Assembly (NCBI GenBank): GCA_002269645.1 | Contig: NIVC01002492.1 | Span: forward strand, 104,819-168,818 | DNA length: 64,000 nt | Source: Macrostomum lignano | Lineage: Eukaryota | Direction of reading: 5' to 3' | In this document: piece by piece, positions 1-64,000 of the stretch | Layout of the letters: every line of letters begins with the position of its first letter | How positions within the stretch are numbered: position 1 is the stretch's first letter | Notes under the pieces: generated by a model | Database searches by the model: none | Told to the model about the DNA's origin: nothing | The model's input: the letters and a program-made list of their open reading frames with translations, nothing else | Program-made: the position numbers and the translations under genes

Positions 1-237
1 TTGTCCTGATCCCTAGATATCTAAAGATATAAAATAGCTAGTTTTTTGTGTGCAGTATATATATGCATCCTAAAATTGCACCTTGAATTTCTTGAAATTA
101 AAAAAAAGTAAGTGCAGTTTAGGTGCAGTCTCATTACTTATTTTTTAAAGCTTCATTTGCATTGGCTTAACATAAAAATAAAAGAGAAGAGAAAAGAGAA
201 ATTACACTTTGAACCTTAAAATTGCACCTCAAATTTA

Positions 238-1306
238 GGCATAAGGTGCAATTGTACACCTTGTTTTGTTGTGCACCTTGCAAAAAACCCTAGTAGAATA
301 GTATATAAAATATTAGAAAATATTGTGGCAACAAAAATCTATAAAATAATACCCAAAACATTAAAATTGGTTATAAAATAAAAAGTTAAACATAGGCCTA
401 AGACTAAAAAAACATGCTTTTGCCCAAAAATGGCACAGTTTTTAGTTTATTTGAGATGGGAAAAATACCATTTTGGAGACAAAAACTTTAGAACTCTTTT
501 ATAATTTATAGGCCTAACTTGATCAATTTTCAAGTTTGGTATCATTTCACTTATAACCTATAGTCCCAACCCAAGGATGTTCCATGTATGCCACAAAACT
601 TTTTGACCTTGCACTGTTGCACACAGCATGCCAAGATTAGGGCCTATTTGAAAATCTCCTATGCACTGCATGCTGAGCCATAGTTTAGATCATGGCAGGC
701 ATATGCAGGAAAAAAACTTGTTTTTTTCAATTTTATACTAACATATTTATAATGTAACTGTTTTTGTTAAAAATGCATATTCTGTTTTAATTTTGTTTTT
801 CTTGTGAATTTCATTCTTATTTTCTAATTCTAATTTTGTTTTTAGGCCTAATTATTTTTAAAAGAGCTTTAGTTTTGTTCATTGATATTAAACTATACTA
901 TTTCTAGCCAAATCTAAACCTCTATTTTATTCCTGAATCCATTTTGCACACAGCTATATGCCAAAATTTTTTTGGTACATTGCTCACATGAAGTCTCATT
1001 GCACACAGTAATGCATGCAATGCAAGGGGGCAAAAACCCTCCTGCACAACACAAATTTGTGAAAAAATAGCATCTTTGAGAAATGGGCTTATAACATCCA
1101 AGGCTATAGAATAACAATAAGTAAAACATCAACATGATATAGGCCTATAACCAATATATAACCAATTTTAATATTTTAGGTAGGCCCTATTATTTTGTAG
1201 ATTTTTGTTGCCACAATATTTTCTATATTTTATATAGGCCTACTATTCTACTAGGGTTTTTTGCAAGGTGCACAGCAAGACAGGGTGCAAAATTGCACCT
1301 TATGCC
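238..1306. mobile_element. Non-autonomous TIR element (MITE), about 140-bp imperfect TIRs starting GGCATAAGGTGCAA, flanked by TA
   Basis: 235-375 is the reverse complement of about 1158-1309; TA|GGC...GCC|TA ends; no credible ORF. Confidence 0.75.
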
Positions 1307-1315
1307 TAATTGGCT

Positions 1316-1418
1316 ATCTTCTCGAATCGTTCGTTTAATTCCAACCCCCACCCCCCACCACCCTTGAATAGAGGGCGAAATAATTCCGGAAATAATTAAA
1401 CAAACGATTCGAGAAGAT
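1316..1418. repeat. Small inverted repeat / mini-MITE
   Basis: ATCTTCTCGAATCGTTCGTTTAATT (1316-1340) vs AATTAAACAAACGATTCGAGAAGAT (1394-1418). Confidence 0.55.
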
Positions 1419-1547
1419 TGCCTGCATGGCTTGATATGATTAAAAATGTATTTTAAAAAAATTCTTACTGGACACCCAACAATTTGGCACAATATGCTAG
1501 GTATAGAGCTACATAGACAAAAGTCTAATAGGCCTATATATGTGAAC

Positions 1548-4500
1548 CACAGATACTAGAATAACTGTTCTAGTCCCAGTAAAAAAGGGTAGTCGGAATC
1601 CGATCGGAATGTCCGGTCGGAATTTGTCAGCAAAGTGGCTCGTGCAATCCGGTCGTTTTCTAGTCGGAGTTTTCCGATCGGAATGTGACGCTAATATCCG
1701 ACTAAATTACGATTAGGTTGTATTTTTCAGAATTTGCTTTTGCATCGGCTAGCTTGCGTAAAAAATAAACAAATCGGTTTTCAAAGTGCTTAGCAAAATA
1801 ATACATTATTTAAAATATTATTCTGCTTGAAGAGTGAAGCACAATAATGATTGGCTATTTAATTTACTCAATGCATTGTATATTATGCAATTATAAAGAT
1901 TACAGTAAGCAATTTCTGCACAACACGTCAAGAGAGTAACTGTATTACACGTGGATGCAAGGAAACATCAAGAAAGAGCATAATAATAATGCAATATATG
2001 CAGAAAATGAGTGCCGAAAACAAATAATAAAATACAGAAAACAAATGCAGAATAATACAATAATATGATTGATGAACAACACATGAATGCAAAAAGCTAG
2101 CTAGCTAGATAAATGTTGTGAACCAAACGGCTGCATTATCAGTCAGCGAACTTACAGCCAGAGTCAGCACATGGTTTGTCATCACAGGTGGCGGCAGAGG
2201 CGCTTCATTGTCGCAATTGCTTCCCCCACTGACACTCCACAAATGTTGGTCTGGAGCTCTTGCACTTTCAGACGCCATCGCAGAAGCTCTAAATGGCCTT
2301 TGATGCAATCCAGAGAACTCGGAGGATAGGGTCCTGCATTGAGTAATTTAGAGAGTTAATGGCATGATCAGCAGACCAGTTGGGCACCTTCACTGTCATT
2401 AGAAAGATTTGGAAATAAAAAATAAGGAGAATAGTTGTCTTCAGGCAAGGCAAGAAAAAACTTAACATTTGCAATCTTTAAAACTGGTATAAAAGCAATT
2501 GGATATACTATATATACTATAAGAATAAAAACACAAAGAACACATACCCTTGAAGATCTCGCCAAAGTATGCTTGTACATATTCAAAGACAATTTGATCT
2601 TTGATCCTTGTTAGCTAGGCCTAGTCAGCTCTTCCAGGATCCTTTTCCCCAGTCTTGAACTGAACCTAGAGATCCCATCCATTATGTAGCAAACAGACTG
2701 TGGCACCTTTGCACTAATGCACCACATCTAGACCAGCAGTGTCTGAAATAGAAGCAGAAGCCATTGATAAGATAATAATACAAGCTATAGCATGCTTAGT
2801 AAAGCTAGAACTAGGGGCCTAGTCTTAGTCTAACAGTGCTCTATGATAACTAAGAGAAATAATATAAACAATAAAAAATTAATACTAGCATAATCAAAAT
2901 GCACAATCATATTTACTATTATAAATAATGTATTCTAAGGATATAATGTCCTGAGTATTTTTTATCTTATTGACCTGTTGTCTATTTGAACTTTCATTTG
3001 ACATTGAGATATATAGTACTTTATTTATCTAAATATACTAAATCTTAATATTTCTAAAGGCAAAATTAGAAGACCAAATTATTCTAAGTCTTAGCTAGGG
3101 TCCGGATTGTGTAATAGTGTATGCTAGAACAAGAATCTTATCTTAGCTAAATGTATGCCAGTGTATGCCAAAAACAAAAAAATCATTAAAATGTAAACTA
3201 AAAAAGCCTCCTAAAAAGGTCATTTGGTTTTCACAAGTTGAGTTTCCTAAGAAAGGTTTTTGTATGAAAAGTATTCTTTAAAATATTATACATATTTTCA
3301 TTTTAGACAAACTTGATTGTACCTATAAAAATAATGATGCAACATTTACATTTTAATAATAATTTTACTACTCTAAATCATTTTTAATTATAAAGAAGTA
3401 GAAAGTTTATTATTAATTTCTTGAGTATACAAATATTTCTTTATTTTACATAAAAACATTAATTTACATTGAAATTTTCATGCTCAACATAAATTTATTC
3501 ACCAAAAGTTGTAGGCCAAAAATGGATGTGAATTTGTATACCAAAATTTGTATGCCAAAAAATGTATAAATTATACACCAAAATTTGTATGCCAACTTTA
3601 AAATGAGTCAGTTGACATTTGCATATCCAAATTTTCTGACATACATGTAACATTCCAGGGTCTAGAGTCTTAGTTTAATTAGAGTTCTAGAGTTCTAAGC
3701 ATAGAAATGTTTTATAAGCAAGTGTAAATAGCTATTGACATGTGGCCTATATTATTTACTTACTAGGCCTAGTCTATAAATAATAAGTTAATAATTCTTC
3801 ATTATAATACTAAAAAGAAAGTCTTATCTAAAAGCAAATTATAATATACAATTGTAAACTATAGACATTATTCAATTACTTTGCTTAAATGCCTTAGCCT
3901 AAACAAATGTCTATTGATTGTTAGGTATATTGAGTAAACCTAATAAGACACACTAAATGTCTAAAGTAAGTTTAACTAGGGCCTGGCCAAGGCCTTATAT
4001 TTTTAGATTCAATGACTAAAAGCCTAAAACTAGGTAGTATTAATTTCATATATAAGAAAAACAAGGTATAAGTTGTAGTTGTAGTTAAATGAAAATACTG
4101 CTTTAAAGACAATCTTGAGAAAAATGTGTAGCAAAATAGGCTAGGCCTAGGCCCTAGTAAAGTAGGAATTGCAATAGGAGTAGGCCTAGGAGTATTGCAA
4201 TTAGCAATAATTAATAAGATAGTGGTTAGGCATTAAGTAGGTTTTTAATAACAAGGTTTTTAATTTTAATTTAGTAATATTTTTGCCAGGGCCAGTGCTA
4301 GTGCCAGTGGAAAGACGCTATAAGCAAAAATATAACGAAAAGGTTATATAGAGAGGAAGGTAAAAAATAAATCGCTTTTTAAATACTTTCGATATAAATT
4401 GGATGGCCAGCATTTTTTTGTGGCATCAAAACAAAAACTGAATTATTGTAGTAATTTTTTGTATCATAAAGGTATATTCTGCACATTCTGGCAATACATA

Positions 4501-4826
4501 AAAGCAAGAAAACACGTTTAGTACAGCACATGCGTTATGAATATGGCTGTATCAGAAAGTAGGAAGAAAAATGAGTACAAATTCCGATCGGAAGAAGAAG
4601 AGATGGTTTCCGACTATTTTCCGATTGCGCAAATATAGCTCGAAAAACATTTTCTTGTATTTTTTATGCTTATTATCATAGTAACGTGTTATATAAAACA
4701 AAATATTGTGGTTTAAACCTTTTCCGGCAAATTCCGACTGCCGATTAAATTCCGATCAGATTCCAATCGAATTCCGACTACCCTTTTTTACTGGGGTATC
4801 TAGTATCTAGTATTCTAGTATCTGTG
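1548..4826. mobile_element. Tiny (about 55 bp net) TIR element with 8-bp TSD (hAT- or P-like), split by a nested insertion
   Basis: TIR CACAGATACTAGAATA / TATTCTAGTATCTGTG; identical ATGTGAAC at 1540-1547 and 4827-4834. Confidence 0.8.
1575..4796. mobile_element. Non-autonomous CMC/EnSpm-like DNA transposon
   Basis: TIR CCCAGTAAAAAAGGGTAGTCGGAAT / ATTCCGACTACCCTTTTTTACTGGG, subterminal CCGATCGGAA motifs, 2-bp TSD GT (1573-74, 4797-98); AT-rich interior with no intact transposase. Confidence 0.8.
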
Positions 4827-4987
4827 ATGTGAACTTGCAACTCTAAAAAATATTGTAACAGGAACAGGTAAACAAACAGCGAGCCTGCAAAGTAGGGTAT
4901 TGACATATTATTAACTTAGAAATCAGTATTCAGAACTGATAGGCCTACAGTTGCATAGTGCGTCCAAGGCACTCTCCATTTAATAAA

Positions 4988-5770
4988 GGAAGTGCTTATC
5001 CCCACGGTCTCGTGTCAATAATTCCAATTTTATCCACACGGATCCGTGTCAATAGGCCTTTTCATATCGCTTGTTCTGGTTCCAGAACCAGAACCAATTT
5101 GTGAAGTATAACTTTTTGTCTCCATAACTAGAGGGAGATACGTGCTATAAAGTTTTTATTATTGAATGACAATCGCCAAGAAGAAAGTACTGAAAAATTG
5201 TGCTAAGTGAGGTTGTTAAGGCAGTCAAACGATTAACAGAATTAAATAGTTTTACTACTGTTTTTCTTGGAAGATCCGATCCGATTCTGATTCTGGAACT
5301 GGTAATATGAAAAGCCCCAATAATTTTCAGCTTATCCCCACAGCTAAGATTGTGCAGTTGATTGTATTTATTTTTGTGTACTGACGTTAAATCGATATTG
5401 TCATTTGTTTTATTACTCATTATTAGTACATTTTGAATTTTGAATTTTGCAAGTCTCATTCGCCTCGATCTTGGGTCCGTTCGGTCGTTCTAAGCAACTT
5501 GCCGGCAGCAAAGCAGCTGCAGCTCAAATTTAAAATTAACCCTTTTAACGACGAAAACGGTTTAACAAAGTACTCGATACTATTCATTATTCAGTAGTTT
5601 ACTTGGAAGATTTTTAAGACAGTGAAAACAAATAGATGGTTTTGAACAGATTCATTTTAAAGTTCTTTATTCCAATAAGCTGCCGTTGGGATAAGCTGGA
5701 AATTATCGACACGGATCAGTGTGAATAAAATTAGAATTATCGGCACGGGACCGTGGGGATAAGCACTTCC
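4988..5770. mobile_element. MITE with about 65-bp TIRs (GGAAGTGCTTATCCCCACGG...)
   Basis: 4988-5050 is the reverse complement of about 5704-5770; TSD not resolved. Confidence 0.65.
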
Positions 5771-6922
5771 ATTATAAAGGTTGACGCCTGACGGTCGTTT
5801 CGTCTGCTGCTAGTTTGTCTGCCACTCTTTCGTCTACAAAAATATAATACGATGCAAGTCATTTCGTCTGCCAACAAAATATTAAATACGACTTCAGTAT
5901 GCTGCAGCATGTACGTGTATATAATATTAAAAGGAAATATCATCATTAGATTGGGGTGGCGCCAGGGATCATAGCGATGCTCACAGCCGGCCGATCGGCG
6001 ATTATATTCAACTGCGAACTTTTCTGCCTTCGTTTCGCTATAATTTCGACATGTAGGTAGTAGACATGTAAGTTTGGCTCAGCAGGCAAAGAGCCTGTTT
6101 TGCCAATATGATTCGATGTATTTAAATTAAATTTTAATATTTGTTCAAAAGGTTGAATTTATTTTTATGAGATCGATGAAAACGAGTTACGATATTTGAA
6201 TAAGTAGGTATTTGAAAGAGCGTCTGGAAATTTACGGTTTTTTTCGAACGACTACGAGTATAACGACTAACAACAGAACGACAAGATTTTAAGTAGGGAA
6301 TAATAAAAAAGATACTGTACAGTATGACCTTGATGCAATTTAACGATTCTTCTAAAATGGGATTAAAAAATTAGGTAGTTAAATATTATTCTGCCAATAT
6401 AACAAATATCGAGTATACTTGGATTGCTTTTAGACGATTTTTTGAAAAGATAGTATTTTGAAAGCGCGTGATATTTGAAAGCATGAAAAACGAGAATATA
6501 CGTTTTACACACTTCAAACGAACTTTTAACGTCTAACGACGAACGAAGATTTAAATAGTAAATTAAAAAAGACGGAAAGAATATTACAAAAAAGTCTGAA
6601 AAGCGGATTTATTACACTGCTGATGTATCTGTTTCAGTTGTTTGCATAACTGTTTTAGCTATTCATGACTTCATATATTTTGGCTACACCAGTGATCTCT
6701 TTTCTGATTCTTTTTTCATTTGTAGCCTATATCCTATCTTGTGTATCTGTTGTCATCAAGAGGTATTGACAAGTATTTTTCCTGATCTCTTGAGTTTGTG
6801 GACATTCGGTCAAGTATAGTGTAGGATATATCGGAACCATTTCTCGCTCTACATAGTCTACATGCTTCTAGAGAATATATGTTGTGTGTGATCTCACATT
6901 TCAGTTTTGGAGGGTTATTTTT

Positions 6923-7012
6923 CATGACGCTTCTATGATTGTTTACATGACGCTTCTATAATTGTTTGCATGACGCTATGATTTTTACATGACGCTTCTA
7001 TGATTTTTTATG
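6923..7012. repeat. About 23-bp minisatellite, about 4 copies
   Basis: CATGACGCTTCTATGATTGTTTA repeated with variants. Confidence 0.75.
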
Positions 7013-8565
7013 ATGAGGACGCACTTTTTCCCAAATTCCACGCTAGCACATGGGCTCTAAACTTACTAGCCTACTAACAGTGGGCAAATGGGCATTTTTA
7101 TCCTTTTTCTGCGAATTGTCATAGAATCTATACTAGATATAATGTTTGGTAATACTAGTAGTCATAATAGCATAGGCGCAGCTTTTTTGGGTCATAAATC
7201 ATCGCTTTCGAAGCTGGTCTGACAGCCACCTGCGCCTCACTCAGTGTTGAGGCGGGCGCCAGATGGTCTGAGGGGATGCGAATGATAGCTTTTTTCTCAT
7301 CATTTTGACAGGCCATAAAGATTTATGAGGTCAGGGCCTATTGTTCGTGTTCACTCAAGCGTGTGACAGCTTTGACAGCTATGCGTTTTACCCCTAAAAG
7401 TACATTGGGATTAGCAATTAGCGATTTCTCTTCATTATCTTCACTTTCTATTTAATAAGAGCTTTAATAGTATATCTTTTCATTAATTTTTGTCAATTCT
7501 ACGCGAAAAGTCATCAATCATTTTGTTGCGATTTTGATTGATTTATGGCCGCACCTGTCATCAGGTGTTTTTGGCCCGCTCGGACTACGAGCGTATACAA
7601 CCTTTATCCATTCCGGGTGCTACCTGCAAAGCTTCTTGCAAACGGGTGCTACCCTTGGCTCCACCGGCCAGAAATTGACCGTCGTTTCTTGATCCCCGGA
7701 TTGCGACTTCCCCCCATCATCATCAAGGACGAATCCCCCCGGTCATCAGCAGTGAACATCAAAGTGAAGAGCATCACCTGCTAGCTATCAGCGAAGATTT
7801 CGACATCAGCATCATCCCGGGCCTACAGCTGCGAAGCACTAAGCCGATTCGGTCACTGTGGATTACCATGGTCTCCCGCTGTTGAGTTTCTGATTGGTTG
7901 GGTGAGAGGCTGCCTAGACTTGCTTGATTGGGTGATTCCTTATCTGTCCCCTGTTTCAGTAGCTGGATTAGGCGCACACTTTTGCTCATTTTGTTCAGTA
8001 GTACTGTAATCGAGGCAGAAGTCATTCAATAATACTGCTATTAGTCTGAAACTCCAATTCAATCTGAAGTGTGAAGTGATCTAAGGAGCAGGTTAAATCT
8101 AACAGTTATTTTTATCGGTTTTATTTCTTTGTTCGCCGATGGCTCAGATGAATAGCTAAGCTAGTAGGCGCCGGTCACAGTGGACCAATGGCAAGGCAGT
8201 TCTCAGTCGATCAAACTATCAAATAAGTTAGCAAAACTGCCAGTAGTGCAGAATCGGCGCCAGAGATGTACTTTGTGCACTCTAAGTTCGCCAAGCGGCT
8301 CGGGTAATGAATCATGCGGTCTCTGAAGTTCGAGTTAGTCTATCATCAGCGCTATGAGAGGCTGGTTGGCGCGTTGAAGGCCAAAAGTACAATTCTTCGT
8401 ATTTAGCAATGTAATAGTACATGTAGCTACCCCATAGTCTCGCCACTGCAAGAATCCCCTGCACAAGTCCCCTCTGTACCTGCATGGCCAATGTGATCTA
8501 GTCCCAGCAGTGTCCCTTATCATCGGCTGTGACCTCGAGATTGACAGCAAAAAGACACTAGTTGG

Positions 8566-8753
8566 TGTAGTGACTCAGACAAAATCGGAGGGTTTGCGAG
8601 TGCACGAAGAATCTTAGAAATGGGCCGACTTGCCCTGCAAGTATATTTATATATGTGAAGAGTAAGTGCGCGTGAGTCTTACGAAATACATTGCAACACG
8701 TGACTAATAATATTTGCGCGCCAATATTGTACATCGCACTGAACTACACTACA
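8566..8753 (-). repeat. Gypsy 3' LTR (188 bp)
   Basis: TG...CA ends, preceded by PPT on minus strand, TATAAATA in element-sense orientation. Confidence 0.9.
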
Positions 8754-8908
8754 TCTCTCCTCAAATACGGCTTAAAAGCAAAATTTTTAAGTTGGGTTTA
8801 AAAAATCTGTTTTTGTTAAATTTCATTCTGTTACAATTTTAGCAAAAGTCCAGCAAAAAATACAAAAAATCAGATGCTACCGCTTAACAAAAACCTTTTT
8901 CAAGCCTT

Positions 8909-11900
8909 TTAGTTCACGTTCACCTTTGCCGCCTGGGGATGTGGCCGCAACGCAATGGGCGAGGCCGCTCGCTCGCCTGCGGCTGGCTGCGGCGGATGCG
9001 CATTCACTTCCGGTTGCGGCATCGCTGGCAGCTCGCCCGGATTGTCAGGCTCGGACTCCGGTGCCACTCGCTTTAGGTCGGTGCAGTGCCGCCTGCAAAC
9101 TCTGGCACCCTGTCGTATCGTCGCCGAGTCCGCCTTGATCTCCTCGATGAGCCAGGGGTCCCACTCGAACGGCGTGTCTCCCTTGAGCGGATTCAGTCGC
9201 CGCCGCAGCACTGTGTCGCCAACCTTGAGCTTGTGCGGTCTCGCCAGTCGCTTCCGGTCTGTGTAGAGCTTGCCTTGCGCCTTTCGAAGTGCGTCGCGCT
9301 GCCGAAGCTGCCGGTCTGCGATGGCCACCTGTCTCGACGGTCTGACCGACGGGATGGAGTCGTTCAGCACGCGACCCATGAGGAGCTCGGCAGGCGCCCG
9401 TCCAGTTGTTCGCTGAGGCGTGCACCGATAGGCCAGCAGCCACTCGTCAAGGGCCGCTCTCCAGTCGCGCTTCTGTGCGATCGCAGCGCGCACCACCTTG
9501 TTGATGGAACGATTCAAACGCTCGGTGGCGCCGTTGGCCTGTGGATGTAACGGTATGATGAGGCGCTGCCGAATTCCGTAGCTGTCCAGGAAGCTCTTGA
9601 ACTGGGCTGAAGAGAACGGTGGGCCGTTGTCAGTAACTAATGTTTGAGGGATTCCAAACCGGACGAATGAACTTCTCAGTCGAGGGATTAGCGCCTCAGC
9701 CGTCGTGGTCTGGACAACCTCCACCTCGGGAAATCGGGAGTATTGATCGACGCAGACTAGCAGCATGCTGCCTTGAATGGGTCCTAGCAGATCCGCCCCG
9801 AGCGTCAGCCAGGCCGCCTTCGGGATGGGCGTTGGCTTTAGCGGTGATGCAGTCACGTCAGCGGCATGCGAGGTCGCCAGGCAGGCCCGGCACGTGGCTA
9901 TGAAGCGCTCCGTCTCCAGTTGCATCCTTGGCCACCAGACCTTGGTGTTCAGCCGGTCCAGCGTCTTACGTGTGCACTGGTGCCCCCGGTGCGCTAGATC
10001 CAGTACAAGCCGTCGGAGCGCCACCTGGACGATGATCCGCTGGCCCCGTAGGAGCACCCCGTCCACTGCCGACAGTTCGTGACGCAGCGCATGCAGCGAC
10101 CGCAGTTCTGCTGACTCCAGGCTCCACCGCCCTGTCTCTAAGGCGCGAATCGCCGCTTGAATTGTTGCGTCCTTTTGCGAGCTCTTCTGTACGCTGGTCA
10201 GTGACAGCGCATTTGGTACGGCCGCCTGTACAACAGCGGCGATGGAAAGTGCATCCAGCTCTTCGCCCACATTCGGTGCGGGTGTCGGCAGTGGCTGTCG
10301 GCTGAGCACGTCTGCCGGGTTGAGCGGGCCCGGCTGGTACTCGACTGTGAATTTCATATGCTGAATGCGCAATGCCATCCTTTCGATTCTCGGAGGGGGT
10401 CTCGAACTGCTGCCGAACAGAGCAACCAGTGGCTTGTGGTCGGTTTGCACCGTGAACATCGGCGCGCCGTGGAGGTAGAATTGAAACTTTAAACAGCCGA
10501 ACTTCACGGCCAACGCCTCTTTCTCTGTTTGGGAATAGCGTTGCTCAACGTCCGACAGTGTCCGGCTAGCGTATGCGATGGGCCGCCTGGTTCCGTCCGA
10601 TTGTGTCTGTGAAAGGATTGCACCCAGCCCCGCTGGCCCAGCGTCGACAATGAGTTGCGTCGGAAGGCGATGGTTGAAAAAGGCAAGAGAGCCACTGGAC
10701 GCGATTTGAGACTTGATGTCGCTGAAGGCTTGTCTTTCCAGATCGGCCCATGCCCAGGGCTGGCCCTTCCTTGTCAGGTTGCGCAGCGGCTTTGCCAGGT
10801 CCGCCAGCCTCGGGGTGAATGCGGCCAGGTAGTTGACAAGTCCCAAGAACGAGCGCACCTCCGTGACATTCGTTGGCTCTGCAAATGCATTAACTGCCTC
10901 TAGCTTTGACTCGGTTGGCCTGACTCCGTCCTTCGACAGTCGCATCCCCATGAAGGTGACTTGCGTTCGCGCCAGCTTGCACTTGGCCGGGTTGAGCGTC
11001 AGTCCGTGCTGCGCCAGCCGCTGGAGGCACTCCCGCAGATTGTTGTGATGCTCCGCCACGCTGTGGCCATAGACAATAATGTCATCGTGGATCCATTTTA
11101 CTTTTGAAAGTCCAGCCAGCACGGATGACATAACAGCTTGAAGAATTTCCTGCGCCGTTGATAGCCCCATGCAGAGTCTCGTCAGCCGCCGAAGACCTCG
11201 AGGCGTTGAAAAAGTTAGAAGATGCCGGCACTCCTCTGACACAGGGATTTGATAGAATGCTTTTGCGACGTCCAACTCTGAGAACAGCGTCGCTCCTGCC
11301 ATGTCGCCTGTTACCTCCTCAAAGGTCGGTATTGGGTGTCGCTCCCTGACGACAGACTTGTTTAGCTCCCTCAGATCCTGAGTGATCCTGATCTCGCCAG
11401 GAGCTTCTTTGGGGACGACGACGATACGAGAAACCCACGGGCAGGGTCCCTCCACTGGCTCAATGATGCCTTGTTCTTCTAGGTACTGGAGCTCGGCGTC
11501 CACTGCTGGGGCGAGGTGAATTGGCACTCTTGATGGTGGATGGCACACTGGTCTTGCGCCCTCTTCCAGGAAGATGCGGGCTGCGTAGTTCTTAAGACAG
11601 CCGATTCCGTCGAAGGCCTGTGCATTTTCCTTGAGGATTTCGTCTAAAGATGGAGCACCTGGGGACTGCCGAAGGTCTTTTGGAACGCCGGCTAGCAGCC
11701 TGTCAGTCGGACACTCCGAGCGTAGCTCACACGCTGCCTTGTCTTCCGGGCCGACTCGCAGAACTCCTAGGTCTTCCGCGCTCCTGCGGCCTATTATGCA
11801 AGCACCCTTTCCGTCCAGCACCAGGAACGGAAGCGTCTCCTGGCAACCGAAAACGCTGACCTGTAGGTCGGTCTTGCCGAGCAGCTTCAGTGGCTGTTGG

Positions 11901-12925
11901 CTTCCATAGGGATAGACCCGATCACTGGCTGCTTGGAGCCTGGCCTTCTGTGGCATCCTTTCGAAGGCCTCCCTGTCGATGATATTGCAGGCCGCTCCAC
12001 TGTCGATAAGCAGGGTTGTCTTGAATCCGTTGACAGTTGCTTGAGTCGATGCTGATCCGCTATTTCGGAGGCTGAAAAGCTCGTGCTCAGTGGAGTTGTC
12101 CTGCAGATATTCGACTTGCCCGTAGGAGCGATCGTCCGGTTCGTTGACAGCTCTCACGGGTATTCTGGACGTTCCCCGACATGCCCGGGCGAAATGGCCA
12201 ATCTTACCGCAGCGTCGACATGCCTTGTCTCTAGCAGCCTCGCACGTTCGATGACCCGGCCGTCCGCAGCGCTCGCAGCTGATGCCACCGTCCTTCATTG
12301 CAGGATCCCTTCTGAATGGCTGCGACGGTCGTGCTCGGGGTGGGCCTAGCGCTGCCTCGTTCGCGGTCGTCATGGCGCCGGTAACACCTGAGCTGTTTTG
12401 TTCCATGGCCTGTGCCTGTTGCGCCGCAGCTTCCCTTGCTCGGATTCGCTTCAGTACGTCAGCTAGAGAGATATATTGTTCAGCTGCAGGAGCTCCCTTC
12501 TGATCTTCTCCGATCGGTAGTGGGCGACCACCTTGTCCCTGATGAGAGAGTCCCGTAGTTCTCCGAATTCGCATTGATCCGCGGCCTTGCGCAGCCGATG
12601 GTACCACGCATCGATAGACTCCCCTCCTCCTGTCTGCAGGTCTCGAACTGGTACCGGAAGAAGACGACGCTGTTTTTCTGGTCGAAGATCTCTTGTAGCT
12701 TTTGGATGAGCTCGTTTGTAGATTGTTGTCTTCCATAAAGTCTTCCAACTTCTCTCCCGCTGTGTAGACCAGCAACTCCAGCTGTTGTGTCGCATCTGTG
12801 ATGCCAGCAGCGCGAATGTAGCTATTGAACCTCCGTGCCCAAGTCTTCCATCTCTGGGCTCGTGTGAGTGGATCGCTATCGATATCAAATGCATCTGGTG
12901 CAGTGAGTTGCAAAGCTTGGGCCAT
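8909..12925 (-). CDS. Gypsy gag-pol polyprotein (gag carries two compensating frameshifts)
   Basis: CCHC knuckle CRRCGKIGHFARAC, protease LIDSGA, RT ELDVAKAF...IHDDII, RNase H VDAG...TEKEALAV, integrase HRGH..C/DLLGP/DNGPPF/E; likely start MAQALQL; the gag core ESIDAWYHRLRKAADQCEFG is in the alternative frame (ORF 12463-12894). Confidence 0.9.
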   Translation of the reverse strand: MAQALQLTAPDAFDIDSDPLTRAQRWKTWARRFNSYIRAAGITDATQQLELLVYTAGEKLEDFMEDNNLQTSSSKSYKRSSTRKTASSSSGTSSRPADRRRGVYRCVVPSAAQGRGSMRIRRTTGLSHQGQGGRPLPIGEDQKGAPAAEQYISLADVLKRIRAREAAAQQAQAMEQNSSGVTGAMTTANEAALGPPRARPSQPFRRDPAMKDGGISCERCGRPGHRTCEAARDKACRRCGKIGHFARACRGTSRIPVRAVNEPDDRSYGQVEYLQDNSTEHELFSLRNSGSASTQATVNGFKTTLLIDSGAACNIIDREAFERMPQKARLQAASDRVYPYGSQQPLKLLGKTDLQVSVFGCQETLPFLVLDGKGACIIGRRSAEDLGVLRVGPEDKAACELRSECPTDRLLAGVPKDLRQSPGAPSLDEILKENAQAFDGIGCLKNYAARIFLEEGARPVCHPPSRVPIHLAPAVDAELQYLEEQGIIEPVEGPCPWVSRIVVVPKEAPGEIRITQDLRELNKSVVRERHPIPTFEEVTGDMAGATLFSELDVAKAFYQIPVSEECRHLLTFSTPRGLRRLTRLCMGLSTAQEILQAVMSSVLAGLSKVKWIHDDIIVYGHSVAEHHNNLRECLQRLAQHGLTLNPAKCKLARTQVTFMGMRLSKDGVRPTESKLEAVNAFAEPTNVTEVRSFLGLVNYLAAFTPRLADLAKPLRNLTRKGQPWAWADLERQAFSDIKSQIASSGSLAFFNHRLPTQLIVDAGPAGLGAILSQTQSDGTRRPIAYASRTLSDVEQRYSQTEKEALAVKFGCLKFQFYLHGAPMFTVQTDHKPLVALFGSSSRPPPRIERMALRIQHMKFTVEYQPGPLNPADVLSRQPLPTPAPNVGEELDALSIAAVVQAAVPNALSLTSVQKSSQKDATIQAAIRALETGRWSLESAELRSLHALRHELSAVDGVLLRGQRIIVQVALRRLVLDLAHRGHQCTRKTLDRLNTKVWWPRMQLETERFIATCRACLATSHAADVTASPLKPTPIPKAAWLTLGADLLGPIQGSMLLVCVDQYSRFPEVEVVQTTTAEALIPRLRSSFVRFGIPQTLVTDNGPPFSSAQFKSFLDSYGIRQRLIIPLHPQANGATERLNRSINKVVRAAIAQKRDWRAALDEWLLAYRCTPQRTTGRAPAELLMGRVLNDSIPSVRPSRQVAIADRQLRQRDALRKAQGKLYTDRKRLARPHKLKVGDTVLRRRLNPLKGDTPFEWDPWLIEEIKADSATIRQGARVCRRHCTDLKRVAPESEPDNPGELPAMPQPEVNAHPPQPAAGERAASPIALRPHPQAAKVNVN

Positions 12926-12992
12926 GTTTGTGTGGCTGGAACCGCGCTGGGTTAGAGAGTGATGATCAGTCAATAGTTTGCTTGCGACGCCA

Positions 12993-13166
12993 TGTAGTGA
13001 CTCATATAAATATTGCAGGGCAAGTCGGCCCATTTCTAAGATTCTTCGTGCACTCGCAAACCCTCCGATTTTGTCTATGCGAAGAGTAAGTGCGTGTGAG
13101 TCTTACGTAATACATTGCAACACGTGACTAATAACAATATTGTACATCGCACTGAACTACACTACA
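12993..13166 (-). repeat. Gypsy 5' LTR (174 bp) with internal 71-bp inversion
   Basis: Same termini as 8566-8753, followed by the PBS on the minus strand. Confidence 0.9.
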
Positions 13167-13479
13167 GTTGGCAGGTAAGTGCAAAGCCCCTTCTAGTCGG
13201 AAGCCCGATTTCGAGAGTCCCGGTGTGGTGAGCCAGGACGTACGGGCTGGTGGCAGCGAGTTAAGCTAATCTGCGGATTAACTAATTTCTACCTTCAAAA
13301 TTCTCCCTGCTTGTCTCTCGCTGTCCCTCTCTTAGCTATAGGACCTAGACTGCTCGCCACACGATCAAGCCATGGGGCTGACCATCTGACAGGAGGGCCA
13401 GGACTCTAATTTATTTATTTCTGAGACCTGAGGCCCGAAGGCTTCCCCACAAGGGGGCCGAAAGGTCGAAACCCATCAG

Positions 13480-14689
13480 AGAAATGAAGGCCAATACCAA
13501 CATATAAATAAATTATTATTATAGCCAACGCGTTTCGACACAAGCGATCATCTTCAGGACTTGCACTCATGATTCACGATTCCGTATATTTAAATAAATA
13601 AAGAAAATCAAAAACTGTATAAGGCAATAGACGATTGGGTTCAGTCCAGTCGATAATTGTACATTAAGAGACGAAAATAAATTAAATTATTAGGCCATCA
13701 AAAAAAAAATAAAAAAGCACAGAGCAAACAATATTGGCGAGGAGAGAGCCGCAAACCCACACCAAGCCTAGGAAACTTTGAGTTGTAAACTGGCTCCTCC
13801 ACCTGCAAGCTGAGTATTCAAACTAGGTCTATGATGCTTAATGTGCAAGGCTTCCAGCACTCTGAGTTTGCCATCAAATCTACATCTATCCAAAACAGTG
13901 AAAAGCTCAGTCGGCTCATGCTCACAACAAGCATTGCAACTAAGCATAAGTGATCATGCACAGCAGAGTTATTCATTCTATGCTCCCTAGCCCTAGTATA
14001 CAGGTGCCTTTTGGTTTTTCCTATGTAGGAAATGCTCTGATCACCAGAGCAACAAAATTCATAAATGACACCAGCAGACAGAGCTCTAGGGGCCTTCGAC
14101 TTCAACCTGCTAACAAACTGGCCGATTTTGGCGGTCTGAAACACAACCATGACCCGAGAGTTGAAATACTTCAAGAAGGTTCTTTTAAGCTTCTTTTCCA
14201 GACTCAGGGACGGGACACCAAGGAATGGGAGTTTGATCGGCACATCACTGGAATTTGACCTCTTAGCTTCGACAGTCAAACTAGACTCAGTCATTTTCTT
14301 AGTCAGAAATCTGTTCAGCACTTTACCAATAAAATCCCTAGGGAAACCATTACGTTGAAAAATGTCAGTGAGCTTGACCACTTCTTGGTGGAAAGACTGC
14401 CAGGTGCTACAGATACTGAACGCTCTGTGCATCATGCAACAAGCAAGACCAGCCTTCCATTGGCGCGGGCACAACGCATTAAAGTTGAGCATGAGACCAG
14501 TAAACGTGGGTTTGCGGTACACCTTAGTGCTAACACTGTCCAGACTCAACTCAACCTCAATGTCAAGAAAGGGCAACTTCTTATCACTCCCTTCCACGGT
14601 GAACCGAGTCATCACTATCAAGAATGGCAACTCCGTAACCCTTGTCATAGCCAACAACCTTAATCTCTTTATTAGCCCTCAATTGTTTC
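13480..14689 (-). mobile_element. Inverted, internally deleted copy of the adjacent Penelope-like element
   Basis: 13480-14607 = reverse complement of 16020-17147; 14608-14689 = reverse complement of about 15157-15238. Confidence 0.92.
13523..13561 (-). ncRNA. PLE hammerhead ribozyme motif (inverted copy)
   Basis: Reverse complement of 17066-17104. Confidence 0.7.
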
Positions 14690-15163
14690 AAAGTTGAAAC
14701 AAAGTTAAAGAATGAACTTCGATCGAAGATCGGCACCATAACTTACACCGCCCTGACCCATTCGGTCACGAAACTATCTCGGGAGCAGGCAACTCGTGAC
14801 AAGGAACGACTCGAGGCCAAGCTCAACACTCTGTGGCTGAAAAAACAGGCGAGATGTCAGGTACCGACTGCCATTACGAACCTATAACGACATCAACTGT
14901 CTCCAAGGGAACGCAATTGTCTGCAGCTTGGGTTTCGACACCCTGTCGCACCGGCCGGAATCAAGAAATTTCACATCATGACTGAGATTGAGAGTGCTGT
15001 GAGTAAATGTCTGAGATCTTCTGAAACCGTGAGCTGTGAAATGCGCCACCTGCAAGATAGCTGTAGGAATAAACTTGTCGCTGACTCTGATCAATTCTTT
15101 GCACAGACTCACACTATTGTAAATAGCAAGAAGAACAGGTTGATTCATGAAACTTAGAAATAA

Positions 15164-16809
15164 TTGAGGGCTAATAAAGAGATTAAGGTTGTTGGCTATC
15201 ACAAGGGTTACGGAGTTGCCATTCTTGATAGTGATGACTACCATAGAAAGTTAAATGACATCGTTAGTGATCAATCCAAGTTTCGTTGCTTAGATCCTAA
15301 CGACGAGGTGACGATGATGCACCCTGTGCTAAAGGCTGAACACAGTATCCAAAACTACATCAGAACTCAGGTGAAGAGATATGTGAACGATGAAACGTAT
15401 AAACGTATATTGCCCAGTGGTAGCCATCCTGGCCAGTTGTATGGCCTGTGCAAAGTCCACAAAGAGGACAAGCCCCTGCGTCCCATCCTGTCTATGATTA
15501 ATACTGCTGAGTATGAGTTGGCCAGGTTTTTAGACTCATCTATCATCAAGCCAAAAATTCCCCAAAAGTTTAGTGTCAATTCTAACCATCAGTTCATTGA
15601 AGCTCTTAAATCTGTGAGGCCGGACGGTAATGACAGTGTGTTCAGCTTTGATGTCATTTCGTTATATTCATGAATATTCCTCTCAAGCTTGCTTTAGATC
15701 TTGCCACTGACCTTGTCTTTGCTGAGTCTCCTCCTGAAATGCCTAAAGCGGTGTTTAGGAAGCTGCTGACTTTAGCTACTTCGGGTATCTTTCTCTTTCA
15801 AGACAAATACTATCGCCAAGTTGACGGGTGTGCTATGGGTAGCCCGCTTGCTCCCACGCTGGCTAACATCTGCATGGCTCACTGGGAGAAGCAGTGGATG
15901 TTTCTTCCCTGTGCTCCGACCTTCTATAGGAGGTATGTTGATGATACCTTTGCAATCTTCGATGAGGCTAGTAAGCAAATTCAATTTCTCCAAGCGCTTA
16001 ACTCTACTCACCCAAACATTCGGTTCACCGTGGAAGGGGGTGATAAGAAGTTGCCCTTTCTTGACATTGAGGTTGAGTTGAGTCTGGACAGTGTTAGCAC
16101 TAAGGTGTACCGCAAACCCACGTTTACTGGTCTCATGCTCAACTTTAATGCGTTGTGCCCGCGCCAATGGAAGGCTGGTCTTGTTTGTTGCATGATGCAC
16201 AGAGCGTTCAGTATCTGTAGCACCTGGCAATCTTTCCACCAAGAAGTGGTCAAGCTCACTGACATTTTTCAACGTAATGGTTTCCCTAGGGATTTTGTTG
16301 GTAAAGTGCTGAACAGATTTCTGACTAAGAAAATGACTGAGTCTAGTTTGACTGTCGAAGCTAAGAGGTCAAATTCCAGTGATGTGCCGATCAAACTCCC
16401 ATTCCTTGGTGTCCCGTCCCTGAGTCTGGAAAAGAAGCTTAAAAGAACCTTCTTGAAGTATTTCAACTCTCGGGTCATGGTTGTGTTTCAGACCGCCAAA
16501 ATCGGCCAGTTTGTTAGCAGGTTGAAGTCGAAGGCCCCTAGAGCTCTGTCTGCTGGTGTCATTTATGAATTTTGTTGCTCTGGTGATCAGAGCATTTCCT
16601 ACATAGGAAAAACCAAAAGGCACCTGTATACTAGGGCTAGGGAGCATAGAATGAATAACTCTGCTGTGCATGATCACTTATGCTTAGTTGCAATGCTTGT
16701 TGTGAGCATGAGCCGACTGAGCTTTTCACTGTTTTGGATAGATGTAGATTTGATGGCAAACTCAGAGTGCTGGAAGCCTTGCACATTAAGCATCATAGAC
16801 CTAGTTTGA
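15164..16809 (+). pseudogene. PLE reverse transcriptase / GIY-YIG ORF, frameshifted
   Basis: FDVISLY, GCAMGSPLAP, YRRYVDDTF, LPFLD, YIGKTKRHLYTRAREH; frameshifts at about 15670 and 16680 (the C-terminal LEALHIKHHRPSLNTQ is in another frame). Confidence 0.9.
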
Positions 16810-17065
16810 ATACTCAGCTTGCAGGTGGAGGAGCCAGTTTACAACTCAAAGTTTCCTAGGCTTGGTGTGGGTTTGCGGCTCTCTCCTCGCCAATATTGTT
16901 TGCTCTGTGCTTTTTTATTTTTTTTTTGATGGCCTAATAATTTAATTTATTTTCGTCTCTTAATGTACAATTATCGACTGGACTGAACCCAATCGTCTAT
17001 TGCCTTATACAGTTTTTGATTTTCTTTATTTATTTAAATATACGGAATCGTGAATCATGAGTGCA

Positions 17066-17104
17066 AGTCCTGAAGATGATCGCTTGTGTCGAAACGCGTT
17101 GGCT
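17066..17104 (+). ncRNA. Type I minimal hammerhead ribozyme in the PLE 3' end
   Basis: AGTC-CTGAAGA-tgatcgcttgtgtc-GAAA-CGCGTT-GGCT: core motifs, stem I AGTC/GGCT, palindromic ACGCGT stem III, GUU site; stem II weak. Confidence 0.7.
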
Positions 17105-18120
17105 ATAATAATAATTTATTTATATGTTGGTATTGGCCTTCATTTCTATACATGTATTTATAGCAGATATTCCACCCAACTGGGACTTGAAGCACAAAAA
17201 ATTTACAGTTTTTTGCTGATCGTGTTAGTGAACTGTGTCAAAAATATGCAAATACGTGCTCGTATTGTCAAATACCCAATAGCTCTGCAATGGCCGCTTT
17301 AGTCAGCCAGGATTTAGAATTTACTGCAGATGCAATCACTAAATCAATATTTCTATGCACGGCACACGTGCTAAATGATTTTATAGAAGTAGTGAACCAG
17401 AAATCTGTATTTATGTAGGTTAAATAAAAAATGTAATGCATTCGCTGTATCTCAAGTAGCTCCTAAGCTCGTACGAGTATGCCGCAAGCTGAGTAGGCAA
17501 AGCTCTGTTCACGACAGGGAAACTGTTTTGAGTAGAGGCTAGCTCTTTCGCAGCTCGTAGGCCAAAGCCTTCTATAATCATGAATACGTTTTCCGGCCTC
17601 GTGCCTTGCTTTTTGTTTATTGTATCTTCACGAAGTAATACACATCTACCTTACGAGCTAATTAGATGGAGAAGAGCAATATTTGCGCTGCAGAAAAACA
17701 CTATGATATTACAGCCTCTGTATAAAGTGTAGCCATAACACAAAGAAGTATATTTATATAATTCCTTTGCACAATCGTAAGTTTATTATGCATAACTACT
17801 TGCAGCTAAGAACATTGCAGAAATTTAAACTTGAGTGGCACCTTTCAAAATGCGGGTGCTAAAATCGCTGGTAAAATAAACAGGATACGATACACTGTTA
17901 GTTAGTTGATTATCGTTAGTAATTTAGCAGGAGGGCACTGCCGTAATCAAGGCGACAGACGGATACGTACGCAGGCACCTGCTCCCACAAGGTGTACTGC
18001 GGTTAAGACTTTCGCATCGTCGTCAGACATGCATTAAAACCTCGGTAACTACATGTAGCCACCGAGGTACATAACTACATGTATTTAAAGACTTAGCAAA
18101 TGCACGCTGTTTGCAGCCTA

Positions 18121-18410
18121 GGGGGTTGCAGCCTAGTGGTTAGTCCGTCGGACTCATGACTGAAAGGTCGAGGGTTCGATTCTCGACTCACTCGGAGCAA
18201 TTTGTGTCCTTAAGCAAGACACTTACTCTGCATTGCTTCAGTTCACTCAGCTGTAAAATGGGTGCCAGTATTAGCTGGGGTAACTGAGGGTGTGTGTGGC
18301 GACCCCCAGTCCTATGGACTGAACAGCCTTACGCAGCCTTCAGATGCGCAGCGCGATAGCTGCAGCTGAGCTGCCGGTTGCACATCTGCCTATTAGGACA
18401 GGTTTAATTA
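18121..18410 (+). mobile_element. tRNA-derived SINE with CORE-like body
   Basis: A-box-like AGCCTAGTGG, B-box GGTTCGATTC, GTGTCCTTAAGCAAGACACTTA and CTGTAAAATGGG (CORE-like), AT-rich tail; 3' end approximate. Confidence 0.75.
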
Positions 18411-18636
18411 TTATTACACCTAAATATTATTGTACTGTACATATTATATTGTATTGTAATTATTGTACATAATTATTGTTATACACTGTACAACTAGTCG
18501 TCCCAGGCGCTGTTGACCTCATTTCATGACAAGCCCAAGTCAGTTTTATTGTACCAACCCCAAATGAATGTGGCCGAATCGAACCCAGGTAGTACATTGA
18601 TACGAGAGATAGATTCTTCTTTTCTTCTTTTCAACT

Positions 18637-20820
18637 CAGTCATGAGGGCCGTGCTCCCAATGGTGCTTCGTGCGTACAAGCACGGCAGTTGACGGCCCGG
18701 CGGTGCTGACGAAAGCGTACAAGCATATGGTCGAGCTGTGCCACCTACTCATTGCGTTTCTTCTGTCTTGAGCTTCTTGAGCCTGCATGATGAAAGCGGG
18801 TGATGGCCAACACCATTTTCTGTCGCTCCAGGACGTAGCATGACGCTGGCTCTGCGGCCCGATCATTGACTACTCGTTTGCGACCTTCGTCTTCGGTTAC
18901 TGTAGCGAAGAGTTTCGGCCTTGGTGGTCAACACGCAGGAAACCGTTGTGCTCTTCTTTCTGGACGTCAGAATTGTGGCGCTAACGGACAGGCGACGGAA
19001 CTTCCGCAATGGCAGCAGTTTTTCTGCATCTTGTTTTGGTCTGATTCTGCAAAGACCTGCAGCGTCGCTGCGGGTTTTTCCGGGCTGCCTTTTGTTCTAT
19101 GAGGGCAGGCCTGTAGACTCTATCTGAGACGCAGACATGTAAAGGTGCTTATTAAGTTCCCGATGCAGCCTAAAAATTGTGCAAATCAAACAAAACTTAA
19201 TCAGCATTTAGATCTTGATGTTTTACGTCCGCTTGTAAGATTTCAACTCAATCGGCCGCAAAGATGCGCCGCAGTAGTCAAAGTTTGGCCCCATGCTCCC
19301 TGCCACAGCTGACTGTCCGCGACAGGCGAGTGGCGATCCTGGTCCAGTTTCGGCTGGGCAGCTCTGCGGCCGCCTGCCTCCAGACGCTGCGTGAGGCTCT
19401 ACAGGATCAAGCGCCATCCCAGTCGATGGTGTACGAGTTGTTTGCGCGCTTCCCTTGTGGCTCGGCCACTCTTGACGACGATACTCGCGAGGGGCGGCCG
19501 AGTTTGGCCGTCTCCGACGGAGTCGTTGCTGCTGTTCGACGCCACGTGGACGGACAAAGATCGGCGAGTGACGATTCGCTGATTCAACCATATTAAGATC
19601 CTGCACAAGCACATTGGCATGAGAAAGCTGTTCGCTCGCTGGGTTCCCCACCAGCTCAGCACTGACTAGATGCGAGCCCGCGTTGAGTTTGCCGACCTCA
19701 TGGCGGCCGCTCAAAGTTGGTGGATAACATCTTCTTTGGCGACGAAACCTGGGTCTACTTTTACGACCCAGAGACCAAGGAGCAAAGTCAGCGGTGGGTC
19801 ACCAACGAAGAGGATGCTCTCCTTAAATTTCGTCGCGAGTGCAGCGTCGGCAAAGTGATGGCAGCCAAGGTTTTTTCAGTCTTTTTGTCGTTTCAGCAAG
19901 CCACAGTGACGGCAGAATTATACAGCATCGCCTGCTTGTCTCAAGTTCTGCAGGCGCTCGCATAGCAGCGGCCGAAGACGCTTGAGAAAAGCATCTTCCT
20001 CCACCAGGACAACTCTCCCGTGCACCGGGCACGAGTGACCCAGGTGTTTTTTCAGGCGACCCAGCTCGTCCAGCTGCCACATCCTGCATATTCGCTGGAC
20101 CTAGCGCCTGCTGATTTCTTACTCTTTCCCAGAATGAAGAAAAATCTGAAGGCTTCGACTCGAGGGAGTTGGTTGTTGCGCTGCAAGCTGATCTGGTCAG
20201 CTTCACCAAAGCTGATCTTAGGCGTGCTTCAACGCATGGTTCCAGCGCTTGCAAAAGTGCTCCGGTTTGGGTGAAAATTATGTTGAGAAGTTACGACAGT
20301 CGTATAATAGACTTTGGTTGCTGCAGGTAAAATTTCATGCAGATGCGATCATCAGAACTGAACTTTTCCGGGAATTTAATAAGCATCCCTCTCGTTTCTG
20401 ACCGTCAGAGGGCGAAAGTTGTTCCAGGTGGTAGTCGAAGTCGTCCAGCTTTAGAACGCCGAGACCCGAACGATGGCAGACCCACTCGAACAGTAAGTTG
20501 ACACGGCGCACGCTGGCCTTTCAAGATTCGTGACGAGCGAACGACCCCCACCGTATCACTGTATCGCCCCGCCAGTCTTGTCCGTCCAAGCGACAATTTG
20601 CATCGTCGGTGACTCCAGCTGGCAGGCCACATCATCCGCGCCGAATGGTACTGCCCATAGCCGGTGTAGGAGGTGCTCTTACTGATGTTTCAGACACCCT
20701 ACCGGAACCGGGCGCCATGCGCACACTCAAGGTTTCGTCGACTCCCCCCTGCTGGCTGACGCTGACGCCCCGGGATGTGGCCTATGTTCACGCCAAAGCT
20801 CTGAGGCGCGCCCTGTGACA
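18637..20820 (+). mobile_element. Degenerate RTE-type LINE 3' portion, split by a mariner
   Basis: Homologous to 54036-55017 (SVMRAVLPMVLRAY...; DLQRR..; DRQRAKLFQ..; LQLAGHIIRAE); collinear on both sides of the mariner. Confidence 0.75.
19138..20394 (+). mobile_element. Degenerate mariner (DD34D-type) transposon, about 1.26 kb
   Basis: TIRs GGTGCTTATTAAGTTCCCG / CGGGAATTTAATAAGCATCC; HTH VYELFARF..G..LDDDTREGRP, GDETWVYFYDPETKEQS, HQDNSPVH, HPAYSLDLAPADF; many stops and frameshifts; left end approximate. Confidence 0.88.
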
Positions 20821-21843
20821 CGGTTATGATTACGTATACATATATGACGGGGAATTTCGCTGTCTTTTTCCTTGTTGTCTGATGATGAAGCTCTAAACTT
20901 TTCACATATTTGGGAATACGGTTCATCCACCCAAACTGAGCCATGTATGGTTATCCCGCAGTGATAAACAATGCATTGGTTTGGGTGAAACAATAGCCGC
21001 TATGGACAGTAAACTAAATATGGCTTAATGCTGAAAAAAAATTAATTCTAGTGAAGCATCACGGTAACTTTTTATAGATGTGATCATGAACCTGTGCATG
21101 CGGCTCACGATCTTGACTGAGTCCAATTTACTTAAGTTTATTATCGTGACTAACGAGCGTAGATAGCTCGTATAGCTCGTCCGAGAGTGGTAGGGTACCG
21201 TCCCGTGTGCTAACTAGATGGAAGTGGAAATAGCTCGTACTGTTGCGCCAGAATGCTAGAAACGTGCACACGCTATTGCACAAACTGCTATTCAATGTAC
21301 GAGCTATGCTGCAGATTAATTTAAAAATGCAAACTAGGGCAAAACGCTTCTTTGTGGGCAAAATTACGCTCGTATATAGCCAAGTATTTGCAGCGAGGTT
21401 GGCCACCACGGCTCGTGGCAGTGACAATTGCAAGCTGCACACACTTGAGGGTGGATTGGCTAGTTGTAGGGAGCAGCAGTCTACAGGGCGCGAGTAATGC
21501 AAAAATGCATTTCTGGAGCTTTTCAAAGGCCATTGTTTCTGCTAAACTAATACGAGCTACCTATAGCTGCTTTAGGCAGAAAATCTAAGCGTCCAGCAGA
21601 CAATGAACCAAGCGTTTCCAAGCTAATTTTCGGGGGTTAGCTGACCGTGACAAACTGGTTAATAAATTCGTGGTTAAGAGAAGAGAATGAAACGAGCGCA
21701 ATAGCGCTTGAACCCTGCTGCCTTGACCCCCTCTTACTATATTTTCAGCAGCAATACTTAAAGCAACCAAGCAGCTTTCGTCCCCTACATCTCGTGCTCC
21801 TACTTTGTGCTGCAAGAAATCTGTTCGCTTGTTTCTGCAGTTT

Positions 21844-23681
21844 ATGATGAATTCGAATAGTATTTTGGCAATGCGCTGGTGAGTGAGAAAAATTCTTTCC
21901 AAGGATTGTGATCTGTTTTATTTCACTTGCTAATTGTTATTGATCCATCAGCTAATTCAAAAACATGTGCACAACTCGTAATTTAGGAGCTCCTCAGTTG
22001 AAAAAGACTCAGATTCTGGAAGCCTGAAAGACCCAGCGACAAAGAAGATGAAACCGTCCAGGGTAGGTTTGTTCGTAATGGATTACATGAATTCAAGTGA
22101 GTTCAATTGAATTATAAGATAAGAACTTGTACTACTTATAGGACCCGCAGTCGCACAGGGTTATTGAAAAGCGGCGCCGCGACCGCATGAACCAGTCTTT
22201 GAGTGATCTGAGCCGCCTCATTCCGGTCGCTTATTTAAAAAAGGTATCGAAAGTGCAACTTTTGCCGAGCCTATCGCATTCACAATTTTGACCCCAACGC
22301 CATGGGTTAAACTTTCAGGGCCAGAGTCGAGTCGAAAAGGCTGAGATAATTGAACTTGCGACACAACATCTCGTGGCTCTGTCAGCACAGCTAAAAAAAT
22401 GTGAAGGTAAGCGCATAGCACCATTCAATGCCTTTGCTTACTCCCATATTTTAGCGAAAGCAAATAAAAATGTTTAACAATCCTTTCAGCTTCGATGGGT
22501 ACCGACTTTCCTCGCTCCGAAAGTTCCTGCTGTGTCGGAAAGTTTTTTTTGGGATTCCGAGAAGCCAGCAAGTCTGCAGTGACCTTTCTCAATGAGCAAG
22601 AGGGGCTCAGCAGCAACGACCCTCTGTGTTGCAAACTAAGGGCTCACCTGCAGACTCTGTCTCAGCGACTGTTGCCTGGTTAGAAATGAATCTAACAATC
22701 TGAAACTTTATTCCTAAGCGTTTATTAATTTTTGTCGTTACTACGATCGCATTGTAACTGCAAGCATATGGTTTCACATTTTTTAAGCTTTAAAGTTAAA
22801 ATTTAGTCTTTTTTAAAGTTACACATAATTGAAAACATCCGTCAAAGTTTCTGGTACTTTATTTGCAACACAAACAGATGAAGCCACGCCACAACCGACA
22901 GCTTCAGCCTCTGAGGCAAAGTTAGGGCCGTCCGAGGTGGCCCAACAATCTTTGCCGGCGCACTCCGCTTCCTGCTGCTCCACTGATGAGGCCCACAGTG
23001 ACGCATCTTTTGATGCGGGTTGTGGCCCCTCCGTCGATGACATCAAAAAAAGCAGGCGTGACCCAAAAAGAAACTTTAGGGAAAGATTTGAGGTAAGCCA
23101 AAGCACTTTTCAAGGCTGGTGCAACCTTTACAAAAAGTTCATGGCAAAGTAAAGGGGCCTTCAAACTATTTTTTTTACTTTTAGGATTAATAATTTCCAT
23201 TAAGTACGTTCAAATAAAGAGTAAATTTTAATCAATATACAATTTCATGGCACTGAATGCACCAAAATTGGATTCTGCTTAGAATAAACCACAACACACG
23301 AATGTTAAAGCACTAAATCTAAAATTCCTGCAGGCTGAGGTGGCGAAGAGCCGAGAGGGTCGGAAGCGCCAAGCGGCATCCCCCCTTCCTGCGGCGGGCG
23401 GGCGAAGTCCCGACTATCGCGACCGTGTCCGCTTGCTTGGTGGTCTCGGTGAGACTGTCGAGGAAGCAAACAGGACTGCGAAGCTTCGGGTGGCCGAACC
23501 CCTTCTGCCAGGCTTTGTGCTGCATGAGTCGGGCACTTTCTACGAGCCTATGGTGGTGTCTCAGTCCAGCCTGGGGGTGGAACGGCTAAGCCGATGTGGG
23601 AAACCTCTTCACCCCGTTTCCATTCCTGTTAATTTCCGCACAACTAGATTTGTTCGCAGTCACCTGCCGCCAGATGCTTGA
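21844..23681 (+). CDS. cwo: Clockwork orange-like bHLH-Orange transcription repressor, 7 predicted coding exons
   Basis: Exons 21844-21878 (start tentative), 21987-22062, 22142-22243 ([28 protein letters not shown]), 22319-22406 ([15 protein letters not shown]), 22490-22678 (Orange: [33 protein letters not shown]), 22848-23092, 23334-23681 ([22 protein letters not shown] as in Cwo); GT-AG, phase-consistent. Confidence 0.85.
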
Positions 23682-24425
23682 TATGCTTTGCTGGCCCCGA
23701 CCGACGAGACGAGTTGACTGCGATGTCATGCAACTGTAAAGCACAGCTTCGGGTTCCGTTTTATTAACCGTCCTTATGTTACACTATGTTACATTCTTAT
23801 GGATTTTTGGCCTGTTTCAGATCTTTATCCTTCTATTTGACAAACAGCAGACAAGCACAATACTGCATGGCGTATGTTTACTCAAATTCCTACTACTACT
23901 GTACAGCAGTGATAAAAAAGCGATTCATAAGAGAAGTTATTCACATATTTCTTCACGTGAGCCGAAACAGTTTAAATTTATTAGAAATAGAGAAAGACGA
24001 AAAGTTTAATTTTTTCATATAATAACTGAAAACGCGCAGCGCATGATAATCTCCGTTTTTTAAGATAAAAAACAAACAGCTCTTGCTGTGTGTTGGATTT
24101 GGAGTGCCTTTGTACCGACCCTCTGTTATGTGTAGCGTCGCCAGTGTACACTTGGCGGTCCCCGTCTCAGTGTGTTGGGATGGGGTTGATGTGCGTGAGG
24201 CGTTGATGAGTCAGAGAGTTGGAGAGAGAAGGATCGATTTAATTTAATATATAAGCAATAATTTAGCCAAAGGGCTCATTTACCTGTTTTTTGTTAAAGT
24301 CTAACCCTCCGATTTATTAGACTTGATTATTTCTTTAACATATGGCGCCCGAACCAAAATCACAGTAAAATCAAGCCGTGAGCGCAAGAGTGCTACAGTG
24401 ACTCAGCGATTTATCAACAACAGCA

Positions 24426-27400
24426 TGAACTCCAGGAAGAGAGGCGTGTTACGAGCGACGGTCACCAGACTGGCACAGAAAGCCGAAGACCTGCTCAAAA
24501 CAGATGCTGCTGAAGATGAAATCGACAGCGTTCTAGAGGCTCTACGGTTCAAGAAGCAGCAGCTCCAAGCAGCAGATGAAGAGCTCGCCGCGGAGGTTGA
24601 CGAGAAGGACGTGCAGGCTGAAGCAGAGACGACAATGGAGTACGACCTGCTGGCTGGCAAATTGATCTCAAACCTCACCAGACGGCTCCAGGAGCTTCAG
24701 ACCGCGCGGACTGGCACGCCGCAGGCATTAAACCTGCTGCAGAATACAGCCATACAGACGACGACTTCGTCCAAGTCAACGACAAGGACTCAGACTGCCA
24801 TCAGGTTGCTAAAACTGCCGCCACCGTCATTCAGTGGCGATCGGACCCAGTGGACGGAATTCTGGGACCGCTTCAACTCCAGTATCCATGACAACCCGAG
24901 CCTGAGTGTCGTCGACAAATTCAGCTACCTGCAGTCGTGTCTGTCTGGGGAAGCCCGAAACTCGATCGCTGGTCTCAACATCACGAAGGACAACTACCAT
25001 ATCGCCATCGACAACCTGCAACGACGATTTGGATCCCGCAACGGAGCCGTGCGCGAGCACCTGGCAAAGTTCTCGGCGCTGACCTGCTTCAGTTCGTCGG
25101 CACAGCACCTGAGGAATTTCTACGACCAAGTCAATGGAAATGTCCGCAGTCTGACGAATCTCGGGGTGAGTGTCGAATCTTACGAGTCCATGTTGCTGCC
25201 CAACTTGCTGGCGAAGCTGCCGGAAGTCGTTCGTCTCGGGATGCTGAGAACTGCTCGGATTGCTTTCGTCGGTTATTCCTTTGGTAGCAGCTTGTCGCAG
25301 ATGAGGGATGGCAATGGCTTAGATTCTGTGACGGAGTTTCTGCAGGTCTTGGAAATGGAGATTTTAGTCCGGGAGGAGGCGGCCGTTGGAGCTGGAGGGC
25401 AGACGTCCGGTTCCAATGGAGCGTCCAAGACTGCTGGTGAGAAACAGACAAGGGATGGCGGCACAGTGGCTACGCTTCACACGAAGGTCAAAAAGGTCAG
25501 CACGGCTTGTCCCTTCTGCGAAACTGAACATGCTCCAGAGAAGTGCACTCGCCTGGTAGACGTTGCGGCACGACTCCAGTTTTTGAAGGAGCAGAGGCGT
25601 TGCTTAAGCTTTCTCTGCAAGGGACACAGCGTCAAGACCTGCTACCACAAGAAGCAATGTGAATTCTGCCAGATGAAGCATCACCCAAGTCTCTGTAGCG
25701 CACGCATGGAGAAGCTGCAGGGTAAGGATGGACCGAAAGCACCCGGCTCCACACTTGGAAAGGTGGGAGAAGACCGGAAGAAGTCCGAGCAGGCTGCTGC
25801 ACAGAATGTGAAGAGTCAAGAAGTGAAGACCATGGCTATGGTGACAAAATCTCAAACAGTGATCCTTCCAACAGCGGGAGCTGTACTGATTTTGACTGTT
25901 AACAATCGGGAGACTCCGGTGCGAATTCTCTTTGACTCTGCAAGCAACCGTTCGTTCATCTTGACCAGCTTGGCTGAGAAGATGGGGCTCCAGGTCATGG
26001 GCAGAGAGACGATGGAGGTGACAACATTCGGTGGCACAGAGGCCAAGGTGCTGCAGACTGCGATGGTCGAGTTCAAGCTTCGGAAATCTGACAGCACCGC
26101 CCAGTTCACAGTGCGCGCCAACACAGTGCCTTACATCTGCTCTCATCAGCCAGTTGTCAGCAGCTTGTGCATGAAGCACTTTCAACACCTCGACATGGCA
26201 GACTGGGACATCGGTGGTGAACAGAATCCCGAGATCAGTATCCTCATCGGAGCCGAACAATTCTACGACCTCGTCACAGGTCAAGTGATTCGCTCAGAGG
26301 TTGGCTCCGGTCCAGTTGCCGTAGCCAGTCAGCTCGGTTGGTTGCTGTGCGGGTCACTGTCAGATGGGATCGCCGCAAGTGAGCTAGAGACCAGGTCAGA
26401 GCAGGTTCTTCTCTGCTGTGCTCAAGGAGCGGAGAAAGGTCTGGACAGCAGCACCATCGAGGCGTTCTGGACTTTAGAAGGTCTCGGCATCAGAAGTGCA
26501 GCCGAGCCTGATCAGCGTCCACTGACTCTGAATGCCCAGTTCCAAGAGGGTCGCTACTCAGTTCAGCTGCCGTGGAAGATTCCCAAAAAGGAATTAAGAT
26601 TGCCCGACAATTTTGAGGTAGCGTTCAAGAGACTAAAGACCAATCTGACGAGGCTGCGTCGTGAGCCTGCGCTACTTCAGGAGTACCACCGCATTCTGAC
26701 CAGTCAGAAGGAAGCTGGCGTAGTCGAAGAAGCTCCAAATGGGACCAGCGATCTCATCCACTACCTACCCCACCGAGCCGTAATCCGTCCTGAAGCTGAA
26801 TCGACCAAAGTTCGAGTGGTTTTCGACGCGAGTGCCAAGCGAGATCAGTGCAGTCCATCGCTGAATGACTGTCTGGAAACAGGAACCTGTTCGTTGGCCG
26901 AGATTCCGCGACTGCTTCTGGCATTTCGACTTCATCCGATCGCCTTGACTGCCGATATTGAGAAGGCTTTTTTGCAGATCCGAATTGCAGAAGACGATCG
27001 CGATGCTCTACGATTCCTCTGGCCACGGGATCCCAGTCAAGCTGATTCACCTCTTGTTGTTCTGCGCTACGCTGCTCTGGTGTTCGGACTCACCTGCTCA
27101 CCTGCCGTCCTGGAGACTGTCATTCAACACCATTTGGCATCTCACCGAGGCCAGAATGCAGAGTTCGTGGATAAGGTGTCCAAAGAAATCTATGTGGACA
27201 ACCTGATCTCTGGGTGCGTGGATGAACAGCAGGCCCTGGATCTCATCCAAAAATCCCGGCACATATTCCAACAGGCTGGAATGAATCTGCGACACTGGCA
27301 GTCCAACAGCAAGAATGTATTGAAAGCGGTTCGCGCCAGCACACTTGACAGTGATGTTCTTGCTCCGGCGTTGTCGGCGGTGACAAAGGACATCACGGAG

Positions 27401-29776
27401 GACCCCTCCAGCTATTCAGCCGCCTCATTGGGCGAAGATGGCGTATCGTCAAAAGCCCTCGGACTGCGATGGGAGACAGGATCGGACGTGTTCGTGCTGC
27501 AGTTTTCTCCGCCAGAAGATTTGCTCAAGGCGTCGCCATCCAAGCGTGTCGTGCTACAGCTGCTGGCCCGTGTCTACGATCCTCTGGGTTTCCTGGTTCC
27601 GCTGCTTACGTTGCCGAAATCGATGTTCCAAAAGCTGTGCGTTGAAAAGATCGCTTGGGACTGCCCGCTAAAGGAGCCGATTAAGCAGCAGTGGCTGAAG
27701 TGTTTGCAGGAGATGCTGGCAGGTCGATTTCAAGTTCCAAGGTTGGTGCTTTCGGCGACGAAGGAGGTCGAGGAGCTGCATGGGTTCTGTGATGCGTCAG
27801 TCAAATGCTATGCGGCGTGTCTTTACCTGCGAGTGCAGTACACCGATGGTTTCGTCAGCTGCAACCTGGTGGCCGCCAAGGCGAGAGTGGCTCCACTGTC
27901 GGTTCTTTCAATTCCTCGGCTCGAACTCCTGGGTGCCTTGATACTCGCCAGACTGTTGACATCATCCATGAGTCAGTATCCTCAGGTTCGCCAGGTGTTT
28001 TGCTGGACAGACAGTGCCGACACGCTCTACTGGATCCGGCAGCACAGACCCTGGAAGCTCTTTGTTCATAATCGGGTGACGGAGATCCGCCGCCTGGTGC
28101 CAGGGGATGCCTGGAGACATGTCCCAGGCGAGGAGAATCCGGCGGACGTTGCATCTCGAGGAACATCAGCGAGCAAGTTGCAGGCGGACAACAGCTGGTG
28201 GCACGGTCCAGGCTGGCTGGCACGACCTCCTGACGATTGGCCCGACCAATCCTTTCTCAGCTTACCGACAGCGGCAGTTGCCGACGAGTAGAAGACACAG
28301 GCGAACCGTCCCGTTGTTCTGCTAACTGAAGCTGGTCCTGACATCAGTCTACAAGAAGTTCTCAATGACACGAACTTCTCATCCTGGACCAATCTGATTC
28401 GAGTGACAGCCTATGTCCTACGCTTCGTCAGAAACCTGCAAGCTATAACTTCTGCAGCGGGGGAGGAGCGAGTGGGACTACTGGCTGCAGCAGAAGTCCT
28501 TGAAGCTGAAGAGCGCTGGCTGCTAGAAGTGCAGAGACAGAGTTTTCAAGCCGAAATTGCTCACCTTCAGGAGTCAGCGGCCAGTACAGATCTCAGCAGG
28601 CAGTTGAATCTTTTTCTAGACAACAAGAGTATTCTCCGAAGCCAAGGTCGATTGAAGGAGTCCAACGCCTCTGCCGAGGTTGACTGTCCGATTCTGATCC
28701 CGAACAAGTCACACCTGGAGCTTCTTCTCATCTGGGACGCTCACGCCAAGGTTCTGCACGGGGGAGTGCCCAGCACTCTTTGTAAGCTGCGAGAGAGATT
28801 CTGGCTAATCAGAGGAAGACAGCGAGTCAAGTCGATCCTGAGAAGGTGCTTTGTCTGCAGACGTCTTCAAGGACTACCATATGCAGTGAAGCAAATTCCA
28901 GCCTTACCTGAAGCACGCGTGAAGTCTGGGAGAGCCTTTGAGTGGTGCGGACTCGACTACTGCGGACCTGTCAAACTGATGGAGGACACAGAAATCGAGA
29001 AAGGCTATATCCTGGTTTTCACCTGTGCGGCCACGCGAGCCCTTCACCTGGAACTGGTGAGCGACTTGACGACCGAGACCTTCCTGCGAGCCCTCCGAAG
29101 GTTCTGTGCTCGGAGAGGAATTCCCAATCTCATCAGTGACAACGCCAAGACATTCACCAAGGCTGCCAAAATACTTCAGGCGTCGGAGAGTCGACAAGTT
29201 CAAGACTTCTGCGCCACCAGGAAAATCACCTGGCAATTCATCGTCGAACGCGCACCGTGGCAAGGAGGCTTCTGGGAGCGACTGATGAGGGACATCAAGC
29301 TGGCTTTGCGCAAGACCATCCTCAACGCAACCCTGACGCTGGACGAACTGCGGACAGTGCTAATGGAGGTGGAAGCGGTGCTCAACAGTGGGCCTCTACT
29401 CTACGTGGATGCCGAAACCAACGGAGAAGTCCTGACGCAGGCGCACTTTCTGGTCCTGCAACGGCTGACGGCGGAGCCAACTTCCAGCGGTACGCCCGAG
29501 CTCCTGCTGCCGTTGCCAACACTGCTGAGGCGAATGCGCGCCAGACTGCAAGCCTTCTGGGACTGCTGGGAGCGACAGTATCTGACCAGCCTGCGAGAAC
29601 ATAATCTAAGTCCCAAGCATGGCGTAACTCGAGAAGCGACGGCACATCCTGGCCGAGACGGGGCGGTGAGATCTGTAACGGTTCGAGTCGCGCCCAGACC
29701 TGGCCGCGGTCCCAGGAGATGCTTGATTCACCGACCGGTGGAGAACCTGATTTGGCTGGAAGCTGTGACCGAATGA
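24426..29776 (+). CDS. BEL/Pao gag-pol polyprotein with one in-frame TAG at 28289-28291
   Basis: DUF1759-like FSGDRTQWTEFWDRF, Cys/His knuckles, protease LFDSAS, RT ADIEKAFLQI/YVDN, RNase H DAS..YAA, integrase GLDYCGP/SDNAKTF; ORF 28403-29776 is in the same frame. Confidence 0.92.
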
Positions 29777-30595
29777 ACTTAAGTAACTGACTTTCAATGA
29801 CTGTTCTAATCGTTGTTTCGAGTTCCTGTTTAGTTTTAGTTCGCAGTAATTTTCACTCACTTTCAATCTTACCTTTTGAGCTCCTTGGCGCTGATTGGAT
29901 TTTTTTTAGTTTCGTTTTCCCTTTGTTCCTCACTTACGTGCTTCTTCGTTGCTGAATTCGCATTCAAACTGTTGACGATTTGCTGCCGTTCGTTTGCGTA
30001 ATATTTTCGCTCTTCGAATACTCGTATCAACCTTTAAGTAATGATGAAGCATCATTAGGGGGAGTGTGTTGGATTTGGAGTGCCTTCGTACCGACCCTCT
30101 GTTATGTGTAGCGTCGCCAGTGTACACTTGGCGGTCCCCGTCTCAGAGTGTGTTGGGGTGGGGTTGATGTGCGTGAGGCGTTGATGAGTCAGAGAGTTGG
30201 AGAGAGAAGGATCGATTTAATTTAACAGTAAAACTACCAAGAGGGGGGGGAAAATTTCCCCCCCCCCCCTGACAATTTTTTTTGCTGCGCCGGAACGGAG
30301 CAACGCAGACACACAAAATTCAAGAACACGGGCTAACTTTTTGTTGCGCACCTTCTCAAACAAGAATCAAGTCGCCAGCCCTCCGGACCGTCGAGATATT
30401 CGACGATTCTTCCAGAAGGTCGGATTTTTCCCATAAGCGCTAGTGTATTCAGTACACCCCTGTGCGCCAAATAGCACTGCGACTCAGTGCGGCCTTGCCA
30501 AGTCTCCAAATTTCATCAGCACGTCGACCACATGTGTCTGCATCAGCTCTGACTTCGTTGGTCACTAGCCTTCACCCAGGCGGAGCTTCTAGACC

Positions 30596-30900
30596 TTCAA
30601 CAGATGACACCAGGCGACTATGAACACCCTGATGCAAATTTCTCTAGTTTCGCTGATCAAGCCTCGACAGTGAGCAAGCCTCAACTTCTGGACACCCTCA
30701 GCTAATCTCTCAAGCATTCAGTCATCACTCGGACGCCGTCGGCACCTTCAACAGATGACACCAGGCGACTATGAACACCCTGATGCAAATTTCTCTAGTT
30801 TCGCCGATCAAGCCTCGACAGTGAGCAAGCCTCAACTTCTGGACACCCCAGCTAATCTCTCAAGCATTCAGTCATCACCCCGACGCCGTCGGCACCTTCA
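30596..30900. repeat. About 151-bp tandem repeat in the left arm (2 units)
   Basis: TTCAACAG recurs at 30596, 30747 and 30897. Confidence 0.85.
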
Positions 30901-31407
30901 ACAGGTGGCACTAGGTGAGTAAGGACATCGAAGCGTGGTTTTTCATCATGCTCTTAACATTTATGAAGCTAATACATTTTTTAAGCACGGACATTGCTAT
31001 AGATAAGCTTGAACTCATGTTGCTGTATATTTATATTATTATTACACATACTTTTATACATACGAGCTACATACATATTTTATTTGACAAGCTGTTTAGT
31101 TATTCAACTATAATATTGAACCCAATATTTATGCAGAAAGGGTTATGCTTTTAAAAAATGAAAAAAACTATTCAATTTACCTGCACGCAAATGAAATTTA
31201 GGATCAAGTAATTAAAGATAACTACTAGTATTATATAAAAAAGAAACGAAAATTAGCGCAAAAGCATGATAGCTACTACTGTACATTCGCAAGAAATCCT
31301 AGAACAATGACAAGTTTTTCATTATCCTCAAATGTCCTTCAATTTTCTGATTACATGCACAACAAATTCGAGGCCGGAAATCTTTCGTGCTCCTTCTGGC
31401 TGGATTT

Positions 31408-33173
31408 TTACTGTTGGTTGTAGCAGGTGTCGCACAATGAGACATCGTTTCGATGTCTCTTGCACACGAAACTAGCGCAGTTCGCACACTTTTTGTTTCG
31501 CGTGTTCAGCGAGTACTTCTCCGCACTTGTGCTCCTTTCTGCCATGCACAGTCGGCATCGCCCTCGCTCTCCTGCTGGCCGATCGGCGGTAGCGCATTCA
31601 GGGAACTGATAATTTGGTTGGATTTTCAGCACCGTGTTGAAAAGACTACGAAGATGACTTGACATGCCGGTTAGGTCATTCGCACGGCGTTCAATCTGCG
31701 GTTGAAGCAACCCGGAAGCAGCTTGAAGGAGAAATTCTTTGCGAGCCAGGCCCGTGTGACCTGATAGACGGTAAACCGTGTCGCCGTTGATCCACGCCAC
31801 ATTGAGCATGTGTCCAGTGAAAATTGTCTTTTCAAGACAGCGCGATATGCGATGGCAGTTCATAGTGGTAACCATTCTGTTGATCGTGTCGGTGCCAGCC
31901 TTCGTTGTGTTGTAGTGCTGGATCAGCTCTGGTTTGTTTTTTGGAGGCACACGTCGGCTGTCATGATGATTAGTGGATAACAGAATTACAGTCCTCCGCT
32001 TGCTTGAAGCACGCACGACTGTAAGAGGCCCGTCATACAGGAACTCCGGCTGACTTGGTCTCTTGTTGTCCTTGAACTGAGGTGGCAGGCCCTTGCGATC
32101 GCGCTTTACGGTTCCCAGAAGTGTTATTTTCTCATCGTAGAGCGCTGCTGCCACCCTTGGGCTAGTAAAAAAACGATCAGCGGTAATGTTTATCCAAAAT
32201 CCTTTAAAGTTGTCGGATAGACGAAGAAGCACTTGCTCGCCACTCCAGTATTTGCTGACGCCACCGCTCTCCGCTTTCATCAGCAGGTTGTTTTCTGCGG
32301 TGTACAATTCTGACTTGTACACATAATGTAATGTTTCACTGCTTTCTTCGATCGGACTTCGAGCAGTGGTTGCCGTGAAAAACTTCAGGCCGTTTCTTGC
32401 TGGCTTGTCCTTCATGAAGACAGTAAAGCTACAGTCATTGCCATAGTATCGAATGAGCTGTTCATCGATACAGATGTAGGCTCCAGGCAGGACGGGCATT
32501 GCGAGGCGATCTTGAAAGTTGCTATACAGAGCTCGAATGCCGTAGATAGGATCTCTGGCAGTCCTTGCAATCCGGCTCGCGCGACATTCAAACGAGAGAC
32601 AACTCCATAATTGCGAAAATCTGTTTCTCGAGAAGCCTGTCACCAAAAAAGCGTGAATCGGATGACAAGGGTCGACAGACCAAATTTGCTGTACACTTGC
32701 GTTACGCATGTTGTGGGCTCCTAAATAAAGTAGTGCTCCAATGAAGCCTTCCATTTCAACAACATCACAGTCTTCGAAGTCACTGCCAAGTCTGCGATGG
32801 CCAGTCTCATTTGTCGATCTGACAATTTCTTCAACAGCATCTCTGGGCAAAAAAATAGGACGCATTCCGTTGGCGAGTCAAAGGAAAAGTTTGGATTGAT
32901 CTGCGGTTCCAAACGCAGCACAGAGTCGCTTGGCCATCGCCTTGGGTGCGGATGTTGAGTGCTATAGCTAAATTCATGATTTGGTAGGGGCTTGATCTCA
33001 TGAATTACTTGTAGTTTTGACGGCGCTAAAGATACTTCGGGCGACTCCTCATCTGACAGGAACTCGTCAGCGTCAGCTTCACTTACTTCCGAATCACTTG
33101 AATCGGTACTGGTCGATCTTGATTCGTCGGTTGGGTCAGAACCTTTGGGGCATCTGCCGCTATAGCTCGCCAT
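31408..33173 (-). CDS. piggyBac (DDE_Tnp_1_7/PGBD4-like) transposase; single 1-bp frameshift in an A7 run at about 32850
   Basis: Acidic N-terminus, then CIDEQL, TADRFFTS, AGTDTIN (catalytic D triad) and C-terminal Cys-rich RCRLC...CANCASFVCKRH..CDTC. Confidence 0.9.
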
Positions 33174-33545
33174 TGCATTTGACACAAAACTGCTTGTCTG
33201 ATATCTGAAGCTTTGAAAATTGCACTCTTGTCTGTTTTGGGCCAGTAAGTTTTGGGGTTTAGAGTCTTTATAGACCCACCCTTGCGTGGCTGGCGCTCTG
33301 GTTTCCCCTTGTGCCCCTAGAGACCCTCCCCTCGCTGGCGGCAGACCGTGATTGGCTGCTGCCCAACAGACAGACAGCCTTTACCTACCCTGCATTCTGC
33401 CCGCTGTCTAGCCCTGCAGTTCCTACGGGTATATATGTGAAAAGGTTGTTTACACACCACTTGCCATCCAACACTCATGCATTTATATCACAAACGAGGT
33501 TCCGCAAATTAGGTTTCTTAAGTCAACAGCTTCAGCGCTGCAAAG

Positions 33546-33950
33546 GTGCGTGACATGTCTTCCGACATTGAGAACGTTAAGGATTTTCTGCGGCGGAATG
33601 GCGCAACAACGAATGACATAAAAAAGTTTGTTGCATTTTGTTCCATCTACAAGGACACCAGAAGAAAAGAAGCTCGCTATGAGGCCTACCGAATTTGGGC
33701 TAGATACTTGCGCCGATCACCAATAGGACCTGGAAAGTACACATGGCCAGCTGAAATTACCACCTATCTTCGAAAAGTCACTGGTGGCAGGGCTGTTGAT
33801 GCACCGCCTGTAAGTATCGATGTACTGTACACGAAGTGGTTACGAAAAAATATTGTCTTATTTTCATTTCTATTCCAGCCAGAAGGAGCACGAAAGATTT
33901 CCGGCCACGAATTTGTTGTGCATGTAATCAGAAAATTGAAGGACATTTGA
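33546..33950 (+). CDS. Accessory ORF of the piggyBac element, function unknown; probable intron at about 33810-33878
   Basis: 134-aa ORF divergent from the transposase; CCT|GTAAGT donor and TTCCAG acceptor; RYEAYR.W...IGPG...P..I..YLR motif. Confidence 0.55.
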   Translation: MRDMSSDIENVKDFLRRNGATTNDIKKFVAFCSIYKDTRRKEARYEAYRIWARYLRRSPIGPGKYTWPAEITTYLRKVTGGRAVDAPPVSIDVLYTKWLRKNIVLFSFLFQPEGARKISGHEFVVHVIRKLKDI

Positions 33951-34375
33951 GGATAATGAAAAACTTGTCATTGTTCTAGGATTTCTTGCGAATGTACAGT
34001 AGTAGCTATCATGCTTTTGCGCTAATTTTCGTTTCTTTTTTATATAATACTAGTAGTTATCTTTAATTACTTGATCCTAAATTTCATTTGCGTGCAGGTA
34101 AATTGAATAGTTTTTTTCATTTTTTAAAAGCATAACCCTTTCTGCATAAATATTGGGTTCAATATTATAGTTGAATAACTAAACAGCTTGTCAAATAAAA
34201 TATGTATGTAGCTCGTATGTATAAAAGTATGTGTAATAATAATATAAATATACAGCAACATGAGTTCAAGCTTATCTATAGCAATGTCCGTGCTTAAAAA
34301 ATGTATTAGCTTCATAAATGTTAAGAGCATGATGAAAAACCACGCTTCGATGTCCTTACTCACCTAGTGCCACCT

Positions 34376-34983
34376 GTTGAAGGTGCCGACGGCGTCGGGG
34401 TGATGACTGAATGCTTGAGAGATTAGCTGGGGTGTCCAGAAGTTGAGGCTTGCTCACTGTCGAGGCTTGATCGGCGAAACTAGAGAAATTTGCATCAGGG
34501 TGTTCATAGTCGCCTGGTGTCATCTGTTGAAGGTGCCGACGGCGTCCGAGTGATGACTGAATGCTTGAGAGATTAGCTGAGGGTGTCCAGAAGTTGAGGC
34601 TTGCTCACTGTCGAGGCTTGATCAGCGAAACTAGAGAAATTTGCATCAGGGTGTTCATAGTCGCCTGGTGTCATCTGTTGAAGGTGCCGACGGCGTCGGG
34701 GTGATGACTGAATGCTTGAGAGACTAGCTGAAGATGTTCCGCGGTTGAGGCTTGCCCATTGGCAAGGCTTGATCAGCGAAACTAGAGAAATTTGCATCAG
34801 GGTGTTCATAGTCACCTGGTGTAATCCGTTGAAGGTGCCGACGGCGTCAAGGTGATGATGGAAGGCTCGAGAGACTAGCTGAGGATACCTAGCAGTTGAG
34901 GTATGCCCACTGTCGAGGCTTGATCAGCGAAACTCGAGAAATTCGTATCAGAGTGTCCATAGTCACTTGGTGCCACCTGTTGA
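34376..34983. repeat. About 151-bp tandem repeat in the right arm (4 units)
   Basis: GTTGAAGGTGCC period of about 151 bp; reverse complement of the left-arm unit. Confidence 0.85.
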
Positions 34984-35896
34984 AAGTCCAGAAGCTCCGC
35001 CTGGGTGAAGGCTAGTGACCAACGAAGTCAGAGCTGATGCAGACACATGTGGTCGACGTGCTGATGAAATTTGGAGACTTGGCAAGGCTGCACTGAGGCG
35101 CAGTGCTGATTGGCGCACAGGGGTGTACTGAATACACTAGCGCTTATGGGAAAAATCCGACATTCTGGCAGAATCGTCGAATATCTCGACGGTCCGGAGG
35201 GCTGGCGACTTGATTCTTGTTTGAGAAGGTGCGCAACAAAAAGTTAGCCCGTGTTCTTGAATTTTGTGTGTCTGCGTTGCTCCGTTCCGGCGCAGAAAAA
35301 AAATTTGTCAGGGGGGGGGGAAATTTCCCCCCCCCCTTTGTAGTTCGACGGGCGGAAAAATGGCTTGGTATTCCTACTGTTAATATATAAGCAATAATTT
35401 AGCCACAGGGCTCATTTACCTGTTTTTTGTTAAAGTCTAACCCTCCGATTTATTAGACTTGATTATTTCTTTAACATGCTGCTTATGAGACAAGTGAAAA
35501 GAGCAAAAATATTTCATAAAAACTCAGATTACAAATGCACTTTTGTCTGAGCTAAAATTGCTCATTTAGGTGCTTGTAAAACGCAGCTAGGTCAGGATAC
35601 TGGGTGAGGATCTCAGCCAACTAAAAGCGACTGCTTTGAGCATTAACTTAACTGATTTTAACTACGAGTAATAGACAAAAATTCTGACGCTCCGTAAAAC
35701 AAACTTGGCCTAGCGAATTTATGAATACATGTATAAATACAGTAGTAGTGGGCCTACTGTACGGCAAATGGTGGATACATCACATATTGGGCCATAGATA
35801 CTAAATACCCTATAGATGGATGGTTCACTCGTAGCAAAACTCTGTGTTCGGTAGTACGAGTATGAGCATAAAAAGCAACATGTATCCCCCACTTGC

Positions 35897-36042
35897 CCCG
35901 GGCGAACGTCTACGAGCGTATGGTCTCAGTGTAATTTTCATTTATTTGCATCGGTGCAAATAAACGGTTTATTTCACTGTGCAACTGCTCTTTCGATGCA
36001 AATAAATGAAATTTACACTGAGACCATAGACGTTCGCCCGGG
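35897..36042. mobile_element. Small palindromic MITE
   Basis: CCCGGGCGAACGTCTA...TGGTCTCAGTGTAA...TTTGCATCG matches its reverse complement at about 35993-36042. Confidence 0.7.
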
Positions 36043-36369
36043 AAAAAATGGTGGATACATCACATATTCCCCATTAATACCAAGTGTCTAGGGCAAAAAT
36101 GCTCTATTAACCAATCACACCCAACAGCAAATGAGACGAACAGCAGGCAGGCAAAGGTCTATGGCCCGAAGCAGCGCGAGAGGTGGGGAAAGCGACCCCA
36201 ACCCCGAAAAAAGGAGGATAAAAAGGAGAGAACAGGACGATAAAAGCAAGGAGGCAGCAAAAGCAAGCGAAGCCAGGCCACGAATGCCAAGGTAAAACGC
36301 CAAAGGGTCAAAAAACGAGCGAGTAAGCAGTCAAGAGGCCAGGCAGGCAGCGACCCGCCTAGCTGCTGC

Positions 36370-37272
36370 CCGACGGCGGGCAAATGACGCCTCATCAGAG
36401 AAATACCGAAAGACGCAGTCTGAACGCCAGTCGCCCATGCAACGGATGTCGGCGATTGAGAGGCCTGACTAAAAGGCAGCGCTGGCCCCCACTCTACGCA
36501 GACTGTGACCTGAGAAGCCGCACTCGCCAAAGCCGCACAGAGACATGCCCCGCTTTATGAGCCGGGTGAACATAGCTGCAGACAAGAGAGTCCGGCCGCG
36601 GCTGCCTAGGACAGAAAACAGGGACTGCTGCGACGCGTAGATTTGATTCTCGCGCAGATGAGTTGCTAGTGCGGAAGCGGGACAGATAAGCAGGCATTCA
36701 GAGGCCTGCGGCAGAAAAACTTCCAGTTGCCGCTCCTTGAATTGGTTTGTCTTTGACCCGTTGAGCACCAGCCGCAGACCACCGGGGCACGCTGATAGGC
36801 AGCTCCGGGGAAGAGCGTCCGCAGCGGTGGATGGTAAGAGCTCGCCGAGCCTAAGGACTCCCCACCAGGCCACCAGCAATGCTGCCTTGAAGGCGGCCAG
36901 CAGACGGGGCGGCAGCGAATGACGTAGCTCGGTGGAGCTGCAGAGCAGGCGGAGGTGGCTGGGCTTCAGCGGCGTCGCACGCCGAGGCTGCCGGCTCAGA
37001 AGACGCCGAGCCCCGCGACACACGAGAGCCAGGCGAGCGCTGCCCTTGGTCGGGTCTGGCGACGCGGAAGCCCTATGAAGGAAAGACACCGCGCTGAGGC
37101 TTGACTGCACACTGGAGTAGGACGCCGGTCCACGTTGTAACAGGAACGAGACAAATTGGCAGACATCAGACTCGGAAGCGGCGGTCGCGGGAATTCGACG
37201 CTGCCGGCAGAATTCGTTCCAGGGACGCCAAGGACGTCCTTGATTCGTTCCAGACTTGTAAGTGGCTCGCAT
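36370..37272 (-). pseudogene. Tyrosine recombinase with an in-frame TAG at 36469-36471
   Basis: LRLGELL, SKTNQF, GHSLRRVGAS, then past the stop SGLSIADIRCMGDWRSDCVFRY (catalytic W/Y region); distal end approximate. Confidence 0.85.
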
Positions 37273-37293
37273 AGGACTTCCTGGAACTAGGCG

Positions 37294-39015
37294 CTAATGA
37301 CAGGCGGCACAGAGCGGACACAGACACGGTGGAGCGGAGCGGAGCGCGGCTGCGACCTGTGAATGAAGAGCGGTGCGAGACACGGCAGAAATGGTGTGGG
37401 AAGCAAATTCGAAAGGGCAAATGCATAAAGAGCCGTAAAGACGGCAGCAAAAATTAATGAGCTCTCTGCTCGAGCCCCCCATTCTAGAAGCGGAGTCGCT
37501 CAGCAGCTGCATCTGGCCAGAAAGGTGGAACGCCTGGAGCTGAATTCCCGACGTGAGGCACACGAGAGCAACGGTCTGATAGATGCGAATGAGCAGAGGA
37601 TGCCGACAGGACAGCTTATTGACCATGCCGACGGCAGCAGTGCTATCCGGGTAAATCACAACGCGGCTGTTCCTAAGCTGCTCGCGGAAGCGCAGGATGG
37701 TAAGCAGCGGAGCCAGCGCCTCTTTGTGGTTGATGTGAAGGTCGCGGAACTTGCTCTCGAAGTCCTTCTCCCAGCTGAAGTACGCCCAGTCATTGAATTC
37801 GCTGCCAAAGACGATGCCAGCAGCACCCTCGCAACTGCTGTCAGATTCGATGGCCACAAGTTGACGAAAACGGGGGCGAATGACCGTCGGCGGCAGAGAA
37901 CTCACGACGCGCAGCCACCAGAGGAAGAGGTTGCGAAGCTCAGATGGCAGCCGGGTGTCCATTCTGCAGCTGAGGATGTCGAAGAGCGGGCGCAGGAAAG
38001 GACGAAAAATCCTGTTGATCTGGCTGAGCCAGCACAACTTGCCGGCCAGTTTTTCGAGCTGCTTCAGCTTAACAACGTCACGTGACAGGCAATCGTTCAG
38101 CAGTTTCCGAATGTCGTCTTTCTTGTTGCTTGGAAGTGACAGGGTGCCGTTCACAGTGTCAACCAGCACGCCGAGAAACACAACGTGTTGAGCTGGGGCC
38201 ACGGTCTTCTGCCAGTTGATGTCGAAGCCTAAGTTCTGCAGTAGATCAACCAGATAATTAAAGGCCTCCTGAGCCGCTTCTTTAGTATCAGCGGCTACTG
38301 CCCAGTCGTCCAAGTAGTTGACGGTAGCTGTGAAGCCAATGCTGAGCATGTGGCGCTTGATGCAGGCCGATAAGCGATGGAAAATTTCACATGACGCTCG
38401 AGCACCAAAGGTCAACCGGGTGTCAACGAGCACCGAGTCATCGCTGTCGGCAGCAAACCGCCAGCTGAGGCCCGTGAGCACCTGGTCGTCTGGGTGAATA
38501 CCGACGGAACGATAGGCCTGCTTGAGGTCGATTTTGCCGATAAACGAGCTTAGGCGAAGATAGCGGGTCAGGTCTTGGACAGAGGCGAAGCGCAGCCCCT
38601 TTTCCTGCTCATAGCTGTCGTTGACGGAGGACCCCGGAGGTCTAGAAAGGTCATGAATGACCCGGACACTGCCGTCAGATTTTGGAATCGCCCCGATGGC
38701 GTTCACCATGACAGGGCCATTGGCGAGCTGCAAGCGGCCGAGACGGAGCTCCTCGGCGAGCTGTTCATCAACCTGCTTGGCTTGGTTTAAGGCTGAGCGG
38801 TAGTTGGCGGAGCAGGAAAGAGAAGGCGGCGACCTATTGACGAGCCGAAAGCCGTAACTAAGGCCGCTGCGAAGAAAATTTTCGTCTTGGTCACCCAGAA
38901 GCAGCGGCTCCCAGGTGGCAAGGTTCATGTCGGACGACAGAGCGCGGCGCGGTGGAGAGAGCAGGGTGGGAGCTGGGCAATGAGCAGAGGGAGGCAAGAT
39001 AAAAGGCGACGGCAA
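37294..39015 (-). CDS. RT-RNase H of the YR retroelement
   Basis: RVIHDLS, KIDLKQAYR, LTFGARAS, NYLDDW, FLGV, ESDSS, HINHKE, DSTAAV. Confidence 0.92.
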   Translation of the reverse strand: MPSPFILPPSAHCPAPTLLSPPRRALSSDMNLATWEPLLLGDQDENFLRSGLSYGFRLVNRSPPSLSCSANYRSALNQAKQVDEQLAEELRLGRLQLANGPVMVNAIGAIPKSDGSVRVIHDLSRPPGSSVNDSYEQEKGLRFASVQDLTRYLRLSSFIGKIDLKQAYRSVGIHPDDQVLTGLSWRFAADSDDSVLVDTRLTFGARASCEIFHRLSACIKRHMLSIGFTATVNYLDDWAVAADTKEAAQEAFNYLVDLLQNLGFDINWQKTVAPAQHVVFLGVLVDTVNGTLSLPSNKKDDIRKLLNDCLSRDVVKLKQLEKLAGKLCWLSQINRIFRPFLRPLFDILSCRMDTRLPSELRNLFLWWLRVVSSLPPTVIRPRFRQLVAIESDSSCEGAAGIVFGSEFNDWAYFSWEKDFESKFRDLHINHKEALAPLLTILRFREQLRNSRVVIYPDSTAAVGMVNKLSCRHPLLIRIYQTVALVCLTSGIQLQAFHLSGQMQLLSDSASRMGGSSRELINFCCRLYGSLCICPFEFASHTISAVSRTALHSQVAAALRSAPPCLCPLCAACH

Positions 39016-39049
39016 ACGGGGTTAAAAGCAGGGCGGCTATAAAAAAGAT

Positions 39050-40140
39050 CTAGTTTTTTGCTCCCCCCACAGCGTCGCCGCCGACGCTGGCCGGACACTG
39101 CTGGTGCGCGGGGTGCGGCCGGCCGCAGTCGCGCAGCTTGCAGACGTGACGGTACCTACAGGAGGACCGCTGGCAGCCGGCAGGGGAGTTGTAGCTTAGG
39201 CAGATGGGAGCTTGCGACTGGTTGGATGCTGGTCTGCTCAGGGTGACTTTTAAGTTTCTTGATGCGTTAAGGTGTCGGTGGTACAGCTGTGGAGGCTCGC
39301 AGCCCCATCGATGCGAATCCGAGTCTGCGATCAACTTTCCGTAATCCTCATCGAATTCCCACACGACACTTGGACTGTAGTTAGCGTCTAAGAGCTCGCC
39401 GATCTTCTGTGAGTACTCCAGATAGCCTTTTAGTTCGTCAACATTGACAGATCCATCGTCATTAATGTGAATCAGCGACCCATCATCAACTAGTCGAAGC
39501 AAAATCTTAGAGTTCCCTGCAATCCACTGGCCGACAGAGATTTTCCCCAAGCTGGGTGGCTGCTTCTTAAAGACCAGGTTGCCGTTCTCCATGCAGGCTG
39601 TGAGGCTCTCATTAGGTTGATTTGAACTGGGCTTGACAAAATCGCGAATCAGATAAGCCCTGCTAGGCTTTTTGTCACACTGGCTTCTGCCGGGATCTGT
39701 AAGAGCGCCGCCTAACAAAAACGCCTCATGCAAGCCAGCATTTTCTCTCCGCTCTCCTTATTGTTGTAGAGGTTCCTGAGACCGGTGATTCTGCGACTGA
39801 TTGAGCTCGCTTTGCAGTTGTGCGCGGCGCCGAGTCAGGGCTTCAATCTCCAGCTGCTCGACCTCCTTCCTCAGAGCCGCCAGGTCGCTCGCCGCGCTCC
39901 CTGAAGCTCCGTGTCCACCCATCGAATGTCCACCGTTGATGGTGTCTGAGTTGAGGCTTGCGTCGTGACTTTTTGCTGCAGCTGGATACTCAGACATAGC
40001 ACGCAGGTGTCTGTGTAGACGCTCATAAAGTTGTTGTTTACGACCAGCTTGTGAGAGGCCTCGCTGAGCTAGCTCTTGTTTGAGCTGTTTAGTTGTAAAA
40101 CTAGCAATCTTCGACCCCCGTTGGGGGACATCTGTATAGA
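39050..40140 (-). CDS. gag-like ORF: N-terminal SAP domain and C-terminal CCCH-type finger, one in-frame TAA at 39758-39760
   Basis: FTTKQLKQELAQRGLSQAGRKQQLYERL (SAP) is in frame with ORF 39050-39733, which ends in ICLSYNSPAGCQRSSCRYRHVC; start uncertain. Confidence 0.7.
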
Positions 40141-40247
40141 ATCTCTGCTCTCTACAAGTAACAAAAAGATAACCAAATAAAGCATTCACAAAGAAAACAG
40201 ACAAAATGCTTAAATGAAGTGCAATGCAAAAAGAAATCATCCCAAGA

Positions 40248-40492
40248 CAGCAAGCATCCCCCAGATAGCAAGCATCCCCCAGATTGCAAGCATCCCCCAG
40301 ATAGCAAGCATCCCCCAGATTGCAAGCCTCCCCCGGATAGCAAGCATCCCCCAGATAGCAAGCATCCCCCAGATAGCAAGCATCCCCCAGATAGCAAGCA
40401 TCCCCCAGATAGCAAGCATCCCCCAGATAGCAAGCTTCTTCAAGAGAGCAAGCATCCCCCAGATAGATAGCATCCCCAAATGGCAAGCATCC
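40248..40492. repeat. 18-bp VNTR (GCAAGCATCCCCCAGATA), about 13 units
   Basis: Direct tandem repeat. Confidence 0.92.
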
Positions 40493-40580
40493 ACCAGACA
40501 ATAATAGCTAGTGCGACAATTTCCTTAGCATTATAGTGGCTCCTTTAAAATTCGCTTACTTTCACTTTTGAAATTGTATC

Positions 40581-40867
40581 TTTTATGTTTGACATGGTGG
40601 CTCTTTTATGTTGACATGGTGGCTCTTTTATGCATAACCTGGTGGCTCTTTAATGTTTGACATGGTAGCTCTTTTATGTTCAACATGGTGGCTCTTTATT
40701 GTTTGACATGGTGGCTCTTTAATGTTTAACCTGGTGGCTCTTTTATATTTGACACGGTGGCTTTTTAATGTCTGATATGGTGGCTCTTTAATGTTTGACA
40801 TGTTGGCTCTTCTATGTTTGACATGGTGGCTCTTAAATCTTTGACATGGTGGCTCTTTAATGTTTAA
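40581..40867. repeat. About 23-bp minisatellite (GTTTGACATGGTGGCTCTTTAAT), left part
   Basis: Tandem array; resumes at 43222. Confidence 0.9.
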
Positions 40868-43221
40868 CAGTAGAACTACCAAGGGGGGGGGGGGAAATTT
40901 CCCCCCCCCTGACAAATTTTTTTGCTGCGCCGGAACGGAGCAACGCAGACACACAAAATTCAAGAACACGGGCTAACTTTTTGTTGCGCACCTTCTCAAA
41001 CAAGAATCAAGTCGCCAACCCTCTGGACCGTCGAGATATTCGACGATTCTGCCAGAAGGTCGGATTTTTCCCATAAGCGCTAGTGTATTCAGTACACCCC
41101 TGTGCGCCAATCAGCACTGCGCCTCAGTGCAGCCTTGCCAAGTCTCCAAATTTCATCAGCACGTCGACCACATGTGTCTGCATCAGCTCTGACTTCGTTG
41201 GTCACTAGCCTTCACCCAGGCGGAGCTTCTGGACCTTCAACAGGTGGCACCAAGTGACTATGGACACTCTGATACGAATTTCTCGAGTTTCGCTGATCAA
41301 GCCTCGACAGTGGGCATACCTCAACTGCTAGGTATCCTCAGCTAGTCTCTCGAGCCTTCCATCATCACCTTGACGCCGTCGGCACCTTCAACGGATTACA
41401 CCAGCTGACTATGGACAGCCTGATAATAATTTCTCTAATTTCGCTGATCAAGCCTCGATAGTGGGCAAAAATCAACTGCTGGACATCCTCAGCTAGTCAG
41501 TCAAGCATTCCGTCATCACCCCGACGCCGTCGGCACGTTCAACAGGTGGCACCAGGGGAGTAATGACACGTGAGCGTGATTTTTCATCATGCTCTTAACA
41601 TTTCTGAATCATTAAAAAATGAAAAAACCGACTGAATTTACTGGCTTTTTAAAAGCATAACCCTTTCTGCATTGGGTTCAATATTATAGCTGAATAAACT
41701 AAACAGCTTTTCGAATAAAATATGTATGTAGCTCGTATGCATAAAAGTATGTGTAATAATAATATAAATATACAGCAACATAAGTTCAAGCATAACTATA
41801 GCAATTTCCGTGCTTGAAAAATTTTGAGAGCTTCAGAAATGTTAAGAGCATGATGAAAAATCACGCTCAGGTGTCCTTACTCCCCTGGTGTCATCTGTTG
41901 AAAGAGCCGACGGCGTCCGGATGATGACGGAATGCTTGAGAGACTAGCTGAGGATGTCCAGCAGTTGAGGCTTGCCCACTGTCGAGGCTTGATCGGTGAA
42001 ACTCGATGACGTGACGCGAAAGTCAGGAATCGAATGTTGTTTGAACGAGTATAAATTCTTGCGATATATTTGCAGTAGTAGAATAGTCTAAGTTGCTTGA
42101 CGAGACACAGATCGAGAGCAATGGTTTAAATATTGCGACTATTGAAAATATTGAAGTGGAGTATTGAACTATATTGATGCACTGCATGATTGAGCAAGTG
42201 GAGGGACTTAAGGGGCGAGGCAAGGCTAGAGCAACGATGTACACTGAATTGCACTGAATTGCAAAGTGACTGAGTTAGCAGAATAAAGTTAAGCAAAAAA
42301 CCGCACACAGTTACCCATGCTAGCAAACCAACGAACCGTCACTTCACTCGAGAAGTTCGCATCAAGGTGTTCATAGTCACCTGGTGCCACCTGTTGAAGG
42401 TGCCGACGGCGTCGGGATGATGACGGAATGCTTGAGAGACTAGCTGAGGGTGTCCGGCAGTTGAGGCTTGCCTACTGTCGAGGCTTGATCGGTGAAACTC
42501 GAGAAAATCTTATCAAGGTGTCCATAGTAACTTGGTGTCATCTGTTGAAGGAGCCGACGGCGTCGGGATGATGACGGAATGCTTAGGAGACTAGCTGAAG
42601 GTGTCCAGCAGTTGAGGCTTGCCTACTGTCGAGGCTTGATCGGTGAAACTCGAGAAAATCTTATCAAGGTGTCCATAGTAACTTGTTGTCATCTGTTGAA
42701 GGAGCCGACGGTGTCGGGATGATGACGGAATGCTCAGGAGACTAGCTGAGGGTGTCTGGCAGTTGAGGCTTGCCTACTGTCGAGGCTTGATCGGCGAAAC
42801 TAGAGAAATTCGCATCAAGGTGTTCATAGCCACCTGGTGCCACCTGTTGAAGGTCTAGAAGCTCCGTCTCGGTGAAGGCCAGTAACCAACGAAGTTAGAG
42901 CTGATGCAGACACATTTGGTCGACGTGCTGATGAAATTTGGAGACTTGGCAAGGCTGCACTGAGGCGCAGTGCTGATTGGGGCACAGGGGTGTACTGAAT
43001 ACACTAGCGCTTATGGGAAAAATCCGACATTCTGGCAGAATCGTCGAATATCTCGACGGTCCGGAGGGTTGGCGACTTGATTCTTGTTTGAGAAGGTGCG
43101 CAACAAAAAGTTAGCCCGTGTTCTTGAATTTTGTGTGTCTGCGTTGCTCCGTTCCGGCGCAGCAAAAAAATTTGCCCCTTGGTAGTTCGACGGGCGGAAA
43201 AATGGCTTGGTATTCCTACTG
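40868..43221. mobile_element. Non-autonomous derivative of the CAGTA piggyBac
   Basis: TTAA TSD at 40864-67 and 43222-25; same ends and 151-bp repeats as 30226-35379; no ORFs. Confidence 0.92.
42007..42346. mobile_element. Solo LTR (340 bp) inserted in the piggyBac derivative
   Basis: TGACGTGACG...CGTCACTTCA ends, 5-bp TSD CTCGA (42002-06, 42347-51), TATAAA and AATAAA inside. Confidence 0.75.
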
Positions 43222-44100
43222 TTAACCTGGTGGCTCTTTTATGATTGACATGGTGGCTCTTAAATGTCTGACATGGTGGCTCCTTAATGTTCGAAATGGT
43301 GGCTCTTTAATGTTCGAAATGGTGGCTCTTTAATGTTTGACATAAAGTCACATATATGTTTGATACGGTGGCTTTTTAATGTCTGACATGGTGGCTCTTA
43401 AATGTTTGACATGGTGGCTGTTTTTTGTTCTACATGGTAACTCTTTTATGTTTGATACGGTGGCTTTTTAATGTCTGACACGGTGGCTCTTTATTGTTCG
43501 AAATGGTGGCTCTTTAATGTTTGACATAAAGTCACATATATGTTTGACATGATGGCTCTTAAATGTTTGACATGGTGGCTCTTAACTGTTTGACATGGTG
43601 GCTCCTTAATGTTCGAAATGGTGGCTCTTTAATATTCTACATGGTGGCTCTTAAATGTCTGACATGGTGCTCCTTAATGTTCGAAATGGTGGCTCTTTAA
43701 TGTTCTTCATGGTATAGCTCTTTTTTGTTTGACATGGTGGCTCTTTAATGTTCGACATGGTGGCACTTTAATGTTCGAAATGGTGGCTCTTTAATGTTTG
43801 ACATAAAGTCACATATATGTTTGATACGGTGGCTTTTTAATGTCTGACATGGTGGCTCTTAAATGTTTGACATGGTGGCTGTTTTTTGTTCTACATGGTA
43901 ACTCTTTTATGTTTGATACGGTGGCTTTTTAATGTCTGACACGGTGGCTTTTTAATGTCTGACACAGTGGCTCTTTAATGTTCGAAATGGTGGCTCTTTA
44001 ATGTTTGACATAAAGTCACATATATGTTTGACATATGGTGGCTCTTAAATGTTTGACATGGTGGCTCTTAAATGTTTGACATGGTGGCACTTTAATGTTC
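43222..44100. repeat. About 23-bp minisatellite, right part, with higher-order blocks
   Basis: Tandem array; variant TTGACATAAAGTCACATATATG recurs four times. Confidence 0.9.
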
Positions 44101-44317
44101 TTCATTAAAGTGCACAGAGGGCGGCGTGCATATAAATAAGCGGGTGAGCAAATCCCCCCACCCCACGGGGGGTAGAGAGGACGGCGCACAAAGGCGGCAC
44201 AAAGTACAGCACGAGGGGTGGATGGCTAACACCCATTACACTCCAGGCTCACAAAAGAGCCTAAGAGAAATGGAGGCATTATTGCCCTAGCACTGGTATA
44301 AATGGGGAATATATACC

Positions 44318-46827
44318 ATTTATTTATTCAACTAGCTGTGACTACTTTGGCTAGACCACAAATAAATCGTATATTTTCTTTCTTTTCTAAATTTCAGTTT
44401 TAACAAATTTGCATTAATTCATTTAATTACATTAATAAACTGAAATTTTTCAAATGCGCAAAAGTTAGACACACTGAAAATTTGAAATTATCGACCGTAA
44501 CCGCAGCGGAATTTGTCTTCGCTTGGGGCGGTGTACATTATAAGCAGCTAAAGCCCACTATGAACATCCAACTTAGTGTTAGAGGAGCGAGTGTCCATTT
44601 AAGGATGTTCTGACCTATGTGCTTGCCTCTCAAACTTTGCCATCTAATTTTTTCTGTCCATACCTTCTTTATTGCATCATTATATTGACTTATTAGACTT
44701 CAAAAATTTTACCATCTTTCTGTGTAACTGCCTGAAGATGCCGATGGTTCGGCGAAAAAATGTCGGGCAAACATTAATAAACTGAAACTTGATACAGTTA
44801 AAGAAAGAAAACATGCAAATTTTTGTTTTTGCATTCATTCTCCTAACTTTTCTTAAAGACTGTACCCTTACCTCCACAAATAATTCCCGTTGTCTACACA
44901 ATCGTAAGTTAAGCTTTTAATGCAACTGGTATACTTACGAGTAGTGACGAATATTTTATTCATTTAGCAAACATTCAAGCAATATTTTTGTTTATTGTAA
45001 GTAAGAAAAAAGCATAAAAACGGGCAAATGTTTATAATACAGTGAAATTATCTTTACCGCAGAATAAAATAAAATTAGGCTCTTAAGTTATACTAGTCTG
45101 ACAAAGTCAGTTTAACTTGCTCATCTTACGCATGGTCTTTTTTCTGAGCTACGAGCGTACTGCACGCAGATTCCTCATTTCACGACGATACCAGTGGTGC
45201 AGCCGTAGGGGAGGGAAAGCTTAAAAAACTTGATTGAGCACCCGTGTGTGATGCAGCTCGAAGACAGGTTAGTGCTACTAATTGTGCCCGGAGGTGTTCC
45301 ATAAACCGAGCTGCCACACTGGCTGGATATGAAGCTTGGGGGCTATAAACGCGGCCTCCATCTTCATAAATGCATACGGGATGCAGGTGAGTAGGTTTTG
45401 TGCTTAATGTGAGCCTCTGAAGGTGCGGATGTTGTAAGCAAAGAGTTGCACAGCTGATAGTGAAGAACTCGGCTTTGCTTTAAGCACATACCCATCAACG
45501 TACTCAGCAGCTTTCAGCGAGGCATTTCCTGAACCCTGCAAGGAGTCCAGGGTGCTCCAGCTTTTCTTGGAGCAGCTGCAGCTGCTATGATGCCTGACGT
45601 GCTAAATTTCTTGAGTTTGATGGACCCGCTTTGGTAGTCATGCAGTCTTCGGCACAAGAGGGGGCAGGCTGCTGTGACGGCAGCCTCGCAGCTGTCCTCT
45701 TTGCAGTGACTACCAAAGCCTGCCGGACGTCGAGTCAGACTCGACCGGGCCGCTGGCAGCCACAGACTGCAGGGCACCTACGAAGGAGCTGAGCTCTGAC
45801 CTGTCGTTACAACCGTTGTGCCCGCGGATGGTGCAGAAAGGGTGCAGAAGGGAATCGTGCGATGCCCTTTGTTTTCTCAATGCAAATTCATACGCATTGC
45901 TGCATGACCAAGAGTCAAGTTACGTATTCGAGACAGCTGCACCACGAGTTAGATTGAAATATCTCAATATTTTTTATGGGAATGTAGTCTCGCTTTTAAT
46001 CGATTTTGTGAACTTACCTCAACGTGATCTGAGTGAGTCGGCGAGTACACACGTACGCTCGTAGTCAAAGCGGTAGTCTCGAATGAGCGCAGTGCACAAG
46101 TATTGAGCCATTCTGTTGCAACAAGTGGCATCAGAACTGTGGTCTATCGTGTGATCAGAGGATGTGTTGCAGACAGTTGAATTCGCAAAGCGTCTGAATG
46201 ACACTTTCGTCCTGCTGAACTCTGCGCATCTGTATGGCAAAGGCTTCCATCAACCGATTCACTGCGATACTCTATATCGGCGCAGATCGACCCGCGTCTG
46301 ACACATAGGCTGAAGACTTGGTGCGGAGCTGGTGCTTTCTTCCACTAAATGGGCACGCTGTTAGCCTACGATGGCTTTCAAAGAAGGGTGTGGCTCCTCT
46401 TTCTTTCTATTACCAAACAGCTGTGTGCACTGCGCTCATTCGGAACCACCGCTTTGACTAGGTGTGTACTCGCCGATTCACTCAAGATCACGTTGAGGTT
46501 AGTTCACAAAAGCTATTATAAAAGCGAGACTATATTTTCACAATTTATTATTGAGATATTTCACCTTAACTCATTGTGCAGCTGTCTCGAATACGTAACT
46601 TGACTCAATTGGTCATGCAGCAATGTGTATATGTATTTGCATCGAAAAAACAAAGGGCATCGCACGATTCTCCTCTTCAGAACCCTTTCTGCATTATCCG
46701 CGGGCACAATGGTTTTAACGACAGACCAGAGCTCAGCTAGCTCCTTCGTAGGTACTTACAATTGTGTAGACAACGTTAATTATTTGTGCTTTAGCCTGAG
46801 TAGTCACAGCTAGTTGAATAAATAAAT
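44318..46827. mobile_element. Putative old 2.5-kb TIR element
   Basis: 29-bp inverted repeat ATTTATTTATTCAACTAGCTGTGACTACT / AGTAGTCACAGCTAGTTGAATAAATAAAT; TSD not resolved. Confidence 0.5.
45781..46748. mobile_element. Foldback MITE with about 320-bp TIRs, mariner-like TA|CGAAGG ends
   Basis: 45781-46098 vs reverse complement of about 46423-46748; TA on both flanks. Confidence 0.82.
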
Positions 46828-47574
46828 ATTTCTTTTTACATTCATACTACCGAAGAATAATCGTTTTGCTAAATATACGAAGTAGTTAAGTGAACCATCT
46901 ATGGTATTTAGTATCTGTGATCTGGCTAGATGTGTAAAAGGAGTTTAAATAAAATTGACTAAATTTCGGCTGCCATAAGATCGCTCCACATCAAGCGATT
47001 GACTTCAAAGTTGACACAATTAATTCATCATTGACTCATTCTATGTCTAAATGTTAAGTCTCAACCCTGTAACTCAATCAGAACAGAAACTGTAAGCATG
47101 CAAAGTTTGTCTGCTTTTTCTTGGGCCGTTCTCACTTACTCATTCCCCCCAGAACAGAGGGTAAGGCCAGTGTAGCAAAAATGTAGCAAAAATAGCAATG
47201 TACAGTGACTTGGAATTTTACTTCGACTTTATTTTACGCCCCATGGTCTCCAGTGGTCCAAAAGGCTTGGTTAGAATTTCTCACCAAACTGTTCTAAGGT
47301 TGACTGAATAGCTAGCAGTTTACGAACTGACAGTTTAACAGTGGCCGGATGAGCAAGACAGAATCAATAAGACGGCCATGGATTGTACAAGCTAAAAGCG
47401 AAAAATCTATGAAATAGTAATACAGTACTACTTTTAGTCATGCAAAATAAAAATTATAACACTTTAATTTTAAAATTTAATTTTAAAATTTAAAATTTAT
47501 ATTTAAATTATATTTTATATTTTATATTTTAAAATTATAAGACTTTAAGCTTTAAAGGTTCCTAAATTGGTTCC

Positions 47575-47820
47575 TAGAGAGGGAAGAGAGGAGAGAAGGG
47601 GGAGAGAAGAGGGCAAAGATTGGAGAAAGGGGAGAGAGAAGAGAGGGGAGTAAGAGAAGGAGAGAGAAAATAGAGAGGAAACATCGGAGAGAGAGAATAT
47701 AGAGAGGAGAGAGGAGAGAGAAGAGGAGGAGAGATAGAATAGAAAGAATAGAGGAGAGAGGAAAGATAAGAAAGCAGAGAGAAGAGAGGAGAGAGAATAG
47801 AGCGGAGTAGAGATGAGAAA
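47575..47820. repeat. GA-rich low-complexity tract
   Basis: Almost pure purine on the + strand. Confidence 0.85.
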
Positions 47821-48501
47821 ATAAAGTAAAGCTGTCTGTCATTCCATTTCACGTGGCACCCCAACCAATGAGATCAATGCTTGCACAAAAAACAAACCAC
47901 AAAAAACAGAGCTAAATTAAACACAAATTTACACCAATGTATGTTTATCTATATCCTAACTATTAACAATATTTTGTTTGAGTATGACTTCAGATGCAAA
48001 AATACGAGTAGTTTCAGGGATTAGTATTCAGCGGGTTCAAAATACACAGGTTTAACAACTTGTGTAATATATACAGCTTCTATAAGGTTTGGCCATAGAA
48101 CAATGCTTTTAAACGAGCCTCGTACTTTCTCACCATGAATTGCTAGACTCCCGTCCTGAGTGATTGATTAAGTTGTCCTTGATAAACGAAATTATGAGTT
48201 TGTCTATTGAACAATACAATGTTCTAAGCTGTTTAAAACCCTGGTTTTCGTTGTTCAAATTTAACTGGTATATTTAATTCGTATAAGGGACTGTACGCTC
48301 GTAAGGTATTGAAAATTTCAGTTTCGAAATATTCGCAGCATATCATGAAGAAGAATGATTAAGCATACAGATTAAACACACAAATGTACGTAACGTATCG
48401 TCCTATAGGTAATAGTGCACTCGGACATGTAGATATTATTATACATGCATACTTGACAGACAGTAAGAAATTTTCTTTCCGCTTTCCAGTGTTTTCTGCT
48501 C

Positions 48502-51500
48502 TCAGTTATTTTGCGGCACAGCATGGGCCACTTGCGACTGAATGCTTGACCGCTTTGAGGCCTTGAATGTAAATGCAGTGTAAAATACCAGCGCAACCAA
48601 GTGCGGAAGGAAGTACACAGACCTGTAGAGAAATAGGGAATTGAAAAAATGAATGGATGACTTCATTTCCAAGATGTGAAATTTTACAAGATTACAAGAT
48701 TGATAGCTGAAAACATTTCAAAGCTAACCTCCAGAAGGCCCAGCTTTTTGACAGCTCCAGCAATGCAAAGGCGCCAGCGCAGCAGTTCAGAGTGGTCATA
48801 GCAGCAACTCCGGTCGCTATGTCGTATGCCTTCCGAAGGGGCTCAGACTGCTGAAAATGCGGCCGCACGACTCGCCGGGCCTGGCAGCGCGAGTAATGAG
48901 GCGCATTGGTAAATGTTTATTCTGTCAAATATATGAGTACCAGAGAAAGAAAGATAGCTATTGCTACAGTCAAGGACCACATTTTACAATCAGGAGCCAT
49001 GAGACTCAACACTTGCAAGCTTTTGAGGTAGCAAACATTTCGGTTTCGGCAATTTTTTCGGCAAACATTTCGGTTAGTCTTACAAAAGATGCAAAAGGAG
49101 TAGCGAGAGACCTACATGTACTTACTTATTAAGTCCCTTTGCAATCTGCAAAGCATGATCACAAAAACTTTCCTCAGTTACCGGCATTCTTTTAGCCATG
49201 AGGAGAGAATGCCAACTAAGGGTTTTAGAATTTCTAATATAAAAAGTAGATATTACGATCGTAAGTGCACATAAAGTACACATACGCTCGTATACGTGTA
49301 TAAAATTTCTGAGTTTCAGATACCAGATACCAGATGCCCATTTATATATTTCTCGCTTTTGAAGGGAAGTACCCACTTTTAGCTTTTTCATGAACATAAT
49401 TTAATTAGCTTTTAACTAATCAATTAGGAATTTAAAGACTAAATCATTATACCCAAGAAATTACAAAACCCAATGTAATACTGCCTTCTTAAAGTAGCGA
49501 AGTGCATGATGAAATGGGTCGGGCCAATCTTTGATCAACTGACTGCCATATTTTACTTGAGTTCACCTCGTACTTTACCAGTGTAAGCAAACTAATATTT
49601 TTCGTACGCACACTCAAGGCCTGATTGTCTGATTTGTACTGCGGTACGCTCGTATCTTGCGAAACCGAACTCAAGTACCTGAAACAGCTGATTATGCATT
49701 GCTAAGAGCTGCCTTACCATGCGAGCAACCTGAGTGAAGCCCGCGAGCGAGATAAACATGAGATAGTAGCCTGGATAAAAGCCGTGCCTGGCGGCGGACG
49801 CGAAGAAAACGGCGAGGGTGGCGTGCTTGCCAGGCACCCGTTCATAGATGCACTCGCGCAGCCAGTTTACCGTGCTGATGTTCCAGAAGTCAATGCACAA
49901 TTTCAGCGAGGTACCAAACTGTGGGTTGTGATTCTTAATATTTAGTGGTGATAATATCCTATTTATGTTGAAAACATTTTTATACATGTTTATACATACA
50001 ACGAAAGCTAAGAAGGCATTCATCAATATAAGACTCGGATATACAGGAAAGCTGTAGTATGGGCGGTATAGCAAACAACAATATCGAACTTTAGTTCGCG
50101 GGACGGCTCACCTCAGCGTGAAAAAACTCAAAGTTTTGCGCCAGTTTGTACTCGGGCTTTCGAGAAATCTTTTCGATGCCACTGAAGCCGAAGCCTGAGC
50201 ACAGGTAACCCAGCTCCCCTAGTAATTTGCGGGGTTCGTCACGCACAAGTTTTATATTCGAATTTGGTTCCTGTGAATCTTTGGTTCTTATATATTTAAA
50301 AACAAATACAGACACTAAAAATAATAAATAAAGCATTGCTGATACTCGATAATTCTCACCGAGACTCCAGGCAAAGTAATACTTCTGCCTCAGAACAAAG
50401 CACGCCACCATGAGGTAGAGCCATTTACCCAATAGCAAATAAGACGCGTAGCCTTCATCTGAGTAAGCGGGGAGTTATCAGAAAAATCGTATGAAGTCAT
50501 TAAAATGCGGAATACTTGCTGGAGGGTTGGATACGAGTATGAACAGAACAATAAATTACTGCAAGCATAATTCAGTACACACTCTAAGATCTGTACATGT
50601 ACGTCAGATTCACACGATTTAAGTGTAATTTAAATTTGCACCAGCACCAGAAGAAACCAAAAAATAATTATTAATATAAATAGGACTTTTTATTAATCTC
50701 TGCTATACTTTCTGTAGGTTTAGTGGGAGAGAATGTTTGGCCGACTAATTTATTTTCCGGTAAGTAGAATAAAAATTATAAATCTAATAATTATAAAATT
50801 ATAAAACTTAAATAATTGGTCAAAAGATATAAAAATGTCTCAATATTGCACTGGGACCAAAAATATAAAGATGGCCCCAAATTAGCTGCCACAGTTTGAC
50901 TGCCAGCCATTTGACTGCCAGCCATTTGACTGCCAGCCATTTGACTGCCAGCCATTTGACTGCCAGCCATTTGACTGCCAGCCATTTGACTGCCAGCCAT
51001 TTGACTGCCAGCCATTTGACTGCCAGCCATTTGACTGCCAGCCATTTGACTGCCAGCCATTTGACTGCCAGCCAAAACGCGGCAGTGGCAGTCAAATTGG
51101 GGCAGTCAAATGTCGTGGACTCACGCCACGCGGCAGTGGCAGTCAAATTGGGGCAGTCAAATGTCGTGGACCCACGCCACGCGGCAGTGAGCCGCGAAAC
51201 GCGGACTTAGAGAAAAGTCATTTGCGATGTAGAAAAAATTGTAAGTCTTGAAAGCTGTTTGGCGTGAACTTATTGATTTAGGAGGGAACAACCACCACCT
51301 CAGCCTAGGCTAACTTTTCTTCTTGTATGCCGAATACTTGCGAGGCCCTTGTACATTTAGCCTTTTTATTCAAAAGCAAGAATAAATTGGGCTTACCAGC
51401 CAGAAACTCCATGGGAAACGCTTTTGGAAGGAGCAATGAAACGATTCCAAAAAAACAAAGCCATCTGATTACAACGCTGATTCTCCCACGACCCTGCCGA

Positions 51501-53122
51501 TGGTTTGACAGAGATGGACTCTGAAATTTATGGTACTAGGGCTTGATTAATGACTAACTCCTGTTTCGCGGTCTAAGAATTATGCAAGGATTCTTCATTT
51601 AAAGTATTCATTCTGGTTTTTGGCTATACTGAAGTCATACTGTTAATTGTGACTTGACTAACTGGTAAATTTTTTTCAAAAAGCTTCTCTAGCGAACTTG
51701 CTTGAGAATTTTTACTCGCAGAATAAACAGCAATGAAAGAATGCAGTGCGCATTTTCGAAGTCCAATGCTTACAGATACTCCTTCAGGTATGATTTCCAT
51801 GCCTTCTATGTAGCGCTGAAAGTCCGAATAGAACACAAATGGTCCAACAAGAATACCCTGGTAGTGCATAATGTATGAGTAAAATTGCAATGGACTTGGC
51901 AATTCCCTAAAATATGAATAATTGAATTGAAACGATGAAAAAAGCAATAAAAAGCAATTGCTACTACTACGTGTCTTTTTGTGAATCCGTTTTTACCTGA
52001 CATTGTGTAAACGTTGGCGCTCTGTGAGAGCTGCCTTCTGATTATCACCACCAGTTCGCAAAATCAGCCCGTCATGCAGATTGAAGGCCAGAGCGGAGAG
52101 ACGCTGCGTGCTTATCATGAGGGGGCTGTAGAGAAAGAACTGCTTTAGTAGAAGTGATTTGGTCTCTACCAGGAAACCAAAAATGAACTCACCCGGTGAT
52201 GTCTAATGTATAACCGCCATAGTCATAGTACTGCCTTAAAATATGGCAGACTGACAAGTAAAGAATTGCGAATCCACTGATAATAAATCTGGCCGTTCTC
52301 GGGTCAGCAAATTTCATCAGCAGATAGCACACCAATGATTGGAAAATCAGATGGAAAATTTGGCTAAAATAAAAATGTAGGCAAAACAGTAGCAGCAAGA
52401 AAATCGAAGGACACGGTTGTTGAATAAAATATTATTGAAGCTTACTGGCCAAAGCAAAAAAGGCAAATAGCAGTACCAATCAATCCCGTAAACGCATATC
52501 TGTGGTAGTTTGAAGCACCAGCGCTTGCAGGAAAGTGTCTTTGAAATGGATGACCAATAGCTGCAGCAAATACCTGACAGGTAATGAAGTTTAGCTGAAA
52601 TAATAAAAGCATAAAGTTTCATACCTGTTTTAAATGTACATTTTTAGTTAGTTAATATTCAAGACCTAAAGTCGAATATAATATAGCTTTTTATTTTTTG
52701 TAGTCGAAGATTATGAATTTAGAATTCATAAAATAAAAAATGCATAAAAGAATAATTTCTATATGGATTAGAGAATACTTAAAAAAATAGATAGTCACTA
52801 GAGATATTTTGCTGTTGTTTCGTAATTTTTTTACAAAAAAAAATTATATATGTGCAAATATGTGTAAACGATAAATGTTTTTGTATGTTGGGGGGATTAG
52901 TGATCACCAATGGTGATTAGTAATTAGTGATTAGTATTGGTAATGATTTTAGTGATTGGTAAGCTGCAGTAGAAATAAAGTTGAGTCTGTGCAGCCTAAT
53001 TAAAATAATAAATAAAACTTGTAAGTTCTACCCTTCAGAAAGCGGCCTACCTTGTCAACCGACAGTCCAGTTAAAGTCGCGAAGGGAGACAATATGTAGC
53101 TTCCTGCATAGAACTGAGACAT
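48502..53122 (-). CDS. MBOAT1/2: MBOAT1/2-like lysophospholipid acyltransferase (Oysgedart-like), multi-exon
   Basis: Start MSQFYAGSYILSPFATLTGLSVDK; exons LNFITCQ...LFCFG, YGGYTLDITG, PLMISTQRLSALAFNLHDG, PSPLQFYSY...LVGP, KYYFAWSL, WNIST.NWLR..IYER, HGFYPGYY, RRVVRPHF, SVYFLPHL; stop at 48502-04. Confidence 0.9.
50895..51074. repeat. 15-bp tandem repeat (TTTGACTGCCAGCCA)12 in an MBOAT intron
   Basis: Perfect array, followed by a duplicated block of about 57 bp containing the inverted motif GGCAGTCAAA. Confidence 0.93.
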
Positions 53123-54035
53123 TGTAAAACAGTTATTTTGCCAATAAAAAAACTGCAATCGCTTAAAGGGTATCTAGAAACATAACTAATAAAACAGTCG
53201 AAGAAGTTTTTAGGCAACCAGTGTCAGAGGCTTAGCTCACTGCCTATACATGCAATGTTCTAATGCTTTTTGACTCTTTGATCCGCAAGAAAACTATTTT
53301 ATCTTAAAATATTAAACCACTAAAAAGACGCTAGTTTGTTATCAGCTAAAGCCAGAACTTGTCAGGAAATTTTTTTAAAATTTATTTACCTTATTTACTT
53401 TTTATTTACAAAAAATAAAACCTTTGGCCCTGTCCCATAATTAGTCTTACGGATTTGTTATACCTTTTATGTTCAAAACCACGTAAAACGCAGTTGATTT
53501 AAGCGTATATTATTCGTGATAGTTTCTCATGTCAGACAGAAAAAGACACAAAGAGCCACAAAGAGGCTTGCGTTTATTTAAAAAATAGTTTAATTTTAAT
53601 AACAAAGTGCTGAAAATAGAAACACCACTACGTATATAGCTACACGAACAGCATAGTTTAGTGTTTTATTCATATAGCTCGTACAACATGCACATGTATA
53701 CATGTAACTGGTTTGTTTATACCGGTAGAGATCTCCCAGACTGTTTTTTTTCGATTTATATGAGAAAGTTTTCTGAGAAAGATCAATGTTCTACATGTAC
53801 ATGTAGCTCAACAACAGATTACAATGCCCAAAAAACAATTAGCCTGCATCCGCACGCTATCCGCACGTAGACAAGCACTTGGAAAATGCTTTGAACCCTC
53901 TGTTGCATACATAAAGTGTCTAAATCTTTGCAAAATATCCAGGTTTTTAGCTGTCGCAAACATTTTAATTTTTTATGAGGATGGCATGCGGCCATGCAGA
54001 TTTACGGGAGTGAATACAACAGAATACGCAGGTTA

Positions 54036-55017
54036 GCGTCACAGGGGCGCTTCAGGGCCAGGTCGCGAATGAATGCCACGCCGCCGGCCGAATCCGGGGC
54101 GCCGGCGTCAGCCAGCAGGCAAAATCCAGGGTGCCTGCAGCGTTAGTAGCAGCACCTTCTGCACCGGCTCGGGCAGTACGACTCGGCGCGAATGATGTGG
54201 CTGTCAGCTGGAGTCGTCGACGGCGCAGCACGTCGCTTGAACGGACCAGGCTGGCGCGGTGATACAAAGCCGCGTTGGCCACTCGCTCGTAGCCGATCTA
54301 GCTTGAAGGCGGCGCGCAGCAGGCCAACGTGTGCAGCATCAACTTGTTTCTCGAGCGACTCCGTCAGCGTCCAGGTCTTGGCGTTGTACAGCAGGACGGT
54401 CTCGATCACCGCCTGGAACAACGCCGCCCTCTGGCAGTCAGGTAGGGCCTCAGACTGCAAGACTGCCCTCACAGAACGAAAGGCAGCCCAGACAAGCCCG
54501 CGGCGACGCTGCAAATCCTCGCAAACTGCAGACAACGCGGAAACTCTGTCGCCTGTCCATCAGCGCCTCGGCACAAGATCGCAGCCTCGACCTCGTACGG
54601 CACGCAGAGCACGACGGTCAAGCGTGTTGACAACCAAGCCGACACTCACTGTAACAGCAACTAGTTTGTATAGTTATCTCTCTGAACGTCCGGCGAAAGC
54701 AGCAGCTTTCGTATCGCGGTACATCGCCATGACGACGGAAATCAGCTGCTCTGGCACGTTGTACGCACGAAGCACCATTGGGAGCACGGCCCTCACGACC
54801 GAGTCGAAAGCCTTCTTGAAATCTGTGAAGATAACAATCTGTGAAGGTATCGACTGATGTGTCCGCGCTTCCTCGATGACTTGGCGAAGAACTAGGATCT
54901 GCTTCACTGTGCCGCGATGGGGCCGGAAGCCGTTCTGCTCATGGCGCAGGTAGTGATCCAACACGGGTTGCAATCGCGATAACAGCATCCGGTTGAACAA
55001 CTTCCCAGCGCAGGACT
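54036..55017 (-). mobile_element. 5'-truncated degenerate RTE-type LINE
   Basis: RLQPVLDHYLRHEQNGFRPHRGT, DFKKAFDSV, DLQRRRG..WAAF, ETVLLYNA.TWTL, RRRLQL. Confidence 0.82.
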
Positions 55018-55143
55018 GAAGGCAGCGTTTCTCTATGTAGCTAGCTAGTAGGCCATAAAGCCATAGTGGTTCTTATTATCTAAGGATGTCAAGCTTTCAT
55101 CGAATGCAACGGACGTGTTTATCTGTATACATGTAAGTCAGAG

Positions 55144-55437
55144 ACTTAAACTAGGGACGGGAAACTGGCCAAATCATGCAGAAAATAGTTGGATGCTGGT
55201 TTTTTCTAGTGCTCCCTAGAACTTATCATTGAACGTAGAAGGCTGGTTTTTTTCGCCCTCCTGTACCGCTCCTCTCAAAAAAAGCTTGACAAAAACTAAG
55301 TTGTGCATCTTGTAGAGAGATGAATTCTGTACAGGATGGCTTAAAAACAGCCTTCTACGTTCAATAATAAATTCTGAGGAGCGCTAGAAAAACCAGCCTC
55401 CAACTATTTTTGCATGATTCCCGTCCCTGGTTTAAGT
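55144..55437. mobile_element. Palindromic MITE
   Basis: ACTTAAACTAGGGACGGGA... vs ...TTCCCGTCCCTGGTTTAAGT; arms over 100 bp. Confidence 0.7.
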
Positions 55438-55539
55438 AGTCCCTGATGTAAGTCTATAGTTAAGTTACATATGTTGGTTTACTTGTCACTCGCCTTGACA
55501 GTGAGAAACCTTAGCTGCTGAGCATCTTCAGTTAGTCTC

Positions 55540-56143
55540 CTAAGCATCCGGTCGTCACCTAGGCGCCGCGAGTCTTTCAATGGGCGACATCAGATGATCA
55601 TGCATGGACACACTATGTCAGCTTTTTTTGTTAAGCTCCAGTAAAGGGCGACAGCTGCCGTCTGGACATCCTCAGCTAGACTCTCAAACGTTCCTTCATC
55701 ACCCCTACGCCGTCGGCTCCTTCAACAAGATGGAGCTTCATCATCCTTTACATTTTAAAGCTCCTAAAATTATTTTGCACATTATTTTACTGTATTTTTA
55801 CATGCTTTTAAGGTATTTCTACTCACTGGCTATTACTTGTACTTGTTTTATTGGCAAGTTGTTTATTTTACTTGCCTGTTGAAACTCGAGAAACTCCGCT
55901 TGGGTGAAAGCCAGTAAGTAACCAACGAAGTCAGCGCTGATGCAAACACATGTGGATGACATCCTGATGAAATATGGTGGCTTGGAAAGGCCGCACTGCT
56001 GATTGACTGGTGACTTAGTTCTTGTTTGAGAAGGTGCGCAACAAAAAGTTGTAGCCCGGCGCAACAAAAATTTTCTGGGGAATCCCCCCCCGGTAGTTCC
56101 ACTATGGTATTCGACTAAAATGGCTTCATTCGTATTCCTACTG
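55540..56143. mobile_element. Old relic of the CAGTA piggyBac family
   Basis: Diverged 151-bp unit, TTCTTGTTTGAGAAGGTGCGCAACAAAAAGTT, end GTATTCCTACTG|TTAA; left boundary approximate. Confidence 0.75.
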
Positions 56144-56781
56144 TTAATTCCTTATTTTTAACAGTAATCACAATTAACTACGTACTTTGCATGTATTTTA
56201 ATGCATACATACATGTACATGTAGCTATACAGTTTTGATCAAATTTCAGGTAATGGGGCCGGGTATCGCACCATTCGCTCTTTTAGAGGACATTTCGAGC
56301 ATGCACTCGCTACGTCGCTTAAATAGTGATGAAAATGCGAGACAAATTTTCCGCGTGTTGCATAGCTAGCAAGCCAGTGCGCAGCTATAAATAAACTTGT
56401 GCGAGTACTTTTGTTTATTTTGATTATTCAAGTTGCCGGAGAGTATACTGTTGAGACTTTTAGATTCTAAATGAACGAAAAAATCGCTGTATAAAAGTTT
56501 ATTAAGCGATTTTTTTTATATGGACGCGAATTTTCGGAACTTAAAAATGGAAGCGAATAAGCAAACAGTGCTACTTTTTCTGGATTTAGCTAGAAAATTT
56601 AAGGAAGTGCGAAATAAAAGAATTACTTGTAGGTGCCTTGATGACTTGCTACAGAATATAGTACTACAACTATATATCTTAGAGTAAGCGCGAATATACT
56701 TCGGACTGTCAGGATTACATGAATTAAGTCAGACTCCACTCATAAAAATGAAGTGCAGGTCATTATCGAAATAGCCGACAC

Positions 56782-57617
56782 TCAATCCACAATCATGCGT
56801 CCTTTGCCGAAGTTCATTCCGGCCTGACTGGCACCCTTGTTGAAGCCCGCCTGCAGCCCAATAACCGACTTGCTGGCGTTTATCTGATCCTCGCTGAACT
56901 CCCGTTTGTTCTCCTCTGAAAGCTTTGGCCCCAGCACCGGGCCGGTGAATTCTGGGTGCACCTGGCACTGAAAATTATTACTTCAATGCGTTAGTGAGCC
57001 ACTCAGTCCGTTTTCAGACAATATCTCATAGTTATACTGTGGCTTAATTGTGACTCACCGTGCGGCCCAGAGCGAACAGGCACTGGGTAACCTGGCTGAT
57101 GTCCTTCTTTTCGTACAGATCCACGGTCTGGAAAACATCAGTCGTGGGGACGCCGTAGGCCTTAATAGCATTCTGGAACGCATTGATGTTCTCCATTATC
57201 TTGAAGGGCATGCTGTTGGCTTCATTAATCTTCTTCACGCTGCCCGGCTTGATCTTGTTCATCAGCTTGCACAGCACGATGCCTGGAATCTCGTAAATGG
57301 TTTTTTATATTAAATAAAACAATTTTTTAATACACGTGTAAATTTCACTTCTCCAATATCTCACCATTCTGTAGGATATTCTCATAGCCCTTATCTCTCT
57401 CTAGCTTCTCGCCAATAATAGCCTCAATCCAGTCGAGCACTTCAGCCTCCTGTCCTGGATCGCGCTTTCCATCAAGCTGCGGGGTGAACACATTCCCTTA
57501 AAAAAATTACTTTATGTATATGTAAGTCAGTGAGCATAATAAAAATGAAAACCCTGTGTTACAAACCTTTTTTTTGATCTGGGCGCTCAAGCCGTAAGCA
57601 AGACCCTGGTTTGACAT
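56782..57617 (-). CDS. Myophilin / muscle protein 20 (calponin-transgelin family), 190 aa
   Basis: Exons 57617-57567 (MSNQGLAYGLSAQIKKK), 57476-57365, 57282-57059 (CH domain, DVFQTVDLYEKKD), 56967-56782 (calponin repeat IGLQAGFNKGASQAGM); GT-AG, in phase. Confidence 0.95.

Positions 57618-64000: not shown

What the first reader, a model, noticed from the sequence alone, without database searches (positions are those of the whole stretch)
30226..35379. Atypical piggyBac: CAGTA ends, kb-long inverted arms that supply both genes' 3' regions, two divergent ORFs
Seen: TTAA TSD and a DDD transposase, but the termini are CAGTA(G/A)...CTACTG rather than the usual CCC/GGG. The arms (about 1.2 and 1.5 kb) reach to within 4 bp of the transposase stop and include the last exon of ORF2, so both divergent transcripts end in the same sequence. 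There is a terminal G7-AAAATTT-C11 hairpin and an asymmetric spacer of about 30 bp at one end only, recalling the T. ni piggyBac asymmetry. Inference: an undescribed foldback-type piggyBac lineage; arm transcripts could form dsRNA and self-silence.
Basis: partly seen in the sequence, partly recalled or inferred. Interest (0 to 1): 0.75.

Follow-up and report, generated by a model that had tools for sequence, protein, structure and literature searches.

The report
Two-gene piggyBac transposon with kilobase arms
This is a real, recently mobile piggyBac-type jumping gene from a Macrostomum flatworm; it is unusual because its inverted ends are over a kilobase long and it carries a conserved second gene, but it is a variant of a known kind of element, not a new kind.

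Summary
Window 30226-35379 is a 5,154-bp piggyBac-superfamily transposon flanked by a duplicated TTAA. The uninterrupted target site is still present in the sister LTR of the BEL/Pao retroelement it landed in. Its tips are CAGTA(A/G)...CTACTG.

The arms are 1,179 and 1,506 bp and 98.8% identical. They contain 151-bp tandem repeats, 2 copies on the left and 4 on the right. They reach to 3 nt past the transposase stop and to 5 nt before ORF2 exon 2.

The outer about 45 bp (left) and 73 bp (right) repeat the geometry of T. ni piggyBac. That geometry is a tip, a 10-bp box (one left, two right), 28 extra bp on the right, then a palindrome with a 6-7-bp A/T spacer.

A second, internally deleted copy (40868-43221) and a right-end fragment (to 56144) share these ends. 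The only close relative is 73% identical in the transposase (Logan contigs). It keeps the divergent ORF2 with the same intron position (dN 0.21, dS saturated), and an inverted repeat begins about 300 bp after both genes.

The dsRNA idea fails as stated, because the two mRNAs would end in the same-sense sequence, not complementary ones.

Verdict: a new variant of a known kind. Interest is moderate.

The parts
30222..30225 (.). Left copy of the TTAA target-site duplication
   Evidence: The empty site in the sister LTR has a single TTAA at 24244-24247.
30226..30241 (+). Left-end tip CAGTAA plus the 10-bp box AACTACCAAG
   Evidence: Copy 2 has the same tip and box (CAGTAG+AACTACCAAG). The box occurs in the window only at element ends.
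30243..30269 (.). Left-end palindrome G8-AAAATTT-C12. It is the proposed binding site for the transposase Cys-rich domain (inference).
   Evidence: The position and the 7-bp A/T spacer parallel the TGCGT-7 bp-ACGCA site at LE17-33 of T. ni piggyBac (PMC5861402).
30226..31404 (.). Left arm (1,179 bp). From the outside inward it holds the end sequences, a 300-bp subterminal unique part, about 2 copies of the 151-bp repeat (30593-30927), and an AT-rich inner part.
31328..31399 (-). Mirror copy of ORF2 exon 2, lying just downstream of the transposase stop. It differs from the true exon by one base (31371).
31079..31084 (-). First AATAAA downstream of the transposase stop. It lies inside the arm.
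31408..33173 (-). piggyBac transposase gene. The ATG is at 33173 and the TAA stop at 31410-31408. One frameshift lies at the T7 run (+ strand A7, 32849-32855). Otherwise the gene is open, at about 587 codons.
   Evidence: The intact relative P0001 reads ECVLFFIPREIVEE across the break.
33174..33554 (.). 381-bp divergent promoter region. TATAAA lies on the minus strand at 33267-33272, and TATATA at 33430-33435.
   Evidence: These are motif matches only; promoter function is inferred.
33555..33809 (+). ORF2 exon 1 (85 codons)
   Evidence: It is 71% identical to P0151, and the similarity ends exactly at VDAPP, followed by GT.
33810..33878 (+). ORF2 intron (69 nt, GTAAGT...CCAG, phase 0)
   Evidence: The relative has a 90-nt GT..AG intron at the same codon, and that intron contains stop codons.
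33879..33950 (+). ORF2 exon 2 (23 codons plus the stop)
   Evidence: The relative encodes PDGARNVSGEEFVNYVIKRMKDI*, which is 61% identical and the same length.
33874..35379 (.). Right arm (1,506 bp). From the inside outward it holds the AT-rich inner part with AATAAA at 34194-34199, 4.1 copies of the 151-bp repeat (34360-34984), the subterminal unique part, and the end sequences.
35311..35336 (.). Right-end palindrome G10-AAATTT-C10
35336..35379 (-). Outermost part of the right end. Read from the tip on the minus strand it runs CAGTAG, box GAATACCAAG, an 18-bp spacer, then box AACTACAAAG. That is 28 bp more than the left end.
   Evidence: Copy 2 has the same layout, and the fragment ending at 56144 has a diverged form of it.
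35380..35383 (.). Right copy of the TTAA target-site duplication
24088..24341 (+). Paralogous empty site. This is the 5' LTR of the BEL/Pao element, 98% identical to the joined flanks, with one TTAA at 24244-24247.
40868..43221 (+). Copy 2, an internally deleted non-autonomous relative. It has both arms, both kinds of end and a TTAA duplication, and it sits inside a 23-bp satellite array.
55492..56144 (+). Diverged right-arm fragment (82-86% identical in the BLAST matches, about 89% in the 166 bp of subterminal sequence that align). It ends in ...TATTCCTACTG followed by TTAA.

Best explanation
Window 30226-35379 is a young, near-autonomous cut-and-paste DNA transposon of the piggyBac superfamily in a Macrostomum flatworm genome. 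It inserted at a TTAA in the 3' LTR of a BEL/Pao retroelement, about 24 kb from a telomere.

**Shown**
- The exact boundaries and the duplicated TTAA are established.
- The transposase has the DDD residues and the Cys-rich domain. Its only defect is a 1-nt deficit in a T7 run, which could be a real mutation or a homopolymer error in the assembly.
- The end architecture is conserved across copies.
- A second gene, ORF2, is transcribed divergently from a 381-bp central region. It is conserved under purifying selection, with a conserved intron, in the only close relative.
- The 1.2 and 1.5-kb inverted arms contain 151-bp tandem repeats.

**Inferred**
- The working ends are only the outer about 45 bp (left) and 73 bp (right). 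They have the same geometry as T. ni piggyBac: a tip, a 10-bp box present once on the left and twice on the right, 28 extra bp on the right, and then a palindrome with a 6-7-bp A/T spacer. In T. ni the Cys-rich domain of the transposase binds a palindrome at the equivalent position.
- The rest of each arm is a long, internally repetitive subterminal inverted repeat of the Foldback/Galileo style. It supplies the first AATAAA polyadenylation signal to both outward-reading genes, so the two mRNAs share a same-sense 3' end.
- The arms are kept alike and reshuffled by recombination or gene conversion within and between copies. A recent conversion tract of 812 nt extended the repeat up to the transposase stop and over ORF2 exon 2 in this copy.
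- ORF2 encodes a 12.5-kDa, helical protein with pI about 10. It has no detectable homologue outside this lineage. It is most likely an element-encoded accessory or regulatory factor, possibly DNA-binding. Its role is unknown.
For: **Boundaries and mobility**
- The empty site is present in the sister LTR.
- Copy 2 has a TTAA duplication and interrupts a 23-bp satellite array.
- The subterminal 300 bp are 95-99% identical among the four arms of copies 1 and 2.
- The host LTRs are 98% alike, so the insertion is younger than the retroelement's own insertion.

**Transposase**
- It matches PF13843 with E = 1.3e-48.
- It aligns to T. ni piggyBac (6x67) with E = 4e-36, with IDEQL, ADRFF and GTDT at the D268, D346 and D447 positions. 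The C-terminus follows the pattern C-x2-C-x19-C-x2-C-x4-C-x2-H-x6-C-x2-C.
- The intact relative P0001 (580 aa) is 73% identical.

**Ends**
- Five ends were compared.
- The G/C-run palindrome occurs at three of the window's element ends (both ends of copy 1 and the left end of copy 2) and nowhere else, against 0.01 expected by chance.
- Published T. ni data give the matching layout. The Cys-rich domain binds TGCGT-7 bp-ACGCA at LE17-33 and RE45-61, and a 10-bp box occurs once in the left end and twice in the right (PMC5861402). The published spacers are 3 and 31 bp (PMC5381638).

**ORF2**
- P0151 is 71% identical.
- Contig L002 overlaps L001 by 1,049 bp at 100% identity. This places ORF2 divergently, 1,159 bp upstream of the relative's transposase.
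- Exon 2 and the intron phase are conserved. All 108 codons align without gaps, with dN = 0.21 and dS saturated. The transposase has dN = 0.18 and dS above 4.

**Arms in the relative**
- The last 30 nt of L002 equal L001 2692-2721 in inverted orientation. This is a sharp repeat boundary 317 bp after the transposase stop and about 300 bp after the ORF2 stop.
- In both elements the first AATAAA after either stop lies inside the arm.

**Conversion**
- The inner 812 nt have 1 mismatch, while the outer 364 nt have 13.
- The arms cluster neither by side nor by copy.

**Host**
- The neighbouring gypsy pol is 92% identical to a Macrostomum lignano protein.
Against: - No transcript, small-RNA or transposition data exist here. 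The promoters, splice sites, polyadenylation sites and binding sites are all inferred from sequence.
- The transposase frame is broken once in this copy.
- The equivalent of T. ni D450 is N in this element and in its relative. D450N lowered excision in T. ni in one assay.
- The palindrome is missing from the right end of copy 2.
- The 151-bp repeats show no similarity to the terminal motifs, so there is no sequence evidence that they carry extra transposase sites.
- The relative's arm is known only from a 30-nt contig overlap plus 933 bp on one side. Its tips were not recovered.
- In the relative, exon 2 is outside the arm, so the shared last exon is not a lineage feature.
- ORF2 has no Pfam, PDB or fold match, and its model is weak at pLDDT 58.8.
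Confidence: 0.8

Rival explanations
1. The long arms exist to make double-stranded RNA, so the element silences itself.
For: An 812-nt inverted repeat with one mismatch would form a long hairpin in any transcript that crosses the whole element. The same holds for arms-only copies such as 40868-43221. Hairpin-derived silencing of transposons from inverted duplications is established in other systems, for example Mu killer in maize (from my own knowledge, not checked here).
Against: The geometry argues against it for the element's own mRNAs. Both genes read outward from the centre into inverted arms, so both transcripts carry the same-sense arm sequence and are not complementary (coordinates). 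A hairpin needs read-through from outside, or failure to terminate at the AATAAA sites inside the arms. No small-RNA data are available.
Confidence: 0.12
2. The kilobase arms, or at least their inner part, are a one-off rearrangement of this copy or an assembly artefact, not a property of the family.
For: The inner 812 nt are almost perfect while the outer part is about 96-98% identical. In the relative the repeat starts about 300 bp further out and exon 2 is not part of it. Homopolymer lengths vary between ends, which fits a long-read assembly.
Against: Copy 2 retains both arms, with 151-bp repeats and pieces of the AT-rich inner part on both sides. Its parent therefore already had arms of at least 0.74 and 1.26 kb. 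The relative has a sharp inverted-repeat boundary after both genes. A fold-back assembly artefact would give a palindrome with little or no spacer, not two arms around 2.5 kb of intact, oppositely oriented genes.
Confidence: 0.1
3. ORF2 is a passenger (a captured host fragment or a chance ORF) with no role in the element's life cycle.
For: No domain, fold or homologue was found outside the lineage. More distant piggyBac contigs lack it. Apart from this element, the piggyBac elements described in the papers I read have a single ORF.
Against: ORF2 is retained next to the transposase, in the same divergent orientation, in two elements whose synonymous sites are saturated. All 108 codons align without a gap, dN is 0.21 (similar to the transposase at 0.18), and the intron position and exon 2 length are conserved. 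No paralogue turned up in the Macrostomum lignano proteins held in the searched collection.
Confidence: 0.1

Closest known systems
T. ni piggyBac (IFP2), the founding member of the superfamily
   Same: - Both use a TTAA target and duplicate it.
- Both have a DDD transposase with a C-terminal cross-brace Cys-rich domain (28% identical in the HMMER alignment).
- The ends are asymmetric in the same way. A short tip is followed by a 10-bp box, present once on the left and twice on the right. The right end carries 28 extra bp: 3 versus 31 bp in T. ni, 0 versus 28 bp here.
- A palindrome with a roughly 7-bp A/T spacer starts about 17-21 bp from the left tip and about 45-50 bp from the right tip.
   Different: - The tips are CAGTA rather than CCCTA.
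- The palindrome arms are G and C runs rather than TGCGT/ACGCA.
- The loop of the Cys-rich domain that reads the DNA is 19 residues here and 11 in T. ni.
- The D450 equivalent is N.
- This element is 5.15 kb against 2.47 kb.
- This element has 1.2 and 1.5-kb inverted arms with tandem repeats.
- This element carries a second gene.
piggyBac-like elements with long inverted repeats: bee elements with 200-493-bp TIRs and CACTA tips (PMC10140906), and 'SG2' elements with subterminal inverted repeats up to 400 bp (PMC5381638)
   Same: They belong to the same superfamily and use TTAA. Their tips are also not CCC, and CACTA differs from CAGTA by one base. Their inverted repeats are far longer than the usual 12-19 bp.
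   Different: - The arms here are 2.4 to 3 times longer than the longest reported in those surveys.
- The arms here are internally repetitive, with 151-bp units.
- The arms here carry the 3' ends of the genes.
- Those elements are described with one ORF.
- The G at tip position 3 lies outside the published motif C[C/A/T][C/A/T].
[quoted passage not shown]
   Same: [quoted passage not shown] They give rise to arms-only ('2-TIR') derivatives. Sequence exchange between arms and between copies produces mosaics (PMC3573991 and PMC3688188; compare).
   Different: - The transposase superfamily is unrelated (THAP/P-element versus piggyBac DDD) and the target duplication differs.
- In Galileo the tandem repeats contain extra transposase-binding sites. 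No similarity between the 151-bp repeats and the ends was found here.
- The resemblance is in architecture only, not in membership.
Two-gene DNA transposons: PIF/Harbinger (Myb-like ORF1), En/Spm-CACTA (TnpA), MuDR (mudrB)
   Same: Each combines a transposase with a second, element-encoded protein. In En/Spm that protein binds repeated subterminal motifs (from my own knowledge, not checked here).
   Different: ORF2 has no Myb/SANT domain or any other recognisable domain. No binding data exist. The superfamilies differ.

Membership tests
piggyBac superfamily (autonomous piggyBac-like element) | Insertion at TTAA with a 4-bp TTAA duplication | tested here: met
   TTAA lies on both sides of copy 1 and copy 2. 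The paralogous empty site has a single TTAA.
piggyBac superfamily (autonomous piggyBac-like element) | Transposase of the DDE_Tnp_1_7 (PF13843) family | tested here: met
   E = 1.3e-48 at 166.5 bits against a cut-off of 22.4, covering profile positions 9-347 of 349.
piggyBac superfamily (autonomous piggyBac-like element) | Catalytic triad equivalent to D268, D346 and D447 | tested here: met
   All three aspartates align with the T. ni residues in the alignment to 6x67. The nearby D450 equivalent is N, also in P0001. D450 is not part of the triad.
piggyBac superfamily (autonomous piggyBac-like element) | C-terminal Cys-rich (cross-brace zinc finger) domain | tested here: met
   The pattern C-x2-C-x19-C-x2-C-x4-C-x2-H-x6-C-x2-C at the C-terminus aligns to T. 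ni residues 559-592.
piggyBac superfamily (autonomous piggyBac-like element) | Short terminal inverted repeat starting with C and ending with G, with subterminal repeats at unequal distances from the two ends | tested here: met
   The tips are CAGTAG...CTACTG. The box and palindrome are 28 bp further in at the right end, in three right ends compared with two left ends.
piggyBac superfamily (autonomous piggyBac-like element) | Tip motif CCC/GGG, or the published C[C/A/T][C/A/T] (typical, not defining) | tested here: not met
   The tip is CAG, and G at position 3 is outside the motif given in PMC5381638.
piggyBac superfamily (autonomous piggyBac-like element) | Single ORF (typical, not defining) | tested here: not met
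   A conserved second gene, ORF2, is present.
piggyBac superfamily (autonomous piggyBac-like element) | Precise (seamless) excision that restores a single TTAA | not testable with these tools
   The empty site shows the state before insertion, not an excision event.
Foldback-like / Galileo-type architecture (a structural class, not a phylogenetic family) | Terminal inverted repeats of several hundred bp or more containing tandem repeats | tested here: met
   The arms are 1,179 and 1,506 bp, with 2 and 4.1 copies of a 151-bp unit.
Foldback-like / Galileo-type architecture (a structural class, not a phylogenetic family) | Arms-only derivatives and exchange of arm segments between copies | tested here: met
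   Copy 2 is such a derivative. Arm similarity follows neither side nor copy, and different segments have different divergence.
Foldback-like / Galileo-type architecture (a structural class, not a phylogenetic family) | Additional transposase-binding sites inside the tandem repeats (shown for Galileo) | tested here: inconclusive
   There is no similarity between the 151-bp units and the terminal 55-80 bp beyond what shuffled sequence gives. Binding itself cannot be tested here.
Galileo / P-element superfamily | THAP-domain P-type transposase | tested here: not met
   The transposase is PF13843 piggyBac-type and has no other Pfam hit.
PIF/Harbinger-type two-gene transposons | Second ORF with a Myb/SANT-like DNA-binding domain | tested here: not met
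   ORF2 and its relative have no Pfam match even at E <= 10.

The most novel reading that the evidence does not exclude
This lineage may be a two-component piggyBac. In that reading, the small basic ORF2 protein is a required cofactor or dedicated regulator of transposition, for example by binding the repeated arms or by controlling the transposase. The long arms would then be a functional module that gives both genes a common 3' end and so common post-transcriptional control. The searched literature describes no such arrangement for the piggyBac superfamily.
Probability: 0.3. Interest if true: 0.65.

Novelty: new variant of a known kind. Interest (0 to 1): 0.52.

Why it matters
piggyBac is one of the main tools for genome engineering. 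In the surveys I could read, its relatives are treated as single-gene elements with short ends.

This lineage shows three things:
- The Foldback/Galileo-style architecture has arisen independently in the piggyBac superfamily.
- The T. ni end geometry, with its 28-bp left/right difference and a palindrome at a fixed distance, is retained although the end sequence is entirely different and the transposase is only about 28% identical. That argues the geometry is a structural requirement of the transpososome.
- A piggyBac can carry a second gene under purifying selection.

The element is also native to Macrostomum, the one flatworm genus in which transgenesis with T. ni piggyBac has been shown to work in principle. 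An endogenous, apparently recently active relative matters both as a possible tool and as a possible source of cross-mobilisation.

None of this changes how piggyBac transposition is understood. The value is comparative.

Tried and rejected
1. **Exact look-up of the window's 485-aa ORF** in public assemblies. It is not on record, so no further copies from the host species could be collected.
2. **Function of ORF2.**
   - Pfam at E <= 10 found nothing.
   - PDB sequence profile found nothing.
   - AlphaFold2 on a two-sequence alignment gave five helices at pLDDT 58.8.
   - Foldseek against PDB gave no hit below E = 2.8.
   - I draw no functional conclusion from these.
3. **JGI metagenome contigs scanned for ORF2 relatives.** 600 pattern matches were found and none was confirmed.
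4. **Context of more distant transposases.** Acanthaster (L005), a pseudoscorpion (L006) and metagenome contigs (L007-L009) have no ORF2 homologue and no kilobase arms. L007 has a 127-bp inverted repeat.
5. **A false lead in L005.** A CAGTA...TACTG pair in L005 turned out to have no TTAA beside it and was dropped as chance.
6. **Extra terminal motifs in the 151-bp repeats.** They do not contain any; similarity is no better than with shuffled sequence.
7. **An older, diverged arm in the relative.** The roughly 300 nt between each stop codon and the repeat in the relative show no similarity to each other.
8. **An early overestimate of divergence.** My first figures of about 10% divergence between copies, and 91% identity for the outer arm, were artefacts of ungapped extension across homopolymers and repeat units. 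Gapped alignments give 95-99% between the arms of the two copies and 98.8% between this copy's own arms.
9. **Other TTAACAGTA / TACTGTTAA matches** at 56158 and 51638. They have no partner end and no further similarity, and about 0.5 matches are expected by chance.
10. **Literature.** I found no report of an endogenous piggyBac in Macrostomum, and none of a two-ORF piggyBac.

Full report

Yes. The sequence reads ...GATTTAATTTAA|CAGTAAAACTACCAAG... at 30222-30241 and ...GGTATTCCTACTG|TTAATATATAAG... at 35367-35391.

The boundaries do not rest on the inverted repeat alone. The 162 bp to the left and the 98 bp to the right of the element, joined across one TTAA, match 24088-24341 at 98%. The three-way alignment shows the uninterrupted site GATCGATTTAATTTAATATATAAGC there. 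Pfam hits on the ORFs between these stretches (24323-28291 and 28403-29776) identify a BEL/Pao retroelement. The two matching stretches are therefore its LTRs. The element inserted into the 3' LTR and duplicated TTAA.

**2. Anatomy**

The arms:
- They span 30226-31404 (1,179 bp) and 33874-35379 (1,506 bp).
- A gapped alignment gives 1,162 of 1,176 positions identical.
- Three indels account for the length difference: 28 bp at the right tip, 3 nt in a homopolymer, and 302 bp that equal two extra 151-bp repeat units.
- The inner 812 nt differ at one position (31371/33907), while the outer 364 aligned nt differ at 13.

The genes between the arms:
- The transposase is on the minus strand, with ATG at 33173 and TAA at 31410-31408.
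- ORF2 is on the plus strand, starting at ATG 33555.
- A 381-bp region separates them. It has TATA-like motifs facing both ways.

The transposase:
- It matches PF13843 (E = 1.3e-48).
- It aligns to T. ni piggyBac residues 137-594 (E = 4e-36), with aspartates at the D268, D346 and D447 positions and a complete Cys-rich C-terminus.
- The frame is broken once. The relative P0001 reads ECVLFFIPREIVEE, whereas the window has ECVLFF followed by a shift to PRDAVEE at a T7 run (+ strand A7, 32849-32855). One more T would restore the frame.
- Homopolymer lengths also differ among the ends. I cannot tell a mutation from an assembly error.

Inner edges of the arms:
- The inner edge of the left arm lies 3 nt beyond the transposase stop.
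- The inner edge of the right arm lies 5 nt before ORF2 exon 2.
- The sequence after the transposase stop is therefore a mirror copy of ORF2 exon 2 plus its 3' region.
- The only AATAAA within reach of either stop lies inside the arms, at 34194 and at its mirror 31084.

**3. The ends**

Five ends can be compared.
- Left ends of copies 1 and 2: TTAA-CAGTA(A/G)-AACTACCAAG-G(8-12)A(3-4)T3C(9-12).
- Right ends of copies 1 and 2: TTAA-CAGTAG-GAATACCAAG-CCATTTTTCCGCCCGTCG-AACTAC(A/C)AAG, followed in copy 1 by G10-AAATTT-C10.
- The right end thus carries a second copy of the 10-bp box and is exactly 28 bp longer before the palindrome.
- The diverged fragment ending at 56144 has the same plan with a longer spacer.
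- The right end of copy 2 has lost the palindrome.
- The palindrome occurs at three of the window's element ends and nowhere else, against 0.01 expected by chance.

Published work on T. ni piggyBac describes the same plan:
- 13-bp terminal repeats and 19-bp internal repeats lie 3 bp apart on the left and 31 bp apart on the right, also a 28-bp difference (PMC5381638).
- The 19-bp repeat contains TGCGT and ACGCA separated by 7 bp, at LE17-33 and RE45-61. The Cys-rich domain binds it.
- A 10-bp box is present once on the left and twice on the right (PMC5861402).

It can fold as single-stranded DNA, but that is not needed for the interpretation. This is an inference from position and form. The sequences differ entirely. 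The protein loop that reads the DNA in T. ni is 11 residues long, and here it is 19.

**4. Is it a family?**

Copy 2 in the window:
- It spans 40868-43221, has TTAA on both sides, and interrupts a 23-bp satellite array.
- It keeps element positions 1-742 and 3896-5154. It has lost both genes and carries a 339-bp unrelated insert. This is the usual form of an internally deleted non-autonomous derivative.
- Its parent already had long arms on both sides.
- The 300-bp subterminal segment is 95-99% identical among the four arms of copies 1 and 2. The closest pair is the right arm of copy 1 and the left arm of copy 2, at 99.0%.
- The AT-rich inner part of copy 2 is only 88.6% identical to that of copy 1.
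- Together with the near-perfect inner 812 nt of copy 1, this points to repeated exchange or conversion between arms, as described for Galileo (PMC3573991).

Relatives outside the window:
- The word-indexed search of 5.8 billion proteins returned one hit, P0001, which is 73% identical.
- An exhaustive HMMER scan of 1.84 billion representatives found 4,806 piggyBac-type hits. Only P0001 exceeded 50% identity, and the next best were 29-33% identical. Those that carry names come from a pseudoscorpion, a mayfly and a starfish.
- ORF2 had one hit, P0151, at 71% identity.
- The contigs carrying them, L001 and L002, come from Logan runs SRR31628394 and SRR31628392. They overlap by 1,049 bp at 100% identity, so they represent one element.
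- In that element ORF2 again lies upstream of the transposase in divergent orientation, 1,159 bp away.
- Similarity between P0151 and ORF2 stops at VDAPP followed by GT. A 90-nt GT..AG intron containing stop codons follows, and then a 23-codon exon ending KDI*, the same length as in the window.
- All 108 codons align without gaps. dN is 0.21 with synonymous sites saturated. For the transposase dN is 0.18 and dS is above 4.
- ORF2 is therefore a real spliced gene that has stayed with this transposase under purifying selection.

Arms in the relative:
- The last 30 nt of L002 equal L001 2692-2721 in inverted orientation. Identity begins abruptly there, and the preceding roughly 300 nt on each side are unrelated.
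- A 30-nt overlap is what a k = 31 assembly graph leaves at a repeat boundary.
- The relative thus has an inverted repeat that begins 317 bp after the transposase stop and about 300 bp after the ORF2 stop. L001 follows it for 933 bp without reaching a tip.
- In the relative too, no AATAAA or ATTAAA precedes the repeat on either side. The first one is 185 nt inside it.
- Exon 2 is outside the repeat there. The 'shared last exon' of the window copy is best explained as a recent inward extension of the arm.

**5. Host and setting**

- The gypsy-type ORF at 8909-13033 is 92% identical to a Macrostomum lignano protein, and the next hits are also from M. lignano.
- The window ends in at least 4.2 kb of TTAGGG repeats, from 59788 onward.
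- The element therefore sits in a transposon-rich subtelomere of a Macrostomum flatworm.

**6. How it most likely works**

Shown:
- The element has the target, the ends and the enzyme of a cut-and-paste piggyBac.
- It moved recently.
- It encodes a second conserved protein.

Inferred:
- The transposase recognises the outer 45 bp on the left and 73 bp on the right, as in T. ni.
- The arms supply termination and polyadenylation signals for both outward-reading genes.
- Conversion between the arms keeps them alike.
- ORF2 (12.5 kDa, pI 10.1, predicted helical) acts as an accessory or regulatory factor.

The plus-strand transcript of the right arm and the minus-strand transcript of the left arm have the same sequence, not complementary ones. 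Only a transcript crossing both arms would fold back.

**7. Comparison and novelty**

It passes every defining test for the piggyBac superfamily that can be run on sequence. It departs in typical but non-defining features:
- The tips are CAG. This lies outside the published C[C/A/T][C/A/T] motif and is one base away from the CACTA tips of bees.
- The arms are 2.4 to 3 times longer than the longest piggyBac inverted repeats in the surveys I could read, which report 400-493 bp.
- It has a second gene.

In architecture it parallels Galileo and Foldback elements, whose transposase is unrelated. I could not consult Repbase or Dfam, so 'undescribed' remains unverified. I rate it a new variant of a known kind, of moderate interest.

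**8. Limits**

- There is one full-length copy, one deleted copy and one fragment in 64 kb, plus one relative assembled from short contigs.
- No expression, small-RNA or activity data are available.
- The neighbouring retroelements were only scanned ORF by ORF and were not extracted or assembled.

Noticed in passing
window 59788-64000 (also 58512-58541): The window ends in a telomere. (TTAGGG)n runs from 59788 to the last base with occasional imperfect units, and an interstitial (TTAGGG)5 lies at 58512-58541. A C-poor, G-rich stretch precedes the array (58.7-59.8 kb).
   Followed up: partly
window 24088-35477: A BEL/Pao LTR retrotransposon carries the piggyBac in its 3' LTR. Its pol-type ORFs lie at 24323-28291 and 28403-29776. 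Its LTRs are 98% identical, so it is itself young.
   Followed up: partly
window 8909-13033 (-): A Ty3/gypsy element has an uninterrupted 1,374-aa gag-pol ORF that is 92% identical to Macrostomum lignano BOX15_Mlig014458g9. This is what identifies the host genus.
   Followed up: partly
window 40579-40869 and 43228-44099: A 23-bp satellite (TGGTGGCTCTTTAATGTTTGACA, about 50 units) is interrupted by copy 2 of the piggyBac. An 18-bp repeat lies just upstream at 40300-40498.
   Followed up: no
window 31405-31413 (-): The last codon and stop of the transposase plus AAA read CAGTAAAAA. This is nearly the left tip sequence (CAGTAAAAC), and it abuts the inner edge of the left arm. It was noticed after the fact. 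Chance is about 0.15 for one such 8-mer anywhere in the element and far less at this particular spot. The motif is not present in the relative.
   Followed up: partly
window 33584-33607 versus 35276-35299 and 30278-30301: The 5' coding part of ORF2 matches the subterminal arm at 21 of 24 nt, and the peptide LRRNGAT can be read in both. Significance is borderline (tblastn E about 0.04-0.08; by my own estimate about 0.01 for the nucleotide match). It could be chance or an old duplication between an arm and ORF2.
   Followed up: partly
window transposase, motif GTDTINRM (residues 324-331 of the 485-aa ORF): The fourth conserved aspartate of piggyBac transposases (T. ni D450) is asparagine in both the window transposase and its relative P0001. 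D450N reduced excision by T. ni piggyBac in one published assay.
   Followed up: partly
window 34386-34398 and equivalent positions in each 151-bp unit: Most 151-bp arm repeat units contain the 13-bp palindrome CCGACGGCGTCGG. It is a candidate protein-binding site and was not tested.
   Followed up: no
window 37294-40501 (-): Between the two piggyBac copies lie further retroelement ORFs. One (37294-39015) has reverse-transcriptase domains, and another (39758-40501) has a SAP domain and hexapeptide-like repeats. They were not analysed.
   Followed up: no
L007 360-485 and 3275-3401: A distant piggyBac on an ENA metagenome contig (about 32% identical transposase) has a 127-bp inverted repeat (87% identical) flanking its gene. 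This is another case of longer-than-usual piggyBac inverted repeats.
   Followed up: no
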